From contig CANHTA010000001.1 in the NCBI GenBank assembly GCA_947463135.1, positions 44,332 through 108,331 of the forward strand: 64,000 nt of DNA. The letters run 5' to 3'. Below the pieces are notes generated by a model. It saw only the letters and a list, made by a program, of their open reading frames with translations. It was not told the origin of the DNA and made no database searches. The translations under genes were made by a program, and so were the position numbers. The stretch comes from Gemmatimonadota bacterium (GTDB lineage Bacteria; Gemmatimonadota; Gemmatimonadetes; Gemmatimonadales; Gemmatimonadaceae). Positions 1-64,000 of the stretch are shown here, one piece after another (the stretch's first letter is position 1; every line of letters begins with the position of its first letter).

Positions 1-84
1 GCCAAACTGGCCGGGCGCGCCGTGTCACAGCTGGTAGAGCAGCCCTTTGTGTTTCGTATCCGGAACGTCACCGTAGGGAGCTAG
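1..84 (+). CDS. 3' end of upstream gene, probably TonB C-terminal domain (partial)
   Basis: Frame 1 is open from the window edge (AKLAGRAVSQLVEQPFVFRIRNVTVGS*), with TAG at 82-84. Resembles the last beta-strand of TonB-C domains (..V.QLV.QPF.F). Confidence 0.45.
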   Translation, partial: AKLAGRAVSQLVEQPFVFRIRNVTVGS

Positions 85-189
85 CGCCCGGCCGCCGTCA
101 TCGAAGCTCGCCGCGGCGTGTACCGGATGAGATATTCGACAGGCGCTGTGCGACGCCCCGTTCGTTGTCTCTTCTTGCTGGAGCCCCAC

Positions 190-2010
190 GTGGACACCCC
201 CCTGGATTTTCTGGAACAGGCCGAGGCCGAACTCGCGGCCGTCGAGTACGATGAATCGGCGACTGGTGTAGACCGTCGTCAGTTCATGTTCTTCTCGCTG
301 GTGGCCGCGGCGGCGAGCACCTTCGGTGCGCAGGCGGCGGGTGCGCAGGGTGCTCTGTCGAGAGCGAGCGGCGTGGGCGGTCTGGCCAGCGGAGCGGCCC
401 AACCGCCGCAGGTGCCGCCGGTGCCGCTCGGCAACGGGGAAGCGCCCGCTATGCAGTTCATGCCGTATCCCGGCGGCACGGGCGCGCTCATGGAGAAGGT
501 GGTGCGCGAGCGCGGCCCGGCGGCGTTCACGCGCACGCCACACGTGGTGGAGAAGTGGAGTGGCGCGGTCCCCACTGACGCCGACGATCTGGCATTTCTA
601 CCGGCGCATCGGATTTCGGCACTGATCAAAGCGCGAAAGCTCACCTCGCGGCGCATCACCGACATTTATCTGGCGCGCATCGAGAAGCTCAACCCCACGC
701 TCAATTTCGTCGTCACCTCGATGGCGTCGCAGGCGCGTGCGGAAGCCGATGCGGCCGATGCCGAAATTGCGGCGGGTAGGTATCGCGGCCCCCTGCATGG
801 GGTGCCGTACGGCATCAAGGATCTCTTCGCCGTGAAGGGCGTCCCCACCACGTGGGGCTCGGCGGACTTCAAGGACCAGATCCCTGATTACGACTCGGAA
901 ATCGTCGTGCGGTTGCGTGAAGCCGGTGCGGTGTTGCTGGCCAAGTTGTCCACGGGCTTGTTCGCGCAGAATGATTGGTGGTTTGGTGGTCGCACCAACA
1001 ATCCGTGGAACACCAACATCGGCTCAAGCGGCAGCTCCACCGGCCCCGGTTCGGCCACGGCTGCCGGCTGCGTGGCGTTCTCAATCGGCACCGAAACGCA
1101 GGGCTCTATCGTATCGCCTGCCATTCGCAACGGCATCAGCGCCCTGCGGCCCACCTTCGGCCGCGTGAGCCGTCACGGCGGCATGGTGCTGGCGTGGTCG
1201 ATGGATCGCGTGGGGCCCATGTGCCGCACCGCCGAAGACTGTGCGATGGTGTTCAGCGTCCTGCACGGCGTGGATGAGAAGGACGCGAGCACGGTCACGA
1301 TGCCCTTTCAGTTCGATCGCCATCTCAAGCTCGCGTCGCTGCGCATTGGCGTTGATCCGGCGGCTCCGAAGGAGCTGGTCGATACGCTGCGCACGCTCGG
1401 CATGAATCCGAAGGCCATCGGCGCACGTCCGACGGTGGCGGGTGGGCAGGGTGCGCTGGGTGTGGAATCGGCGGCCGCGTTCGATTTCTTCGTGCAGCGC
1501 AAGGCGAAGGAAATCGGGTTGGATCTCAATGCCATATTGAACGCGCCGCGCACCGGGAATGGGCCGTTCGGCAACAACGTAGCCGCGTTACCGAAGGGCA
1601 TCGAAGCGGGGGCGACCAATCCCATGGCGGCGGCCGACTGGAATCCCCGCTTCGTGGGCGCTCGCGCCTCGCGCGGGTTCGAGTTCATGCAGGGCCAGCG
1701 TCGTCGTATGCTGCTGGTGGCCAAATGGGGAGAGTTCATGAAGGATCTCGACCTCTTCATTGCCGGACCCAATGCCGATGTCGGGGCCAACGCGCAGACG
1801 GGTCATCCGTGCGCGGTGTTGCCATACAAGTTCGACGTACCGCAGTTCGGTGGCGGTGGCGCGAACGCGGCGACGCCTGCACCGGTGTACAAGGCGCAGC
1901 CGATTTGCGGGGTGATCACCGGCAATCTGTACCACGACGATCTCATCCTGTCGGTGGCCCATCAGTTCCAGAAAGCCACGGACCATCACACCAAGCGTCC
2001 CGCACTCTGA
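190..2010 (+). CDS. amidase-signature family enzyme with Tat-like signal
   Basis: Motifs GVPYGIKDLF, GSSGSSTGPG and IGTETQGSIVSPA (Ser-cisSer-Lys triad). DRRQFMFF twin-arginine motif followed by a hydrophobic stretch. Probable GTG start at 190 after GGAG; the ORF track starts at 118. Confidence 0.9.
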   Translation: MDTPLDFLEQAEAELAAVEYDESATGVDRRQFMFFSLVAAAASTFGAQAAGAQGALSRASGVGGLASGAAQPPQVPPVPLGNGEAPAMQFMPYPGGTGALMEKVVRERGPAAFTRTPHVVEKWSGAVPTDADDLAFLPAHRISALIKARKLTSRRITDIYLARIEKLNPTLNFVVTSMASQARAEADAADAEIAAGRYRGPLHGVPYGIKDLFAVKGVPTTWGSADFKDQIPDYDSEIVVRLREAGAVLLAKLSTGLFAQNDWWFGGRTNNPWNTNIGSSGSSTGPGSATAAGCVAFSIGTETQGSIVSPAIRNGISALRPTFGRVSRHGGMVLAWSMDRVGPMCRTAEDCAMVFSVLHGVDEKDASTVTMPFQFDRHLKLASLRIGVDPAAPKELVDTLRTLGMNPKAIGARPTVAGGQGALGVESAAAFDFFVQRKAKEIGLDLNAILNAPRTGNGPFGNNVAALPKGIEAGATNPMAAADWNPRFVGARASRGFEFMQGQRRRMLLVAKWGEFMKDLDLFIAGPNADVGANAQTGHPCAVLPYKFDVPQFGGGGANAATPAPVYKAQPICGVITGNLYHDDLILSVAHQFQKATDHHTKRPAL

Positions 2011-2017
2011 TGATGCG

Positions 2018-2680
2018 ATGACAGGACTTCCGTATGCCCCCGCTGGCGTCTCGGATGTGCAGCGGGACTACGTCGTTCAAGTGCTCTCCGCCGCATTTGC
2101 GACCGATCGGATCTCCATGAAGCTGTTGGACGAACGATTGTCGGCCGTCTTTCGTGCACAGTCGCTTGGGGAATTGGAAGGGTTGCTATCGGACCCTGCG
2201 GAACCCAACCGGTCGTTGGTTGACGAGGCCTCGGTCTCGCGCGTGGTCGCTGATCCGGTCATACCGGCGCGTGGCGCGGCGTTGGCGTTGATGGGGGGAT
2301 TCGCACGCAACGGAAGCTGGATCGTCCCACGGCATCTCCGCGTGGTTGCGGTTATGGGGGGCGGTGAGCTCGACCTGCGTTTGGCGAAGCTCGGTGCCGG
2401 CGTGACGGAGATCGAGATCTTCACCGTGATGGGCGGGGTAGAGGTCCTCGTCCCTGCCGGTGTGCGCGTGGAAGTCACGGGGATGGCGGTGATGGGCGGC
2501 TTCTCGGTAAGCGGGGCCGAGGCCACGGAGAATCCCCATGCCCCGGTGCTGCGCATCAGCGGGCTCGCGGTGATGGCCGGTGTGGAGGTCCGACACAAAG
2601 GCCAGGGAAAGCACGGCGAGAAACGATACCTCCAGGCGCTCGAGCGGGCGCAGAAACTGCGGCTCCGCTCGGGCGGCTGA
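2018..2680 (+). CDS. DUF1707 (SHOCT-like) plus LiaF/DUF2154-like beta domain protein
   Basis: N-terminal SDVQRDYVVQVLSAAFATDRISMKLLDERL (DUF1707-like). C-terminal repeated xVMGGxxL/V strands and LDLRLAKL. Confidence 0.75.
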   Translation: MTGLPYAPAGVSDVQRDYVVQVLSAAFATDRISMKLLDERLSAVFRAQSLGELEGLLSDPAEPNRSLVDEASVSRVVADPVIPARGAALALMGGFARNGSWIVPRHLRVVAVMGGGELDLRLAKLGAGVTEIEIFTVMGGVEVLVPAGVRVEVTGMAVMGGFSVSGAEATENPHAPVLRISGLAVMAGVEVRHKGQGKHGEKRYLQALERAQKLRLRSGG

Positions 2681-2698
2681 AAGGGGCTGGTTGACGCG

Positions 2699-5600
2699 CT
2701 AGCCGATGGGCTTCTTCGGAGCCACAAACACGTTGGGCACGCCCAGACGCGTGAGCAACGCATTGAACTGCTGCAGCTCGTTGTCCTCGAGCTTCTGCAA
2801 CGTGTTCAGCTGCACGTTGAGCTTCGTGGAGAGATCCGTCAGGATTTCGCCGTGCTGCCGCGTGGGGGGATTGGTCCCTTCATTCACCTGCGCGTTCAGC
2901 GTCACGAACATCTGATACAGCTTGATCGGATAGTTGAGCGTGGCCTGATCGGCTTTGGTATACACCTCATACACCTCGGCACGCACCGCCTCCACCTTCT
3001 TGCGGAGCGCTGAGGCCATGGTTCTCACCGAATCGGCGTACGCCTGGCCACTGGCCTGCCGTGCGCGTTGGTCGAGCTGCTGCTGCAGGTCCTGCATACG
3101 CGCCACGGCATCCGTGATGCTGGTGATGCGCGCGCCCACCGCCGTGGCCGCGTCAAACTGCGCTTTGTACTCGGCTGCCGTGAGCTGCACGCGCGGGTCG
3201 GGGCGCACCGTGAAGCTGCGTGACAGCGTGTCTTTGCCCACGATGAGGCGCACCGTGTAGTCACCCGGTACCGCCATCGCGCCTTCGTACGAGCCGTCGT
3301 CGTTGATCGATCCCGGAATGCGCTTAGGGCCGTTGTACATGAGATCCCACACGAAGCGGTTCGCGCCGGCGCGCGCATGTACCACGGAATCGGCCGGGGC
3401 GTATGCCAGTTGCATCACGTTCTGCAACGCACGCGCCGCGTTGGCAGCCGAGTCGGCCTGCACGTTTCCGGTGCTGTCTTTCTTGCCGGGTGCGTCGCTG
3501 GAGAAGGTGCGGACCACGGCGCCGTTCGACTCGAGGAACTGCACGGTGATCGGTGCCGTCGGCGTGTTCTGGAGCCAATAGTCCACCGTGACGCCGAACG
3601 ACGGATTGGCACCCGCGCCGCGTCCGCCACCACCGCCACTGACCCAGCGGATCGCCGGTGCCGGTGCGAAGAGATGCGTGGTTTTGCTGGTGATGGAGTC
3701 GCTCAGCGTGCGGAGCGGGGAGATGTCATCGAGCGACCAGAACGAGCGGCCGTGCGTGGCAACAATGACATCGTTGTCATGCACCCGTACATCCCGGATG
3801 CTCACGCGCGGCAGGTTGAGCTGCAGCGGTTCCCAGCTCGCACCGTCGTTGAACGACGTGTAGATGCCGGTTTCCGTGCCGGCGAAGAGCAGCCCCTTTC
3901 GCTTCACATCACTACGGATCGCGCGCGTGTAGGCTCCCACCGGAATGCCGGCGTCAATCCGTATCCACGTCGTGCCGTAGTCGGTGGTCTTGAACAGATA
4001 CGGCGTGAAGTCGTCCTGCTGATAGCGGTTAGCCGCGAGATAGGCCGTTCCCGCCTCGAACGGCGAGGCATCGATGATGGACACGCGCGTAAACGCGCCG
4101 AACGCTTTCGGCGTCACATTCTTCCACGTGCTGCCGTTGTCGGTGGATACGTGCACGAGTCCGTCGTCGCTGCCGGTCCAGAGTACGCCGGCCTTCACCG
4201 GTGATTCGGCAAAGGCAAAAATTGTGGCATACCACTCGGTGCCGGTCATGTCGCCGCTCACCGGACCGCCGCTGCGCCCCATGGTGTTGATGTCGGCGCG
4301 TGTGAGATCGCCGGAGATCTTGTCCCACGACGCGCCCTGATTTTTCGAACGCCACACGTACTGCGAGGCGGTATACAGCGTGGTTGGATCGTGCGGTGAG
4401 AAATGAATCGGGAAGGTCCACTGGAACCGCTGCGGAACGTCCTTCACGGCAATGCCGTCGTAGTTGCCAAGCCACACCGACACGTCGCGACGGCTGTTGG
4501 TTTTCTTGTCATGGCGCGTGAGTTGCCCCATGTAGCAGCCGCCGAAGGTGACATTCGGATCCTTCGGGTCGATCGCGATGTACGCGTTTTCACACCCCGC
4601 CACGGGGAACCAGTCGCGCTCACTGATAAAGCCGTTGTCTGAGCGACTGGCGATAGAGACCGTGGAGTTGTCCTGCTGTGCCCCGTAAATGCGGTACGGC
4701 TGCTGATTGTCGGTGGTCACGTGGTAGAACTGCGACGTGGGCTGATTGCCCTGCGTGCTCCACGTGCGCCCCCCGTCCAGTGAAATCGTGGCACCGCCAT
4801 CATTGCCGTTGATGAGGCGATTGGGATCCTTCGGGTCCACCCACATGATGTGCGTGTCGCCATGCGGCACCCGTATCGGCGTGAAGGTGCGTCCGCCATC
4901 GATGGAGCGGTGCACGGTGAGATTCATGACATACACGGTATTTTCGTTCACCGGGTCTGCCGTGAGACTCATGTAGTAGAAGGGGCGCACCACGAACTTC
5001 TGATCACCGCTGGTGCGCGACCAGGTAGCGCCGGCGTCGTCGGAGCGGAATACACCGCCGAGCGAGTCCTGCGCCTCGATGTTGGCATAGACGCGCTGGG
5101 AGTTTGCCGGTGACACCGATACGCCGATCTTCCCGATCAGGCCTCGAGGCATCCCCGGGTTGAAGGTGAGTTCCGTCCAGCTGTCTCCGCCGTCGGTGCT
5201 CTTCCACAGGCCGCTGCGACCGGCACCCGCGTCCATGCCCCACGGCGTGCGCTGGAACTTCCACATCGACGCATACACGATGCGCGGATTGTTCACGTCG
5301 ATCGACAGATCGGCCGCACCGGTGCTGTCATTGAGAAACAGCACCTTCTTCCAGGTCGTGCCACCATCGGTGGTGCGAAACACCCCGCGGTCGGGGGAGG
5401 GGCCAAACGCGTGCCCCAGTGATGACACAAACGCGATGTCGGGGTTGGTGGGGTGCACCCGAAGTGCGGTGATCTGCTGCGTGTTCCCCAGCCCGCGCGC
5501 GGTCCACGTCTGACCGCCATCCGTTGAACGATAGACGCCCGTGCCGTACGTCAGGTCTTCACGCGGTTTGCCTTCGCCGGTGCCCACCCAGATCACATTC

Positions 5601-6010
5601 GGATCACTGGGCGCAACCGTGATGGCACCGACCGACGAGATGTCGGTTTTGCCATCGGTGATGTTCTCCCATGACTGGCCGGCGTTCGTGGTCTTCCACA
5701 CCCCACCGTTCACGGCGCCGAAATAAAAGACGAGCGGCCGCGAGGGATCGCCGGTGACGGCGGTGGAGCGACCACCACGCGACGGGCCCACATTGCGCCA
5801 TCGGAGCGATTTGAAGGCGCGATTGGTGGCCGATCCCTCTGTGTACAGCGCGGGGTCATAGGCCGGGCGCGGCGCGGGCGCACCCGAGGTGCGGGCGCCC
5901 GGTCCGCGGGCGGGTTGCGCGAAGGCGCGTGGGGCGGCGGCCGCGAGGGCGCCGAGCATAACGAGTCCAGCCGTGGCTCGGCTGCACCGGAGTAGGGAGG
6001 AGGAACGCAT
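2699..6010 (-). CDS. secreted VPS10/BNR-repeat glycosyl hydrolase-like protein
   Basis: WRNVGPSRGGRSTAV N-terminal motif and many S/T-x-D-G-G-x-T/S-W Asp-box repeats. Signal peptide from ATG 6010 (MRSSSLL...AFAQ). Confidence 0.85.
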   Translation of the reverse strand: MRSSSLLRCSRATAGLVMLGALAAAAPRAFAQPARGPGARTSGAPAPRPAYDPALYTEGSATNRAFKSLRWRNVGPSRGGRSTAVTGDPSRPLVFYFGAVNGGVWKTTNAGQSWENITDGKTDISSVGAITVAPSDPNVIWVGTGEGKPREDLTYGTGVYRSTDGGQTWTARGLGNTQQITALRVHPTNPDIAFVSSLGHAFGPSPDRGVFRTTDGGTTWKKVLFLNDSTGAADLSIDVNNPRIVYASMWKFQRTPWGMDAGAGRSGLWKSTDGGDSWTELTFNPGMPRGLIGKIGVSVSPANSQRVYANIEAQDSLGGVFRSDDAGATWSRTSGDQKFVVRPFYYMSLTADPVNENTVYVMNLTVHRSIDGGRTFTPIRVPHGDTHIMWVDPKDPNRLINGNDGGATISLDGGRTWSTQGNQPTSQFYHVTTDNQQPYRIYGAQQDNSTVSIASRSDNGFISERDWFPVAGCENAYIAIDPKDPNVTFGGCYMGQLTRHDKKTNSRRDVSVWLGNYDGIAVKDVPQRFQWTFPIHFSPHDPTTLYTASQYVWRSKNQGASWDKISGDLTRADINTMGRSGGPVSGDMTGTEWYATIFAFAESPVKAGVLWTGSDDGLVHVSTDNGSTWKNVTPKAFGAFTRVSIIDASPFEAGTAYLAANRYQQDDFTPYLFKTTDYGTTWIRIDAGIPVGAYTRAIRSDVKRKGLLFAGTETGIYTSFNDGASWEPLQLNLPRVSIRDVRVHDNDVIVATHGRSFWSLDDISPLRTLSDSITSKTTHLFAPAPAIRWVSGGGGGRGAGANPSFGVTVDYWLQNTPTAPITVQFLESNGAVVRTFSSDAPGKKDSTGNVQADSAANAARALQNVMQLAYAPADSVVHARAGANRFVWDLMYNGPKRIPGSINDDGSYEGAMAVPGDYTVRLIVGKDTLSRSFTVRPDPRVQLTAAEYKAQFDAATAVGARITSITDAVARMQDLQQQLDQRARQASGQAYADSVRTMASALRKKVEAVRAEVYEVYTKADQATLNYPIKLYQMFVTLNAQVNEGTNPPTRQHGEILTDLSTKLNVQLNTLQKLEDNELQQFNALLTRLGVPNVFVAPKKPIG

Positions 6011-6090
6011 GTGGGGACGTTGCCAGCCTTCGGCCTCGGGTGCAAGATCACCCCATGTTCGGCGTTTCCCTCCCGTCCTTGAGGCTGCCC

Positions 6091-8397
6091 ATGCCATCCG
6101 TGCCCCACCTCGTGTCCCCTCCCGCTCCGGTGCGCGTCGTCGCCGGCGGCGTGCTGATGCTTGTCTCCGCCTCGTCGCTCTGGGCTCAGGCAAAGCGCCC
6201 GATGGCCTGGGTTGACGGGCAGCGCCTTCGCTCGGTGTCGGGGGCGGCCCTCTCGCCTGATGGCGCGCAGCTGCTCTATGCGCTCACCACCCCCGACTGG
6301 AAGGAGGCCACTACGCAGAGTGACCTCTACATGGTGCGCACCGACCGTGGGCTCACGAGTACCCGGCAGCTCACCTTCACCAGAGACAAAAACGAATCGT
6401 CGCCGCGCTGGGCGCCCGCAGGTGGCTGGTTTGTGTTCTCCTCCAATCGTGAAGGGACGGCGGGTGATTCCAAAACGCAGCTGTTCCTCATGCGCCCGGA
6501 TGGTGGCGAAGCCCGTCGGATTACCAATGCGAAGGAGGGGGTAAGCACCTTTGCCTTTAGTAAAGACGGTCAATGGCTGGTGTATCGGAGTGGCAAGGCT
6601 AACGAAGAGCAGCTGTACGCCTTGGCCATGACGGCGCTCGATCGCGGCGCCCCGCTTGATTCCCTGACCCCCCTGCAACTCACCAAACATCCCACGGGCG
6701 TGGGGAGCTGGGAGCTCGCCCCGGATTCCCGTCGCCTGTACTTCATCACCGCAGACACCGTCGATGCCGACGAGAAAGCGCGCATGGAGAAGAAGTTCAC
6801 GGTCGCCGTGCGGAACGCCGAGACGTCGATCAACTCGCTGTGGATGGTCGATCTGTCGTCCGCGTTGCGTCCGACCACGCGGGTCACGCGCGACACGTCG
6901 CTGGCCGTCACGGCCTTCGTGATCGCGCCCGACAGCAAGTGGGTGGGCTTCAGCGCCGTGCCGAACGACCGCTACAAGCGCAACATCACCGAGCAGGGGA
7001 TCTACGCCGACCAGTTCCTCCTCGACACGCGCGACGGCAGCATCGAACGGCTCACAAAGAACGACGAGTCGGCGGAGTCGGGGTTGTCCTTCTCGCCCGA
7101 TTCGCGCACGATCGCCTTCTCGGCGTCCGACGACATGGTGGCGTACAACATGAAGAACCGGCGCGTGTATGTGCGCGCCACCGACGCGAAGGGCGCCGCC
7201 TTCCGGAAGATCGGGGATCTCGATGGGGACGTGAGTGCCGATTGGTGGTCGGCCGATGGCAAGACCATCTATTTCAACGAAGGCTTCAAGGCCACGCAGC
7301 AGCTGTTTGCACTCGATGTGGCGACGGGGAAGGTGAAGGCGGTCACCGAGGTGCAGGGCGTCATCTCGGTGACTCAGGACGAGACCACGAAGCGTCTGAT
7401 GGTGTCGTATCAGGATCCGACCACGCCGCCGTCGATGTACACCGTGGCGTCGCTGGCCGCGCTCGCGTCACGCGCGTCGTGGACGCAGCTCACGGACCCC
7501 AATCCGTGGGTGCGCGAGCAGATCGCGCTTGGCGAAGAGACCGAGGTCACGTGGACCTCGAAGGACGGCAAGAAGGTGGGCGGCGTGCTGCTCAAGCCGG
7601 TCGGCTATCAGCCGGGGAAAAAGTATCCGCTCATCGTGTCGATTCATGGCGGACCGGCGGCGGCCGACCTGCTCTCGTTCAACGGCGGCTACGGGGCGCA
7701 GGTGTACGCCGGACAGGGGTGGGCGGTGCTCATGCCGAATTACCGCGGCTCGACCAACTACGGCGAGGCCCACAAGAACGGCATCGTGGGCAACTATTTC
7801 GAGCCGGGTTACCAGGACATCATGACCGGCGTTGATGCGTTGATTGCTCAAGGTCTCGTCGATGAGACGAAGATGGGCGTCCTCGGCTGGAGCGCCGGTG
7901 GCCACTGGAGCAACTGGATTCTCACGCACACCGACCGCTTCAAGGGGATCTCAAGCGGCGCGGGTACGTCGAACTGGATCTCGATGTACGCGCAGTCCGA
8001 TGTGCAGCGGAACCGGCAGTACTATCTCGGCAACAAGCTCCCCTATGACGATTTTGACGCGTACTGGAAGCAGTCGCCAATTAAGTACATTCGCAACGCG
8101 AAGACGCCCACGATGATTCACGTGGTGGAGGGTGATCCGCGTGTGCCGAGCCCGCAGAGCGTTGAGCTGCATATGGGTCTCAAGCGCGTGGGGGTGCCCA
8201 CCGAGCTCTTCATGTACCCCGGGGCCTCGCACGGCATTCCCGACGCCCGCAACCGGTTGGTGAAGAGCACCGCCGAGATGGCGTGGATGAACTACTGGGT
8301 GCTGGGGAGCGGCACGAAGTTCTCGTGGCGCGAGGTGCTGGAGACGCTCGAGGACCCTAAGGCCGAGAAGAAGGTTGAGGTGAAGGGGCTGAACTAA
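6091..8397 (+). CDS. S9 prolyl oligopeptidase family (dipeptidyl/acylaminoacyl peptidase) with WD40-like propeller
   Basis: IHGGP, NYRGSTNYG, nucleophile GWSAGG, acid residue in GDPRVP, and catalytic His in SHG. Start uncertain (6040-6157). Confidence 0.92.
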   Translation: MPSVPHLVSPPAPVRVVAGGVLMLVSASSLWAQAKRPMAWVDGQRLRSVSGAALSPDGAQLLYALTTPDWKEATTQSDLYMVRTDRGLTSTRQLTFTRDKNESSPRWAPAGGWFVFSSNREGTAGDSKTQLFLMRPDGGEARRITNAKEGVSTFAFSKDGQWLVYRSGKANEEQLYALAMTALDRGAPLDSLTPLQLTKHPTGVGSWELAPDSRRLYFITADTVDADEKARMEKKFTVAVRNAETSINSLWMVDLSSALRPTTRVTRDTSLAVTAFVIAPDSKWVGFSAVPNDRYKRNITEQGIYADQFLLDTRDGSIERLTKNDESAESGLSFSPDSRTIAFSASDDMVAYNMKNRRVYVRATDAKGAAFRKIGDLDGDVSADWWSADGKTIYFNEGFKATQQLFALDVATGKVKAVTEVQGVISVTQDETTKRLMVSYQDPTTPPSMYTVASLAALASRASWTQLTDPNPWVREQIALGEETEVTWTSKDGKKVGGVLLKPVGYQPGKKYPLIVSIHGGPAAADLLSFNGGYGAQVYAGQGWAVLMPNYRGSTNYGEAHKNGIVGNYFEPGYQDIMTGVDALIAQGLVDETKMGVLGWSAGGHWSNWILTHTDRFKGISSGAGTSNWISMYAQSDVQRNRQYYLGNKLPYDDFDAYWKQSPIKYIRNAKTPTMIHVVEGDPRVPSPQSVELHMGLKRVGVPTELFMYPGASHGIPDARNRLVKSTAEMAWMNYWVLGSGTKFSWREVLETLEDPKAEKKVEVKGLN

Positions 8398-8406
8398 GCC
8401 CAAGCC

Positions 8407-9252
8407 TCAGGGACACCCCGTCGCCACGATCGGCGGCGGGCAGGGACTCCCGTCGGTGGCACACACCGCGGCCTGCATGACCAGCCGATCGGCGAATCGG
8501 GTAATCGGAACGCCGTCGTCGGGGCGACGCTCGAGGGTGGGCCACGCCGTCACGAGCGTGGCCATGAGACGCGCATGCTCCCGCGGCGCGTGCATGGGCG
8601 CGCTTTTCGCGGTGCGGCGTAGGGCGGCAAGGTCAAAGAGCAGCCACGCGTTTTCTTCGGTCACCTCGCCGATGGCGTGGGTGCTTCGCTCGTGCACGTC
8701 GCCTTCGTGCAGCCGCACCGCGATGGCGAGGGCGGCGTTCAAGCTGGCCATGGCCGCGGATTCCTGACCGGCGGCCACGTCCACCGCCGCCATGCCCTGC
8801 AGGAAGGTGATGCTGTCACGTGAAATGGTGCTGCCAACGGATGGCACGTCACGGTAGGCCGCCACGAGCACGCGGCGCGCGTCGGCCACGGCCTGTCGGG
8901 ACGCCAGCCACCGGACCAGCGCGTCGGCACTGGCTCGGTCCCCCGCGGGGGCGGCGGCCACCGCTTCGCGGAGAATCCGGGTGGCACTGTCGGCGCAGCC
9001 GCGCAGCGCCCACAGGTCGGCGCGCCCGCGCATGGTGGCCTGCTCGGTTGCCAAGTCACCGGCGGTACGCGCCGCGATACCGGCCTGTTCGAGCGTGCGG
9101 CGTGCGGAATCGACGAGGCCGCGAAGGGCGAGGGCGCGCCCCTCCCGCCACAGGCCAACCGCCGTAGCTGGCTGGGCCCCCAGCGTGGGCGCCACAGCAG
9201 CCAGCGAGAGCGCCGCCGCGGCGACAAGCGCGCGCAGCGGCCGCGTGGTCAT
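8407..9252 (-). CDS. hypothetical secreted helical (TPR-like) protein
   Basis: Signal peptide (MTTRPLRALVAAAALSLAAVAPTLGAQ) and Ala-rich helical repeats. Start overlaps the upstream stop (ATGA). Confidence 0.6.
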   Translation of the reverse strand: MTTRPLRALVAAAALSLAAVAPTLGAQPATAVGLWREGRALALRGLVDSARRTLEQAGIAARTAGDLATEQATMRGRADLWALRGCADSATRILREAVAAAPAGDRASADALVRWLASRQAVADARRVLVAAYRDVPSVGSTISRDSITFLQGMAAVDVAAGQESAAMASLNAALAIAVRLHEGDVHERSTHAIGEVTEENAWLLFDLAALRRTAKSAPMHAPREHARLMATLVTAWPTLERRPDDGVPITRFADRLVMQAAVCATDGSPCPPPIVATGCP

Positions 9253-9692
9253 CCGATCACCAGCCCCGCAACGGGGGCGGACGAGAGCAGGGCTTCTTGA
9301 GCGGCCATGAGGACGGAAGCGGGAAGAGGAGCACTACCGGCCCGTTTGGCGGCTTCGACGACCATCGAGAGCGCACGGGCCTGCGCCGCATAGGCTGCAA
9401 GAAGGGCACCACCGGCCCCTGGAGTGGCCACAATGTCGTGCGCGAGGCTGTCCAGATGGCGCACCAGCGCTCCGTCACGCGGCGCTCCGTCACGCGGCGC
9501 TCCTCCGGCGGCGTTCGCGGTGAGCGGGACTTCCCGGTCGTGACGGAAGTCCTGTTGGCGTGATTCCTGCTCCGGACTGAGGTGCCAATGCCCAGCACCG
9601 ACCGACGCCGACAGGGCTTCCTGCACTCGGTTGTTGCTCGACGCCAACGCCGCTAAGCGGCGCCGCGCGACCTGCGATGACTCAAATCCCAC
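9249..9692 (-). CDS. hypothetical protein
   Basis: GGAG lies 7 nt before GTG 9692, and the stop overlaps the next ATG. No family recognised. Confidence 0.5.
   Translation of the reverse strand: MGFESSQVARRRLAALASSNNRVQEALSASVGAGHWHLSPEQESRQQDFRHDREVPLTANAAGGAPRDGAPRDGALVRHLDSLAHDIVATPGAGGALLAAYAAQARALSMVVEAAKRAGSAPLPASVLMAAQEALLSSAPVAGLVIG
9467..9503. repeat. 15-bp tandem repeat (2.5 copies) encoding GAPRD-GAPRD-GA
   Basis: gcgctccgtcacgcg at 9467-9481 and 9482-9496, with a partial copy at 9497-9503. Confidence 0.9.
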
Positions 9693-9753
9693 GCGAATTC
9701 TCCGGAAATTGCCGACTGACAGGGGTTTACGTGGGGTTTTGCCGCGTAGGCCC

Positions 9754-9782
9754 TTGACAGGAACGGAATTGATACCTAAATG
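9754..9782 (+). promoter_or_regulatory. putative sigma70 promoter
   Basis: Perfect TTGACA at 9754-9759 and an imperfect -10 (CTAAAT/TAAATG) 16-17 nt downstream, in a divergent intergenic region. Confidence 0.45.
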
Positions 9783-10037
9783 CGACAGAGCGGGTGATGC
9801 GGGGCAGGCGGGGGTAACCGCATGTTGCATCGGTGTTTACTTGCTGCTGCTTCGTGGTGCGGCGCGGTTTCGTCGCCGGACCGGCGCTACTTACGTCGTG
9901 GGCGCCACGCGAAACGGTCTGGATCGATCACGCGGTCGTCGCCGGCGTATTGGTCGATCAGCGGTCGGAGGCCTGTACCGACACCACGTCGGGTGTCGCA
10001 CAGGGTACGGTTCGAGCGCTCCCCTGAAGGAGGCTGG

Positions 10038-10979
10038 ATGCACGTCCTCACGCCGGTAGCTGGAAGTGACCTTGTCGCGAGGGAGCTGGCGGAGCTCGCC
10101 AGAACCACCCTCGACGATCATTGGGCCGTCGCCGCTATTCCCATAGAGCGGCGGACCCTGCTGCTGGAGCGGGCCGACGCAGCCGCTCTGCGCCCCGGGG
10201 AGGGGCTCGGCGAACCGATTGCCGATGGACTGGCGCTGCTTGGTACCGCGTACGAATTGGCGGCCCTCGGCCAACTGGAGGCTGCGCTGCAAGCGGCGCC
10301 CAGTGCCGGTCGCGATCTCGCCCAGGCGGTGCTGACGCTCGGGGCTGCCCGAGCGTTCAAATGCGCGGCCGCACTCCGACCCCCCACTGAGGAAGGGGAA
10401 TCGGCGGTCAAATGGGCACTCAAACTGGGGGCCTTGGCGCTCGTCTCGCGGCAAACCGAGGCGTACGTACAGTGGTGGGTCGTGCGTCGGCATGTGGCCG
10501 ATACCGTCCATCACACGGCGCGACGCGTGGAGCAGGAGCCGTGGGAGAGCTATGCGCGTGGCACCCTGTGGATGGCGTGGCTTGGGCTGGTCGGCGCCCC
10601 CATCGCGGTGGCCACCGATCACGCCGCCGCGGAGCTGTCGATGCTCACCGCCACGCGGAATCGCCTGGCGGCGTTCCGTGAGCGTCGCGCCGAGCATGAG
10701 CTCCCGGCTGACGGCCCGCTGCTCAACACCGCGGCCTTGCGGGCCCGGATGATGGAGTTTGCCATCCGCCATCTGGCCGACGCCACTGAGCTCCTCACCG
10801 TGGCCGTGTTGCGGCGCACGCTGCCCGATGTCTCGGGAGAGTTCAAATTGCACATGAGTGCGGCGCGCTCCGCCATGGCGGGGGATCATGGACACGATAT
10901 GCTGTTGGCGTGGTTACAAGCGGCCGGCGTTACGCTGGCAGGCGGCGTGACCGCCCAGCTCGAACTTCCAGGATTCTAG
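10038..10979 (+). CDS. hypothetical all-helical protein ending in QLELPGF
   Basis: AGGAGG at 10028-10033, ATG at 10038, 313 aa. No catalytic motif recognised. Confidence 0.75.
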   Translation: MHVLTPVAGSDLVARELAELARTTLDDHWAVAAIPIERRTLLLERADAAALRPGEGLGEPIADGLALLGTAYELAALGQLEAALQAAPSAGRDLAQAVLTLGAARAFKCAAALRPPTEEGESAVKWALKLGALALVSRQTEAYVQWWVVRRHVADTVHHTARRVEQEPWESYARGTLWMAWLGLVGAPIAVATDHAAAELSMLTATRNRLAAFRERRAEHELPADGPLLNTAALRARMMEFAIRHLADATELLTVAVLRRTLPDVSGEFKLHMSAARSAMAGDHGHDMLLAWLQAAGVTLAGGVTAQLELPGF

Positions 10980-11325
10980 TCCGGCCGCCTTTGTTGGCGT
11001 CCGTGTAAGACCGCCACACCCGGTACACGCGTCGTCCGCTGCTGCCAATAGGAAACGCAATGCGGCCGGCGCCCAGGGGCAGGATGTCGGCCATCATGGC
11101 GCCGATGGCCACTCGCGTCTCCTCGTCGGAGGCCGGTGCGGGGGCCTCCGGTTCAATGCGATACCACATGGCGCCGGCCGCCCCATCCACACAGACCAGA
11201 TATTGGTCATCGTGGCTCCAGAACGCGGTCATCCGATCAGCATGCTCGCCGGTGTGGATTGGCAAGGATGTGAGGGGGGCCGGTTCGATGTTCCCGATGG
11301 GGGCACTGCAGGCGACGACATGCAT
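10930..11325 (-). CDS. hypothetical protein
   Basis: Open frame with plausible composition and ATG 11325 preceded by GGA. The 3' end overlaps the convergent gene by 50 nt, so the end is uncertain. Confidence 0.45.
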   Translation of the reverse strand: MHVVACSAPIGNIEPAPLTSLPIHTGEHADRMTAFWSHDDQYLVCVDGAAGAMWYRIEPEAPAPASDEETRVAIGAMMADILPLGAGRIAFPIGSSGRRVYRVWRSYTDANKGGRTRILEVRAGRSRRLPA

Positions 11326-11461
11326 GAGCAAATTCCACGGAGTTACAGAAACGTGAGCACCGATGAAATGTCCTCGGGTTCGATCATCGGTGGGCGGTGA
11401 TGTTATGACGATCGATGCGCCCGCGCAATATGACTGGAAGGCACTAAGTTGTTGATATCGT

Positions 11462-11597
11462 TGTGGATAGACGTTGATAGACGTGTGGAAAACTCGCTAA
11501 GTGCTTCCACGGGGGCGAGATCGCGCGTTACGGGGTGTGGAAAACCAGGGCTGTGACCCCGTCCGTTTTTGCGGTGCCGTCCGGCTCTTTTTCCACA
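11462..11597. other. cluster of DnaA boxes (oriC-like or DnaA titration site)
   Basis: TGTGGATAG 11462-11470, TGTGGAAAA 11484-11492, TGTGGAAAA 11536-11544 and TTTTCCACA 11589-11597. Three fit TTWTNCACA perfectly and one has a single mismatch. They lie in a ~450-bp gene-free, locally AT-richer region. Confidence 0.65.
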
Positions 11598-11780
11598 TAG
11601 CCGGATATCACAAAGTTGATGTTTTGTTGCCTGCTCACACGCTTCGGCAGCCGAGGTCGCCGTGCGCCGTGGGACCTCATCGGTTTTCCGGGTGTCACGG
11701 GCGTGGCTATGGCGGAGAGCGGCGTACCGCCGCATTGTCTAGTATTGGTTGGCCCTCTTTTCTGGAGCACTCACGTGTCG

Positions 11781-12701
11781 ATGGACCCACGAATTGGTTT
11801 ACTGGTTGGCCGCGAATGGTCGTTTCCGCCGGCCTTTCTCGAGGCGGTGGCGCGCCGGCAGTCCGGTGTGACCGCGGACTACATCACGCTCGATGCGACT
11901 CGAATGGGGCAGGAGGTCCCCTATTCGCTGATCATCGACCGGATTTCGCATGAGGTGGGGTTTTACCGCACCTTCCTCAAGCACGCGACCCGCATGGGGA
12001 CCACGGTGGTGAACAACCCGTTCATGTGGTCGGCCGACGACAAATTCTATGACGCCACCGTGGCGATCCAGAACGGAGTCGCCCACCCCAAAACCATGGT
12101 CCTGCCGAACCGGGACTACATCCCCGGGATCTCGCACACCGAATCGCTGCGGAACCTGGCCTATCCCCTCGATTGGAAGAGCGTCGCCGACTACATCGGA
12201 TTCCCGTGCGTGCTCAAGGATGCGCACGGTGGCGGCTGGCGTGATGTGTATATCTGCGACTCTATGGACGAGTTGCTTCACCACTACAACAACAGTGGCC
12301 TGCTCACGATGGTGGTGCAGGAGTTCATCCACTGGGATGCGTACGTCCGCTGCATGGCCCTCGGCCGGACGGAGGTGCTCCCCATGCCCTACGATCCGAA
12401 GCAGCGTCGCTACATTCCCGATCCGGGGTATCTCGACGCCGCGCTCGAAGCGCGCTGTGTGCAGGACTCGCTCACGCTGTGCAAGGCGCTCGGCTACGAT
12501 ATGAATACGGTGGAGTTTGCCGTGAAGGACGGGGTCCCCTATGCCATTGACTTCATGAATCCCGCGCCGGACATGGACATCCATTCCCTCACCCCGACCT
12601 ACTTCGAGTGGGTGGTGGAGCACATGGCCGATTTGGCCATCAGGCTGGCCACCGCGCCGCGGCCAGCACAGCACCCGCACACGGTGCCGATCGGGGAATA
12701 G
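11781..12701 (+). CDS. RimK/glutathione-synthetase-like ATP-grasp ligase
   Basis: GGAG upstream of ATG 11781. Motifs ADDKF, FPCVLKDAHGGGWRDVY, VVQEFI and AIDFMNPAPD. Confidence 0.85.
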   Translation: MDPRIGLLVGREWSFPPAFLEAVARRQSGVTADYITLDATRMGQEVPYSLIIDRISHEVGFYRTFLKHATRMGTTVVNNPFMWSADDKFYDATVAIQNGVAHPKTMVLPNRDYIPGISHTESLRNLAYPLDWKSVADYIGFPCVLKDAHGGGWRDVYICDSMDELLHHYNNSGLLTMVVQEFIHWDAYVRCMALGRTEVLPMPYDPKQRRYIPDPGYLDAALEARCVQDSLTLCKALGYDMNTVEFAVKDGVPYAIDFMNPAPDMDIHSLTPTYFEWVVEHMADLAIRLATAPRPAQHPHTVPIGE

Positions 12702-12720
12702 CGGGGAATACGCGGGGAAC
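12692..12720. repeat. three tandem CGGGGAA(TA) direct repeats at ~10-11 bp spacing
   Basis: cggggaata 12692-12700, cggggaata 12702-12710 and cggggaac 12713-12720. Confidence 0.85.
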
Positions 12721-12803
12721 GGCGAACGCCGCGGCAGGGTGGGGGGCTCAGGGGCGCTGTACACACCGTACCGCCGCGCCGTCACAAATTTTACTACGTT
12801 TTT

Positions 12804-14156
12804 ATGTCCACATCGGCAATCGCGCGCTACCACGAGACGCTGCACGACGACGGTATCGCGCAGGCCAGCGCCGAAGTGCTCGACCGACAGTTGCGGCACG
12901 ATGGGCTCTTCTTCGGCGAGCGTCCGTTGTGCAGTGTGCTGCGGCCGCGCTTCCTGACCCTCGGGCAGTACCGGCAGTTGTCCACGGCCAGCGCCCTGGT
13001 TGGGTCCGCCTTCGAGAAGGTGCGCGTGGCGGCCATGGCGGACTCGGCCTTACGGACGCAGTTCGGGCTGACCGCCTGGGAAGAGGAGCTCATCCATGTG
13101 GACCCGGGCTTCGCGGCCGCGAGTCCAACTTCACGGCTGGATGCGTTTTTTGCGGACGGGAACGGCGCCCTCAAGTTTACGGAGTACAACGCGGAGACGC
13201 CGGCGGGCGCGGCCTACAACGACGCCCTCTCGCGTGCCTTTCTGGCCTTGCCCGCCATGCATGCATTCAGCCGGACCCATGTGGCGCTGCCACTCCCGGC
13301 GGCGCCGTCGGTGGTGCATGCCTTGCTTCAGGCCTACTTCCAATGGCGTGGCGTACGTGAAGCGCCCACCGTCGTCATTCTCGATTGGAAGGAGGTCCCC
13401 ACCGCCAGCGAGTTTGTGCTCTTCGCCCGCGAGTTCGCGGCCCTTGGCATTGACGCGTTCATCGGGGATCCCCGGGACGCCGAGTATGCGAACGGCCGCC
13501 TGACCATCGGGGGGAAGCACGTGACCATGATTTATAAGCGCGTGCTCATTGATGAGCTCGTTACCCGGGAGGGGCTGAATTCGCCGGTGGTGCGCGCTGT
13601 GAAAGATGGTGCGGTGTGTATGGTGAATCCCTTCCGCTGTAAGGTGTTACATAAGAAGGCCTCACTTGCCGTGTTAAGTGATGAACGGCAGCAGGCATTG
13701 CTCTCGCCCGATGAGCAGGCGGCGGTGGCGGCCCACGTGCCGTGGACTCGGGTGGTTGAGGAGCGGCGCACGCAGTATGGCGCCAGCGAGGTCGATCTGC
13801 TGGAATTCACCGCCGCCAACCGCGCCACGCTCGTGCTCAAGCCCAACGACGAGTACGGCGGGAAAGGGATCGTGCTGGGGTGGACGGTGACCGATTCCGA
13901 ATGGGAAGAGGCCATGCGGACAGCCCTTGCTGAGCCGTATATCGTGCAGGAGCGGGTGGAGATCCCTGCTGAAGCGTGGCCGGCCTGGACCGACGGCGCA
14001 CTTCATGTGGGTGAACGCATGCTCGACACCGCGCCGTTTCTCACGGATGGGGTCACCATGTCCGGGTGCTTGACCCGTATTGCGACCGATCCCCTGCTGA
14101 ATGTCACCGCCGGTGGTGGCTCCAACGTCCCAACTTTTCTGGTCGAACCACGCTGA
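12804..14156 (+). CDS. circularly permuted ATP-grasp ligase (glutathionylspermidine-synthase-like / CP-ATP-grasp)
   Basis: Motifs SRLDAFF...LKFTEYNAETPAG, MIYKRVL, VLKPNDEYGGKGIVLG, YIVQERV and LNVTAGGG. Confidence 0.8.
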   Translation: MSTSAIARYHETLHDDGIAQASAEVLDRQLRHDGLFFGERPLCSVLRPRFLTLGQYRQLSTASALVGSAFEKVRVAAMADSALRTQFGLTAWEEELIHVDPGFAAASPTSRLDAFFADGNGALKFTEYNAETPAGAAYNDALSRAFLALPAMHAFSRTHVALPLPAAPSVVHALLQAYFQWRGVREAPTVVILDWKEVPTASEFVLFAREFAALGIDAFIGDPRDAEYANGRLTIGGKHVTMIYKRVLIDELVTREGLNSPVVRAVKDGAVCMVNPFRCKVLHKKASLAVLSDERQQALLSPDEQAAVAAHVPWTRVVEERRTQYGASEVDLLEFTAANRATLVLKPNDEYGGKGIVLGWTVTDSEWEEAMRTALAEPYIVQERVEIPAEAWPAWTDGALHVGERMLDTAPFLTDGVTMSGCLTRIATDPLLNVTAGGGSNVPTFLVEPR

Positions 14157-14953
14157 TGTCTTCATATACGCGCCCGGTCATTGGGCTCACCACGCAAACG
14201 CTCCATTCCATTGATGGCATCCCACCGGGGTTGCCCTCGTCGTGGGTGATGAACCAACGCTACTTTCTGGCGGCTACCATGGTGGGGGCCGTGCCGTGGA
14301 TGATCCCCCTCCTTGACGACGATCTCCTCACGCTCCGCGAGATCTACGAACGGCTGGACGGCCTGCTCATTCCCGGCGGTGTGGATATTAACCCCAGCGA
14401 ATACGGCGAAGCCGTACGGCCGGAGTGCGGCAATCTCGATCCGGCCCGCGACCGGGTGGAACTGCAACTGGTGCGGTGGGCCATCGAAGACGGCAAGCCC
14501 GTGCTTGGACTGTGCCGCGGCCTGCAGGTGATCAACGTGGCCTCGGGCGGTACGCTCTGGCAGGACCTGGCATCACAAAATCCTGCTTTCCACAAGCATG
14601 ACTTTTTTCCAACCGCCGGCTTCCAGCGCGATCACCTCGCGCACGAAGTCGAGATCGCGTCCAACACAAAGTTGTCGCGACTGCTTGAATCCACACGGTC
14701 GCCGGTCAACAGCATGCACCATCAGGGCATCAAGCAACTCGGAGCGCGGCTGGTCGCATCGGCCATCGCCGACGATGGGCTCATTGAGGCCGTGGAGGGT
14801 GACGGGGAGGCGTTTCTGGTGGGCGTCCAATGGCACCCTGAAGTGTTTGAGATGGCGGATCCACATTCCCGGCATCTGTTCGGCGGCTTCATTCGGGCCG
14901 CGATGAGCTGGTCCACCGCGAACAAAAATGCCCGTGTCAGGGTGGGGGAGTAA
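14156..14953 (+). CDS. peptidase C26 / gamma-glutamyl-gamma-aminobutyrate hydrolase family (class I glutamine amidotransferase)
   Basis: Motifs LLIPGGVD, GLCRGLQVINV (nucleophilic Cys), NSMHHQG and VQWHPE. ATG overlaps the upstream TGA. Confidence 0.9.
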   Translation: MSSYTRPVIGLTTQTLHSIDGIPPGLPSSWVMNQRYFLAATMVGAVPWMIPLLDDDLLTLREIYERLDGLLIPGGVDINPSEYGEAVRPECGNLDPARDRVELQLVRWAIEDGKPVLGLCRGLQVINVASGGTLWQDLASQNPAFHKHDFFPTAGFQRDHLAHEVEIASNTKLSRLLESTRSPVNSMHHQGIKQLGARLVASAIADDGLIEAVEGDGEAFLVGVQWHPEVFEMADPHSRHLFGGFIRAAMSWSTANKNARVRVGE

Positions 14954-16174
14954 ATGCGCGCGCCAAGCCTGACCGTTGGTATTGAGGAAGAGTACCAGAT
15001 CATCGACCCCATCACCCGTGACCTCACCCCCGGCTTTGATGCCTTGGTGTCCAGCAATGACGCGCAGCTCGCGGACGTCAAAGCGGAACTGCATCAGTGT
15101 CAGGTGGAGATCGGCACCAAAGTGTGCGGGTCCATATCGGAACTGCGCGCGGAGCTGGTCCAGTTACGCCGACTGGTCATTCAGGCCGCCGGTCAGCATG
15201 GACTCACCATTGCCTCCGCCGGAACGCACCCCTTCTCGAATTGGATGAATCAGGAGATGACGCCGAAGGAGCGATACCTCGGCGTCAAAGCGGAGCTGCA
15301 GGATCTGGCGCATCGCTTGCTCATTTTCGGCACCCATGTGCATGTCGGCATTGAAGATCCCGAGTTCCGGATCGACTGCCTCAATGCCGCCCGGTACATC
15401 CTGCCGCACATTCTGTGTCTGTCCACCTCGTCACCCTTCTGGTTTGGGCGGAACACCGGCCTGCATTCGTATCGCAGCATTGTGTTCAAGAATTTCCCGC
15501 GCACCGGGGTGCCGCGCATCCTGAACGGATGGAATGACTACGCCGACCTCGTCGACACGCTGGTGCGAACCCGCAGCATTCCCGATGGGTCGAAGATCTG
15601 GTGGGATGTGCGGCCACACCACATCTACCCCACGCTGGAGTTTCGCGCCTGCGACGTGAACACCAAGGTGGATGAGGCGGTCTGTATTGCGGCCATCCTG
15701 CAAGCCGTGGTGGCCAAGATGTGGAAGCTCCGTCGCGATAACATGACCTTTCGCGTCTACGCGCAGGATCTCATCGAAGAGAACAAGTGGCGCGCGGTGC
15801 GCTGGGGCCTCGGCGGCAAGCTGATTGACTTCGGCAAAAAGGAAGAGCTGCCGGCGCCGGTGCTCATTCGCGAGTTAGTGGAGTGGTTCCTCGACGACGT
15901 GCTCGACGAACTCGGGACGCGAAAGGAGGTGGAATACGCCTTCACGATTCTCGATCACGGATCCAGCGCGCAGCGTCAACTGGCCACCTACGCGCGCACC
16001 GGGGACCTGCGGGCCGTGGTTGATCAGCTCATTCGCGAGACCGCAGAAGGGGTGTGCGAGCCAACCCTGGGGCCTCCGCTGGAAAGCACCAGCTCCGTGG
16101 GCGCGGATGTGCCGGGGAGCATGGCGACCGAGCGTGGGACGTTGTCGGCCGTTCGGGGGCAGTCAATCCCCTAA
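14954..16174 (+). CDS. carboxylate-amine ligase, GCS2/YbdK (glutamate--cysteine ligase 2) family
   Basis: Motifs [36 protein letters not shown] and TLEFRACD. Confidence 0.9.
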
Positions 16175-16179
16175 ACCAC

Positions 16180-16202
16180 GGCGGCCGTGCCTGGCGGCCG
16201 CC
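16180..16202 (+). terminator. GC-rich hairpin after the ligase operon (possible terminator)
   Basis: ggcggccg (16180-16187) pairs with cggccgcc (16195-16202). No clear U-tract. Confidence 0.35.
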
Positions 16203-16332
16203 CGGACCACCGTATCGGCACAAATACGGATGCAGTTCCGCCGCACCCCTCGATACTCTGCATGCTTCTGACTCGCTCCGTTTACGGGCGATGGTCGTTT
16301 CATGACGAGTCTCTTTGCGGCGGTTATACGCT

Positions 16333-17418
16333 ATGACGTTGTTCTCGAAGTCGATGTGCCTGCGGTCGTTGTTGCCGCTTGGTGCCGCGGTGCTCTTGGC
16401 GGCCTGTGAGGGAGAGGCGACGGCTACCGGTCCGGATGCCGGTGTGCCCGAGGCGCCGATCAATCAAGTCGTCACGTTTGGTCCGCTCAACGCGAGCAGT
16501 CCGGACACGCTCGTGTTTTTCAGCTTTGCGAAGGGCACGCTGGTGCCGCGCAGCGGAGACTGGGATCTCGCGTTTCGTCGATATGAAGTGCGACTCAATT
16601 CGCCAGCTATCGGTGGTGCAACCAGCAAAAACGTGCTTGGCGTGGCGCTCGAGAACAACAAGACTGCCACGGACGCACAGGTGCTGGCATTCACCACGGC
16701 GAACACGCTCAGCGAGTTCGATGCTATCAGGGCTGGCCTAATCCCCATCCCCGCCGACGACCGGTTCCAGACCGATCGGCTCACGGAAAACCGACAGGGC
16801 TATCTCAACTTGAGCGGTATTCCCACCGCCAACGCGGCGAATTACTGGAAGCTGCGTTTGGCTAACGGGAGTTTTGCGCTCTTCCGCGCTACGCGCATCA
16901 AGTTTACCCCTGCTTTTGCCGTTGACACGCTGTATCTCGAGTCTCGTCTGCAATCTGGCAGCACCCTGGGGGCGGTGCAGACGCTCGCGATTGCGCCGGC
17001 TGGCGCTGTCCGGCAAATCAGTTTTGCCACCAATGCGGTGGTAACGGGCGGTGGCTGCAACTGGGACCTCGAGTTTAACCCGGCGGCCAACCAACTCTCA
17101 CTCGTGCCGAACGTGGCGTGCAATGCCGGTACGTATCCGGGGCCAACGTCACCCACCTTTGCCAACGCCACGGTGGCCAGCGATGCCCCGCAGTTCGCCA
17201 CCTTCTTGTCCACCTTGGTTGGACCGATCCCGAACTCTGTGCTCGATAAGGCGGCACCGTTCCGGTACAACTTGCAGGGGAATGATCGACTCCACCCGGC
17301 GTTCAATACCTACTTGGTGAAGTCCGGCACGCGCATCTTCAAGCTGCAGATTACCGATTACTACAGCAACACCGGCGTCGCCGGGTTTCCCACCATTCGC
17401 TACGCCCGCATTCAATGA
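16333..17418 (+). CDS. HmuY-like lipoprotein (two HmuY-type units)
   Basis: Lipobox VLLAAC. FFSF...DWDLAFRRY and a second NWDLEFNP. C-terminal FKLQITDYY...GFPTIRYARI. Confidence 0.75.
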   Translation: MTLFSKSMCLRSLLPLGAAVLLAACEGEATATGPDAGVPEAPINQVVTFGPLNASSPDTLVFFSFAKGTLVPRSGDWDLAFRRYEVRLNSPAIGGATSKNVLGVALENNKTATDAQVLAFTTANTLSEFDAIRAGLIPIPADDRFQTDRLTENRQGYLNLSGIPTANAANYWKLRLANGSFALFRATRIKFTPAFAVDTLYLESRLQSGSTLGAVQTLAIAPAGAVRQISFATNAVVTGGGCNWDLEFNPAANQLSLVPNVACNAGTYPGPTSPTFANATVASDAPQFATFLSTLVGPIPNSVLDKAAPFRYNLQGNDRLHPAFNTYLVKSGTRIFKLQITDYYSNTGVAGFPTIRYARIQ

Positions 17419-19652
17419 CCGGCGTTCGGCGCCGCCCGGGGCGGCGTGGCGGGAGCGCGTGTCTCGCTTCCCGCCTTCGACAGGCGCTGCTGTTGCTGGT
17501 GATGGCGCGGAGCGCGGCGTCGGCGCAGTCGGCGGCGCTACCGCAGGGGACCGCAGCGGTAACAGCACAGATAACCGTCGCCGGCACGGTCCTCGCGCAA
17601 TCCGACGGTACGCCGGTGATGTTGGCCGAGCTCCGTGTCGGGCGCACTGGTGTCCGTGCTCGCACGGATGCCGCTGGTGCCTTTCGCCTGGTGGCGGCGG
17701 TGGGCGACTCGCTTCAGGTGCGTGCGCTCGGCTTTGCTGAGCGGCGTCTGGTTGTTACCGGTCCCACCTTGCGCATCACCTTGGTTCCGCTCGCTACGGT
17801 CCTCCCGGTGTTCACCACCACCATGGGACAGCGCGTCATTCGAGCGAGTGAGTCGCCACGGAGTGTCACGGTAATCAGCCGGAAGGAATTGGAGGCCGTC
17901 GCGGCGGTGTCGGCGAATCAAATACTCCGTCAGCTGCCCGGATTGCAGGAGCTTCCTGCGCCTCCATCAAAAACGTCTATCTCCATTCGCGGCTTTGACG
18001 ATTCGCGGGTGTTGGTGCTGGTGGATGGCGAACCGGTGGCAGGGGCACTGATGGAAAGTCGCGACATTGGACGACTGAGCACGATTGCCACCGAGCGTAT
18101 CGAAGTGACCAAAGGGCCCTCAAGCGTGGAGTTCGGCAGCGATGCCTTGGGGGGCGTCATCAATCTGGTACAGGCGGCGCCCACCACGCGGCTGACCATC
18201 GATGCGGTAGCTCGCGACGGTGGTCTCGGGCGTCAGGAGTCGTCGGTGGGGGTGAGTCAAACGGTGGGGAAGCTTGGCTATCGCGTGAATGGCGGTTGGC
18301 GTCAATCCGACCGCCTCACCGGCTACAATGCGGTGGGGTCCACTTTCAACCGCATCTATGATGTGCGCAGTGATGTCCGGTATGCGCTGCCCAACCAGTG
18401 GACGCTGCGGTTGGATATGCAGGGATCACAGGAGCGTCAGCGCTTTCCCGTGAATACCGCCTTCAACGGCTTCATTGATAACCGGGGCGGGCAAGGGTTT
18501 GCCGAAGCCCGCGGGCCGTTGGGGGGAGGGAATCTGCGGGCGCGCGCCTTTGTGCAGCGCTTTGTGTATCAGTACCGGCAGTCGCGTGGCTTGTTGCCCA
18601 TTCAGGGCTCGGCGGATTCTCTGGAGCAGCGTGAGCGCCAGGAGCGGTTTCTGCTGTCGTACACGCGCGTGGTGGGGAGGCATGCGCTTGACGTGGGCGC
18701 TCAGCGGTCGCATCGCACGCTGGTGGCCCCCCGGAAAGTGACTGGGGATAGTGCGGCGGAGCAGGTCACCGAGGTATTTGCGCGTGACGCGTGGACGGTC
18801 GGGCCCCTGCTGATGACCGCTGGGGCGCGGCACACCAGCAGTACACTCTGGGGAAGTAGTGCCAATCCGTCGATTGGTGTGGCGTGGCAAGCCTCGTCGG
18901 GCGTGCGCGTGCGGAGCAATGTGGCCCGTGGATTTCGGGCCCCAGGCTTCAAAGAAATCCGGTACACGTTCACGAATCCAGCCGGGGGCTACACGCTGTC
19001 CGGGAATCCGGATCTGCTGCCTGAGAGCTCGTGGAGCACAAGCCTGGGTGGTACATGGGCGCCGAGCACGTCGCTCTCCATCGATGTCGAGGCATACCGC
19101 AACGACGTGTCGGGGCTGGTCGACTGGCGCTATGAAGGGGACAACGCGGCGGGGTTTCAGTCCTATCGCTATGTGAATGTGGCGCGGGCTCGTACGCAGG
19201 GTGTGGAACTCAACGCGCAGGGACGTGTTGGGGCCACCGAGCTCACTGTGGGGTATGATTTTCTTCGCGCGCGCGACCTCAACGCGGGACTTCCGCTAAG
19301 CCGCCGTGCAACGCATACGGCACGCGTGCGAGCGGCGCACGAGTGGCGGGTCCGTCACGGGCTCTCGGGCGATGCGTCGATACGGTATACCGGCAACGCG
19401 CCGTTGATTGGCATACCGAGCGGGGCACCGATTACGGGGCCATTCTCCACCGAGAGCGGCATTATCGGCCGTCAGGGGGCGTTGCTGTCGGTCGATACCC
19501 AACTGCGGTTGGCCATCACACGCGAGCTCGAAGCCTCGGGTGGTGTGAACAATCTGCTGAATCAGCAGCCCGAACTGTGGACCCCGGCCTTTGCCCGCCA
19601 GGTGTACGTGGGACTTCGGTGGCGCTGGAGCGCCTCGTCGTCAACGCCGTAA
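17415..19652 (+). CDS. TonB-dependent outer-membrane receptor (HmuR-like, with N-terminal carboxypeptidase-regulatory-like domain)
   Basis: Plug motifs VLVLVDGEP and IERIEVTKGPSSVEFGSDALGGVINL. Also GFRAPGFKE, NPDLLPE and GVNNLLN. Coupled to the HmuY-like gene. Confidence 0.9.
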   Translation: MTGVRRRPGRRGGSACLASRLRQALLLLVMARSAASAQSAALPQGTAAVTAQITVAGTVLAQSDGTPVMLAELRVGRTGVRARTDAAGAFRLVAAVGDSLQVRALGFAERRLVVTGPTLRITLVPLATVLPVFTTTMGQRVIRASESPRSVTVISRKELEAVAAVSANQILRQLPGLQELPAPPSKTSISIRGFDDSRVLVLVDGEPVAGALMESRDIGRLSTIATERIEVTKGPSSVEFGSDALGGVINLVQAAPTTRLTIDAVARDGGLGRQESSVGVSQTVGKLGYRVNGGWRQSDRLTGYNAVGSTFNRIYDVRSDVRYALPNQWTLRLDMQGSQERQRFPVNTAFNGFIDNRGGQGFAEARGPLGGGNLRARAFVQRFVYQYRQSRGLLPIQGSADSLEQRERQERFLLSYTRVVGRHALDVGAQRSHRTLVAPRKVTGDSAAEQVTEVFARDAWTVGPLLMTAGARHTSSTLWGSSANPSIGVAWQASSGVRVRSNVARGFRAPGFKEIRYTFTNPAGGYTLSGNPDLLPESSWSTSLGGTWAPSTSLSIDVEAYRNDVSGLVDWRYEGDNAAGFQSYRYVNVARARTQGVELNAQGRVGATELTVGYDFLRARDLNAGLPLSRRATHTARVRAAHEWRVRHGLSGDASIRYTGNAPLIGIPSGAPITGPFSTESGIIGRQGALLSVDTQLRLAITRELEASGGVNNLLNQQPELWTPAFARQVYVGLRWRWSASSSTP

Positions 19653-21461
19653 CGGGACGTCGCTGAGGAGCGATGCGTCGGCGAGCGCCAGAGGACGAAG
19701 CAGCACACGCGCAACCGATTCCGGAAACTCGTGCACATGCACCTGATGGATGGTGCGGTGCGTTGCGTCCGTCTCCGCCACGTCAACGGAGAGGCTGGGC
19801 CCCATGCCGTGCACCTGTCCGTCAAACGTGCGGATCACGCCCGTGCGGCGATGCACGAGGCGCGCGTGCCACGTCGCGTGCATCGGCTCGGTTGCCGGGG
19901 TGATGGTCACGTCGAAGGTGGCAATGCGCGCGATTGGGATGTGCTGTGCGGCACAGGCCATGGCCGCGGCCGCGGCGCACACCGTGGCATCACGATGCGG
20001 CAGCGCCTCGCGCACAAACAGCTCACTCGCCGTGCCGGCGTGAGGGGCACCACTGGTTGCCGGGGCAAGCCACTGAATGAACTCCGGTATCAGCCGTGAT
20101 GCATAGCCGGACAGCTCAATCGACCGCGCGGCGTAGCGCAAGACCTGCCGCACCTCAATGCGATCGACCTCATCAAAGAACCACGCGCACGAGGTAAAGG
20201 TGCGCATCGTGGCCCGTGCAAGCTCAAGCAATTCGCGCCCCCGTTGCTGTTGCGCCGCCGTGGCCTCGGGGTGGAGTTCGCGCTGCACAAACGCCGCCAG
20301 TTCCTCGCCATCCTGCGCGACCACCTCGCCATACCGATCGCGTACCTCCCAGGGATCGTCGCGAAAGAGCGTGCGTCCCTCGTGCTCAAACACCTCGTGT
20401 GTGTAGCGGGCGAGCCGTTCAATCGCGGCGCGTAAGGGCCCGCGCCACTGTTGGGCCGGTGGCTTGCTGCCATCGAGACGGCAGCCGCAGTTGCTGCGCC
20501 ATCGTTCCACGCCGTGTGCGCAGCTCCACGCACTCGGCGACACCAAGCGCACGTTGGTGGTTGGTGGGAACATCGCGACCAGCGCGGCACTGTTGGTCAC
20601 GCGCGAACGCGCCTGCTGCACCACCATGGACAACGCGTCGGTGAGCGCGGACTCGCCACCCGCATGGTGATGGCCGAAGGTCTCACCGTCCGTGGCCAGC
20701 GTGGTGCAGTGCGGTGCGCGCGCGTCGCTCGCTTCACGATCCGGGGAAAGCCGGCGTGCTAACGCGGGAGCGTCACGCAGCAACCCGCCGAAGGCCACGT
20801 CGCCAGCGAGCGAACCGTCATAGGGCAGGATGGTGAGCGTCCGACCCGAGGCACCCCGCCAACGCACCGGCATCCCGCTGCCGTCGTGCCCATGCACCTG
20901 ATACGGCGCGAGAATCGTGTAGGCGATGCCTTCCTTCGCCACCGCGTCCAGCGTGTCGTCATCCGCGGCACATTCCGGCAACCACATCCCTTCCGGCTGC
21001 CGTCGAAAGCGCCGTTGGAAATCCCGAATCCCCCATCGGATTTCGGCGGTGCGCTCACGTGGCGACGCCAAAGGAAGGATGACATGATGGTACGGTGCGG
21101 CGATCGCGTTCCCATGTCCCCACCGGCGAACACTGGCTGCATCGCCTTCCTGCATGGCCCGCATTGTTGCCGGGGCTTCCGCGTCCAGCCATTCGCAGAG
21201 CGTGGCGCCCACGTCGAAGGAGCACCAGGCATACAGGTTGACGATGCGCGCGATGCCGGCGCGCGCGTCAGGATCACGGCTGGCCGCGCGTTGATCGCGC
21301 AGGTGCGCTTCGGCCGCGGCGAGGCGGGCATAGCATTCGCGATTAATCCGCGCGTTCCAGTCATGATCGGGGGCGGCCGATGGTTCATTCGGCACCTCCT
21401 CAAGCCAAGGGTCTTCGCGCGGCGGCTGGTACAGGTGATGGTGAATAATGAGGGAGTGCAT
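19641..21461 (-). CDS. glycoside hydrolase family 57 with DUF3536 domain
   Basis: Motifs HHHLYQPPREDPW, YHHVILPL, GMWLPECA, ATDGETFGHH and WSCAHGVERWRSNCGC. ATG overlaps the glgA stop. Confidence 0.85.
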   Translation of the reverse strand: MHSLIIHHHLYQPPREDPWLEEVPNEPSAAPDHDWNARINRECYARLAAAEAHLRDQRAASRDPDARAGIARIVNLYAWCSFDVGATLCEWLDAEAPATMRAMQEGDAASVRRWGHGNAIAAPYHHVILPLASPRERTAEIRWGIRDFQRRFRRQPEGMWLPECAADDDTLDAVAKEGIAYTILAPYQVHGHDGSGMPVRWRGASGRTLTILPYDGSLAGDVAFGGLLRDAPALARRLSPDREASDARAPHCTTLATDGETFGHHHAGGESALTDALSMVVQQARSRVTNSAALVAMFPPTTNVRLVSPSAWSCAHGVERWRSNCGCRLDGSKPPAQQWRGPLRAAIERLARYTHEVFEHEGRTLFRDDPWEVRDRYGEVVAQDGEELAAFVQRELHPEATAAQQQRGRELLELARATMRTFTSCAWFFDEVDRIEVRQVLRYAARSIELSGYASRLIPEFIQWLAPATSGAPHAGTASELFVREALPHRDATVCAAAAAMACAAQHIPIARIATFDVTITPATEPMHATWHARLVHRRTGVIRTFDGQVHGMGPSLSVDVAETDATHRTIHQVHVHEFPESVARVLLRPLALADASLLSDVPLRR

Positions 21462-22993
21462 CAGCGACGGCTCGCCGCGATCCCGATCGCCTGTCGGTAC
21501 AGCTGCGCGTACCGTTCGGCAGAGCGCTGCCATCCGAAATCCTGTTGCATGGCGGCAGACATGCGTGGGGCCCACTCCCGAGGGTCGGCGAAACGGGCTA
21601 ACGCCCGCGAGATAGCCCGGTCCAGCGCAGCCGGTTGAAAGTCATCGAACAGAAATCCCGTGTGGTCGTCTTGTACGGTATCCGCAATCCCACCCACACG
21701 GCGGCCAATTGGCAGCGCGCCGTAGCGCTGGGCACGCATTTGCGTGAGCCCACACGGTTCGTACTGCGACGGCATCAGGAACATGTCGGCGCCTGCCATC
21801 AATCGATGCTCGAGGCGGTCGGTAAAGTTGAGCTGCACCCCGACATGTTGTGGGCGCGCCCGGGCAAGGGCCAACAGCGCATGTTCGTAGCGCGCATCGC
21901 CGGCACCGAGGAAAACGAATTGCGCATCGAGGTTCCAGATGAGCTGGGACGCCAGGATGAGATCAAGCCCCTTCTGTGCAACCATACGTCCCGTTAATCC
22001 GAATAACGGAATCCGCTTCCGCTGCGGCAGGCCGAACGACCGTTGCAACGCGGCTTTGCAGCGACTCTTGTTCCACGGATCATTCGGCGAATAGTTCGCC
22101 GTGATCTGCTCGTCGGTGCTGGGATCCCATACCGTCTGGTCAATCCCGTTGGTGATGCCCACGAACCGGTTACCAAGCCACTGAAACACCTCGTGCAGCC
22201 CAAAGCCACCGTTGGGCGTCCGTAATTCCTGTGCATGGGTGGGACTCACCGTGACGACCATATCCGCGAAGGTCAGACCACCCTTGAGCAAGTTGATCCG
22301 GTCGTACCACTCCAAATGCTGATACGTGTACACCTCAGGGGGGATACCGCAGTCGTTCAGCAGCGATGGGGGAAAGTGCCCCTGATACCCTGCGTTGTGT
22401 ACCGACAACACGGTTGGCGTGGTCGCATACCGTGCCGCCAGGTCGCTGTAGCAACGCATGTACATGAGCGCCAACGCGGTGTGCCAGTCGTGTGCGTGCA
22501 CCAACACGGGCCCGGCGATGAGTCGCGGAATCCCATCAAGGACGGCCCGCGAGAACAGCGCAAAGCGTCGGGCGTTGTCGGCATAGTCGCGCCCTCCCTC
22601 CCCGTACAAGCCGTTGCGCGAAAAGGCGGATGGGATGTCCACAAACACCACCTTCGGCCCTGCCGGAGAGGGCACTTCGCGGAAGAAGCGCACCTCCTCA
22701 CTGCGGAATCCGAGGTCCACCTGAATGGGGCGGCCAAGTGGTGCAAGGTCCGGTGCGTGGTCGCGCACCGAACGGTAGAGCGGCACGAACACCACCACGT
22801 TCGCGCCTCCCTGTTTCTGATGGCTCGCTAAGCCCATCACGGCCTCGGCGAGCCCACCCGTTCTGGCAAATGGACTGTACTCCGACGTGAGATGTACAAT
22901 CGTCGGAGTGCCATCCTCCGGTACCGGCATCACGGGCACCCCGACATCGGGCGCCTCGTGACTGGACGGGGGAGTGGCATGAGTGAGCATCAC
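21461..22993 (-). CDS. glgA: glycogen synthase
   Basis: Motifs EYSPFARTGGLA, VHAHDWHT, SVHNAGYQG and PSQYEPCGLTQM. Confidence 0.92.
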   Translation of the reverse strand: MMLTHATPPSSHEAPDVGVPVMPVPEDGTPTIVHLTSEYSPFARTGGLAEAVMGLASHQKQGGANVVVFVPLYRSVRDHAPDLAPLGRPIQVDLGFRSEEVRFFREVPSPAGPKVVFVDIPSAFSRNGLYGEGGRDYADNARRFALFSRAVLDGIPRLIAGPVLVHAHDWHTALALMYMRCYSDLAARYATTPTVLSVHNAGYQGHFPPSLLNDCGIPPEVYTYQHLEWYDRINLLKGGLTFADMVVTVSPTHAQELRTPNGGFGLHEVFQWLGNRFVGITNGIDQTVWDPSTDEQITANYSPNDPWNKSRCKAALQRSFGLPQRKRIPLFGLTGRMVAQKGLDLILASQLIWNLDAQFVFLGAGDARYEHALLALARARPQHVGVQLNFTDRLEHRLMAGADMFLMPSQYEPCGLTQMRAQRYGALPIGRRVGGIADTVQDDHTGFLFDDFQPAALDRAISRALARFADPREWAPRMSAAMQQDFGWQRSAERYAQLYRQAIGIAASRR

Positions 22994-23001
22994 CGAATGC
23001 G

Positions 23002-25182
23002 TTATGCGACTGGTGGATCGTCGGGGAGCGCGTCGCCCAATATGGAGGGCGCGTAGTACGCGCGCGCATACTGCTCAACCATGCGCCGCGCCGTGAATTG
23101 CTGGCCGGCGACACGAATTGCGTGCTTCATCGTGGCCAGCCATCGACGGGGCAGCTCATGTTGATCGACGTCGTAAAAGCGAGGGACGACTTCCTGCTCG
23201 AGCAGCTCATACAGGCGGTTGGAGGTGCGGACGCCTGCATCGTCGTCCTCCTCCGGGGTAATCGCCCAGCCGTTGTTCTCTTCGTATCCCTCCTCCCACC
23301 AGCCGTCAATCGTGGAAAGCTGCGGGACGCCGTTGAGCGCGGCCTTCATCCCACTGGTGCCCGATGCTTCCAGCGGGACCCGCGGAAGATTCATCCAGAG
23401 GTCAACGCCCTGCACGAGCAGGTGCGCCAGATGCATGCCGTAGTCTTCCACGAAGGCTACGCGCCCTTCAAATCGTGGGTCCCGTGTGAAGTGATACACG
23501 TTCTGCAGCACCTGCTTGCCTGGATTATCCGCGGGATGCGCCTTGCCGGCAAAGACGATCTGAACGGGGCGTTGCACATTGGTGACCAGCTTCCGTAATC
23601 GTTCCACATCACGGAAGATCAAGTCGGCACGCTTGTAGGTAGCGAAACGACGCGCAAACCCAATGGTTAAGGTGTTCGGGTCAAGCAGGATGCCGGCGCC
23701 GACGAGCTGCGTGGCATCAAGTTGCTGCCGCGCAAAGGCGCGGCGCGCCTCTTCGCGCACGAGTCGCATGAGCGTGTCTTTGAGCCGCGTGTGCGTGGTC
23801 CACAGCGCGTCGTCATCCAGCGTGAGCACCTGTTCCCAGAGGGCAGGATCGGCGCTGTGTCCCCACGCCGGTCCGAGGTGGTCATCCAGCAGCTTCATGA
23901 TGGGATTGGCCATCCACGTGGCCAGGTGCACCCCGTTGGTCACATGCCCCACGGGAATGTGCTCCGCCGCGCGGCCGTTCCAGAGTGAACGGCTCATCTC
24001 GCGGGTGACAATGCCATGGCGGCGCGACACCGCGTTCACACGTCGCGACAGCCGGACGGAGGCGGCGGTCATGTGGTACACACCGGCGCCTGACTCCGGC
24101 ATATACCCAACGCGCAGAAACGTGTCCGCGTCGATGCCCATCTCTTGCCAATATCCATTGGCGCACTGCCGCACTTCGCTCACGGCAAAGTGGTCATGTC
24201 CGGCGGGCACCGGGGTATGCGTGGTGAATACGCTGCAGTTGCGCACCTGCTTCACCGCCTCCTCATACGACTGTCCGGCCACGCACAGCTCTCGCACGCG
24301 CTCCACCATCATGAAGGCCGCGTGGCCTTCGTTGGCATGCCAGGCCGCTGGTGCAATGCCCAGTGCACGCAGGGCACGAACCCCACCGACCCCAAGCAAC
24401 CACTCCTGACGCAACCGCATGGCGGGGCCACCGGAGTACAATTTCGAGAGTAACGGGCGATCCTCCGGATGGTTCTCGGGAAGATCGGAGTCCAGCAGAT
24501 ACACGGGCACGCGTCCCACCTGCATCTTCCAGACGCGGATGTGAACATCCCGACCGAACGTATTCACCGTGATCAGATGCTGCGCCCCGTCTTTCCCCGG
24601 CAACGGGTCGATCGGCACGGTGTTGAAGTTGATGGCATCATTGGAATCCTCCTGCCATCCATCCACGCGGATGTGTTGATCGAAATAGCCTTGGCGATAC
24701 AAAATGCCAACGGCGACCAGCGGGATGCCGAGATCCGAGGCGGTTTTCAGGTGGTCACCGGCTAAGACGCCAAGGCCACCGGAATAAATGGGTACGGAGT
24801 TATGCACGCCGAACTCGGCGCAGAAATAGGCAACGGTCTGGCCACGCAACTCCGGGAAGGTGCGGCTATACCACGTGTGTTCGTCTGACCGCTCCCCGGC
24901 CAACCAGTGCATGGCACGATCATAGCGGGCGCAGAAGACGGCGTCGTCGGCAAGGTGACGGAGTCGCTCGGGCGCCACCAGCTGCAGCAGGTGGATGGGA
25001 TTGTGCCGCAGGCGGTGCCAGAGACTTTCGTCGATTTCCCGGAAGAGCATCCGTGCGTCACGATTCCAGCTCCACGCGAGATTCCGCGCGAGCTGCTCGA
25101 GTCCCGAAAGTCGCGCAGGCAGCGCAACCGACGCAGGAGTGGGTAGGGCAGGTACAGTATCGACAGGTGCAGTCATATCCAC
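23002..25182 (-). CDS. glgP: alpha-glucan (glycogen/maltodextrin) phosphorylase
   Basis: Motifs YSGGLGVLAGDHLK, NEGHAAF, FTTHTPVPAGHD, FARRFATYKR and EASGTSGMKA (PLP lysine). Alternative start at 25176. Confidence 0.95.
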   Translation of the reverse strand: MDMTAPVDTVPALPTPASVALPARLSGLEQLARNLAWSWNRDARMLFREIDESLWHRLRHNPIHLLQLVAPERLRHLADDAVFCARYDRAMHWLAGERSDEHTWYSRTFPELRGQTVAYFCAEFGVHNSVPIYSGGLGVLAGDHLKTASDLGIPLVAVGILYRQGYFDQHIRVDGWQEDSNDAINFNTVPIDPLPGKDGAQHLITVNTFGRDVHIRVWKMQVGRVPVYLLDSDLPENHPEDRPLLSKLYSGGPAMRLRQEWLLGVGGVRALRALGIAPAAWHANEGHAAFMMVERVRELCVAGQSYEEAVKQVRNCSVFTTHTPVPAGHDHFAVSEVRQCANGYWQEMGIDADTFLRVGYMPESGAGVYHMTAASVRLSRRVNAVSRRHGIVTREMSRSLWNGRAAEHIPVGHVTNGVHLATWMANPIMKLLDDHLGPAWGHSADPALWEQVLTLDDDALWTTHTRLKDTLMRLVREEARRAFARQQLDATQLVGAGILLDPNTLTIGFARRFATYKRADLIFRDVERLRKLVTNVQRPVQIVFAGKAHPADNPGKQVLQNVYHFTRDPRFEGRVAFVEDYGMHLAHLLVQGVDLWMNLPRVPLEASGTSGMKAALNGVPQLSTIDGWWEEGYEENNGWAITPEEDDDAGVRTSNRLYELLEQEVVPRFYDVDQHELPRRWLATMKHAIRVAGQQFTARRMVEQYARAYYAPSILGDALPDDPPVA

Positions 25183-25359
25183 GGGAACACGGGACCGGTG
25201 CGCAACCCGGAATGGTTGCGCGACGAACGCTCATGAAAGCTATGCCAGTGCGCGCTGGTGTGGACAGGTGAACCGGCTCGGAGTAGAGTGCAGCGGGCCC
25301 ACGTGTGGCCACGCGCCCGTTGGACTGGCGCGTCCGATCGCACCCCTTTTCGCCGACTT

Positions 25360-27939
25360 ATGTCGCCTCTGCGCTCCCGCACCGTCTCGGGCTCCGCCGT
25401 CACAGGCTCAACCGCCTCGCGCGCGACGGCCTCGCGCGCCACCGCGATTGAGGTGTTCAAGTTCGGCGGGGCGTCCTTGGCGGACGCGGCAGCCGTACGC
25501 CACGCGATCGAGCTCATCCGCATGCCGCGCCCAACCCGGGTGGTGACCGTGGTGTCGGCATTGGCCGGTGTCACCGACGCACTGCTCGCGCTGGCCGAGT
25601 CGGCTCGGAGGGGGGACGTCGGCACCGTTGATGCGCAGGTCACGGCGCTGCATCAGCGACACGCGGCCGTTGCGGAAGGCATTGTGGGGAATAGGCGGTT
25701 GCGGTTGCGCCTGCTTCGCGACCTGGAGCTGGCGTTCACAGAGCTCCGGACGCTTCTGCACGGCGTGGCCAGCCTCCGTGAGTTGACGCCGCGTACAAAG
25801 GATTTCTTGGTGGTGCGGGGCGAGCAACTCTCCGCGCGTCTGGTGGCGGCCGGGCTCGCGGCGCGCGGCGCGAAGGCGGCCTACGTGGAAGCGGCGACGC
25901 TCATTCGGACCGACGGGGTGTTTGGCGGAGCCTTTCCCGACCTCACCGCAACCGATCGGGCGGTGCCTGCGCAACTCGGACCGTTGCTCACGCAGGGCGT
26001 GCTTCCGGTGGTCCCCGGATTCGTGGGGGGAACGGAGGATGGCGCATTGGTTACGCTGGGGCGCGGTGGCAGCGATCTCACGGCCACCGTGCTGGGGCGC
26101 GCGCTACGCGCGCAGCGCATCACCCTCTGGAAAGACGTCCCCGGATTGATGACCACCGATCCGCGGTTGGTTCCGAGTGCGCGCGTCGTACCACAGCTCA
26201 ATGTGCGCGAAGCCGCGGAGCTCGCGTACTACGGGGCCAAGGTGCTGCATCCCCGCGCCCTCATCCCGCTCGCGCGCATGCGGGTTCCCGTGTTTGTGCG
26301 CCCCTTCGCCGATCCCACCGCTCAGGGCACCGAGATCTCCGTTCGCCATACGCTGTCGCGATATCCCGTGAAGGCGTTGTCCGTGGTGCGCCGTCAGGCC
26401 CTGGTCACCATCACGGGCAATGGCATGCTCGGCGTGCCGGGCATTGCCGCCCGCACCTTCGCGGCGCTGCAGCAGGCGGGGATTTCGGTCACGTTGATTT
26501 CGCAGGCCTCTTCCGAACACTCCATCTGCCTGTGTGTGCCGGCGGAATGCGGGGCTGATGCACGGGTGGCGCTGGAGCAGGCGTTTTCTCTCGAGCTCTC
26601 GCGCCGCGAACTTGAGGGCATGGATGTGCAGCACGGGATGGCAACGCTGGCCGTGGTGGGCCTCGGCATGGCGGGTTCGCCGGGAATCGCTTCACGGATG
26701 TTCACCTCGTTGTCCACCGCTGGCGTGAACATCGTGGCCATCGCTCAGGGCTCCAGTGAACTGAATATCTCGGTCGTCTTGGCGGAGGCCGATGCCGAAG
26801 TGGCCGCGCGCGCAGTGCATGATGAATTTCAGCTCGACAAGATCGGTGGCGGTGGGCTGCGGGAAGAGGATCGGCTGGACGTGGTGCTGCTGGGCGTCGG
26901 ATTGATCGGACGCGAACTGTTGCGCATGCTGCCGCGGATACGGCGTCGTGTGAAACCCACCGTGGTCGGCCTCATCGATCGCAGCGGGTTTGTGTTCGAG
27001 GCGGAGGGACTCACCATGCGTCAGCTCGCCCGATACGCGCAGGCGAAGGAAGCGGGGGGCGCCTTAGCAACGATGCGTGGCGGGCGGGCGGCAACGGCCG
27101 CAGACGCGGTGGCCCATATGGGCACCCATGCCCTGTCGCGCGCCGTGCTGGTGGACGTGACCGCGCACGAAACACTGCCGGCGATTCGGGCCGCGATTAC
27201 CGCCAAGATGGACATCGTCATGGCCAACAAGCGGCCGCTTTCGGCGTCGCGCGTAGAGGTGGCGTCGCTGCGGGCGCTTGCGGCTACCCATGGCTCGCGG
27301 TTGCTGCACGAAACTACGGTTGGTGCCGGGCTGCCGGTCATGGACAGCTACGCGAAGCTGGTGGAAACCGGTGACACCGTGCTCCGCATTGAGGGGTGTA
27401 CGTCGGGTACGCTGGGCTTTCTCCTTACCGAGATCGGCAAAGGGCGCCTCTTCAGTGCGTCGCTGCGCGATGCCATGTCGCGTGGTTTTACCGAGCCTGA
27501 TCCCCGCGATGACCTCTCCGGCATGGATGTCGCGCGCAAAGCACTGATTCTCGCGCGGATGATGGGCTTTGATGGTGATCTCCACGATGTCTCGGTGGAG
27601 TCGCTGGTGCCGGCGGCTTATCGCCGCCTGCCGCTGCCCAAGTTCCTGGCCACGCTGGAGCAACAAGACGCGGCCTGGAGCGAGCGGTTTGCGGCGGCTA
27701 CGCGGCGGCAGCGCGCGTTGCGCTACGTCCTGCGAGCCAATGCGCGGACGGTACAGGTGGGGTTGCAGGCGGTACCACTGACCCATCCGTTGGCGGGATT
27801 ACGTGGGACCGATAACCAAATTGTGTTTACCACCATGCGCTATCGCGAGCATCCCCTGGTGATCACCGGTCCCGGGGCTGGGCCAGCGGTAACCGCCGCC
27901 GGTGTGCTCAACGACATTCTCCAGCTGACGCCGTCATGA
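25360..27939 (+). CDS. thrA: bifunctional aspartokinase / homoserine dehydrogenase
   Basis: KFGGASL, TLGRGGSDLTA, two ACT domains, GVGLIG, HETTVGAGLPV and DPRDDLSGMDVARKALIL. Confidence 0.93.
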   Translation: MSPLRSRTVSGSAVTGSTASRATASRATAIEVFKFGGASLADAAAVRHAIELIRMPRPTRVVTVVSALAGVTDALLALAESARRGDVGTVDAQVTALHQRHAAVAEGIVGNRRLRLRLLRDLELAFTELRTLLHGVASLRELTPRTKDFLVVRGEQLSARLVAAGLAARGAKAAYVEAATLIRTDGVFGGAFPDLTATDRAVPAQLGPLLTQGVLPVVPGFVGGTEDGALVTLGRGGSDLTATVLGRALRAQRITLWKDVPGLMTTDPRLVPSARVVPQLNVREAAELAYYGAKVLHPRALIPLARMRVPVFVRPFADPTAQGTEISVRHTLSRYPVKALSVVRRQALVTITGNGMLGVPGIAARTFAALQQAGISVTLISQASSEHSICLCVPAECGADARVALEQAFSLELSRRELEGMDVQHGMATLAVVGLGMAGSPGIASRMFTSLSTAGVNIVAIAQGSSELNISVVLAEADAEVAARAVHDEFQLDKIGGGGLREEDRLDVVLLGVGLIGRELLRMLPRIRRRVKPTVVGLIDRSGFVFEAEGLTMRQLARYAQAKEAGGALATMRGGRAATAADAVAHMGTHALSRAVLVDVTAHETLPAIRAAITAKMDIVMANKRPLSASRVEVASLRALAATHGSRLLHETTVGAGLPVMDSYAKLVETGDTVLRIEGCTSGTLGFLLTEIGKGRLFSASLRDAMSRGFTEPDPRDDLSGMDVARKALILARMMGFDGDLHDVSVESLVPAAYRRLPLPKFLATLEQQDAAWSERFAAATRRQRALRYVLRANARTVQVGLQAVPLTHPLAGLRGTDNQIVFTTMRYREHPLVITGPGAGPAVTAAGVLNDILQLTPS

Positions 27940-29318
27940 CCACGCCTGCGAGTCATCCGTTGCCGCTCGATGCGCTCTTTCTTCCGGCTGGCGTGACGGG
28001 GTTGCCGATGCACGCGGAGCAGAGTGTGCAGCGATGTGCTGCCTGTGCACAGCTGCTGTCGCCCCTCGACGCGGCCCCCGACTGTCCGCGGTGCGGGGGG
28101 CTTCTGGAGATCATTCATGCACCGCCGCGCGACGCAGGTGGTGCCACCCTCTCGGCAACGGCTATCAAACAGCAGTTCGAGCAGCACTGCTGTGCGCGTC
28201 CGTTGGGGCATGCCTCAGGCGTGTGGCGCTTCGAGTCGCTGGTGATGCCGGGGGCTGGTCCATCCATCGTCAGTCATCCTGAGGGGAACACCCCGCTGTT
28301 GTCGCGCGCGGCGATCTCGCGCTACACCGGTTGCGAGGGCCTGCTCATCAAGCATGAGGGGCACAATCCTACGGGATCGTTCAAAGACCGCGGCATGACG
28401 GTGGGCACCACGCAGGCGGTGCGCATCGGCGCGCGCGCGGTGGCGTGCGCCAGCACGGGCAACACCTCGGCGGCCCTCGCGTCGTATGCGGCACAGGCCG
28501 GTATCCCGGGACTCGTGTTTGTTCCTGCCGGGAAGATTGCGCTGGGAAAGTTGGCGCAAACACTCGCGTACGGGGCGCGTACGCTGCTGGTCAAGGGGGA
28601 CTTCGATGCTTGCTTAAAGTTGGTGCAGCAGGCGTCGCGGGAGCTTGGCATTTATCTGCTGAATTCCATCAATCCATGGCGTGTGGAAGGGCAGAAAACC
28701 ATTGTGTTTGAGCTGTTGCAGCAGTTGGGATGGAACGCCCCGGATTTTATCGTGCTCCCTGCGGGGAATCTGGGAAACACGGCCGCCTTCGGTAAGGCGC
28801 TACGGGAAGCGAACGCGCTTGGGCTTATCACCAAGATGCCGCGCCTGGTGAGTGTGCAGGCGGCGGGGGCGGCCCCGTTTGCCCGTGCCTTTCGGGAGGA
28901 TTTTGCTGCCCGCTATACGGTGCAAGCCGAAACCATTGCAACCGCGATTCGCATTGGTGACCCGGCGTCGTGGGATCGCGCCGTGCGTGCCATTCGCGAA
29001 ACGAATGGCATCGTAATCACGGCGGACGACCAGGCCATCATCGATGCCAAGCTGACCATCGATGGTGCCGGGGTGGGGTGCGAACCGGCCAGCGCCGCGA
29101 GTGTGGCGGGGGTGCGTCAGCTGGTGCGCGATGGTATCATCGGCACTCATGACACCGTCGTGGCGGTGTTAACTGGACACGTACTCAAGGATCCCGGCAT
29201 GCTCGTGGAATTGCACCAACGTGATGACGAGGTGCGGGCCAATCGCCCGATCGAAATCGAGCCGTCGGTTCGCGCCGTAGACGCGGTGTTGCGCGAGATG
29301 CACGGGAGCATGTCGTGA
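27936..29318 (+). CDS. thrC: threonine synthase
   Basis: N-terminal CxxC...CxxC. Motifs HNPTGSFKDRG, CASTGNTSAA, NSINPWR and PAGNLGN. Confidence 0.92.
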   Translation: MTTPASHPLPLDALFLPAGVTGLPMHAEQSVQRCAACAQLLSPLDAAPDCPRCGGLLEIIHAPPRDAGGATLSATAIKQQFEQHCCARPLGHASGVWRFESLVMPGAGPSIVSHPEGNTPLLSRAAISRYTGCEGLLIKHEGHNPTGSFKDRGMTVGTTQAVRIGARAVACASTGNTSAALASYAAQAGIPGLVFVPAGKIALGKLAQTLAYGARTLLVKGDFDACLKLVQQASRELGIYLLNSINPWRVEGQKTIVFELLQQLGWNAPDFIVLPAGNLGNTAAFGKALREANALGLITKMPRLVSVQAAGAAPFARAFREDFAARYTVQAETIATAIRIGDPASWDRAVRAIRETNGIVITADDQAIIDAKLTIDGAGVGCEPASAASVAGVRQLVRDGIIGTHDTVVAVLTGHVLKDPGMLVELHQRDDEVRANRPIEIEPSVRAVDAVLREMHGSMS

Positions 29319-30055
29319 GCGCCATGGTCTCCCCGCGCCGCACGTTAATCACCGGCGCCGCTCGCCCATTTGGCGTGGAACTGGTGCGGCAGTGTCTCCT
29401 GCGCGGTGATACGGTGTACGCGGCAGCGCGAAATCCCGCGCGGGTGCCGGTGCTCGCGGACTTGCGCGCAGAGTTTGGCGGCTTGGAGCTGCTGGCGCTC
29501 GATCCCGCCGATCCGTCACTCGTAGCCGACGCCGTACCCGTGCTGGAGGGACTCACCGACAGGCTGGATCAGCTCATCATTGCGCCCGCCGAGCCGGGCC
29601 AGCATGAGAAGCTGGCCGACCTCGAGCGCGACGAAACACTCTCCACACTATCCGGCACCGGATTGGCCGAGCACTATCGTCGGCATGCCGTGGCGCCGTT
29701 GCTGCTGGTACGCACGTTGTTACCATTTTTGGCGAACCGCGAAGGCGCGCGTGTGCTGGTGGTGAGCAGTTGGCTCGGCTCCCTCAGCGGCAAAACCCAA
29801 GGCGGAGATTACGCCACCTGCGCCAGCAGTGCGGCCTTGCACATGCACATGCGGGCGCTCGCGCATGACCTCAGCGACCAGCGGATCGTGCTCCTGTTGG
29901 GCAACCCCGGGCACTTCGCAACCACCCCGGATGGGCCGGCGTTCCGTGTGCCCATTGATGAAGCGGCGATGGGGCTGTTGAGTCAGATGGAGCGGTTGCC
30001 GCGCGAGAAATCCGGAAGCTTTCTGGATTGGACCGGCGCGGAACGGGCCTGGTAA
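29315..30055 (+). CDS. CsgA-like short-chain dehydrogenase/reductase with degenerate active site
   Basis: SDR fold cues (LITG, VSSWLGS, GSFLDWTG..W) are present. The GxxxGxG motif reads GAARPFG and the YxxxK segment reads YATCASSAAL. Confidence 0.75.
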   Translation: MSAMVSPRRTLITGAARPFGVELVRQCLLRGDTVYAAARNPARVPVLADLRAEFGGLELLALDPADPSLVADAVPVLEGLTDRLDQLIIAPAEPGQHEKLADLERDETLSTLSGTGLAEHYRRHAVAPLLLVRTLLPFLANREGARVLVVSSWLGSLSGKTQGGDYATCASSAALHMHMRALAHDLSDQRIVLLLGNPGHFATTPDGPAFRVPIDEAAMGLLSQMERLPREKSGSFLDWTGAERAW

Positions 30056-30065
30056 TCGTGCAACG

Positions 30066-30104
30066 AGACAGGGCGGCCGGCGTTATTGCCCGGCCGCCCT
30101 GTCT
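30066..30104. terminator. bidirectional hairpin terminator between convergent genes
   Basis: 15-bp perfect stem: agacagggcggccgg (30066-30080) with ccggccgccctgtct (30090-30104). Confidence 0.8.
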
Positions 30105-30126
30105 TGTACAACGCCCGCAGAATGGG

Positions 30127-31548
30127 TTAGGCGGGCGCCTCACTGGTCGCGTGCCAGTTCGCATACAGGTCGCCAACATGCACGACGTCGTAACCATGGC
30201 GCTCTAACAGCGCCACGGCGTGCGCCGCGCGCGCACCGCTTGCGCAGTGTACCAACACCGGCTGGTCGCGGGGGATTTCGGCGAGGCGGACGAGAAGCCG
30301 AGGGTGCGCAATGTTGAGCGCGCCGGGAATATGCGACGCGTCGTAGTCCACCTTGCCACGGACATCCAGCACCCGCACGTTGCCCGCCTTACGTCGCGCG
30401 CCAAGCGCGGCCATGTCGATGGACGCAATGCGCGCGGCGTTGCCACTCTCGCGTAGGTACGCCGTCAGTTCGTCAGGGGTCACGTACCCGCGGATATCGT
30501 CCAGGCCGATGCGGATGAGGCTGCGCACGGCTCCGTCCAGTTGGTCGGGGGCAATAACCAGATAGATCGGCACGTTCTCCTCCACGTAGGAGCCCGCGAT
30601 GGTGACGAACTGAAAGTCGAGCTCGCACAACAGCGACTTGGGCAAATGCGCGGCGAGAAATGCGGTGCGCGGGCGTGTATCGAGCACCGCGACATCGCTC
30701 CGACCTCCCAGCGTTCCCAGTTCCGCAACCGGTAGATGGGGAACGGTTGGGACGTTGCCGATAACACGCGGCCCCACTCGATTGTCGCGCTTCATGCGGG
30801 CGAAGTACATCGGCGGCTCTGGCTGGCCACTGAGGATGTAGTCCACAAACGCGTCCTCGGAGGTGGCCGCTTGCACCGCGGGATTGAAGCGCCGCTCGTA
30901 GCCCACCGTTGACGTAGGGACATCCCCAAGCGACTTCCCGCAGGCGCTCCCCGCACCGTGGGCTGGCCAGATCTGGGCGTGCTCCGGTAGGGCGTGCAAA
31001 ACGCTGAGCGAGTGAAACAGCTGCCGTGCACTGGGCTCCATCGCGCCAACGGCACCAGCCGCTTGCTCCAGCAGATCGGGGCGCCCCAGATCTCCAACAA
31101 AGACGAAGTCGCCGGTGATCACGCCGATGGGTTCGTTGGCGCCACTCCCGTGATCCACCACAGTGTAGCAGACGTGCTCTGGCGTGTGACCGGGCGTATG
31201 CAGCACGGTGAAACCGATGTTCCCCACCCGGAACTGATCGCCGTGATGCACCAGCTGATGCGGGTAGGTGGATCCGATCAGCCACTCATAGCGCCAATCA
31301 TCGCCCCCCTCACCGCTGGCGTACACCGTGATACCGCGCTCCGCAAACTCCCGCAGCCCCGACAGGTAGTCGGCATGAATGTGCGTATCGGCCGCCGCCA
31401 CAATCCGCAGCTTATGGCGCGCTGCCAGCTCGAGATAGCGATCGATGTCGCGTTCGGGGTCGAACAGAATCGCCTCCCCCGTGCGCGGGCACCCGATCAG
31501 GTACGCGTACTGGGCGAGCGTTGGATCAACGACTTGGCGGACCAGCAT
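30127..31548 (-). CDS. MBL-fold hydrolase with tandem rhodanese domains (persulfide dioxygenase/sulfurtransferase, CstB/Blh-like)
   Basis: Motifs THIHADY, HTPGHTPEH, GDFVFVGDLGRPDL and PAHGAGSACGK. C-terminal rhodanese loop HCASGAR. GAGG upstream of ATG 31548. Confidence 0.88.
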   Translation of the reverse strand: MLVRQVVDPTLAQYAYLIGCPRTGEAILFDPERDIDRYLELAARHKLRIVAAADTHIHADYLSGLREFAERGITVYASGEGGDDWRYEWLIGSTYPHQLVHHGDQFRVGNIGFTVLHTPGHTPEHVCYTVVDHGSGANEPIGVITGDFVFVGDLGRPDLLEQAAGAVGAMEPSARQLFHSLSVLHALPEHAQIWPAHGAGSACGKSLGDVPTSTVGYERRFNPAVQAATSEDAFVDYILSGQPEPPMYFARMKRDNRVGPRVIGNVPTVPHLPVAELGTLGGRSDVAVLDTRPRTAFLAAHLPKSLLCELDFQFVTIAGSYVEENVPIYLVIAPDQLDGAVRSLIRIGLDDIRGYVTPDELTAYLRESGNAARIASIDMAALGARRKAGNVRVLDVRGKVDYDASHIPGALNIAHPRLLVRLAEIPRDQPVLVHCASGARAAHAVALLERHGYDVVHVGDLYANWHATSEAPA

Positions 31549-31695
31549 ACCACACCTCACGAGCGGGGGACGCGGACGGCTGCCGACGATGCCATCCTGA
31601 TTTATCAAGATATACTAGTATGCACATATTACAAAGCCCTGACCGGGTCGGCCGTCACGCCGATGCGGGCGGAGCGCAACAACCGAGCTGGTCCA

Positions 31696-32256
31696 TCAGC
31701 TGCGGTTTCGGTTTTCCAGCCGCGGCGGCATACGAGGCGTAAGCCGCTGCAGTGCGCATTGCCCCAATACCCGGCGCGGACTGTCTTCCCCGCCGGCAAA
31801 CGCGCGTAGGAAGCGTTGTTGAGCCGCCGGCTCCCACAGTGAGATCAACGGCTCGATCTGCTGCGTTGCGGGATGCGCGTAGGTCACCGCTTCCACCGTC
31901 GGGGAGCGTGCATCCACCAAACCTTGCAGGTCTTGTGCCTCGAGCCACGGATAGTCACAGCCCAGCACAAGCCACGCTACCCAGTCCCCCCGCGAAAACG
32001 CGGCGTGTAAGCCGCTGGCCGGCCCATGCCCGGGTACCACGTCGTGAATCGCCCGGTCGCCCAGCTCCCACTCCTCCGCCTGTTGCGCATGGCACGACCA
32101 GAACGGCTCAACGCCACAGGCGGCGAGCAGCGCGCCTGCATGCTGCCACTGGGGGGCATGGTGATACACGATACTCGCTTTGTCGCGACCCATGCGCGAA
32201 CTCTGTCCCCCCGTGAGCACCAACCCCACCAGCGGCGCCAGCGGTGTCTCAGGCAT
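31696..32256 (-). CDS. mobA: molybdenum cofactor guanylyltransferase
   Basis: Motifs LVLTGGQSSRMGRDKA, GPASGL, LGCDYP and EPL..LW. Confidence 0.85.
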   Translation of the reverse strand: MPETPLAPLVGLVLTGGQSSRMGRDKASIVYHHAPQWQHAGALLAACGVEPFWSCHAQQAEEWELGDRAIHDVVPGHGPASGLHAAFSRGDWVAWLVLGCDYPWLEAQDLQGLVDARSPTVEAVTYAHPATQQIEPLISLWEPAAQQRFLRAFAGGEDSPRRVLGQCALQRLTPRMPPRLENRNRS

Positions 32257-34561
32257 CGTGGTGGGCGGTGACGCCCACCCGCTCCATGGTGATGATTACC
32301 GATTTCGAGGTGGGTGTTCGGCTTCCGGTGGCCACGCTTTCAATGGGGACCAGCACATTCGTCTCGGGAAAGTACGTGGCGGCACAGCCGACCGGGATAG
32401 CGTAGGTCACGATGCGGAAATTCCGTGCGCGGCGCTGCTGCCCACGAAAGTGGCTGACTAAGTCAACCGTGTCACCGTCCACGAATCCCTGCGCCGCGAT
32501 GTCGTCCGCATTGAGCAGCACCACCCGACGGCCCTGACTGATGCCGCGGTAGCGGTCATCGAGCCCGTAGATCGTGGTGTTGAATTGATCGTGCGTGCGG
32601 ATGGTCATCATGACCAGCTGACCGGGCTCCAGGGAGAAGCGCGGAATGGGATGAATCATGAACCGGGCCCGCCCGCTGGCGGTGGCAAACTCACGCCGGT
32701 CGCGCACGGCATGGGGCAGGGCAAACCCACTCCGTTCACGGACCCGCCGGTTGAGGTCGTCAAAACCGGGAATCACACGGGCGATGCGGTCCCGAATGGT
32801 GTCGTAGTTCGCAATGAAGCCACGCCAGTCCACGCCAAGCGTGGCCTGCGCCATCCCCGCCACAATCGCCGGTTCGCTGCGGAGCTGCTCGGACGCCGGC
32901 GCCAGATGCCCATGCGATCCGTGCACAATCCCCATGGAGTCCTCCACCGTAACAAACTGCGCGCCACTGGCTTGCAGATCGCGCTCCGTGCGTCCGAGGC
33001 AGGGGAGGATCAGGGCATGCTCACCCGTAATGAGATGCGATCGGTTCAGTTTGGTGGAGACCTGCACCGTGAGGCGACAGCGCTGCAGCGCCTGTGCGGT
33101 GAAGGCGGTATCCGGCGTGGCCGATAAAAAGTTACCGCCGAGGGCGATAAACACCCGCGCGCGTTGCTCGTGCATGGCGTGAATGGCATGCACCACATCA
33201 AAGCCGTGCGCGGCGGGCGGTGTAAAGTCGAATTCCGCACCCAGCCGACTGAGGAACGAGGCGGTGGGCCGCTCCCAGATGCCCATGGTGCGGTCACCCT
33301 GCACGTTGCTGTGCCCACGCACGGGGCAGGCGCCCGCTCCGGGTTTCCCCACATGGCCACCCAGCAGCAACAGATTCACGATCTCTTGCACGTTGGCCAC
33401 GGCATTCTCGTGCTGCGTGACGCCCATTGCCCAGCAACAGATCATCGCCCTCGAGGACGCAATGATGGCGGCCAGTTCGCGAATCCGCGTTTCGGCAATC
33501 CCGGAGCTGGCGGTAATGTCCGGCCACGACGCGGCGGCCAGATCCTCGGCATACGCCGAAAAGCCATCCGTGTGGTCCATGATAAAGGCGCGGTCGATGC
33601 GGTCTGCGTGAGACTCAAGCATGGCTTTCTGAATGCCCTTCAAGAGTGCCACATCGCCATTGATGCGCACCGGCACATAGTCGGTGGCGAGCGCCGTACC
33701 GGCGCCCAGCATCCCGGAAACTTCCTGCGGATGCCGGAAGCGCTTCAGCCCTGATTCCTCCAGCGGATTGATGCTCACAATGCGGCACCCGCGCCGTGCG
33801 GCGCGTTGCAGCGTGGAGAGCATGCGCGGATGATTCGTTCCGGGGTTCTGACCGATCACCAAAATGCAATCGGCCAGATCAAAGTCGGCGAGGGACACGG
33901 AGCCTTTGCCCGTGCCAAGCGACTCGAGCATGCCAACGCCACTGGACTCGTGGCACATGTTGGAGCAGTCGGGCAGGTTGTTGGTACCGAATTGCCGGAC
34001 AAACAGCTGATAAAGAAAGGCGGCCTCATTGCTGGTGCGCCCCGACGTGTAAAACACGGCGTCATTGGGCGAGGCCAGCGCGTTGAGTTCGCGGCCGATC
34101 AGCGCAAACGCCGCATCCCATGTGATGGGCTCGTAGTGTGTGCCGCCGGGCGGGAGGTACATCGGCTCCGTCAGACGGCCACGCTTGCCCAGCCAGTAGT
34201 CGCTCTGTTCAGCCAGCTCGGCCACCGAGTGTTCCGCGAAGAACGCGGCGGTGATCCGTTCCGTGGTCGCCTCCTCGGCCACCGCCTTCGCCCCGTTTTC
34301 ACAAAACTCAAAGCGGGATCGCTCGCCTTCAGGGTCTGGCCAGGCACACCCCGGGCAGTCAAACCCTGCGGTCTGATTGAGGTCGAGCAGCGAGGTGACC
34401 GTGCGGGCCACACCCATCTGCTTCACCGCCATCGTGAGCGCAACCGCAACCGATGGCACGCCGCCGGCATACGACGACGGCGGCCCGATACGGATCGCGT
34501 CGTCGAGAACTTCGGGGCTCAGGTGCGACGGGTTGCCGTGATGCTGGTGCTCTTCGCTCAT
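32249..34561 (-). CDS. FdhF/YdeP family molybdopterin oxidoreductase
   Basis: Motifs FDCPGCAWPD, FEFCENGAKA, YTSGRTSNEAAF, NLPDCSNMCHES, RGHSNVQGDRTMG and RTHDQFNTTIY. Confidence 0.93.
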   Translation of the reverse strand: MSEEHQHHGNPSHLSPEVLDDAIRIGPPSSYAGGVPSVAVALTMAVKQMGVARTVTSLLDLNQTAGFDCPGCAWPDPEGERSRFEFCENGAKAVAEEATTERITAAFFAEHSVAELAEQSDYWLGKRGRLTEPMYLPPGGTHYEPITWDAAFALIGRELNALASPNDAVFYTSGRTSNEAAFLYQLFVRQFGTNNLPDCSNMCHESSGVGMLESLGTGKGSVSLADFDLADCILVIGQNPGTNHPRMLSTLQRAARRGCRIVSINPLEESGLKRFRHPQEVSGMLGAGTALATDYVPVRINGDVALLKGIQKAMLESHADRIDRAFIMDHTDGFSAYAEDLAAASWPDITASSGIAETRIRELAAIIASSRAMICCWAMGVTQHENAVANVQEIVNLLLLGGHVGKPGAGACPVRGHSNVQGDRTMGIWERPTASFLSRLGAEFDFTPPAAHGFDVVHAIHAMHEQRARVFIALGGNFLSATPDTAFTAQALQRCRLTVQVSTKLNRSHLITGEHALILPCLGRTERDLQASGAQFVTVEDSMGIVHGSHGHLAPASEQLRSEPAIVAGMAQATLGVDWRGFIANYDTIRDRIARVIPGFDDLNRRVRERSGFALPHAVRDRREFATASGRARFMIHPIPRFSLEPGQLVMMTIRTHDQFNTTIYGLDDRYRGISQGRRVVLLNADDIAAQGFVDGDTVDLVSHFRGQQRRARNFRIVTYAIPVGCAATYFPETNVLVPIESVATGSRTPTSKSVIITMERVGVTAHHDA

Positions 34562-35385
34562 GGTGTGTCTCCACGTAGACGCCACGTGCCACTGTACGCG
34601 TTGCAACGGTCATCGCGCACAAACCCGACGAGTGTGAGATCGAATTGCTGCGCGAGTTCCACCGCCAGACTCGATGGGGCCCCCACGGCGGCGATCATCG
34701 GAATACCCGCAGCCAGTGCCTTTTGCACGAGTTCAAAGCTGGCGCGTCCACTGAGAAACAGCAGTCGCTCGGACAACGGGGTGCACCCCTGCAGAAACTG
34801 GGCACCCAGCAATTTGTCGACGGCGTTGTGCCGCCCCACGTCTTCGCGAAGGGCGACGAGGTCACCCTGTTCGTTGAAGAGCGCGGCGGCGTGAAGCCCA
34901 CCGGTGCGGTCAAACACGGTTTGTTGCGCGCGCAACGCACCGGAAAGATGCGGCAGCGTTCGCACATCCATGGTGAACCCGTCGCGCATCACGCGCGTCA
35001 GCCCCGGCACGTTGAGGGCGTCCAGCGAAGCCTTGCCGCACACGCCGCAACTGGAGGTGGCATAGAAGTGCCGCTCAATCGTGGGCCACGCCACGCGGGC
35101 GTGGTCCGCCAGGTGGATCGTGACGACGTGGTCGCTGTCCTGCGTAATGGACGTGAGGTCGTGCGCCTGCCGCACGAGCCCTTCGGTGAACAGAAAGCCG
35201 GCCGCGAGTTCACGGTCGTGCCCCGGCGTCCGCATGGTAATCGAGAGGCTCCGCGTCCCGCGCGTGATCCCATCGGTGGCGTCGAGCCGGATCTCCAGCG
35301 GCTCCTCCAGGGCAACGCAATCGAGCGTGTCGCTCGATGTGCCGCCGTCGAAACGGGTGATCGCAACCTCGCGGCTCTGTGACAT
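34558..35385 (-). CDS. fdhD: formate dehydrogenase accessory sulfurtransferase
   Basis: Motifs EEPLEI, TMRTPG.D.ELAAGFL, SSCGVCGK, TGGLHAAALF, EDVGRHNAVDK and SGRASFELVQK. Confidence 0.93.
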   Translation of the reverse strand: MSQSREVAITRFDGGTSSDTLDCVALEEPLEIRLDATDGITRGTRSLSITMRTPGHDRELAAGFLFTEGLVRQAHDLTSITQDSDHVVTIHLADHARVAWPTIERHFYATSSCGVCGKASLDALNVPGLTRVMRDGFTMDVRTLPHLSGALRAQQTVFDRTGGLHAAALFNEQGDLVALREDVGRHNAVDKLLGAQFLQGCTPLSERLLFLSGRASFELVQKALAAGIPMIAAVGAPSSLAVELAQQFDLTLVGFVRDDRCNAYSGTWRLRGDTP

Positions 35386-35395
35386 GAGCAGGCGC

Positions 35396-36127
35396 CTACT
35401 TGAGCGCGCGAATCTTGATGTTGCGCATAGATAGCTCGCCGTTATGATCGCCCTGAATGGCAATATGCCCGCGCTTGGCCATCCCAAACTCCGTGTACGG
35501 GGCAAACTTCAGCGGCTTCTTCCCCGGATCATTCGGATCACCACGCAGGATGCGCACCCATTCGGGCGACCAGAGTTCGTATTGCGCAATGAGGGTGCCG
35601 TTCAGCCAGTGTTCCACATGCGGGCCCTTGGCCACAATGCGTGTATGGTTCCACTCACCCGCCGCATGCACCACACCCCGCTTCGATGGATAGAAACCAT
35701 ACACCGCGGCCACCGAGGTCATGAGGTTGCGACTGTCGGGGGTGAGTGAATCCTCGGCCAGTTGATACTCCGGCGCGCTCCAGTACACCTTCGTTTCCTT
35801 CTCGGTGGCGCGATAGAAGATGCCCGAGTTCCCGCGCAGTGGAAGTTTCCACTCCAGCGACAGTTCAAAGTCGCCGAACTGTTCCCGCGTAACGATGTCG
35901 TTGGTGGTTTTCACCTTCGTCATGGTGCCATTAATGGCGGTCCATTCCGGTGGCAGATCCGCCTGCTGGTAGCCGCGCCATGCCGCGAGCGACGTGCCGT
36001 CAAACAGGAGGGTCCACCCGGCTTTTCGCTCGGCCGCCGTGAGCGTGTTGGCTGGCGCGGTTTGGGCATGGGATACAGCGCTCGTCAGCACGACGAACGC
36101 GGCGACGGACAACAGGCGACGGGACAT
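35396..36127 (-). CDS. secreted DUF1080 (3-keto-disaccharide hydrolase-like) protein
   Basis: Signal peptide. Motifs GWTLLFDG.SL..W, GNSGIFYR, EYQL, GEWNHTRI and GHIAIQGDH. Confidence 0.88.
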   Translation of the reverse strand: MSRRLLSVAAFVVLTSAVSHAQTAPANTLTAAERKAGWTLLFDGTSLAAWRGYQQADLPPEWTAINGTMTKVKTTNDIVTREQFGDFELSLEWKLPLRGNSGIFYRATEKETKVYWSAPEYQLAEDSLTPDSRNLMTSVAAVYGFYPSKRGVVHAAGEWNHTRIVAKGPHVEHWLNGTLIAQYELWSPEWVRILRGDPNDPGKKPLKFAPYTEFGMAKRGHIAIQGDHNGELSMRNIKIRALK

Positions 36128-36331
36128 GGCGGGCGGTGCGACGGGGGAAACGACGGGAGCGGTAAAGATGGCTCCAACGGAGGCGCTTTCACCAGCAGCG
36201 GCACCGAGCCCCGGCGCGGGGTGTGGTAAACGGGGCAGCGTGCCGCGATCTTTGGGGCGGTAGAGGTCGGCCATGGCGCGTGCTACAGGAGCCGCCCCAT
36301 GATTCACCGCAGCGGTTGGGGTACAGGGGCT

Positions 36332-37303
36332 ATGAGCAGGATCTCGTGCGGGTTGTTTCGGGGCGGCATGGCCCTTCTGGTGGGAACGGTACTCACGGCG
36401 ATCGGTCCGACGCCGCTCACGGCACAGCGCCCTGCTCCCGCTGATCCCATCACCGCGCGCCTCATGCAGCGCTTGGGCGCATTGGCGGCCGATAGCATGG
36501 AAGGGCGCCGTGCCGGTACTGCCGGTTCAGCCCGGGCGCGGGCATGGATCGTGGCGGAACTGACCGCTATGGGCGCCAAACCCGTCGGTGCCAGCTACGC
36601 CATGCCAATTGCGCTGCGCCCAAGGGCTGGCAGTGACTCGGTGGGTGCCAACATTGTGGCTCGCATTCCCGGCAAACAGGCGACAGGACCCGTACTCGTG
36701 CTGAGCGCGCACTACGATCATCTTGGCGTGCGCAACGGGGAGGTGTTTAACGGGGCCGACGACGACGCAAGCGGCTGCGTGGCGCTCCTCACCATCGCCG
36801 AGCGATTGCTGCGCGAGCCGCCTGAGCATGATGTCCTGTTGGCATTCTTCGACGCCGAGGAGTCGGGGCTGGTGGGTGCACAGGCGTTTGTGAATGCGCC
36901 GCCGGTGCCGCTGGAGCGCGTGGCCGCGAACATCAATCTCGACATGGTGGCGCGGCAGGATGGCAAGGCGCTGTGGGTGGCGGGCACGTCGCATACCCCG
37001 CAGCTCCGGCCAGTGGCGGAACCCGTCGCGAAGCGCGCAGCGATCCCTATTCGCTTCGGGCACGATACCAAGGAGCTCAAGCCGGGCGATGACTGGACCG
37101 GGTCGTCGGACCATGCGGCGTTTCACCGCAAAGGCATTCCCTTTCTCTATCTGGGCGTTGAGGATCACGCTGACTACCACAAGTCGGGTGACGATGCCGA
37201 TAAGGTGGACCCCACCTTTTTTCGGGGCTCGGTAGAGTTTGCCTACGCCCTGGTTCGGGCCGTGGATGCCACGCTCAGCACCCTGAGGCGGTCGCCGGGG
37301 TAA
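36332..37303 (+). CDS. M28 family metallopeptidase
   Basis: Motifs DSMEGRRAGT, LSAHYDHLG, NGADDDASG, FDAEESGLVG, SDHAAF and DYHKSGD. Confidence 0.9.
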   Translation: MSRISCGLFRGGMALLVGTVLTAIGPTPLTAQRPAPADPITARLMQRLGALAADSMEGRRAGTAGSARARAWIVAELTAMGAKPVGASYAMPIALRPRAGSDSVGANIVARIPGKQATGPVLVLSAHYDHLGVRNGEVFNGADDDASGCVALLTIAERLLREPPEHDVLLAFFDAEESGLVGAQAFVNAPPVPLERVAANINLDMVARQDGKALWVAGTSHTPQLRPVAEPVAKRAAIPIRFGHDTKELKPGDDWTGSSDHAAFHRKGIPFLYLGVEDHADYHKSGDDADKVDPTFFRGSVEFAYALVRAVDATLSTLRRSPG

Positions 37304-37330
37304 GCGCGGCCATCGGTTGTACAAAACGGA

Positions 37331-37368
37331 AGAAGGGCCGCGCCGGATTTCTCCGTTGCGGCCCTTCT
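37331..37368. terminator. intrinsic terminator hairpin (U-tract on minus strand)
   Basis: agaagggccgc (37331-37341) pairs with gcggcccttct (37358-37368). The minus strand continues ttccgttttgt. Confidence 0.75.
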
Positions 37369-37410
37369 GACTCCTTGCCGGTTCGAAACGATCCCGAACC
37401 GGTAAACCCG

Positions 37411-37476
37411 TTACCGGGCGTCGATCAGGAGATCGGTTGCCCAGGACGAACCGGCAAAGGAACTATGACTAGACAA
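37411..37476 (-). CDS. small ORF, 21 aa (MSSHSSFAGSSWATDLLIDAR)
   Basis: AGGAGGTGATC (11-nt complement of the 16S 3' tail, 37489-37479) precedes TTG 37476. TAA at 37413-37411. Has its own promoter-like and terminator elements. Confidence 0.6.
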   Translation of the reverse strand: MSSHSSFAGSSWATDLLIDAR

Positions 37477-37604
37477 ATGATCACCTCCTCGAAATAGGGT
37501 GGGACTTCGGGCGTACTGATACCGAGATCCAACAGGAGCGTTCTCAGCCGCTTGGAGACTGTGAACGCGTGAACGTGGCGTGGTCGCTCCTCCGCGCCGC
37601 CTCC

Positions 37605-37633
37605 ATGGTAGGGTCCCGAGGGCCTGAGGGCAA
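37605..37633 (-). promoter_or_regulatory. sigma70-type promoter for the small transcript
   Basis: TTGCCC (37633-37628), 17-nt spacer, TACCAT (37610-37605) on the minus strand. Confidence 0.55.
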
Positions 37634-37722
37634 GCGGGAAATGCGGGAAGAATCTCCGCGGCATACGTTTCAGTCACCCAGTTCCGCGCTGGATTTTCCC
37701 GGTTCCCCTCAAGAGCTCGGCT

Positions 37723-39936
37723 ATGCCCATCCCCTCTTCTCGCCACCGACTGCGCCCCTTGGCGGCCTGCACGGCCCTCCTGGCGGCTGCGACAGGTCCC
37801 GTTGTGCCAGCCTCCCTCGCCGCGCAGGCGTCGATGACCATGCCGGCAGCGTCCACGCCGCCGAAGGCGCCGCGCGCCATGGTGCTCTCCGATTGGTATC
37901 GCCTCACCACCGTGAGCAGTCCCGCCGTGTCGCCCGACGGCAAGCGGGTGGCGATGACGGTGACCAAGGCGGTTGATGCAGAGAACAAGCGCCACAGTGA
38001 GATCTGGGTGGTGAATACCGCCGGTGGCGCGCCGCAACGCTGGACGTCCCCAAGCACGGAAAGCAGCAATCCGCGCTGGTCGCCCGACGGCCGGTACCTC
38101 TTCTTCACCTCGCCGCGCCCCGGCGGAAAGGGGAATACGTGGGCCATCCGCTTGGACGAGCCGAGTGGCGAAGCCGTCCAGGTGGCGAGCTACCCGAACG
38201 GGTCCATGCCGTCTGATGGTGCGTTTGCGGTTTTCACTGATCCGGCCCCCCGCGACACCGCGACCGGCGCCAGCAGTACGCCGTTTGCCCGCATGCAGCC
38301 CATGGCCAAACCACCCTTCGCGGCACTTACCCGTCCCGTGGAGCCGGCCCGCTTTGATGGGCGCCACGTGACAGACATGTCGTACAAGGTGAACGGCGTC
38401 GGCTTTGTCCCGGGACGTGCCGAGGCGCGCAGTTGGCGCCCGGCGCAGCTGTGGCGGCAGCCGGTTGGCGATACGGCCAAGCGTCAGCTCACCGCCACAG
38501 CGTATTCCCACCGCTCACCGGAGGTCTCACCCGACGGCAAGTGGATTGCGTTCATTGCCGACGCGCGCCTCCGTGCGGATTCCGTGGTGGATCTCGAGCG
38601 CGACTCGCTCGCCACGTTGCCGTATGACAAGGTTCGCGATGAAGCCGATCGGAACGACACCGATCTCTACGTGGTGGCGAGCACCGGCGGTACGCCGCGC
38701 AAGGTGAGCGACTGGATGGGCGCCGAGTCGGACATCACCTGGTCGCCCGACAGCAAGCAGCTGGCGTTCGTGGGCCGTCCGTCACGCACGAAGTCGGCCC
38801 GGATCTATGTTGTGGACATGGCCGGCGGGACGCCGCGCAATCTCCTCGGCGACTGGCAGTTCGAGCCGGGTTCGCTCGCATGGCTCACCACGGGGCACCT
38901 CCAGTTCGCCGCGGACATTGGTGGACGCACGGCGATTCTGCGCGCCGACCTCACCGGCAAGAGTGCGCCGAAGGAATTGGTCGGCGGCCGTCGTCAGCTG
39001 CGTGGCGCGAGCTACGACGCTGCGGCCAAGGTGATGGCGTATACGTCGACGTCGATGACGAAGCCCACGGAGCTGTTCGTGGCCACGGCCGACGGCATGG
39101 GGGAGCGTCAACTCACGCACTTCAATGACGACGTGAACAAGGACGTGGCGTGGAGTGATGCCGAGCGCTTCACGTACAAGAGCGTCGGGAATCTGGAAAT
39201 CGAAGGGTGGTTGATGAAGCCCTACGGATACACGCCGGGCAAGAAGTATCCCATGGTGATCTACATTCACGGTGGGCCGCACTCGGCGTATGGGGAAGGC
39301 TGGTTTGACGAATTCCAGAATCTCGCTGCGCAAGGCATGTTCGTGCTGTTCACCAATCCGCGTGGGTCGAGCGGCTATGGCGCCGACTTCACCTACAGCA
39401 CGCGTGGACGCTGGGGCATGGAAGACTACGACGACCTCATGAAGGCCGTCGATATCGTTGCTGCGCGTCCCGACGTGGACAGCACGAAGATGGGAGCAAC
39501 CGGTGGGTCGTACGGCGGCTTCATGACCACGTGGATTGCCACCAAAACCGATCGCTTCAAGGCCATCCAGACCGATCGGACCATCACGGACTGGACCTAT
39601 TGGTATGGCAGCAGCGACGCGCAGGGGCTCACGGAATTTGAGTTCTACGGCAAGCCGTGGGACAATCAGGCGTTGTACGACACGCTGTCGCCGATCCGCT
39701 ATGTGCAGAAGGTGAAGACGCCGATGTTGCTGGTGCAGAGTGAAGAAGATCACCGCACGCCAATGGGGAGTGCGGAGATCTGGTTCATGTCACTCAAGAA
39801 ACAGGGCGTGCCGGTGGAGATGGTGCGGTACCCGCGCTCCAATCATGATCTCTCCCGTACCGGCGAGCCGTGGTTGCTGGTTGATCGGTTGGGGCGGATC
39901 CGCCAGTGGTTCGCGTACTGGCTGCAGGGGATGTAA
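37723..39936 (+). CDS. S9 family peptidase (acylaminoacyl/dipeptidyl peptidase)
   Basis: Signal peptide and SPDGK propeller repeats. Motifs YIHGGPH, NPRGSSGYG, GGSYGG, EEDHRTP and SNHDL. Confidence 0.92.
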   Translation: MPIPSSRHRLRPLAACTALLAAATGPVVPASLAAQASMTMPAASTPPKAPRAMVLSDWYRLTTVSSPAVSPDGKRVAMTVTKAVDAENKRHSEIWVVNTAGGAPQRWTSPSTESSNPRWSPDGRYLFFTSPRPGGKGNTWAIRLDEPSGEAVQVASYPNGSMPSDGAFAVFTDPAPRDTATGASSTPFARMQPMAKPPFAALTRPVEPARFDGRHVTDMSYKVNGVGFVPGRAEARSWRPAQLWRQPVGDTAKRQLTATAYSHRSPEVSPDGKWIAFIADARLRADSVVDLERDSLATLPYDKVRDEADRNDTDLYVVASTGGTPRKVSDWMGAESDITWSPDSKQLAFVGRPSRTKSARIYVVDMAGGTPRNLLGDWQFEPGSLAWLTTGHLQFAADIGGRTAILRADLTGKSAPKELVGGRRQLRGASYDAAAKVMAYTSTSMTKPTELFVATADGMGERQLTHFNDDVNKDVAWSDAERFTYKSVGNLEIEGWLMKPYGYTPGKKYPMVIYIHGGPHSAYGEGWFDEFQNLAAQGMFVLFTNPRGSSGYGADFTYSTRGRWGMEDYDDLMKAVDIVAARPDVDSTKMGATGGSYGGFMTTWIATKTDRFKAIQTDRTITDWTYWYGSSDAQGLTEFEFYGKPWDNQALYDTLSPIRYVQKVKTPMLLVQSEEDHRTPMGSAEIWFMSLKKQGVPVEMVRYPRSNHDLSRTGEPWLLVDRLGRIRQWFAYWLQGM

Positions 39937-39939
39937 AGG

Positions 39940-40056
39940 GCCAAATGCTTAGGGAGCAGGGTGGAGGATGTCAGGGCGGAGGAGGCAGAGAAGCACGCGC
40001 TGCTTTCCTGCGCACTCCATCCTGATACCCTCCTCCCTGCTCACTAAGCCGTTGGC
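39940..40056. repeat. ~117-bp intergenic palindromic element, copy A
   Basis: Imperfect long inverted repeat gccaa..cttagggagcaggg..tcagg / cctga..ccctgctc.ctaagcc.ttggc, alignable with 48550-48665. Confidence 0.75.
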
Positions 40057-40065
40057 TGTTCAGTA

Positions 40066-40716
40066 TCACACCGCAAAGCAGTAGAACAAGCCGGCACCAC
40101 CCGACGCCTTCAGATTCTCCTGACCGCATCCACGCGAGGCATGCGCGGAGTTCCACGACGTCGGGTTGGTGCCACCGCCCTGTCGGTCATGATGACCCAC
40201 GAGGGCTGCGCCTTCACCACTGCTCGTCCAGTTCTTACACGTGCTGTCGCCGGCATCGGTTGACACGCGTCCATCCAGGGTAGAGCCGGTGATCACATCG
40301 TGCGTGTTCGGCGTGTCACCGCGACCGTTCACCACCGTGCCCTTTTCGGTCAGGCTGTTTTCCTTCGACAACTTGTTGTTGTCGCTGTGCAGGTCGTCCA
40401 CGCTCGTGGCCACCACCACGCCTTTGGCATTCTTCCACGGGCCTTTCCCAATGCGGTCGCGCGCATTCACGGCGGACTTCCCGTCCAGTGCCTGCTGACT
40501 GAGATACGCGTGCCAGGTTTTGCCGCGCACGCCAGCCGCTTCGGCGAGCGTGGCGCAGTGCTTGTCGGCGCCCTCGAGTCCACCGAGTGCCGCGCCATTG
40601 CCGGGGCCGACACTGGTGATGAAGAACGACATGTCCTGTTGCGGCGTGGGGCTCGTCGGCGCGGTGGTGGTGAGCAACGCGGTGGCGAGGGTGAGTGGGA
40701 GGCGGAAGACGAGCAT
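40066..40716 (-). CDS. secreted lectin-like (C-type lectin/endostatin-like fold) protein
   Basis: Signal peptide. Motifs FFITS, LGGLEGADKHC, WHAYLS, ARDRIG.GPW, HDVITGS, TC.NWTS and GLFYCFA. Confidence 0.6.
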   Translation of the reverse strand: MLVFRLPLTLATALLTTTAPTSPTPQQDMSFFITSVGPGNGAALGGLEGADKHCATLAEAAGVRGKTWHAYLSQQALDGKSAVNARDRIGKGPWKNAKGVVVATSVDDLHSDNNKLSKENSLTEKGTVVNGRGDTPNTHDVITGSTLDGRVSTDAGDSTCKNWTSSGEGAALVGHHDRQGGGTNPTSWNSAHASRGCGQENLKASGGAGLFYCFAV

Positions 40717-40750
40717 GGGGTGGCTCCGGGGGTTGGGGGGGATTGAGCCG

Positions 40751-43700
40751 TCACGGCCGCAGCACAACGGTCTCCGCCGTGCGCGCCTTCACCGCGGCCG
40801 GCGAATACGGCAACGGCGCATACGCTCCCCGGGCCCACGGCCCGAAGAGATTGCTGTAATACGGACTTCGTGGATCGCCACTCTGCCCCGGCGTGTTGGT
40901 GACCATGGCGCCGTCCCAGTTGGCGAGATCCATCACCACGCGAAAGCTGGCGCCGGCGGTCTGGTTGTCGCTGTTGCCGGTGGCGTTGAGGGTGTTGGCA
41001 TAGCCGCCGCGGGGCAGCGGTCCCGGTGACAGGCGCGCGCGCAGCGAGTCGGCGATCACCACGTCGAGCGGATGCGCGATGCGCGCGTGGTGCATCTTGG
41101 CGTCGCCGTAGCGCCAGTCGGCGATATCCTTGCCGAAGCGACGCGACAAATCCGACACCGCTTCGTTGAACGCGCGGAAGAGAATGAAATCGCGCGCCAC
41201 GGTGGGGTTTTCGCCCAGGAGCGAGTCCGGGTTCGTGAGCCACTCGATGGTCTGCGCCAGTGACACCGTGCGCAGCAGCGGACGCGCCGTGAGCGGCAGC
41301 ACGATGTCGGCCGTATGCGTGAGCAGCTTGCGCTCCCACGCCGCGTACACCGCCGCACCGCGCGAGTTCGCCGACAGCACACCATTCCACGCCAGCAACG
41401 TGTCGCGTGCCGCGATCGACGCGGCGTTGGTCAGCGCGATCTGCTTAATGAGCGGCACCAGCGCCCGCGCAGCCAGCGCCGTTTCGTCATGCTGCAGGGC
41501 CATCATCTGCGCGAGCGTCGCGCGGCGCGTGGTGTCGAGCACTTCCAGCAGGCGGTCGCGACGGAACGGCTCCGCCCAAGTGCGCGCCAGCGCGTTGGCG
41601 TTGGGGTACGACGCCTCCACGTTGAGCGCGTTGGCGGTGCCCACGTAGCCGCGCGACGGCGACGTCTCGTGCGGCAGCTGCGGAATGGGCAGGAAACCGC
41701 TCCACTCGAACCGTCCGTCACCCGGCACCGGTAGCAGGCCGTCCCAGTTCTTGCGGATCGGAGCGATGCCGGCGCTCTGCCACCCAATGGCCCCGCTGGT
41801 GTCGGCCCAGATCCAGTTCAGCGCCGGCATCCGCGCGAACGACAGCGCCGCGCGTGCCTCGCTCCACGTACGCGCCTGATCGAGACGCAAACTGGCGAGA
41901 TACGGGGCGCCACCGGGTTCCAGCCACGCGGCGCGCAATGCGACCGCCACGCGCTTCTCGCGGTCGATCATCAGCACGGGACCATGCCGCGTGTACTGCA
42001 GTGTGACCACCACGGGCGCCGTGGCGCCCTTCACGCGAATGGTGTCACGGATCTCGCGCAGGCGCTCGCTCGCTCCGCGATAGCGGTACGCCCGCGCGTC
42101 GTTCGCGTCGAGTTCGTACGTGTACAGGTCCTCGGCATCAATGCCGAAAATGGTCAGCCCCCACGCCGCGTGCTGGTTGTGCCCGATCGCTACGCCAGGA
42201 ATGGCCGGCTCACCGCCGCCGATCACGTCCCACCCCGGCGCCTTCAGATGCACCATGTAGCGCAACGATGGCGTGGCAATCGTGCGATGCGGGTCGTTCG
42301 CTACGATCGGCTTGCCGCTGGCGGTGCGTGACCCGGCAATGACCCAGTTGTTGCTCTCCCAGCGATCGAAGCTCGGTGTGCTGGTATCAGCCGCTGCCGC
42401 TGTGCGACGCAGCGACTCGGGGAGCTCGGCGGCGCGGAACGTCGGTGCCTGCTTGAAGTCGTTGTAGGCCGCCAGCATGCTCGCCCCCGGCGCGGCGTCG
42501 AGCGCGCGCGCCACCAGCGAGTCGAGCCCGAGGCGTACCGGCGAGAGTTCGTAGCGCCGGCGACGAGCAACGGCGTCCTCGCCGATCTCACGCACCGCAC
42601 GCGCGGTGGTTGGTTCGTCGGCCGCGTTCGAAGCCAGCGCGTTGTGCCGCGAGATCACCACCGCCGGCGTCCAGTGCTGCGGCGTGATCCCCAGCCACGT
42701 GAGTTCGGGCGGCATCAAGGCCGGATTGGCGCGCACCTGATCGACATACGCGTTCACCCCGTCCACAAACGCCCCGATGATCGAGGCGCCGCGCGGATGA
42801 TAGTGCGCCAGCTCGGTGGTCATCGAGCCGCGATAGCGCAGCAACCGCGACGCCCGATCACGCGACACCCAGCGCGGGCCCAGCACCTCCGCCATCGTAC
42901 CGGTTGCCTGTCGCCGCCACAGCTCCAGTTGAAAGAGCCGGTCGCGTGCCGCGCTGTAGCCCTGCGCGAAGAACAAGTCGTGCTCGTTCGCCGCCTCGAT
43001 GTGCACAATGCCCGCCGAGTCCCGCGCCAAGGTCACCGGCGCGCGCAGCCCCTTGGCGGTGATCGCTTGAGCCTGTAGCGCTGACGACCCGCTGAGCAAC
43101 AGCGCCAGCACGAGCATCGCCTGCACAGCCGTTCCCTTCAACGCACTCGCGAATTCACGCACAATGTCTCCGGCAGGTTTGATGTCATGAATGGCGTCCA
43201 CGCTGCGCCCAGCCTGCCAATAGTCCTGCGTAGCCCCATCCACGCTGGAGCGCTTGAGCTGCCGCAGCGAGCGCAGCGCATAAAAGGTGCGAATCCAGTG
43301 CTTCGTCTTTCGCCCCTTGAACAGCCAGCGGGACATCGGTCCCACCTTGGTGCCCAGCTTCTCCACGTAGGGGGTACGGATCACCGACACCGGGACGCCC
43401 GTGAGTCGTTCGGTGAGCACGATATCGCGGGAGTGCGCTTCTACGATGGCGTACTTGTAGGCGTCGTCGGAGTTGCATTCCGGCGTGGCAATAAAGCGGG
43501 TGCCCAGCTGCACACCGGCATAGCCCATCTCGATGAGCGCCTTGAACTGCGCGGGGGCACCCACGCCACCGGCCGCAACCACGGGGAGTCCGAGCACGCC
43601 AACCTCATCGAGGAGCGCGCGTGGGTCACGTGAGCCGGTGTGCCCGCCCGCCTCACGGTTCACCGCCACCAGACCGTCCACGCCGCCATCACGTCCTTTC

Positions 43701-44140
43701 TGCGCCCACTTCAACTCGGTGACGTCGTGGTACACCACGCCCCCTGCGGCATGAACGCGGTCGCACACCCACTTGGGGTTGCCCAGCGAAGTGAGAAAGA
43801 ACCGCACGCCTTCCTCGAGCGCAATGTCCACCCACTTGGTCATGCGGTTGTGATACGTTTTCGAGGAGGCCTCGATGAGCGCATTGAAGCCAATCGGCGC
43901 ACCGCCGCTCAACCGGTTGATGGTGCGCAACCCGTCGCGGAAGTCGTAGCCGTGTACGTAGGTGAGCGCGATGGGCTGTACGATGCCAAGCGCTCCCGCT
44001 GCGCTCACCGCCGCCACCAGCTCCGGGTTGCTGCACGGATACATCGGGCCGCAGATCAGCGGGACACGAATGTGGGCATGTCGCGTGAGCGCCGTGTCGA
44101 AGGCCGGTGTGTGCACCAGCGATGGGACCGCGTTGGTCAT
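40751..44140 (-). CDS. single ORF fusing a nitronate monooxygenase-like flavoprotein (N-term) to a penicillin acylase-family Ntn hydrolase (C-term)
   Basis: NMO motifs ICGPM, AVNREAGGH, VAAGG and VQLGTRFIAT.EC. Acylase motifs GIVHIEA..DLFFAQGY..ARDRLFQ, SNNWVIAG...ANDPH and PGQSG. No stop codon between the two parts. Confidence 0.85.
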   Translation of the reverse strand: MTNAVPSLVHTPAFDTALTRHAHIRVPLICGPMYPCSNPELVAAVSAAGALGIVQPIALTYVHGYDFRDGLRTINRLSGGAPIGFNALIEASSKTYHNRMTKWVDIALEEGVRFFLTSLGNPKWVCDRVHAAGGVVYHDVTELKWAQKGRDGGVDGLVAVNREAGGHTGSRDPRALLDEVGVLGLPVVAAGGVGAPAQFKALIEMGYAGVQLGTRFIATPECNSDDAYKYAIVEAHSRDIVLTERLTGVPVSVIRTPYVEKLGTKVGPMSRWLFKGRKTKHWIRTFYALRSLRQLKRSSVDGATQDYWQAGRSVDAIHDIKPAGDIVREFASALKGTAVQAMLVLALLLSGSSALQAQAITAKGLRAPVTLARDSAGIVHIEAANEHDLFFAQGYSAARDRLFQLELWRRQATGTMAEVLGPRWVSRDRASRLLRYRGSMTTELAHYHPRGASIIGAFVDGVNAYVDQVRANPALMPPELTWLGITPQHWTPAVVISRHNALASNAADEPTTARAVREIGEDAVARRRRYELSPVRLGLDSLVARALDAAPGASMLAAYNDFKQAPTFRAAELPESLRRTAAAADTSTPSFDRWESNNWVIAGSRTASGKPIVANDPHRTIATPSLRYMVHLKAPGWDVIGGGEPAIPGVAIGHNQHAAWGLTIFGIDAEDLYTYELDANDARAYRYRGASERLREIRDTIRVKGATAPVVVTLQYTRHGPVLMIDREKRVAVALRAAWLEPGGAPYLASLRLDQARTWSEARAALSFARMPALNWIWADTSGAIGWQSAGIAPIRKNWDGLLPVPGDGRFEWSGFLPIPQLPHETSPSRGYVGTANALNVEASYPNANALARTWAEPFRRDRLLEVLDTTRRATLAQMMALQHDETALAARALVPLIKQIALTNAASIAARDTLLAWNGVLSANSRGAAVYAAWERKLLTHTADIVLPLTARPLLRTVSLAQTIEWLTNPDSLLGENPTVARDFILFRAFNEAVSDLSRRFGKDIADWRYGDAKMHHARIAHPLDVVIADSLRARLSPGPLPRGGYANTLNATGNSDNQTAGASFRVVMDLANWDGAMVTNTPGQSGDPRSPYYSNLFGPWARGAYAPLPYSPAAVKARTAETVVLRP

Positions 44141-44643
44141 CGGGTGGTCTCGCGGGTAGGGTCGGGCGGGGAGAGGCGCCAGTGCACAAGGCACCGCGCC
44201 ACCACCTCGCCCTCGGCGTTCACGATGTCGGCCTGCACGTCATGCGTCATCGGTTCGGGTACCGCGCTCGGGGGCTGCGCCGTGGTGGTACACACCAACG
44301 TCCCGCGCGCCTTCTTGAGGTAGGAAATCGACAGGCCGGTGACGATACCACGCACCCCCGGAGGAAGCGCCGTGAGGAGCGCCACCCCGCTCGTCATTTC
44401 GGCCAGATTGACCAGCGCCACGGCGTGCACCGACGCGAGATGATTGCGCACCGCCCGCCGGTCTCGAAGCTCCACCCGGGCGAACCCGGCGCGCACCTCG
44501 GTATACACCCCGCCAACGGAACCGGTATAGGGCGCCGCTCGCCCCACCCCCCAGCTGAAGAGGCGTTTCCCGAAGGGGAGTCGAGAGAGACGATCCCACG
44601 TGCGCAGGATCTGGCGGCCCGGGGAGGGAGTGGCGCGAGGCAT
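44137..44643 (-). CDS. hotdog-fold PaaI/DUF4442 thioesterase
   Basis: Motifs APYTGS, NHLASVHAVALVNLAE and ISYLKKARG. Stop overlaps the NMO start. Confidence 0.85.
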   Translation of the reverse strand: MPRATPSPGRQILRTWDRLSRLPFGKRLFSWGVGRAAPYTGSVGGVYTEVRAGFARVELRDRRAVRNHLASVHAVALVNLAEMTSGVALLTALPPGVRGIVTGLSISYLKKARGTLVCTTTAQPPSAVPEPMTHDVQADIVNAEGEVVARCLVHWRLSPPDPTRETTR

Positions 44644-44935
44644 ACGGTTGGGAACGGCGGACGGGAACGAAGCGTAGCGTTACGGAGCGTGATGTAGCGT
44701 ACGTCGCCCGCCCCCAACCCGCCACCGCGGTGATATCTTGGGCGCTCGGTCGCGCTCTGGCCTGTACGGCGGGTTTTCTGCGTATTCTCTCTCGGTCTGC
44801 GATGTCCTCGGCCTCCTCTGTCCATGTCCGGAAGCAACACCTCCCGCGTGCTGAATCGCGTACCGCGATCCGTTGCGCTACCCCCTGGGGCCGCCGGTCG
44901 CGGCCGGCCACGGCGCATCCGGTGTGGCTCTTAAC

Positions 44936-46144
44936 ATGAACCTGTCTGGTACCTTTGCCCAAGCGGTTGGACTGGTTCTGCTGGTGCTGCAGCTTCCGCT
45001 GCTGTTGTTGCTGCTGGCCCGCTTGGCCCCGGGACGTACACGCCGGGCACCGATTGCCCCGCGGCTGACGCCGCGCACCGATACCACGGTGTCCGTTATC
45101 GTGGCGACGCTCAACGAGGCGTCACGCATCGGTCCGTGCTTGGATGGCTTGATGGCCCAGCTCGACCCCCTGTGTGAAGTGCTGGTGGTGGACAGTCGCT
45201 CCACCGATGGTACCCAAGCGCTGGTCGAGGCCGCTTCAGCGCGGGACCCCCGCATTCGGCTCATCACCGATGATCCGCTGCCGGACGGTTGGGTGGGGAA
45301 AGTGTGGGCCCTGGACACCGGATTACGGCACGCCCGGGGGGAATGGGTGCTTGGTATCGATGCCGATACCGTGCCTGCCCCTGGATTGATCGGCGCTGTG
45401 ATTGATGCCGTTGAACAGGACGGGTACGATGTCGCGTCGTTCTCGCCGCAATTCCGCGATCAGACGTCGGCGGAACGCGTCGTCCAACCGGCCATGTTGG
45501 TCACGCTGGTCTATCGCTGCGGAGCGGCCGGTGCAACTCAGCCACCGCCGGATCGCGTGCTGGCAAACGGACAGTGTTTTGTGGCGCGGCGCTCCCTGCT
45601 GCAGCAGCACGGTGGCTATGCGCCGGCGCGCGCCTCGTTTTGCGATGACGTGACCCTTGCGCGCCATCTCGCGGCGCACGGCGCGCGCGTAGGCTTTCTC
45701 GACGGCTCTCGGATTATTCAGGTGAGCGCCTATGTGTCGTTGGCACAGATGTGGCGCGAATGGGGGCGCAGCTTCGACCTGAAGGATGCCACCCCCATGT
45801 GGCGGCGCTGGCTCGATGTGGCGCTGGTGTGGGGCATGCAGGCGGTGCCGCTTCCCCTGTTCATCGGGCTTCTTTCGCTCTGGGTGTCGGCCACTCCGAT
45901 CGGTGCCGTCCCGCACCAGCCGCTGGTGCAGGCGTTGCTTCTGGTGAACGGCGTGGCACTGCTGGTGCGACTGATGATGCTCACGGCGCTCCGTGGCAGC
46001 TATGCCGTACGCGGCTGGCCGTTTTGGCTCTCCTTCCTCTCGGATATCGCGGCGGCGTGGCGTCTCACGCTGAGTACCGCGCGCACACCGACGCGGTGGC
46101 GGGGCCGCCAGTACGACACGTTGATAACGGACGGCGCGCGCTGA
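44936..46144 (+). CDS. GT2 glycosyltransferase, CruG-like (carotenoid 2'-O-glycosyltransferase)
   Basis: N-terminal TM ending LLLARL..G.TRRAP. Motifs VVDSRSTDGT, W.GK.WAL, IDADT, ANGQCF and DDVTLAR. C-terminal TMs and W.GR.Y. Confidence 0.65.
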   Translation: MNLSGTFAQAVGLVLLVLQLPLLLLLLARLAPGRTRRAPIAPRLTPRTDTTVSVIVATLNEASRIGPCLDGLMAQLDPLCEVLVVDSRSTDGTQALVEAASARDPRIRLITDDPLPDGWVGKVWALDTGLRHARGEWVLGIDADTVPAPGLIGAVIDAVEQDGYDVASFSPQFRDQTSAERVVQPAMLVTLVYRCGAAGATQPPPDRVLANGQCFVARRSLLQQHGGYAPARASFCDDVTLARHLAAHGARVGFLDGSRIIQVSAYVSLAQMWREWGRSFDLKDATPMWRRWLDVALVWGMQAVPLPLFIGLLSLWVSATPIGAVPHQPLVQALLLVNGVALLVRLMMLTALRGSYAVRGWPFWLSFLSDIAAAWRLTLSTARTPTRWRGRQYDTLITDGAR

Positions 46145-46165
46145 CGGAGTGACGGGGCATCCCCG

Positions 46166-46687
46166 TCAGCGGCGCGCGCTGAGCGCCTCGAGCATGGCGC
46201 GGGTAAAGGCCGGCAAATCTTTGGGCACGCGGGCGCTCACGATGTTGCCGTCCACCACGGCGGGCGCATCCACCCACTCGGCCCCCGCGTTGGTCAGGTC
46301 GTCCTTGATCCCCAGCGACGAGGTCATGCGCTTGCCGCGCACGATGCCGGCCGAAATGAGAATCCACGGGCCATGGCAGATCGTGCCGATCACCCCGCCG
46401 CGCGCGCACACGTCGCGCACGAGCGAGAGAACCGCAGGGTCACGCCGCAACTTGTCGGGGGCCCACCCGCCCGGCGCCACCAGGCCGCAGAGGGTGGCCG
46501 GATCCGTATCCGCCACCTGGCCATCCATCGTGGCCGGATAGCCCCATTTGCCATGGTAGTGCGACTCGCCATGACCAAGCAGCGGCGTGTGATAGCCCGC
46601 CTCTTCCAAGCGGAGTTTTGGATACCACACCTCGAGATCCTCGTACTCGGGCCCAACGAGAATGGCGATCGTGCCCAGTGATGACAT
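46166..46687 (-). CDS. PfpI/DJ-1 family protein (class I glutamine amidotransferase-like)
   Basis: Motifs YEDLEVWYP, PGGWAPDKLR, ICHGPW and SARVPKDLP.F. Confidence 0.9.
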   Translation of the reverse strand: MSSLGTIAILVGPEYEDLEVWYPKLRLEEAGYHTPLLGHGESHYHGKWGYPATMDGQVADTDPATLCGLVAPGGWAPDKLRRDPAVLSLVRDVCARGGVIGTICHGPWILISAGIVRGKRMTSSLGIKDDLTNAGAEWVDAPAVVDGNIVSARVPKDLPAFTRAMLEALSARR

Positions 46688-46796
46688 GGCGATGCTCCGT
46701 GACAGGACGGGACGGTGAAGGGCGGTCGGGCCAGCGAGCCGCCGCGTGATTGCGTAGAATGGGGCAGTTCTGAACTGTTCCCTTCTCGTACACCCC

Positions 46797-47207
46797 ATGA
46801 AGCTTATCATCGCCATCATCCGCCCGGAGAAACTGGCGGACGTCAAACGAGCGCTCTTTCAGGTCGGCGTGACCGGCATGACGCTGTCCCGCGTGAGCGG
46901 CCACGGCGGAGAGCGCGACGTGGTGCAGCAATATCGCGGTGAATCCGTGGTGCTCGAGTTCCACGAAAAAGTCCGCATTGAGATGGCCTGTTCAGAGGAG
47001 TATGTCGAACGGACTATTGAGGCGATCTGCGCCGGGGCTCGCACCGGGGACGTCGGGGATGGCAAGATCTTTGTCATGCCCCTGGATCATACGGTGCGCA
47101 TCCGCACCGGCGAGCGCGATAACTCGGCGCTCACGGCGGTGAACGCCGACGAGGTCATGCGGCAGACGCAGCGTGAAATGCAGGACCCGGTTGAGGGGCA
47201 CGCGTAA
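46797..47207 (+). CDS. glnK: P-II nitrogen regulatory protein (atypical T-loop, C-terminal extension)
   Basis: Motifs MKLIIAIIRPEKL, GMT, YRG, GDGKIF and VRIRTGE. Directly upstream of amtB. Confidence 0.9.
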   Translation: MKLIIAIIRPEKLADVKRALFQVGVTGMTLSRVSGHGGERDVVQQYRGESVVLEFHEKVRIEMACSEEYVERTIEAICAGARTGDVGDGKIFVMPLDHTVRIRTGERDNSALTAVNADEVMRQTQREMQDPVEGHA

Positions 47208-48535
47208 TGCAAGCGCCACCGATTTCCTCGGGCGATACGGCGTGGGTGCTCATCGCCACGGCCTTGGTGTTGCTCATGGTCCCCGGGCTGGCCTTCTTCT
47301 ACGGCGGTTTGGTGCGCAGCAAAAGCGCGCTGAACACGATGTTGATGAGCCTCGGGGCGTTGGCGCTGGTGACGGTGCAGTGGGTGTTGTTCGGGTACAG
47401 TCTCGCGTTTGGCCCGGGTTCGCACTGGATTGGCGGCTTTGCCCACCTTGGCTTCAGCGGGGTGACGTCGGCACCCAATCCGACCTACGCGCAGGCGCTC
47501 CCCCATGTGCTCTTTGCGGCGTTCCAGGCGATGTTCGCCGGCATTTCGGTGGCCCTCTTCTCCGGCGCGATTATCGATCGCATGCGGTTTGTCGCCTATC
47601 TCACCTTTGGACTGCTGTGGACCACGCTGGTGTATGACCCACTGGCGCATTGGGTGTGGGGCGATGGCGGGTGGCTCCGCACCCTCGGGGCGCTCGACTT
47701 CGCCGGTGGCACGGTGGTGCATATCAGTGCCGGTGTGACGGCACTCGTGCTGGCCAAGGTGTTGGGCCCGCGCCGCGACTTCAAGCGTATTCCTACGGTG
47801 CCGCACAACGTGCCCTTCGCGCTCTTGGGCGCGGGGCTGCTGTGGTTTGGCTGGTTTGGCTTCAACGCCGGGTCGGCGCTTGCGGCCGACGGCATTGCGG
47901 CCAACGCACTCCTCACCACCCACGCCGGGGCCGCGGCAGGCTTGCTCACCTGGTTACTGCTTGAGCTGTACAAGAGCGGTCGAGCCACGGCCGTGGGCGC
48001 CGCCACCGGTGCCGTGGTCGGTCTCGTGGCGATCACCCCGGCCGCCGGGTTTGTGACGCCCATGGCAGCGCTGCTCATCGGTGTGCTGTCCGCGCCCGTG
48101 TCCTTTTGGGTATTGCATTATCGTGCCAACACCTCGCTCGATGACACGCTCGATGTGTTCGCCTGTCATGGTGTAGCCGGCATTATGGGGGCGGTGCTTA
48201 CGGGGGTCTTTGCCTCGAAGGCGGTGAACCCGATTGGCGCCGATGGCCTGCTACAGGGCAACCCTGCGCTGGTGGGTATTCAGCTGCTGGCGGTGGTGGC
48301 CACGATTGCGTTTGCCGGAACCGCCAGCTTCGGTATTCTGCGCCTGCTCAAGGCGGTGATGCCACTTCGCATACGGGTCGACGCGGAAGTACAGGGCATC
48401 GATCTCGCAGAGCACGGCGAAGAGGCGTATCACGGCAGTGACTTGAGCGACCTCACCGGTCGGCGAACCGCGCTGGGCGACGCCGTGGTGTTGTCGGCGA
48501 GCGAGATGCGGGGGTCGGCGGTGCGGCGGGCGTAA
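47207..48535 (+). CDS. amtB: ammonium transporter
   Basis: Motifs GDTAWVL, PGLAFFYGG, DFAGGTVVHISAG, WFGWFGFNAGS and DDTLDVFACHG. Confidence 0.95.
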   Translation: MQAPPISSGDTAWVLIATALVLLMVPGLAFFYGGLVRSKSALNTMLMSLGALALVTVQWVLFGYSLAFGPGSHWIGGFAHLGFSGVTSAPNPTYAQALPHVLFAAFQAMFAGISVALFSGAIIDRMRFVAYLTFGLLWTTLVYDPLAHWVWGDGGWLRTLGALDFAGGTVVHISAGVTALVLAKVLGPRRDFKRIPTVPHNVPFALLGAGLLWFGWFGFNAGSALAADGIAANALLTTHAGAAAGLLTWLLLELYKSGRATAVGAATGAVVGLVAITPAAGFVTPMAALLIGVLSAPVSFWVLHYRANTSLDDTLDVFACHGVAGIMGAVLTGVFASKAVNPIGADGLLQGNPALVGIQLLAVVATIAFAGTASFGILRLLKAVMPLRIRVDAEVQGIDLAEHGEEAYHGSDLSDLTGRRTALGDAVVLSASEMRGSAVRRA

Positions 48536-48549
48536 CGCATGCCGTAACT

Positions 48550-48665
48550 GCCAACGGCTCAGGGGGCAGTAAGGAGGGGGTCAGGAAGGAGGAGGCAGGA
48601 CAGCCGCGCCGTCCACCTGCCTCCTCCTCCCTGACCCCCTCCCCCCTGCCTCCTAAGCCCTTGGC
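48550..48665. repeat. ~116-bp intergenic palindromic element, copy B
   Basis: gccaa.ggctcagggggcag..ggagggggtcagg..ggaggaggcagg / cctgcctcctcct..cctgaccccctcc..ctgcc..ctaagcc.ttggc. Confidence 0.8.
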
Positions 48666-48683
48666 AGTTCTCAGAAAAAACAA

Positions 48684-48716
48684 ACGGGGCGCTCACCCTT
48701 GTGGTGAGCGCCCCGT
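48684..48716 (-). terminator. intrinsic terminator
   Basis: 14-bp stem acggggcgctcacc / ggtgagcgccccgt, followed on the minus strand by ttgtttttt. Confidence 0.85.
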
Positions 48717-48736
48717 GCACAACACGAACTCCCGGC

Positions 48737-48892
48737 TCAGGCCTTCTTCCGATCCTGCAGCCAAGTGAGGGGGATCATAAACAGCGGGGACAGGAACAGC
48801 CCCAGCAGGATGTTGATCCAGATCAGCGCCATGTAATAGGCGGTCATTCCAAACGAGGCCCAGATGGTGCCCAGCGTGCCGTGTGATTCCAC
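48737..48892 (-). CDS. small membrane protein, 51 aa
   Basis: GGAG lies 7 nt before GTG 48892. Sequence MESHGTLGTIWASFGMTAYYMALIWINILLGLFLSPLFMIPLTWLQDRKKA has a hydrophobic core and basic tail. Followed by its own terminator. Confidence 0.65.
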   Translation of the reverse strand: MESHGTLGTIWASFGMTAYYMALIWINILLGLFLSPLFMIPLTWLQDRKKA

Positions 48893-49026
48893 AGTCTGTC
48901 TCCAAAAGCGATTAGTGCCGTGCACACGGCCGCGTGTGATCAGCAAGTGACAAAAAGTTTAAGCGAATCCGTGTCGGGAAGGTAGGGGTGGTTGACGCGC
49001 CGACGCCGGTCGACCATCTGTGCAGG

Positions 49027-50415
49027 ATGTCCGAACCGTCCCTCTTTTCGGCAGAGGCGCTCCTGCGGGCGTCGCTGGAGGTCGCCCTCGCGCCCGTGAC
49101 CGGGCCGCTCATTGTGGCGGTGTCCGGCGGTCGCGATTCCATGGTGCTCCTGCAGGCCATGGCACGGTGGGCCCCCGACCGCATTGCCGCCGTCGCCACC
49201 TTCGATCATGGCACGGGCCCGCACGCCACCGAGGCGGCTTCGCTGGTGGCGGCGGAGTCCCGCCGGCTGGGGCTCACGGTGGTCCGCGAGCGTTCGAGAA
49301 CGCCGGGGCACAGTGAGGCCGCGTGGCGCACCGCGCGGTGGGACTTTCTCCATCGGATCGCCCGGGCGTACCGTGCGCGGGTCGCCACCGCCCACACGCG
49401 AGATGACCAGCTGGAAACCGTCGTGATGCGACTGCTCCGCGGGGCTGGCGCGCGCGGGCTGGCGGCGTTGGCTGCGTCGTCACCGGTTGTCCGGCCGTGG
49501 CTTGGGGTGTCGCGCGCCGAGCTGGCCCGCTGGGCGGTGCTGGAGAAGGTCGCCTACCTCGACGATCCGATGAACGCGTCACGGGCCTACCTCCGGGGTC
49601 GCGTCCGCCATGAGCTCCTGCCGGCGCTGGAAGCCGCGACTCCGGGGTTTTCTGACCAGATGGTGGCCTTGGCCGACCAGGCGGCGGCCTGGCGCCGAGA
49701 CGTGGAGCGGCACGTCGATACGCTGGGGCTTACGGTGTCCGCGTCGCTCACGCGGGTCTCCTGTCCCACCGCGGCGCTCACGTCCACGTCTCCCGAAGGA
49801 CGGCGCGTCCTCTGGCCCGCGATCTGCGCCCGCGCCGGTGTCACCCTCGACGCGAAAGGAACTCACGCGCTCGAAACGTTTACTACGCACGGACGGGTTG
49901 GTACGAGCCTTCGGGTGTCCGGCGGATCAGTGGTGCTGCGCCGACGGGCAACGGCGGCTGAACCACCCGGTGAACGGTTTGAGGTGCGCCGGGCGTCGCG
50001 CCGCGCCGCAGGTGGCGCCTCCCCGGTGGCGTTGGGGGTGTGGTCTGGGGTGTGGGAAGCGTTGCCGGCGCGGGTTGGTCGGTTTCGGTGGCACCGGCTG
50101 CTCACGGCGGCGCCGGTGGGTGACGCGGCGCCGAACGACCTGTGGATGATGGGCTTGCCGCGCGGCGAACAGGTGTCGCTGCGCGTCTGGACCGCGGGAG
50201 ACCGCATCCGGACGGCTGGTGCTCCAGCAGGGAGGCGCGTAACACGATATCTTTCAGAGGTGCAGGTGCCCGTATTGGATCGGCCCACGTGGCCGGTGCT
50301 GCTCGTGGACCACGAGCCCGTATGGGTCCCCGGTGTTTGCCGTGCTATCGCGGCACCGTCCCGACCCGGTCGGTCGGAGTTGATCTGGTACCGCTGTGAG
50401 CCTGAGTGTGACTGA
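49027..50415 (+). CDS. tilS: tRNA(Ile)-lysidine synthetase
   Basis: Motifs [23 protein letters not shown]...RG, DDPMN and C-terminal W..GDRI. Confidence 0.88.
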
Positions 50416-50971
50416 GCACATCCAGCCTGTAACCGACGATCCTCGCCTTGACGGGCGGGCGGTCCGTCGCATCGTGTACAGCGGTGACGTTATCGCGACC
50501 CGCGTGCAGGAGCTGGGCGCAGCGATCACGGCGGCATATCCTGATGGCGACCTGCTCGTCCTTGGTCTGCTGAAGGGGAGCTTTATCTTTCTGAGTGATC
50601 TGGTGCGCCACATCGCGCGCCCGTTGCAGGTTGACTTCCTCGTGGCGTCATCCTACGGCGATGCGATGGAGTCGAGCGGGGTGGTGCGACTCCTCTACGA
50701 TCCGGAAACGGAACTTGAGGGGAAACACATTCTGTTAGTAGAGGACATCGTGGACTCCGGCCGTACGCTTAATCGGCTCGTCGAGCTGTTGGGTGACCGG
50801 AAGCCGCGTTCGCTGGAAATCTGTGCGTTACTGCATAAGCATATCGCCACGGAGCTCCATCATCCCACGCGGTTCATCGGGTTCGATGCGCCGCACGAAT
50901 TCTTGGTTGGCTACGGCTTGGATCATGCCGAGAACTTTCGGCACCTCCCGTATGTCGCCAGTCTGCAGTAA
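50396..50971 (+). CDS. hpt: hypoxanthine phosphoribosyltransferase
   Basis: Motifs [21 protein letters not shown] and FLVGYGLD. Confidence 0.95.
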
Positions 50972-50983
50972 GGCGGTCACCCT

Positions 50984-52969
50984 ATGGCACCAAATATGAC
51001 GCCCTCGCCCAAGAAGCCACAGAATTGGGGTCGCATCTCCAAGAATGTGTCGTTCTGGATTCTGGTGATCCTGATTCCAGTCGCCTTCCTCACCTACGGA
51101 AGCGGGCGCGAAGCGCAAGCGCCGGAGATCGATTTCAGCGCGTACAAACAGCAGCTGGAAGTCGGCAATATCAAATCGGCCATCTTCCAGACCGACAACT
51201 TGCTTGCCGGGCAGTTCAACCAGCCGGTGCGGGTCAACAATCGCGAAGCCCGGAAGTTCGTGACGCGGCTGGTGCCCGGCTCGGCGGCGGAAGAGCAGAA
51301 GCTGCTCTACGCTCGTGGCGTTCGCACCTCGGCCGCTGAACCGCGCGCCAACTTCGGCAGTCTTCTCGTCACCATTCTGCCCTACGTCCTGCTCATCGGC
51401 TTCTGGATCTTCCTGTTCCGCCAGATGCAATCCGGCGGCAATAAGGCGTTCTCGTTCGGCAAGAGCAAGGCGAAGCTGCTGAGCGGTGATACGCCGAAAA
51501 TCACCTTTGCCGACGTGGCGGGTGCCGACGAAGCGAAGGTGGAGCTTCAGGAAATCATCGAGTTCCTGAAGGACCCGCAGAAGTTCACCAAGCTCGGCGG
51601 ACGTTTGCCCAAGGGGGCCCTGCTGGTGGGTCCGCCGGGTACCGGCAAAACCCTGCTGGCCAAGGCGGTCGCCGGGGAAGCGGCGCGTCCCTTCTTCTCC
51701 ATGTCAGGCTCCGACTTCGTGGAAATGTTCGTCGGCGTGGGCGCTTCACGGGTGCGCGACCTGTTCGAGCAAGGGAAGGCGCATGCGCCATGCATCATTT
51801 TCATCGACGAAATCGACGCCGTCGGTCGTCATCGTGGCTCCGGGATGGGTGGTGGCCACGATGAGCGTGAGCAGACACTCAACCAACTCCTCGTGGAGAT
51901 GGACGGGTTTGAGTCCAACGATGGCGTGATTCTCATCGCGGCCACCAATCGCCCGGATGTGCTCGACCCCGCCTTGTTGCGTCCGGGCCGCTTCGACCGG
52001 CAGATCGTGGTTGATGCGCCGGATCTCCGTGGTCGCGAGGGCATCCTCAAGGTGCACCTGCGCAATAAGCCGCAGGCCGATGATGTGAGCGTGCATTCAC
52101 TCGCCCGTGGCACCCCGGGGATGGCCGGTGCCGACCTCGCCAATCTCGTGAACGAAGGCGCGTTGCTCGCGGCCCGGAAGGGGCACGACAAGATCTTCAT
52201 GAGCGATCTCGAAGAGGCGAAGGACCGCGTCATGTTGGGCGCTGAACGCAAGTCGCTGGTGATGAAGGAAGACGAGCGTCGGCTCACGGCCTTCCACGAA
52301 GCCGGCCATGCGGTGTGCGCGATGATGGTCTATGGCAACGATCCGCTGCACAAAGTCACCATCGTGCCGCGCGGCCGTGCCCTCGGCATCGCCTTCACCC
52401 TCCCCGAGGATGACCGCGTGTCGGTCACGCGTGAACAACTCGAGGCGAGGCTCGTGATGGCCTACGGCGGGCGTGCGGCCGAGGAAATCGTGTTCGGACA
52501 CAATCGGGTCACCACGGGCGCGGCCAGCGATATCCAGCAGGCCACCAGCATCGCCCGTCGCTACGTCACGCAGTGGGGCCTGTCCGATACCATCGGACCG
52601 ATCCTGGTTGGGGACGTCGAGCAGGAGCTCTTCCTCGGTCGTGACATTCAGTCGCGTCGGGAAGTGTCTGAGCAAACGGCGCAACTGGTGGATTCCGAGG
52701 TCAAGCGCGTTGCCTTCGAGGCGCATGCCCGGGCGGTCGCGGTGCTCACGGAGCACCGGTCGTTGCTCGACATTGTTGCCACGCAGTTGCTCGAGCGCGA
52801 GACGCTCACGCGTGATGACATCCTGTTGCTCAAGGCCGGCAAGGAGCTCCCGCCGCGCCTGCCCCCCGACATGCCGATGACGCCACAGTCACTCGCGACG
52901 CCAGCGTCGCCGGTGGCGCGTCCCGTGGTGCCGCCCCTGTTGGGTGGTCCGGAGATCGCCCCTGCATAA
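50984..52969 (+). CDS. ftsH: ATP-dependent zinc metalloprotease
   Basis: Two TMs, [25 protein letters not shown] and HEAGH. Confidence 0.97.
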
Positions 52970-52987
52970 CCGCGGCGCGCCTCCGGC

Positions 52988-53761
52988 GTGACGGAACTCA
53001 GCTCCGTGCAGCAGCTGCAGTTCACATGGCGCGACGGCCTCGACATTGGGGTCGTCGCGCTCGTGTTCTATCGCATCCTTCTGCGTATTCACGGGACGCG
53101 CGCCCTGCGCATGGTGGGTGGGGTAGCAGTGCTGGTGGCGGCGTACGCCTTCGCCTCGCTGCTACAGCTCACCATGATCACCTCCCTGTTGGGGGTGGTG
53201 TTCACCTATGGCGTCGTCGCACTGCTCATCATTTTTCAACCAGAGCTGCGAACTGCTCTCGCCCACCTCTGGCAGGCGCCCGCTACCCGGCGTCCCCCGC
53301 GCCCTGAACAGGGGCCCGTGGAAGACGACATCGCTGACGCCGTGGATCGGCTCTCCCGCTCTGGCGTGGGGGCCATCATTGCCATCGAACGCAATGTCTC
53401 GCTGGCGGACTACGTGGAGAGTGGCTCATCGCTACAGGCCCGGGTGTCCGCTGATCTGCTGGCCACCATCTTCACGCCGTACTCCCCGTTGCACGACGGT
53501 GCCGTCATCATTCGCGGTGACAGCATCGTGGGGGCCGGGTGCATTCTTCCACTTTCCCAGGGCGCCGTCGGGCACCGGTCGCTCGGCACACGCCACCGTG
53601 CCGCGTTAGGGCTGGCCGAAGAGACCGACGCCATCGTGATAGTGGTGTCTGAGGAAACCGCGCTGGTGTCGGTGGCGCGGGACGGCGCCCTGCAGCTGCG
53701 CCTGTCTCCGGTTCAGCTACGCGATTTGCTCGCGGCAGGTGTGGGGCCAACCGCACCGTGA
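52988..53761 (+). CDS. cdaA: membrane-bound diadenylate cyclase (CdaA/DacA)
   Basis: Three N-terminal TMs, IIFQPELR, HDGAVII (DGA) and LGTRHRAA (RHR). Confidence 0.92.
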   Translation: MTELSSVQQLQFTWRDGLDIGVVALVFYRILLRIHGTRALRMVGGVAVLVAAYAFASLLQLTMITSLLGVVFTYGVVALLIIFQPELRTALAHLWQAPATRRPPRPEQGPVEDDIADAVDRLSRSGVGAIIAIERNVSLADYVESGSSLQARVSADLLATIFTPYSPLHDGAVIIRGDSIVGAGCILPLSQGAVGHRSLGTRHRAALGLAEETDAIVIVVSEETALVSVARDGALQLRLSPVQLRDLLAAGVGPTAP

Positions 53762-55617
53762 CGCCGCCGTCCGTCCCGATACGGCCGCGCTTCGTTCTCC
53801 CGCCAGCGGTGGTTGCCCCGGTCGTCGCCACCGTCGTGCTGCTGTCGGCGTATCTCGCCACGGCAGCGCCGGATCTCACCGTGTGGGACGCCGCGGAACT
53901 GGTAACCGCCGCACGGACGCTTGGTATTCCGCATCCACCGGGCACGCCGCTGTGGGTGCTCATCGCCCATGTAGTGTCAAACCTGTTTGCCTCCACTGGC
54001 CCAGCCCGCTCGGTAACCATGTTGTCGGTGCTGGCCAGCGCCGGAGCGGGCGGGGTTGGGGCCTCGCTGCTGCAGCGATGGATCGGTGCGCGCGGGGCAG
54101 TTGTTGGCGCCGTGGTCGCCGGCACCATGACCACCGTGTGGAGCAGTGCCACGGAGACCGAAGTGTACGCCACGGCCTTGCTGTACTCGGCGCTGCTCCT
54201 GGCTGCGGGTGAGTATGCGGGTCGCGCCGGGGTGTCCGACCACCTCCGGCGCCGCGCCCGTGCGCTGCTGGTGTTTCTTGGGGCCGCGGCCATTCCATTG
54301 CATATGAGCGTGTTGGTCGCGATGCCGGCCGCCGTGGTGTTTGCCTGGGGTGGTCCGCGGGTGCGATGGCGCGACGTCGTGGGATGGGGCGCCCTCGCGT
54401 GGCTCGGTGTGTCGGCGGTGGCGGTGCTCCCCCTGCTATATGCGGCCGGACCTGAGTTGGCATCGGGTCACCCCGATTCGCTTCGGGCGCTCATGGCTGT
54501 GCTTCGGCGCGAACAGTACGATGTCGCCGGCCTGCTGCCACGGCTGGCGCCGTTCTGGCTGCAGGTGGCGAACGTGTTGCAATGGGCCGATTGGCAGGTG
54601 GCGTTCGGCGTGCATCCGTTCCCCACGCCATCGGTGCCGCGCACCCTGCTCACCCTGTCCTTTGTGTGGCTCGCGGCGTTGGGGTTACGTACCGTGTGGC
54701 GGCGAGACGCCAGGGCGGGGCGCGCCATGCTGATGCTGGTGCTGTCGGGTACGCTGGGGGTTGCCTGCTGGCTCAATCTGCGTGCCGGTCCCACCTTTGG
54801 CGGCACCTTCATCCCGGCGGGCGTGCTCCACGAAGCGCGCGAGCGTGACTACTTTTTCGCCTTGGGGTTTTGGGGATGGGGGCTGCTGGCGGGGGCTGGG
54901 CTGACCGCCATCGCCACGTCGTTTGCACGGCGTCTTCCCGCTCCGGTTGCCGCCTTGCCCCTGCTGTTGGGCGCGGTGCCGCTGGTGGCCAATCGCACCG
55001 TGATGGATCGCACACGCGAGCCCATTGCCACCATGCCACGGAACTACGCCCGTCTGTTACTCGATGCGGTGCCACCGCGCGGGGTTCTCTTCTCCGCCGG
55101 CGACAACGACAGCTTTCCGTTGTGGTATCTGCAGCAGGTTGAGGACTATCGGACCGACGTCACGGTGGTCACCGTCCCCCTGCTGGGCGCCACGTGGTAT
55201 CGCACGTCGCTCGCCTCGCGCCGGCTGCTCGCACCCGAAGCGGTTGGGCGTTGGATGGGTCTGGACGCCACGCTGCAGTCGGTGATGTCCCAAGCCCGGG
55301 AGTCCGGGCGCGAGATACGGGTGAGCACGTTGCTCTCGCGCGGCGATCGCCAGCGGATTGATCGATCACAGGCGTGGGCGTTGCAGGGTTTGGTGTACGC
55401 CGCAACGCCCGGATTGCACGGAGGAACCGCGCCGGGCGCGATTACGCTGGATGTCGCCGCGTTGGCCCGGGCGCGGGCGCAGCTCCCGCGGTCGGTGTTG
55501 GCCCCCCTTCCGGCTGGCGCCGATCCGGCGGTGGTGCAACTGCAAACGCTGTTACGCTGCACGCAAGTGCTCCGTCTCGACGATCCCTTACTTGTGTCGT
55601 CGTGCAATGCACCCTAA
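53758..55617 (+). CDS. DUF2723 polytopic membrane protein (GT-C-like)
   Basis: Motifs DAAEL..AA..LGIPHPPG.PL, ETEVY, RERDYFF and GDNDSFPLWYLQ.VE. Confidence 0.85.
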   Translation: MTPPSVPIRPRFVLPPAVVAPVVATVVLLSAYLATAAPDLTVWDAAELVTAARTLGIPHPPGTPLWVLIAHVVSNLFASTGPARSVTMLSVLASAGAGGVGASLLQRWIGARGAVVGAVVAGTMTTVWSSATETEVYATALLYSALLLAAGEYAGRAGVSDHLRRRARALLVFLGAAAIPLHMSVLVAMPAAVVFAWGGPRVRWRDVVGWGALAWLGVSAVAVLPLLYAAGPELASGHPDSLRALMAVLRREQYDVAGLLPRLAPFWLQVANVLQWADWQVAFGVHPFPTPSVPRTLLTLSFVWLAALGLRTVWRRDARAGRAMLMLVLSGTLGVACWLNLRAGPTFGGTFIPAGVLHEARERDYFFALGFWGWGLLAGAGLTAIATSFARRLPAPVAALPLLLGAVPLVANRTVMDRTREPIATMPRNYARLLLDAVPPRGVLFSAGDNDSFPLWYLQQVEDYRTDVTVVTVPLLGATWYRTSLASRRLLAPEAVGRWMGLDATLQSVMSQARESGREIRVSTLLSRGDRQRIDRSQAWALQGLVYAATPGLHGGTAPGAITLDVAALARARAQLPRSVLAPLPAGADPAVVQLQTLLRCTQVLRLDDPLLVSSCNAP

Positions 55618-55628
55618 CCTTATATGCT

Positions 55629-56312
55629 ATGCCAATTTCGGACCATGTCACATCGATGGTGGCGGAGGTTCGTGATCGCATCGCTGCGGCACGCGCACGG
55701 GGGGGGCACGCACAGGACGTCACCCTGATCGCGGTCACCAAAACCCATGGTCCCGACGCCGTTCTGGCGGCATGGGAGGCGGGCATCCGCGATGTGGGCG
55801 AGAACAAGGTGCAGGAAGCCGAGGCCAAGAGGGCGCTCGTTACGGTGCCGGTGCGTTGGCATCTGATTGGCCACCTGCAGCGCAACAAGGCAAAGCAGGC
55901 CGCAGCCTTTGACCTCGTCCACAGCCTCGACAGCGATCGACTGGCCGTTGCGCTGGATGAAGCGGCGGGGCAGGCCGGTCGTGTGCTCGAGGTGTTGGTG
56001 CAGGTCAATGTGAGTGGGGAGACCAGTAAGAGCGGCGTGGCGCCCCACGAACTTTCGGCGATGGCGGATCGCCTCCAGCTGTGCCGTCACCTTCGGGTAC
56101 GGGGGGTGATGACGATGGCGCCATTCGATGCCGAGGAATCCGTGTTGCGGGCGGTCTTTCGCGGGGCGCGGGATGCCCGAACGCAGTTGCAGGCGTCGGG
56201 CTTCGCGGCGGAGTGGCTCAGTATGGGGATGTCGGGCGACTATGAAGTGGCCGTCGAAGAGGGCGCCACGCACGTTCGTCTGGGCACCGTGCTCTTTGGC
56301 GGTCGGACCTGA
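55629..56312 (+). CDS. yggS: PLP homeostasis protein YggS/PROSC
   Basis: Motifs IAVTKTH, GENKVQE, WHLIGHLQRNK and LSMGMSGDY..A..EGAT.VRLGT.LFG. Confidence 0.95.
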   Translation: MPISDHVTSMVAEVRDRIAAARARGGHAQDVTLIAVTKTHGPDAVLAAWEAGIRDVGENKVQEAEAKRALVTVPVRWHLIGHLQRNKAKQAAAFDLVHSLDSDRLAVALDEAAGQAGRVLEVLVQVNVSGETSKSGVAPHELSAMADRLQLCRHLRVRGVMTMAPFDAEESVLRAVFRGARDARTQLQASGFAAEWLSMGMSGDYEVAVEEGATHVRLGTVLFGGRT

Positions 56313-56329
56313 TTCATCCGGGAATTCGC

Positions 56330-56986
56330 ATGGTGGACGACAGCTTTGAAGGATTCCATCTCACGGCGCTCGACGCGAGACGCTTTGATTTTGGCCGCGA
56401 ATTCCGTGGCTATGATCGGGCGCGCGTTGACCAGTTCCGTGAGCAGGTGGCCGGAGAGCTGGAGCGCTTGACGCGCGCCTACCAGGAGCTCGAGCAGCAG
56501 ACGCGCTACGAGCACGAGCAGTTGCAGATGTTTCGCGATCGCGATGCGGCGCTCAACGAAGCGCTGATCGGTGCGCAGCAGTTGCGCACCGACATCAAGG
56601 CGCAGGCGGAGCGCGAGGCGCAGTTGATTGTACGTGAGGCGCAGGCCGAGGCGGACAAGCTCCTGCAGGGGGTGCGCGACGAGCTGCGCCGCAGTGAGGA
56701 AGAGGTGCATGCGCTCTGGCGCCGGCGTCGGAGCTACCTGGCGCAGCTGCGTCATCATCTCGAGCGGCAGCTCACTGAGTTGAACGCGGCGGAATCCGGT
56801 CCGCTTCCCGAGTACACCGAGCCACGCTCCCTCTCCGCCGCGCGCGCTGAGAGCGCCGAGGCACAGGAAGTCCACAGCGAGCCTGAACGCCTCCCTGAAC
56901 GCGTGCCCGAACGCCTCCCTGAACGCGTGCCCGAACGCCTCCCCTTCACGCCGCCGTGGCTCGCGGTGGTGGAGGATGAGCCATGA
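56330..56986 (+). CDS. DivIVA domain protein
   Basis: LTALD.RRFDF..EFRGYD...VD.F N-terminal motif followed by a long coiled coil. Confidence 0.85.
56882..56944. repeat. 12-bp tandem repeat x5 encoding PERL/PERV
   Basis: cctgaacgcctc-cctgaacgcgtg-cccgaacgcctc-cctgaacgcgtg-cccgaacgcctc. Confidence 0.9.
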
Positions 56987-57858
56987 GCGCCGCGCCCGGA
57001 TCGTCTCCGGCTGCCCCTCCGATGCCGGTTGGCGCCGAACTGCACACGCGCGTGCACATTGAGGCGTGCGCACAGGTGGTGCGGGCGCGTTTTCCGCGGG
57101 CCATCGATGCGGCCATCATTCTCGGCACGGGCCTGAGTGGCTTGGCCACCGAGATCGAGGTGGAGCAGGTCATCGAGTATGCGGAACTCCCGAATTTTCC
57201 CGTGCCAACGATTGAGTCGCATCAGGGTCGGTTACTCTGTGGCACGCTGGGCGGAAAAACGGTGGTCGCCATGCAGGGCCGTTTTCATCGCTATGAGGGC
57301 TATTCACTGCAGCAGGTCACCTTCCCGGTGCGCGTCCTGCGCGCGTTGGGGGCGGACACGCTGATTGTGAGCAACGCCTGTGGCGGTATGCATCCGCTGT
57401 GGGCCGCGGGCGATCTCATGCTCATCTGCGACCATATCAACTTGCTTGGGGACAATCCGCTCATCGGACCCAACGACGACGCGCTTGGCCCCCGCTTCCC
57501 TGACATGTCAGCCCCCTACGATTCCGGGCTCCGTGCGCTCGCGCGGGAGGTGGCGGTTCAGCAGGGTATTCCGCTGCGCGAAGGCGTCTACGTGGCGGTG
57601 CAGGGGCCCAATCTGGAAACGCGCGCCGAGTATCGGTTTTTGCGTACGCTGGGCGCCGATGTGGTCGGCATGAGTACGGTGCCGGAGGTCATTGTGGCGC
57701 GGCACGGCGGGATGCGCGTGTTGGGATTATCCATCATTACCGATCAGTGCCTGCCTGATGCCCTTGAGCCGGCGAGCCTAGCCCAGATTCTGGGTGTGGC
57801 GCGTGTGGCTGAACCCAAGCTGACCGCCGTGGTGCGGGGGGTGATGGCGCGCTTGTAG
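56983..57858 (+). CDS. punA: purine-nucleoside phosphorylase (trimeric type)
   Basis: Motifs [31 protein letters not shown] and VGMSTVPEV. Confidence 0.93.
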
Positions 57859-57924
57859 CGTCGCGTGTGGGCCCTGTACCCTCCGTTTCTCCGTTTGACT
57901 GACCGCTCCGAGTTCTCCGCTCTC

Positions 57925-60900
57925 ATGACTGCACCGCAGGACACTGTGTCGTATCCGCTGCTTCCCGACTCGGGCGCTGACGCCTTCGAGCAAGAGCTGC
58001 TCGTGCGCTGGAGCGCCGAGCAGCTGTTCGAACAGGTACAGGCCGCCCGCGCGGGCGCCACGCCGTTCGTGTTTTTTGAAGGGCCGCCCACCGCGAATGG
58101 TCGTCCCGGCATTCACCACGTGTTCTCACGCACCATTAAGGACCTCTTTTGCCGCCATCGGGCGATGCAGGGGTACTTCGTGCCGCGAAAGGCGGGGTGG
58201 GACACGCACGGCCTGCCGGTGGAGATTGAAGTGGAGAAGGAGCTGCAGCGCGAAGCTGCGGCGCAACAGGGCGTCGACCCATCCGACATCGCCAAGCTTG
58301 GCGGCAAGCAGCTCATCGAACAGACGGGCGTGGCGGAATTCAACCGTCGCTGCCGTGAGAGTGTGTTCAAGTATCGGGGCGACTGGGAGAAGCTGTCGCA
58401 GCGCACCGCGTACTGGTTGGACTACGGCGATCCCTATGTCACCTACTCACATAACTTTGTCGAGTCGGTGTGGTGGGCATTACGCACTCTGCATGAGAAG
58501 TCATTGTTGGTGCGTGGTCACAAAATTCTGCCGTATTGTGCCCGCTGCGGAACCGCCCTCTCCAGTCATGAAGTCGCGCAGGGCTATGACGACGTGGACG
58601 ATCCGAGCGTGTACGTGGCGCTCGATCTGCTCGATGCACAGGGGAACGCACCGGCGCAGCGGCGTCGTATTCTGGTATGGACAACGACCCCGTGGACACT
58701 GGTGTCGAACACGGCGCTGGCGGTGCATCCCACGCTGTCGTATGTCGAGCTCCGCAAGAAAACCGGCGCGGAGTGGACGATCCTCTTGGCCGAAGCGCGT
58801 GTGCCGGGTGTGCTCGGCGCCGATTGGGCCGATCGGTGGGAGGTGACCGCCCAGATGGCGGGAGCGGCGCTCTCCGGATTGCGCTATCGCCGCCCGTTGG
58901 ATTGGGTCCCGTATCCCGACGAGGGCCGTCATGAGGTCATCGTCACCGAAGACTTTGTGAGCGCTGAGGACGGGAGCGGCGTGGTGCATATGGCGCCGGC
59001 CTTCGGCGCCGATGACTACGCGGCGGGGCAGCGCCATGGGCTCGCCTTTCTGCAGCCCGTCACCGTGCGCGGGGAATTCAGCGACGACGTCCCGGAAGTG
59101 GGCGGCCTGTTTGTGAAGCAGGCGGACGCCCGCATTCTCGAGGTGCTCCGTGAGCGTGATGTGCTTTGGAAGGCCAGTACCTTCACGCACGCGTATCCAC
59201 ACTGCTGGCGCTGCGGCACACCGCTGCTGTATTACGCCCGCGGATCGTGGTTTGTGCGCACCACCGCCGTGCGTGACAGCCTCATGGCACGGAATGCCGC
59301 CGTGGATTGGCATCCCGACGAAGTTGGCACCGGTCGATTTGGGGAGTGGCTGGCCAATAACGTGGACTGGGCCATTTCGCGTGACCGCTATTGGGGCACA
59401 CCGCTCCCCGTGTGGGTGAACGATGAGGATGCCTCGGAGATCGAGGTCATCGGGAGCTACGCCGATCTGGCGGCACGCATCGGGCGGCCGTTGCCCGACG
59501 ACTTTGATCCGCACAAGCCGCACATCGACCAGTACACGTGGCCGGCTCCCTCAGGTCGGGGCACCATGCGGCGCGTCCCGGAAGTGATCGACACGTGGTT
59601 CGACTCGGGCTCCATGCCCTTTGCGCAGTGGCACTATCCGTTTGAAAATCGCGAGACGGTGGCCGCGCAGTTCCCGGCCGACTTCATCTGCGAGGGTGTT
59701 GATCAGACGCGAGGCTGGTTTTACTCGCTGCTGGCCATTGCCACGGGGTTGGGTGACGCGCTGCCCAACAACGCCGATGGCACGGCGGCCCCGTATCGGC
59801 ATGTTGTGGTCAACGATCTGGTGCTCGATGCGCAGGGCCAGAAGATGTCCAAGAGCAAGGGGAACACCGTTGATCCGTGGCAGGTGCTGGAGCGGCATGG
59901 CGCCGATGCGGTGCGTCTGTTTCTGGTGGCCACCAGTCAGGTGTGGGTGCCGCGAAGGTTCGATGAGAACGCCATCCGTGAAACGGCCGGGCGATTCCTG
60001 CTCACTTTCCGGAACGTGTACAACGGCATCTTCGCGCAGTACGCCAACTTCGGGTGGACGCCCAGCGCGCTCGATCCCGCAGTCGCCGATCGGCCGGCGC
60101 TCGACCGTTGGATTCTGTCGCGTCTCTCGCGGGTGGAGGCCGAGGTGGATCAGCATCTCACCCACTACGACGCGACCTTGGCGGCGCGGCGGGTGATGCA
60201 GTTTATGGATGATGACGTGTCGAAGTGGTACGTCCGTTTGTCGCGTGCGCGCTTTTACGCCATCGAGACCGGCGACAGCCGCGCGGCCTTCGCCACCTTG
60301 CATGAAGTCCTGGCCGTCACCTGTCGGTTGTTGGCCCCGTTTGCGCCCTTCATGACCGATGCGGTGCATCGGGCGCTCACCGGCACCTCGGTTCACCTGG
60401 CGTCGTACACCCGGGCGCACCCAACTCCGGTGGATGAGACGCTTGAGGCGGCGATGGACGAGATCCGGACGCTGGCGGGACTGGCCCGGGCGGCCCGCGA
60501 TGTGGCGGAGATCAACGTGCGACAGCCGCTGCTCTCGGTACAATGCGTGGTGCCCGGGAACCCCGGACCGGCCTCGGAGCTGGGCGCGCTGCTGGCCTCG
60601 GAAATCAACGTGAAACAGGTCGAGTTTGTGAGCTCAACCGACGCGTTGGTGTCGCTGGAGGTGAAGGGCAATTTCCGCACCCTTGGCAAGAAATTCGGGA
60701 AGGAAACCCCCCTCGTTGCGGCGGCCGTGCCGAACATGCCCGTCGAGCTCATCCGTGCCTTGGCGGGTGGCGAATCGGTCACAATCGAGGTGGAGGGGGT
60801 TCCGCGCTTGATTGCCCCCGACGACGTTGCCATCATCCGACGCGCCTCCGGCGCCGCCGTGGTGCAGGAGCATGGCGGCTTCGGGGTGGCGCTCGATCCA

Positions 60901-61218
60901 ACCATGACCCCCGCGTTACGGGCCGAAGGGTTGGCACGCGAAGTGATCAGTAAAGTGCAGCGGTTCCGGAAAGAGGCGCAGTTGGAGGTGAGTGACCGTA
61001 TCGCGGTGGCGATTGCCGGTGATGCGGAGTTGGAGGGCGCTGTGGCCACGCACCGTGATCACATCGCTGACGAGGTGCTGGCCGTGCGATTGGTGCTCGG
61101 CACGGAGGCTGGCTCGCCGTTCCATGAAAATGGCAACGGTTCCACGTGGACCGCGATGCAGGTGGTGGACGTCGATGGACGTTCGATCCGCCTCGCGCTC
61201 ACCAAGGAAGGGTCGTAA
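57925..61218 (+). CDS. ileS: isoleucyl-tRNA synthetase (type 2, long form)
   Basis: Motifs EGPPTANG.PG.HH, GWDTHGLPVE, WTTTPWTL, DWAISRDRYWGTP, EGVDQTRGWFY and KMSKS. Confidence 0.96.
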   Translation: MTAPQDTVSYPLLPDSGADAFEQELLVRWSAEQLFEQVQAARAGATPFVFFEGPPTANGRPGIHHVFSRTIKDLFCRHRAMQGYFVPRKAGWDTHGLPVEIEVEKELQREAAAQQGVDPSDIAKLGGKQLIEQTGVAEFNRRCRESVFKYRGDWEKLSQRTAYWLDYGDPYVTYSHNFVESVWWALRTLHEKSLLVRGHKILPYCARCGTALSSHEVAQGYDDVDDPSVYVALDLLDAQGNAPAQRRRILVWTTTPWTLVSNTALAVHPTLSYVELRKKTGAEWTILLAEARVPGVLGADWADRWEVTAQMAGAALSGLRYRRPLDWVPYPDEGRHEVIVTEDFVSAEDGSGVVHMAPAFGADDYAAGQRHGLAFLQPVTVRGEFSDDVPEVGGLFVKQADARILEVLRERDVLWKASTFTHAYPHCWRCGTPLLYYARGSWFVRTTAVRDSLMARNAAVDWHPDEVGTGRFGEWLANNVDWAISRDRYWGTPLPVWVNDEDASEIEVIGSYADLAARIGRPLPDDFDPHKPHIDQYTWPAPSGRGTMRRVPEVIDTWFDSGSMPFAQWHYPFENRETVAAQFPADFICEGVDQTRGWFYSLLAIATGLGDALPNNADGTAAPYRHVVVNDLVLDAQGQKMSKSKGNTVDPWQVLERHGADAVRLFLVATSQVWVPRRFDENAIRETAGRFLLTFRNVYNGIFAQYANFGWTPSALDPAVADRPALDRWILSRLSRVEAEVDQHLTHYDATLAARRVMQFMDDDVSKWYVRLSRARFYAIETGDSRAAFATLHEVLAVTCRLLAPFAPFMTDAVHRALTGTSVHLASYTRAHPTPVDETLEAAMDEIRTLAGLARAARDVAEINVRQPLLSVQCVVPGNPGPASELGALLASEINVKQVEFVSSTDALVSLEVKGNFRTLGKKFGKETPLVAAAVPNMPVELIRALAGGESVTIEVEGVPRLIAPDDVAIIRRASGAAVVQEHGGFGVALDPTMTPALRAEGLAREVISKVQRFRKEAQLEVSDRIAVAIAGDAELEGAVATHRDHIADEVLAVRLVLGTEAGSPFHENGNGSTWTAMQVVDVDGRSIRLALTKEGS

Positions 61219-61643
61219 TGGCTGGATCCAACGTCAGTAAGGACGTCAAGAAGTCGAAGCCGATGCCCAAGAAGCAGCTGCAGCACTTCGAGAAACGATT
61301 GCTCGAAGAACGCAAGCGCGTGCTGAAGGAGCTGGGGCACCACGGGGAAGCGTTCGGTCCGAATGGCGACGCTGACGGGGACACCAGCGCCTATTCCTTC
61401 CACATGGCCGATCAGGGCACCGACGCGATGGAACGCGAAAAGGCGTTTCTGTTTGCGTCGCAGGAAGGGCGCTTCCTTTTTCATATTGATCAGGCCTTAC
61501 GGCGTTTGTACAAGGCGCCGGAAACCTTCGGGAAGTGCCATCAGTGTGGGGAAGATATTGCCTTCGAACGACTCGACGCCTTGCCGCATGCACGCTATTG
61601 CTTTGCGTGTAAGCAGCGCGAGGAAGATGCCAAAAAGGGTTGA
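61218..61643 (+). CDS. TraR/DksA C4-type zinc finger protein
   Basis: Coiled coil with HMADQGTD at the tip, then CHQC...ERLDALPHARYCFAC. Confidence 0.9.
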   Translation: MAGSNVSKDVKKSKPMPKKQLQHFEKRLLEERKRVLKELGHHGEAFGPNGDADGDTSAYSFHMADQGTDAMEREKAFLFASQEGRFLFHIDQALRRLYKAPETFGKCHQCGEDIAFERLDALPHARYCFACKQREEDAKKG

Positions 61644-62154
61644 TGTGAAGGCGCTGGTCTCTCTCCCTGTGCTCCTGGTGGTCCTCGTCCTCGACTTGAT
61701 TACCAAAGCCGTCGCGGTCGCCACACTCGCCCCTGCCGGCGGACCGAATCCTGTGTTCGGGAACTGGTTCCGCTTCGCGCTGGTGTATAATCCCGGGGCG
61801 GCCTTCGGGCTGTACCTCGGCGATTATTCGCGGTGGATCTTTATGGCCCTCACCTGTGCCGCCATCATCATTTTGTGGCGCCTGTATCAGCAAACCGCGC
61901 ACGATGATGTGCGGAAGGCGCTGGCGGTATCCCTGGTGGCCGCCGGCGCGCTTGGCAACGTGATTGACCGCATCCGCTCGGACCTTGGTGTCGTGGACTT
62001 TATCGATATCGGCGTTGGCGTACATCGCTGGCCCACCTTCAATGTGGCCGACATGGCGGTCAGCGGCGGCGCGATCCTGTTGGCGCTGGTCCTCTGGCGT
62101 GAGGAACAGCAGGCCGCCGCGCCGGCTTCGGACTCTGTGGATCTCACGTCATGA
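61627..62154 (+). CDS. lspA: lipoprotein signal peptidase II, copy 1
   Basis: Motifs DLITK, NPGAAFG, GALGNVIDR, VVDFID and FNVAD. Confidence 0.92.
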   Translation: MPKRVDVKALVSLPVLLVVLVLDLITKAVAVATLAPAGGPNPVFGNWFRFALVYNPGAAFGLYLGDYSRWIFMALTCAAIIILWRLYQQTAHDDVRKALAVSLVAAGALGNVIDRIRSDLGVVDFIDIGVGVHRWPTFNVADMAVSGGAILLALVLWREEQQAAAPASDSVDLTS

Positions 62155-62702
62155 ATAACGCCACGCGTAGCGCCACCGCGGTGGCCGTGGTCACGGACGT
62201 GCCCGCCGCCGCATCCACCGTCCGCTTTTGGGCGGTGGTGCTGTTGATCACCGCCGTTGATGCCATCACGAAAGCGTTAGCGGTGGCGTATCTCACCCCG
62301 CGACATATCCCGCACCAGATCGTGGGTGATGTGGTGCGCTTTACCCTCGCCTACAATCCGGGGGCGGCGTTCGGGATGCACCTCGGTCCCGCGTCGCGCT
62401 GGATTTTCGCGGTGCTGAGCGTGGTCATTGTGGTTGTGCTGATCCGCAGCACCGCCGACCTCACGCGTATCTCGCGACTCGCCTCGATTGGGGTGCCCGT
62501 TGTGGTTGGCGGGGCCATCGGCAATCTGCTGGATCGCATTCGACTGCGAGACGGCGTCGTGGATTTTATCGACATCGGGTTCGGCGACGTCCGCTTCTGG
62601 ACGTTCAACGTAGCCGACACCGCCGTCACGCTCGGAGCAGGGTGTCTCATCATCGCATTGTGGCAGTTGGACAAAGCCCAGCAGCAAACCACCCCGTCGT
62701 GA
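62151..62702 (+). CDS. lspA: lipoprotein signal peptidase II, copy 2
   Basis: Motifs DAITK, NPGAAFG, GAIGNLLDR, VVDFID and FNVAD. Confidence 0.92.
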   Translation: MNNATRSATAVAVVTDVPAAASTVRFWAVVLLITAVDAITKALAVAYLTPRHIPHQIVGDVVRFTLAYNPGAAFGMHLGPASRWIFAVLSVVIVVVLIRSTADLTRISRLASIGVPVVVGGAIGNLLDRIRLRDGVVDFIDIGFGDVRFWTFNVADTAVTLGAGCLIIALWQLDKAQQQTTPS

Positions 62703-63757
62703 ACGTGGCGGGCAGTACGCCAACGGGTACCGTTCACGACGTACAGGTCTCGCACGATCAGGGCGACGCGGGTGATCGGCTCGATCTGCTCGTGGCCCGG
62801 CACTGCGGTGTGTCCCGGACTCAGGCGGCCACGCTGATCGCCACGGGGCAGGTCACGGTAAACGGCGCGGTTGAGAAAGCGTCCTATCGCGGCGTTGCCG
62901 GTGACCGGCTTCATGTGGTGATTCCGCCGCCGCCGGGTCGCGACATTGTGCCGGAGCAGATCCCCCTCGATATCGTCTACGAAGACGACTATCTGCTGGT
63001 TGTGAATAAGGCGGCCGGCATGGTGGTGCATCCGGCTCCCGGTAACTGGACCGGCACCTTGGTGAATGCCCTCATCGGCCGTGGTGAACCGTTGGCGGAT
63101 AGTGGCAGTGAAGAGCGGGCGGGGTTGGTACACCGGCTCGACAAGGACACGTCGGGGCTGTTAATCGTGGCCAAGACCGACGCGGCGCACCGCTCCCTCA
63201 GCGCGGCCCTGGCCGCGCGGCGGGTAACCCGCCGGTACGTGGCGCTCTGCTGGGGGCATCTCGCCACCGATCGGATGACGGTGGAGAAGCCCATTGGGCG
63301 CGACCCACGGGACCGCACGAAGATGACCATCGTCGCCGACGGACGGCCGTCGCGCACCGACTTCGTGCGGCTGGGCCGTTTTGATTCGGCAGACCTGCTG
63401 CGCGCTCATCTGCACAGCGGGCGGACGCACCAGATCCGCGTGCACCTCTCGTCCATTGGCCACCCCGTGGTTGGGGATGACAGCTACGGCGGCGGCGGCG
63501 GCCGGCGGCTGGTGGAATTGCCCGGGAAGCGGCATTTCCTCCACGCGGCGTGGTTGCGCTTCCGCCATCCGGTTACCGGCGTCCCCGTCGACCTGCGTTC
63601 ACCCCTCCCCGACGACCTGCGTCATTCCTTGTCGGTGGTCAGTCACATGCCGGAGCTCGCCACGCATCCGGATCCGCTCGACGTCTTCGGGTTCTACCAC
63701 ACCGATGAAGTCCTTCCCGGACACCAGCCTGACCAGCACGACGACGCCCTCGACTAG
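62699..63757 (+). CDS. rluD: RluA/RluD family 23S rRNA pseudouridine synthase with S4 domain
   Basis: S4 motif RLD...SR. Motifs VNKAAGMVVHP, VHRLDKDTSG, GRTHQIRVH and LHAAWL.F.HP. Confidence 0.92.
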   Translation: MNVAGSTPTGTVHDVQVSHDQGDAGDRLDLLVARHCGVSRTQAATLIATGQVTVNGAVEKASYRGVAGDRLHVVIPPPPGRDIVPEQIPLDIVYEDDYLLVVNKAAGMVVHPAPGNWTGTLVNALIGRGEPLADSGSEERAGLVHRLDKDTSGLLIVAKTDAAHRSLSAALAARRVTRRYVALCWGHLATDRMTVEKPIGRDPRDRTKMTIVADGRPSRTDFVRLGRFDSADLLRAHLHSGRTHQIRVHLSSIGHPVVGDDSYGGGGGRRLVELPGKRHFLHAAWLRFRHPVTGVPVDLRSPLPDDLRHSLSVVSHMPELATHPDPLDVFGFYHTDEVLPGHQPDQHDDALD

Positions 63758-64000
63758 CGACGAGACCGACGACCTGCGCCCCAAGGTGCTGGTCGTCGCG
63801 ACCGACCGGGATGCCTTCGGCATTCCGGTCGAGCAGGTCCGTGAGGTCATTCGCATGGGGGCACTGCATTGGGTGCCGGGCAGCCCCTCCGTCCTCCGCG
63901 GCATCACCAATGTGCGGGGGACCATTGTCACGGTGCTGGATCTTCAGGCGATTCTGTCGGGGGAACGTGCCGTTACGGCGGGGTCGATCGTCTTGTTGGA
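63705..64000 (+). CDS. cheW: CheW-domain protein (truncated by window end)
   Basis: Open frame from ATG 63705: ...FGIPVEQVREVI...VPGSPSVLRGITNVRGTIVTVLDL. Start uncertain. Confidence 0.8.
   Translation, partial: MKSFPDTSLTSTTTPSTSDETDDLRPKVLVVATDRDAFGIPVEQVREVIRMGALHWVPGSPSVLRGITNVRGTIVTVLDLQAILSGERAVTAGSIVLL

Follow-up and report, generated by a model that had tools for sequence, protein, structure and literature searches.

The four co-oriented genes g1-g4 probably, although with considerable reserve, represent the Gemmatimonas-genus version of a conserved cytoplasmic multi-ligase pathway that makes a small peptide-like molecule. Their arrangement is far beyond chance: dozens of genomes of several phyla have these genes side by side and in one orientation. 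Several distinct ligases encoded together in an operon are an established sign of peptide ligations carried out in succession (PMC4431377). The window, i.e. the whole analyzed stretch of 64 kb, originates from a freshwater lake Gemmatimonas; all positions given below refer to it:

11462-11597, no strand assigned: candidate regulatory stretch within the g1 5' leader, with four DnaA-box-like 9-mers
11781-12701, plus strand: g1 (306 aa), RimK/Ddl-like classical ATP-grasp protein without Pfam model
12702-12803, plus strand: g1-g2 spacer (102 nt)
12804-14156, plus strand: g2 (450 aa), circularly permuted ATP-grasp protein, CP_ATPgrasp_2 (PF14403)
14156-14953, plus strand: g3 (265 aa), Peptidase C26/class-I GATase-type gamma-glutamyl amide hydrolase
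14954-16174, plus strand: g4 (406 aa), YbdK-type GCS2 carboxylate-amine ligase
16180-16202, plus strand: G+C hairpin of 9 bp, six bases past the g4 stop codon, without T tract

The four open reading frames that the sequence-only reading had placed at 11781-16174 are thus all present on the plus strand. The translational abutment claimed for g2-g3-g4 can be read directly from the sequence: g2 stop (14154-14156) and g3 start (14156) share one nucleotide (TGATG), and the g3 stop (14951-14953) is immediately followed by the g4 start at 14954 (TAAATG). The g1-g2 spacer, whose equivalent in G. aurantiaca measures 3 nt, revealed no unusual RNA structure (z +1.23). Among the flanking ORFs (6040-19652), Pfam scans identified an S9 peptidase, HmuY, a TonB receptor and unannotatable ORFs; alpha-E, transglutaminase, Ntn-peptidase and puuA/B/C genes were not found beside the cluster in these scans, in agreement with their previously claimed absence. 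By-eye reading of the four N-termini of g1-g4 gave no signal peptide.

RNA contigs of lake metatranscriptomes (unstranded, with possible DNA carry-over) cover g1-g4 and bridge the g2/g3 and g3/g4 junctions; in these sparse data no contig spans 12743-12837 in the g1-g2 spacer region, and the proposed co-transcription is therefore upheld for g2-g3-g4 and putative for g1-g2. The DnaA-box-like 9-mers of the g1 leader (CTATCCACA and three copies of TTTTCCACA) include all three exact matches to TTWTCCACA in the 64-kb window; boxes and spacing (22/52/56 nt) are kept in 11 Gemmatimonas-genus loci, the intervening sequence is not, and no similar cluster was present elsewhere in approximately 1 Mb of related loci. 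RNA contig coverage is near zero across 11412-11615, and the leader is regarded as a candidate regulatory region for the operon. The hairpin behind g4 is a possible terminator (RNA fold of 16165-16260: −33.3 kcal/mol, z −1.62), for which a pattern scanner requiring a T run made no call; synteny with G. aurantiaca ends immediately downstream of it.

The census comprised 81 related loci from four phyla (Gemmatimonadota, Chloroflexota, Planctomycetota and one Rubricoccaceae genome). In all 67 informative loci g1 was located directly upstream of g2, and outside the Gemmatimonas genus an alpha/beta-hydrolase gene, missing from the window locus, was positioned just upstream of g1 nearly everywhere. 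GCS2 (g4) occurred in 42/43 Gemmatimonadota, approximately 1/3 of the Chloroflexota and 3/4 Planctomycetota loci; C26 (g3) was encoded in 35/39 Gemmatimonadota and 0/21 Chloroflexota loci, was seen among the 81 loci only in Gemmatimonadota and the Rubricoccaceae genome, and was accompanied by g4 in every locus except one (L064). Tight g2-g3 coupling is confined to the Gemmatimonas genus, outside of which g3 and g4 are not consistently adjacent (gaps of up to ~1.4 kb or an intervening gene). The invariant core consists of g1 and g2, usually with the alpha/beta-hydrolase, whereas GCS2 and, to a greater degree, C26 are accessory genes restricted to certain lineages; the window operon is therefore a lineage-specific version of a broader multi-ligase module. 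The genes do form a conserved unit across phyla as expected, but the four together are not the natural unit they had been taken for. Between phyla, the identity values (57-67% for g1, 52-60% for g2, 59-70% for g4) are high, which suggests that the metabolite is a conserved one and the cluster not of the fast-evolving antibiotic kind; a transporter or precursor gene conserved with the cluster was not found in the related loci.

Peptide-synthesis neighborhoods around type-2 circularly permuted ATP-grasps were reportedly predicted by Iyer, Abhiman, Burroughs & Aravind in 2009 (Mol Biosyst 5:1636), as prediction alone; such ATP-grasps are reported to accompany a GCS2-like COOH-NH2 ligase and hydrolases of alpha/beta-fold and amidohydrolase type. 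The principle in general is borne out by PMC4431377. PF14403, the family of g2, is presumably the ATP-grasp family of these neighborhoods. The gene neighborhoods of the census fit this picture and extend it: A second ATP-grasp (g1), which has no Pfam model, accompanies g2 obligatorily, GCS2 is optional, and the Gemmatimonas genus has replaced the alpha/beta-hydrolase position by moving C26 beside g2.

The g1 start at ATG 11781 is backed by 25 homologues (an upstream TTG at 11616 is disfavored); the protein has no Pfam match, and its homologues are annotated as "hypothetical" without Pfam domain. Weak matches were obtained with the NCBIfam models of the RimK family (E 8e-9; 35 bits, cutoff 143) and LysX, PDB profile matches with biotin carboxylase domains and Ddl, and the AF2 model (pLDDT 86) had RimK (TM 0.66), Ddl and ArgX/LysX as top Foldseek matches. 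The catalytic Lys/Glu/Asp/Asn positions of the RimK/LysX/ArgX/Ddl ATP-grasps are present (K146 in LKDAHGGGW, Q180-E181, E245, D257/N260), and 92 columns are invariant in the alignment across phyla. However, identity to these closest structural relatives (RimK, LysX/ArgX, D-Ala-D-Ala ligase) is only ~15-19%, the g1 scores are well under every family cutoff, and unlike in the RimK/LysX systems no S6- or LysW-like partner gene is located near g1. "RimK-like" thus describes weak sequence similarity and predicted fold, not membership of the RimK family.

The g2 protein passes the CP_ATPgrasp_2 cutoff (36.4 versus 32 bits), and its PDB profile matches comprise 3n6x (E 9e-16), Cp1B (2e-9), YgiC/YjfC and GspS. 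Its AF2 model (pLDDT 96) was best matched by human, plant and yeast glutathione synthetase (TM ~0.7) and likewise by homoglutathione synthetase, followed by the proteins of the profile search. The fold is that of eukaryotic-type glutathione/homoglutathione synthetase, GspS and YgiC/YjfC (TM 0.6-0.72). Catalytic motifs of the glutathione synthetase/GspS group, namely E-x-N, Lys and Gly-Gly, are invariant among the homologues (E127-x-N129, K285, K346, G352-G353, R425); yet identity amounts to just 11-18%, and none of their sequence models is matched. Relatives of g2 are carried by at least 589 species-level genomes; one relative (P0244) is fused to an ANL adenylating enzyme and another (P0176) to GCS2. 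Among the relatives, YgiC/YjfC are peptide-spermidine ligases and Cp1B couples epoxysuccinate with an L-amino acid (PMC12568646); in all characterized ones, a small acid or peptide is ligated with either an amino acid or an amine. GspS likewise couples a ligase with a hydrolase undoing its reaction, although this is a CHAP amidase instead of C26 or an alpha/beta-hydrolase. The two-step logic of glutathione synthesis is mimicked by a GCS2 ligase beside a ligase of glutathione-synthetase fold, but the additional obligatory ATP-grasp g1 is absent from the glutathione synthetase and GspS systems. Cp1B (PDB 9cjn, related to g2 by profile and fold) belongs to the fungal E-64 pathway, in which several ligases assemble a three-part pseudopeptide step by step and independently of an NRPS (PMC12568646), and the ANL fusion of the g2 relative echoes the pairing of Cp1B with Cp1D. 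In contrast to Cp1B, which is accompanied by an epoxidase and by an ANL ligase, g2 is partnered by ATP-grasp and GCS2 proteins, and the locus has no oxygenase or warhead gene.

The g3 protein belongs to Peptidase_C26 (Pfam E 2.7e-60), with Lin1909 (6e-41), PuuD (2e-31) and three chains deposited as "probable glutamine amidotransferase" among its PDB matches and the conserved Cys-His-Glu motifs in place (C120 in CRG, H227 and E229 in WHPE). For g4 (Pfam GCS2, E 3.4e-54; PDB matches to the YbdK structures 1tt4 and 1r8g), the NCBIfam "carboxylate-amine ligase" model NF010039 was the only one whose cutoff was passed (528 versus 371 bits). The GCS2 family includes EgtA and archaeal GshA; E. coli YbdK is just a weak gamma-glutamylcysteine ligase, and YbdK-type enzymes are not known to have an established physiological substrate. 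As had been read from the sequence, the three ligases do represent three different amide-forming families; their catalytic motifs are in place.

That these genes encode a divergent known pathway, either glutathione synthesis (GCS2 as GshA, g1/g2 as GshB) or Puu/Spu-type amine catabolism, is very unlikely. Several NCBIfam models of the GCS2 family are named gamma-glutamylcysteine ligase and the fold of g2 is that of eukaryotic glutathione synthetase, but g4 remained under the cutoff of all glutamate-cysteine ligase equivalogs, g1 and g2 match no glutathione-synthetase sequence model, and glutathione takes two ligases rather than three plus hydrolases. In addition, genome comparison predicts bacillithiol synthesis in Gemmatimonadota/Gemmatimonadetes (PMC6282198), which also weakens the "alternative glutathione-like thiol" for this phylum. 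The Puu/Spu systems (PuuA and PuuD, SpuA/B) share with g4/g3 the pairing of an ATP-dependent ligase forming a gamma-glutamyl amide and a C26 hydrolase removing the glutamate, and g3 is homologous to PuuD; however, it is far below the PuuD equivalog cutoff (124 versus 266 bits), the Puu/Spu ligase is glutamine-synthetase-like instead of GCS2, neither a PuuA nor counterparts of the oxidase and aldehyde dehydrogenase steps are encoded in the flanks, and the two extra ATP-grasp ligases argue for synthesis rather than catabolism. The locus also did not qualify as an Anbu/alpha-E system or as a RiPP locus; as claimed before, none of the known pathways tested explains the cluster.

More probable, though still rather unlikely, is a role of glutamate as protecting group: g4 would gamma-glutamylate an amine precursor, g1/g2 would extend the masked molecule and g3 would release the mature product, following the logic of butirosin or ergothioneine biosynthesis and making C26 a biosynthetic step instead of a recycling one. 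The near-exclusive occurrence of g3 alongside g4, its translational coupling to g2 and g4 in the window and the precedents for gamma-glutamyl protection and removal (butirosin deprotection, cited in PMC4431377) would fit, but many Chloroflexota and Planctomycetota loci contain g4 without g3 or neither, so that an obligatory protect/deprotect pair is missing there, and the inconsistent g3-g4 adjacency outside the genus speaks against it as well. Since C26-type proteins share the class-I amidotransferase fold, g3 could also be a glutaminase subunit that feeds ammonia from glutamine to a ligase for carboxylate amidation, in a MurT/GatD-like manner and with an amide-capped peptide as outcome. In line with this, g3 is also matched by the Pfam model for class-I GATase (E 1.7e-12) and weakly by several amidotransferase NCBIfam models, and the 1-nt g2/g3 overlap would suit matched protein amounts; as by far the best g3 matches are standalone gamma-glutamyl-amide hydrolases, and as g3 outside the Gemmatimonas genus is distant after g4 or absent, we consider it quite unlikely. 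Similarly low is the probability of protein tagging, in which g1 would attach amino acids at the C-terminus or at a side chain of some protein encoded elsewhere, g2/g4 would extend this tag and g3 remove it: RimK, ArgX and LysX, which are structurally closest to g1, all work on protein C-termini, reversible tagging typically involves a ligase paired with a hydrolase (e.g. PafA/Dop; PMC7947786, PMC3511204), and the very high g1 conservation would suit a macromolecular partner. Against this, no conserved target or carrier gene was detected in or beside the cluster in the 81 loci, where the intergenic gaps are too short, the characterized g2 relatives are all small-molecule enzymes, and the modest RimK score is equaled by Ddl, a small-molecule ligase.

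The preferred multi-ligase pathway, all chemical steps of which are deduced from family membership, would join carboxylates to amines in ATP-dependent steps, one after another, with no ribosome, tRNA or NRPS involved. The invariant pair of g1 (RimK/Ddl/LysX-like) and g2 (glutathione-synthetase/glutathionylspermidine-synthetase/Cp1B type) would build the scaffold, each converting a carboxylate to an acyl phosphate and joining it to an amine; two amide bonds, and hence a three-part molecule, would result. A third amide, gamma-glutamyl by family precedent, would be added or supplied by g4, and g3 is predicted to cut the same type of bond, g4/g3 thereby acting as a make/break pair that would control how much of the gamma-glutamylated form is present, or allow its recycling. 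Many loci lack g3 and g4, whose role may therefore lie in a side branch instead of the synthesis of the main product. In most other lineages the alpha/beta-hydrolase upstream of g1 would be the hydrolytic partner, whereas the Gemmatimonas genus appears to have lost it from the locus and to have moved g3 directly behind g2. The general idea of the sequence-only reading, assembly by several ligases without the ribosome and with a hydrolase that reverses it, remains the best one; the products it named (gamma-glutamyl oligopeptide, thiol or protein tag) are not supported, and the GCS2/C26 pairing implies only one gamma-glutamyl-type bond. With its three dissimilar ATP-driven ligases for amide bonds and its gamma-glutamyl hydrolase, the locus is a local form of a module that is conserved in four bacterial phyla.

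The four reading frames that the sequence-only reading had placed on the + strand were all recovered, with the following extents; a hairpin after g4 is listed last:

11781-12701, + strand, g1, RimK/Ddl-like ATP-grasp protein (306 aa)
12804-14156, + strand, g2, circularly permuted (CP) ATP-grasp protein (450 aa)
14156-14953, + strand, g3, C26 hydrolase (265 aa)
14954-16174, + strand, g4, GCS2/YbdK-type ligase (406 aa)
16180-16202, hairpin (9-bp G+C)

The start of g1 was set at 11781 and not at that of a longer ORF from 11616; the homologues all start with M-x-x-[KR]-[IV]-G. The gaps inside the cluster measure 0-102 nt, and the close packing claimed for the last three genes held to the base: g2 and g3 overlap in TGATG (base 14156 is common to the g2 stop and the g3 start), and g3 and g4 abut in TAAATG (g3 stop 14951-14953, g4 start 14954). 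The G+C content of 14001-16000 (g3-g4) is 0.61, slightly below the window average of about 0.65.

The conservation of this arrangement was followed by scanning one genome for each species, and at least 589 genomes contained a relative of g2; gene context was compared in the 80 best of these loci (52-86% identical to g2) and the window. The scan used a 13-sequence alignment, a 53-sequence one being too diverse, and the 80 loci are accordingly limited to those sharing 52% identity or more with g2 (at E ≤ 0.001 the wider g2 family has 3,622 representative clusters, at E ≤ 1e-30 it has 547; the contigs of two distant representatives were too short for gene context). Presence or absence was counted by tblastn with the window proteins, for g3 and g4 at the locus only; a naive ORF caller gave many spurious antisense ORFs (65% G+C). 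The 80 loci belong to Gemmatimonadota (including Longimicrobia), Chloroflexota (Anaerolineae, Ardenticatenaceae, Promineifilaceae, Ktedonobacteraceae, Chloroflexia), Planctomycetota (Gemmata, Fimbriiglobus) and one Rubricoccaceae genome. Directly upstream of g2 and co-oriented with it, g1 was present in each of the 67 loci that were long enough. The ligase g4 followed g2 in 42/43 Gemmatimonadota, about a third of Chloroflexota and 3/4 Planctomycetota loci, and the hydrolase g3 was found in 35/39 Gemmatimonadota loci and the Rubricoccaceae locus, in none of 21 Chloroflexota and none of three Planctomycetota loci; all g3-bearing loci except one (L064) also possess g4. The tightly coupled order g2-g3-g4 is restricted to the Gemmatimonas-genus clade (L002-L019) and is replaced elsewhere by g2-g4-g3. 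A further gene, X4, encoding an alpha/beta-hydrolase of about 240 aa with a weak PF00756 match and conserved GxSxG (GASFG), Asp and His motifs, lies directly upstream of g1 in about 46 loci (e.g. L026:6096-6827): 20/21 Chloroflexota, 3/3 Planctomycetota, the Rubricoccaceae locus and 22/35 Gemmatimonadota loci, the latter being the non-Gemmatimonas ones. Neither the Gemmatimonas-genus loci nor any part of the window contains X4. A second PF00756 esterase occurs in 16/30 Gemmatimonadota loci, often upstream of X4; an L-amino-acid-ligase-type ATP-grasp recurs in eight informative loci and an S9 peptidase in five. The invariant part of this multi-ligase module is thus g1 plus g2. Since g4, g3 and X4 vary by lineage, the proposed four-gene operon holds as a unit conserved together in the genus Gemmatimonas (G. 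aurantiaca matches it in gene content and order, its g1 and g2 being 3 nt apart), yet it is the form that a larger module takes in one lineage, and not the whole unit. Overlong g2 ORFs of 750-790 aa that resembled g1-g2 fusions were discarded as start-codon extension artefacts.

Contigs from four lake metatranscriptomes cover g1-g4, with the reservation that these contigs are unstranded and that DNA carry-over is possible. The implied co-transcription is supported for the distal genes by single RNA contigs across the g2/g3 (13988-14531, 13936-14171) and g3/g4 junctions (14843-15106, 14709-15032), but no contig in these sparse data bridges g1 and g2 (12743-12837). Upstream of g1, contig coverage falls nearly to zero between 11412 and 11615; scans for sigma-70 promoters and for + strand terminators returned no match. 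Downstream of g4, the window carries a HmuY/TonB-receptor pair in contrast to a PDDEXK (PDDEXK_3) gene in G. aurantiaca, and the unit therefore ends at g4. Farther downstream, genes for GH57, glycogen synthase, phosphorylase and aspartokinase-homoserine dehydrogenase are in partial synteny with G. aurantiaca, as is the S9 peptidase upstream of the cluster. The HmuY-like lipoprotein and TonB-dependent receptor (16315-19652, overlapping stop/start), which separate the operon from the glycogen genes, probably serve haem or metal uptake; several other Gemmatimonas loci show homologous neighbours (c15, c11) after g4 in a rough ORF clustering. Two S9-family (prolyl-oligopeptidase-type) peptidases are encoded in the window (6040-8397 and about 37723-39936), and S9 peptidases recur beside the ligase cluster in some Chloroflexota loci; as the window copies are separated from the cluster by 3.4 kb and by more than 20 kb, a link between them and it would be tentative. 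Divergent from g1, on the minus strand at about 10930-11232, lies a gene for a conserved hypothetical protein, about 100 aa long (MTAFWSHDDQY...RSRRLPA) and without a Pfam domain, which G. aurantiaca shares; its metatranscriptome contig depth is at least that of the operon.

The g1 protein has no Pfam match and lies far below the curated cutoff of the RimK family TIGR00768 (E 8e-9, 35.2 versus 143.4 bits), with weak NCBIfam similarity to LysX. Its AlphaFold model (pLDDT 86) displays a classical ATP-grasp fold, with RimK 5zct as the best Foldseek match (TM 0.66), besides D-Ala-D-Ala ligases and ArgX/LysX; the ATP/Mg-binding residues K146, E181, E245, D257 and N260 vary little or not at all. The family retains 72% mean column identity across phyla, including an invariant LKDAHGGGW loop, QEF, E245 and D257-F-M-N260, and its members are labelled "hypothetical protein" without a Pfam domain. 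No rpsF gene was found near g1. The g2 protein passes the CP_ATPgrasp_2 cutoff marginally (PF14403, 36.4 versus 32 bits) and remains under that of CP_ATPgrasp_1 (20.3 versus 23.1 bits). According to its AF2 model (pLDDT 96), g2 would adopt the circularly permuted ATP-grasp fold of glutathione synthetase and GspS: 2hgs, 3kal, 3n6x, 9cjn, 7uk6 and 2io8 were matched by Foldseek at TM 0.63-0.72 (probability 1.00), the top folds being the human, soybean, potato and yeast glutathione/homoglutathione synthetases (TM about 0.7), followed by 3n6x, Cp1B, YjfC/YgiC, GspS and trypanothione synthetase. PDB profile matches (3n6x, E 9e-16; Cp1B, 2e-9; YgiC; GspS) agree with these. The family-invariant residues E127-x-N129, K285, K346, G352-G353 (in LKPNDEYGG) and R425 resemble the Mg/ATP residues of glutathione synthetase. 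The protein is 98% identical to a metagenomic protein, 86% to "Gemmatimonas sp." proteins and 75% to that of G. aurantiaca T-27, and the window DNA is nearly identical to lake and freshwater metagenome sequence. Two further relatives have fused architectures: an ANL-type AMP-binding enzyme joined to a g2-like domain (P0244, 990 aa), and a partial g2-like region with a GCS2 domain (P0176, 692 aa; possibly an assembly artefact). In all characterised relatives of g2, the ligation is between a small acid or peptide on one side and an amino acid or amine on the other (PMC12568646).

Among the accessory proteins, g3 matches Peptidase_C26 over the whole model (E 2.7e-60), with a Cys-His-Glu triad of C120 (CRG), H227 and E229 (WHPE) whose motifs align to 3fij; its PDB matches include Lin1909 and PuuD. 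The g4 protein matches GCS2 (PF04107, E 3.4e-54) and YbdK (PDB 1r8g, E 5e-41), and exceeds the cutoffs of the "carboxylate-amine ligase" model NF010039 (527.7 versus 371 bits) and of TIGR02050 (270 versus 176 bits). That the cluster is a known pathway in disguise, i.e. plain glutathione synthesis or putrescine catabolism, is contradicted on defining tests in each case. The score of g3 is far below the PuuD equivalog cutoff (124.2 versus 266 bits), the puuA/B/C partners are missing, and no GS-like ligase, oxidase or aldehyde dehydrogenase is encoded in 6040-19652. For a GshA plus GshB (or eukaryotic glutathione synthetase) pathway the number of ligases does not fit; g4 remains below the glutamate-cysteine ligase cutoffs (NF010043, 342.6 versus 409; NF010042, 235.9 versus 427; TIGR02048, 56 versus 249 bits), and no Pfam or NCBIfam model of glutathione synthetase is matched by g1 or g2 at E ≤ 0.01, the likeness of g2 being one of fold only. 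The asserted absence of alpha-E, transglutaminase, Ntn-hydrolase and Puu genes was likewise confirmed among the flanking ORFs. The CP-ATP-grasp type 1/alpha-E/transglutaminase/Anbu system was rejected, as the flanking genes, in the window and in G. aurantiaca alike, encode neither an alpha-E nor a transglutaminase-like protein (with or without Anbu). A graspetide or other RiPP ATP-grasp system was dismissed for want of an adjacent precursor peptide gene: within the limited small-ORF search none was found beside the ATP-grasp genes, the 450 nt upstream are conserved at short DNA boxes only and keep no reading frame, and no small ORF recurs across the 81 loci, in agreement with what the sequence-only reading had maintained.

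We infer that a small, peptide-like cytoplasmic molecule is assembled step by step, without ribosome or NRPS, because three unrelated ATP-dependent carboxylate-amine ligases stay together, because carrier protein, precursor peptide, transporter and signal peptide are all lacking, and because conservation between phyla is at housekeeping level. The linkage of several distinct ligases elsewhere carries the same recognised meaning (PMC4431377). Being invariant, g1 and g2 would build a scaffold with two amide bonds; since both g4 and g3 are accessory, with g3 dependent on g4, g4 would add or supply a gamma-glutamyl-type amide that g3 would cleave, analogous to PuuA/PuuD or to the synthetase and amidase of GspS. 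In other lineages, X4 is probably the customary hydrolytic partner. The same pairing of g4 and g3 would also be expected if glutamate were a transient protecting group and g3 the biosynthetic deprotection step; alternatively, g3 might be a glutaminase supplying ammonia to one of the ligases. C-terminal tagging of a protein is a further rival, in whose favor the affinity of g1 to RimK/LysX can be cited.

As to the product of the stepwise assembly, the suggestion of an alternative thiol loses weight in Gemmatimonadota, for which bacillithiol synthesis is predicted; for Planctomycetes no thiol is documented or predicted (PMC6282198). A candidate thiol route would combine the GCS2 ligase, the glutathione-synthetase-fold ligase and the third ligase. 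That g1, g2 and GCS2 make an uncharacterised cytoplasmic metabolite widespread in Gemmatimonadota, Chloroflexota and Planctomycetota in the form of a gamma-glutamyl-cysteine-based thiol or thiol-amine conjugate, perhaps the missing redox buffer of Planctomycetes, is a candidate reading that we regard as improbable. In Pseudomonas putida, a distant CP-ATP-grasp operon (PP_2685-2688) is induced on nitrate versus ammonium (PMC8050072), and in marine metagenomes the abundances of CP_ATPgrasp_1, alpha-E and transglutaminase domains track those of urea-metabolism domains (PMC3597751); by analogy, a nitrogen-related role of the g1-g4 system may be considered, as a lead and not as evidence.

The leader of g1 contains a cluster of DnaA-box-like 9-mers (11462-11597), one CTATCCACA and three TTTTCCACA, at the following positions:

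11462-11470, - strand, DnaA-like box
11484-11492, - strand, DnaA-like box
11536-11544, - strand, DnaA-like box
11589-11597, + strand, DnaA-like box

The exact motif TTWTCCACA has three matches in the 64 kb, all within 114 bp of this leader. The boxes and their spacing (22/52/56 nt, with TCACAA 16 nt further on) are kept in 11 Gemmatimonas-genus loci, whereas the sequence between them is not conserved; about 1 Mb of related loci contained no similar cluster at any other place. Because GC skew is positive on either side and, in two complete chromosomes, the locus is situated at about 1.5-1.6 Mb, the boxes are not oriC-like; they may constitute a DnaA-regulated promoter or a DnaA-titrating site. 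An RNA structure or riboswitch formed by the inverted repeats TGTGGAAA / TTTCCACA upstream of g1 was rejected, as motif, fixed spacing and orientation fit DnaA boxes; an Rfam search of the leader gave no match. Within 11396-11470, additional short blocks are kept across Gemmatimonas loci (GATGTTATGACGATC, CGCAATACG, CTAAGTTGTTGACA), the CTAAGTTGTTGACA block containing a TTGACA-like hexamer in most of them.

A class of type-2 CP ATP-grasp proteins with a GCS2 ligase and hydrolases was reportedly predicted by Iyer et al. in 2009. Its definition reportedly includes an operonic GCS2-type ligase and hydrolases, and GCS2, C26, alpha/beta-hydrolases and S9 peptidase likewise recur beside g2 among the 81 loci; the window cluster is a member of this predicted class with a variant accessory set and thus not a new kind. 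No experimental work on such a system was found in the literature searched. New in the present work are the definition of a core of two genes, the recognition of the unnamed g1 family, the distribution of GCS2, C26 and alpha/beta-hydrolases among lineages, the fold assignments and the in-situ expression. The problem is thereby made amenable to experiment: it is reduced to a two-enzyme core with optional GCS2/C26 tailoring, g1 is placed in an ATP-grasp family without a Pfam model, and G. aurantiaca T-27 is available as a cultured, sequenced carrier of the operon. Stand-alone ATP-grasp and GCS2 ligases are also wanted as amide-bond biocatalysts (PMC12568646). If the proposed assembly is true, at least several hundred species from four phyla, including abundant freshwater and soil Gemmatimonadota and Chloroflexota, would spend three ATP-dependent ligations on an uncharacterised small molecule.

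Follow-up and report, generated by a model that had tools for sequence, protein, structure and literature searches.

The element described here lies in a 419-nt gap between two plus-strand genes, within a 64,000-nt stretch of Gemmatimonadaceae DNA (contig CANHTA010000001.1, positions 44,332 to 108,331) that was analysed as a whole and is referred to as the window. One of the two genes encodes an M28 peptidase and the other a secreted protein of the S9 prolyl-oligopeptidase family. Most of the gap is occupied by an RNA unit on the opposite strand, whose terminator hairpin is located 24 nt past the M28 stop codon. Every feature listed in the original prediction is present on the minus strand at 37322-37633, and the core pattern occurs once in the window, against an expectation of 0. 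Numbered from the first letter of the window, the locus is organized as follows.

36299-37303, plus strand: M28 peptidase gene, convergent with the RNA unit.
37605-37633, minus strand: sigma-70-like promoter, consisting of TTGCCC (37633-37628), a 17-nt spacer and TACCAT (37610-37605), identified by its conservation.
37322-37598, minus strand: whole transcription unit of ~277 nt, reaching from the predicted +1 through the tail of the terminator, with a conserved promoter upstream, a terminator downstream and metatranscriptome contigs confined to the unit.
37577-37598, minus strand: H1, a 5'-terminal hairpin that starts at the expected +1 and has the invariant loop (A/U)GGAGCG(A/G), with compensatory changes in its stem.
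37502-37576, minus strand: variable leader of ~75 nt, including hairpin H3 at 37502-37530, which differs in length and sequence among copies.
37496-37501, minus strand: CACCCU, which may pair locally with the Shine-Dalgarno (SD) sequence and thereby mask it, with pairing to GG(A)GGUG possible in 92.6% of alignment cells.
37479-37489, minus strand: extended SD sequence AGGAGGTGATC, complementary to the 3' tail of 16S rRNA, with the invariant GGAGGTGA at 37481-37488.
37411-37476, minus strand: mini-ORF composed of TTG (37476-37474), 20 codons and TAA (37413-37411), encoding the peptide MSSHSSFAGSSWATDLLIDAR.
37447-37460, minus strand: segment A, the 5' arm of the long-range helix P1, in codons 6-10, covarying with segment C.
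37414-37444, minus strand: helix P2 (CUGGGC with GCCCGG) around hairpin P3, with stems that are invariant or show one-sided changes only.
37422-37435, minus strand: hairpin P3 (CGAUC-UCCU-GAUCG), which holds the anti-SD-like GAUCUCCU and has a stem that is invariant or shows one-sided changes only.
37427-37434, minus strand: anti-SD-like GATCTCCT (read from 37434 to 37427), near the end of the ORF.
37407-37418, minus strand: hairpin CCCG-GUAA-CGGG, whose loop contains the stop codon and which competes with P2 for GCCCGG and is paired in 99% of alignment cells.
37395-37402, minus strand: segment B (CCGGUUCG), the alternative partner of C, in which CCGGTTC is invariant in 30 unique cores.
37373-37385, minus strand: segment C (CGAACCGGCAAGG), the 3' arm common to P1 (A:C) and the B:C hairpin, as defined by pair counting.
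37378-37402, minus strand: post-stop B:C hairpin, formed by 37402-37395 with 37385-37378.
37322-37367, minus strand: intrinsic terminator (hairpin 37367-37332), with the stem GAAGGGCCGC paired to GCGGCCCUUC and followed by UUCCGUUUU, showing compensatory and G·U changes.
37723-39936, plus strand: secreted S9 prolyl-oligopeptidase-family protein, divergent from the RNA unit.

The element folds with a z-score of -3.9. A scanner based on consensus sequences flagged neither the promoter, which has 8/12 matches, nor the terminator, whose stem is interrupted, so that both calls rest on conservation and covariation. The -35 motif TTGC and the -10 motif TA(G/C)CAT are nearly invariant and have a fixed spacing in an alignment of 20 homologues, while the inner part of the terminator differs between clades, with its stem kept via compensatory and G·U changes.

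The predicted unit is transcribed in natural communities. In all of the eight freshwater metatranscriptomes examined, it is represented by one contig of about 203-229 nt that spans 37358/37378 to 37579/37590 and covers no flanking sequence; the transcript data are unstranded assembled contigs that end inside both terminal hairpins, as k-mer assemblies tend to, and their ends are approximate. Adapter sequence abuts position 37583 in one run and position 37371 in another. The element contig reaches a depth of at least 36 in run X29, as opposed to 2.6-5.6 for the neighbouring genes across 20 kb, and in three other runs the element is the only fully matching transcript over this distance. The sequence is also held by dozens more RNA runs, including freshwater and river metatranscriptomes. 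The element thus produces a small RNA that is both discrete and abundant. The limits of this RNA agree with the promoter and terminator predictions, and it accumulates well above the neighbouring mRNAs. Together with the conservation of promoter and terminator, these contigs bear out the stand-alone transcription unit of ~275 nt that had been proposed from the letters of the window.

To place this RNA in an evolutionary context, we turned to related genomes. Orthologous loci were recovered from metagenome-assembled Gemmatimonadaceae genomes via the M28 protein (63-80% amino-acid identity), and a scan of metagenome contigs for exact matches to the pattern of the invariant core yielded 24 further stretches. 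The resulting set comprises 43 complete copies from genomes and metagenomes, all of them from Gemmatimonadaceae, which represent 26 unique ORFs and 32 unique cores. A core of ~190 nt is recognisable in every clade carrying the element. In the closest clade, the intergenic DNA is 79-89% identical over ~400 nt, compared to 63-80% identity for the flanking M28 protein. Across the 43 copies, the region is far better conserved than the synonymous sites of the flanking genes. In two loci (L006 and L010), the ORF nucleotides are 100% identical to those of the window, while the synonymous sites of M28 and S9 are only 0.45-0.62 identical there and thus essentially saturated. The element is single-copy in the window, and a covariance model (R1) detected neither a second copy nor a distant homologue in the window and 58 other loci, including loci of Longimicrobiales, Acidobacteriota and others beside M28 homologues. 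On present sampling, the family is restricted to the Gemmatimonadaceae.

When compared with known RNAs, the element stands apart. A search of Rfam 15 with the whole window and 10 homologous loci returned no family at the gathering threshold, and the matches with E <=10 were only terminator-like or due to chance, in agreement with the initial view that the family is undescribed. Similarly, literature on Gemmatimonas small RNAs and RNA motifs yielded no description of a regulatory RNA for the phylum Gemmatimonadota. A tmRNA was also considered as a candidate. tmRNA combines a tRNA-like domain with a tag ORF that has neither an SD sequence nor a start codon; the element, unlike this tag ORF, has both an SD sequence and a TTG start, and an ARAGORN scan of the window detected neither a tRNA nor a tmRNA. 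The idea that segment B mimics a T-loop or a tRNA was likewise dismissed, as the equivalent of the conserved A58 is absent on inspection. Taken together, we have very little doubt that the locus contains a real, expressed and structured RNA gene of a new family.

The genomic setting raises the question of whether this RNA serves its neighbours. It could act as a cis or antisense element, either as a shared bidirectional terminator or 3'-overlap regulator of M28 or by transcriptional interference at the S9 promoter. The synteny of the element, which lies between M28 and S9 in nearly all loci, and the short distance of the terminator hairpin from the M28 stop codon are in line with such a role. 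However, the unit is kept in loci in which S9 (L020, L021) or M28 (L086, L104) has been replaced, and this survival after the loss of either neighbour identifies it as an autonomous unit. Moreover, its conserved core lies outside both genes, and the RNA is far more abundant than the M28 or S9 mRNA. RNAduplex predictions against the start regions of S9 and M28 were no better than those for shuffled sequences, although the tool gave unrealistic whole-length duplexes. We therefore regard a cis or antisense function as decidedly improbable.

The copies differ in the parts they retain. Among 104 loci, H1 was found in the RNA element alone. The leader (37502-37576) is wholly missing in L029 and L095, in which H1 almost abuts the SD region. 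Two further loci, L014 and L028, carry a short form that has kept the promoter, H1 (as a variant in L028) and the terminator and lost the entire core with the SD sequence, the ORF and P1/P2/P3, whereas L013 retains the 3' part only. The core is thus a losable module that some lineages can do without, and H1 may have a separate function, perhaps even the main one.

The structure of the core was assessed with RNAalifold and by explicit pair counting on 30 unique cores, and both approaches support a three-helix domain composed of P1, P2 and P3. P1, formed by segments A (37460-37447) and C (37385-37373), comprises 13 pairs, three of which show double-sided changes: a U-A pair is replaced by C-G in nine sequences, a G-C pair by A-U in one and, at a second site, a U-A pair by C-G in two. 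None of 500 shuffles reached the covariation score observed for P1. In the window, the two arms include an 11-nt complement (37457-37447 versus 37385-37375). Overall, compensatory changes are found in three helices, H1, P1 and the terminator, with the stem of H1 changing from CGC/GCG to CAC/GTG and to TGC/GCA. Codon 14 and the second positions of codons 16 and 19, which are hypervariable, form the unpaired linkers of P2 and P3.

In addition to A, segment C has a second potential partner. B:C is paired in 96.3% of alignment cells. B does not vary, and all changes in C are transitions that retain the pairing with B as G·U, with no compensatory change found among the 30 unique cores. The mutually exclusive pairing of this 3' arm, as foreseen from the window, is consistent with these patterns and with the compensatory changes in A:C. 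When either pairing was forced, the difference in ensemble energy between A:C and B:C was -2.6 +/- 2.1 kcal/mol over 35 homologues, and the window gave a value of -0.9 kcal/mol. This small predicted gap makes a two-state RNA plausible. None of the nucleotides of A, B or C belongs to the terminator stem (37367-37332), which is expected to form in both states.

G·U cells greatly outnumber A·C cells (42 versus 6), and this excess assigns the functional RNA to the minus strand. The alternative reading of the plus strand, as a 5' UTR of S9 or a 3' UTR of M28, was rejected on the same grounds; in addition, the contigs end 130 nt short of the S9 start, and both the promoter and the terminator face the minus direction. 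Two other pairings suggested by the window were also discarded. An outer UCGA:UCGA extension of the helix between SD and anti-SD, which appears in the minimum free energy fold of the window, disappears in the L015, L017 and L022 clades with no compensating change, as judged from the aligned sequences. The CTCCT motif at 37538-37534, originally put forward as one of two anti-SD segments, matches the H1 loop of the window with perfect complementarity, yet it is not conserved in relatives. In the region of the second proposed segment, around 37434-37427, pairing with the SD sequence is possible.

Within the SD sequence, GGAGGTGA is invariant in all of the 43 copies, with GGAGG placed 7 nt from the TTG, and the 11-mer AGGAGGTGATC was found nowhere else in the window or any related locus. 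In a published survey, the Gemmatimonadetes are listed with a value of 22, which we take to be the share of genes, in per cent, that have an SD sequence, and the class-specific SD sequence is given as AGGAGGUGA (PMC10783764). In a crude survey of 11 confident genes in the window, the SD matches had lengths of 0-6 nt, with the best ones reaching 4-6 nt. AGGAGGTGATC is thus an outlier among SD sequences. Its accessibility may be limited, given a predicted probability of ~0.75 that the SD sequence is paired. Apart from the upstream CACCCU, a candidate for masking is GAUCNCCU within the frame, which could pair with the SD sequence in 87.5% of alignment cells and would, in doing so, form a pseudoknot with P1 and P2. 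For neither candidate is covariation possible, because the SD sequence is invariant.

The mini-ORF is similarly constant in its outline. A TTG start, 20 further codons and a TAA or TAG stop, with no indel, are shared by all 43 copies, so that the ribosome-binding site, start, frame length and stop noted in the window recur in every copy. A long part of the frame is also invariant in the alignment. In the stop codon, the U and the second-position A are invariant and the third base changes from A to G only, while the neighbouring loop bases vary freely. These patterns should be weighed with care. The chance expectation for the combination of an SD-like motif, a start and an open 21-codon frame is roughly one in ten, and, as there is no indel anywhere in the conserved block, conservation of the frame carries little independent weight. 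In-frame stops in the variable codons 2-7 are expected at ~0.04 per sequence, as estimated from column frequencies. The SD sequence, the start spacing and the stop pattern are therefore suggestive rather than decisive as signs of ribosome use.

If the frame is translated, its product could be a functional 21-aa micro-protein with the conserved motif AGSxWAxDLLIxAR, whose message is structured by happenstance. Such a view would account for the perfection of the SD sequence, start, frame length and stop in every copy and for the extensive conservation of the peptide in its C-terminal two thirds. However, the substitutions in the ORF show no codon periodicity and no synonymous excess: the three codon positions have 11/10/10 variable sites, and the summed minor alleles amount to 70/67/41, with third positions being lowest. 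The synonymous or third-position identity of the ORF is 0.71-1.00, as opposed to 0.37-0.62 in the flanking genes, and eight degenerate codons in its conserved part never vary, although the synonymous sites of the neighbouring genes are saturated. The hypervariable sites, namely the whole of codon 14, the second base of codon 19 and the initial base of the P3 loop, correspond exactly to unpaired linkers, and the replacements observed at unpaired sites are radical (T/H/R/N/A/C/S, D/G/A/V and L/H/R). Conversely, the change of W to R turns a U·G pair of P2 into C-G and thus improves the RNA pair. Moreover, the peptide has no match in Pfam or NCBIfam, and the core has been lost in some lineages. 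A micro-protein is therefore improbable, and the small-protein system initially envisaged is at odds with the substitution pattern. Instead, the absence of codon periodicity, the low variability of third positions and the radical changes at unpaired nucleotides show that selection preserves the sequence and structure of the RNA rather than the 21-aa peptide.

Two further protein-level candidates were set aside. A 79-aa ORF at 37425-37664 and the +1 frame (...EEVIICLVIVPLPV...) are open through nucleotide conservation only, as their starts differ or are missing and indels occur upstream. A RiPP precursor cut by the adjacent peptidases was dropped in view of the presence of signal peptides in both peptidases and their absence from the peptide, as well as of the lack of protein-level selection.

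How, then, might an RNA with a conserved ribosome-binding site and a frame that is not selected for its product work? We tentatively propose, at somewhat less than an even chance, that the RNA changes between the A:C and B:C folds when ribosomes dock on, or translate, a non-coding mini-ORF. The core would then represent a ribosome-docking module, in which the 11-nt extended SD sequence and the TTG start are placed just 5' of a bistable fold. The GC-rich P1/P2/P3 domain, which holds the rest of the 21-codon frame, begins 16 nt past the start, a position that would roughly match the leading edge of an initiating ribosome. As long as the frame is free of ribosomes, A would pair with C to form P1, leaving the invariant segment B single-stranded. 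A ribosome that initiates and reads through would unwind A, so that C could pass to B. The occupancy of a mini-ORF that encodes nothing useful would thus set the fold, and the fold, in turn, would set the exposure of B and of the anti-SD-like loop of P3. The cis-acting anti-SD segments, CACCCU upstream and GAUCNCCU in the frame, may gate access to the SD sequence. Candidate outputs are pairing of B in trans, binding of a protein and control of the stability of the RNA itself. The sequence itself reveals no output, given that the switch does not involve the terminator and that the unit is not followed by a gene.

A possible alternative, in our estimate nearly as likely as the proposed switch, is that the element acts as a purely non-coding regulatory RNA and that its frame is incidental. 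The H1 loop AGGAGCG and GGAGGUGAUC would then serve as binding sites and P1/P2/P3 as a scaffold. Possible partners include the 16S 3' tail or the 30S subunit, with the RNA serving as a decoy or sponge, a CsrA-type GGA-binding protein and C/U-rich target RNAs. RNA constraints alone fully explain the substitution pattern, and the two SD-like motifs are the most conserved unpaired elements. Furthermore, short forms with H1 persist without the ORF, and the RNA is abundant, as sponge RNAs are. On the other hand, the exact 7-nt spacing to an invariant start and a stop codon that changes only to another stop would each need a separate explanation. The RNA also contains only about three conserved GGA motifs, one of them in a hairpin loop, compared to about five expected by chance in a GC-rich RNA of 277 nt (an estimate). 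Unlike the CsrB/Rsm sponges, which have many GGA motifs in loops, it displays GGA in a hairpin loop only through the H1 loop AGGAGCGA.

It is tempting to go one step further than a ribosome-driven switch and to regard the RNA as a ribosome-directed sensor or decoy, whose SD sequence and mini-ORF are read by the 30S subunit or the 70S ribosome purely as an input, but we consider this unlikely. As a sensor, it would convert the status of free ribosomes or of the free anti-SD sequence into a conformational output, namely the exposure of B or of the anti-SD-like loop. As a decoy, it would titrate SD-competent ribosomes in a phylum with most genes lacking an SD sequence. If true, this reading would describe a trans-acting switch responding to translation status that has neither an encoded product nor a cis-regulated gene.

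Several known systems resemble parts of this arrangement. Dual-function small RNAs, such as SgrS/SgrT, RNAIII/hld and SR1/SR1P, carry a small ORF. The element shares with them a discrete and abundant transcript with its own promoter and intrinsic terminator, as well as a short ORF with a ribosome-binding site. It differs from them in that its peptide shows no sign of selection at the amino-acid level and in that its ORF lies inside the conserved structure rather than beside it. In leader-peptide transcription attenuators, represented by trpL, hisL and pheL, translation of a short ORF is linked to attenuation, and the attenuator RNA rnTrpL of Sinorhizobium is released as a trans-acting small RNA. 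As in these leaders, segment A, in the distal part of the ORF, competes with B for the shared segment C, and the position of the ribosome should decide the fold. In contrast to them, the element is free-standing, lacks conserved regulatory codons, has its terminator apart from the competing segments and usually has no downstream gene. The next gene is the convergent M28, and a same-strand ORF follows right behind the terminator in L086 only, in line with the initial statement that there is no gene downstream to attenuate. Type I toxin mRNAs, such as hok, tisB and aapA1, have masked SD sequences and metastable folds; type I toxins are small, hydrophobic and membrane-active peptides with a multicopy or patchy distribution.

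The last two comparisons bear on the possibility that the element represents the mRNA of a type I toxin or the relic of a leader-peptide attenuator. It shares with toxin mRNAs a short ORF behind a strong SD sequence, with candidate anti-SD partners that may mask this sequence in cis, and with both groups a long-range alternative pairing that involves a segment of the ORF. However, its peptide is hydrophilic, contains no hydrophobic stretch longer than LLI in MSSHSSFAGSSWATDLLIDAR or its 25 variants and shows no conservation at the protein level. The element is, moreover, single-copy, syntenic and vertically inherited, and its RNA is constitutively abundant at steady state. There are no runs of regulatory codons, and A, B and C face no competition from the terminator. 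We thus consider this explanation highly improbable, and the analogy to type I toxins drawn in the original prediction fails on hydrophobicity, copy number and strict vertical synteny. In its proposed mode of action, the element is closest to a leader-peptide switch, and in its appearance to a dual-function small RNA; however, with no competition for the terminator, no downstream gene and no protein-level selection, it lacks the defining properties of both.

Another parallel is provided by the Flavobacteriia, in which most mRNAs lack an SD sequence and rpsU, which has an extended one, is translated preferentially by ribosomes without bS21 (PMC9976891, PMC13000453). Like flavobacterial rpsU, the element combines an unusually long, high-information SD sequence with an SD-poor lineage and may thus be a reader of the state of the 16S 3' tail. 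Unlike rpsU, it encodes no ribosomal protein, and as that literature makes no mention of the Gemmatimonadota, the parallel is a conceptual lead only.

Collectively, our analysis provides good support for a new small RNA family with an unusual architecture that is absent from Rfam. The Gemmatimonadota are widespread in lakes and soils, and the RNA ranks among the most abundant transcripts of Gemmatimonadaceae that can be detected in metatranscriptomes from natural freshwater. A cultured relative exists, as a copy of the L007 type is assigned to Gemmatimonas phototrophica, and a covariance model of the family is ready for use. The element combines features that are usually found in separate RNA classes, namely a maximal SD sequence in a lineage that uses such sequences sparingly, a frame-perfect mini-ORF that shows no selection on its peptide and two competing conserved pairings. 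If ribosome occupancy indeed sets its fold, the family would represent a free-standing case in which translation is used as a signal rather than for its product.

Three related loci carry abbreviated forms of the sRNA, all on the minus strand:

L014, 5030-5190, minus strand: short form with promoter, 5'-terminal hairpin H1 and terminator present
L028, 3020-3230, minus strand: short form with promoter, H1 and terminator present
L013, 2090-2190, minus strand: short form with a piece resembling the leader hairpin H3 and a terminator present

The first two have lost the entire core, comprising the SD, the mini-ORF and helices P1-P3, while retaining the promoter, H1 and the terminator. In L013, the sRNA is reduced to the H3-like piece plus the terminator. 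Between this remnant and the start of the S9 peptidase gene, at about 2190-2310 on the minus strand, L013 contains a tandem array of five ~20-nt units (GTAGGAAGTACYTTRGAAN), at the position occupied by the sRNA promoter and H1 in other genomes.

The metagenome contig L086 lacks the M28 peptidase gene, and here alone among the loci seen is the sRNA followed immediately by a gene in the same orientation. At about 10703 on the minus strand, which also carries the sRNA, a 731-aa ORF whose start resembles a signal peptide begins 13 nt past the terminator tail.

Elsewhere in the window, the 8-mer GGAGGTGA is mildly overrepresented (5 found vs 1.6 expected), mostly because three copies (within 58839-60991, plus strand) lie inside a single 1120-aa ORF (57859-61218). 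A further long frame has two enzyme-like halves:

40751-44194, minus strand: single 1147-aa open frame

Its N-terminal half is nitronate-monooxygenase-like and its C-terminal half penicillin-acylase-like, with a signal-peptide-like stretch in the middle; in the related locus L021, the monooxygenase-like gene is separate (371 aa). The frame represents either a fusion or two genes that share one frame without an intervening stop.

The closest clade likewise shows good conservation of the interval from the sRNA -35 box to the S9 start codon (37634-37722 and the aligned region in L001-L011), as exemplified by the minus-strand sequence GAAAAGTACCGATCTGTGATAGA. This interval presumably contains either an operator or the promoter of the divergent S9 gene.
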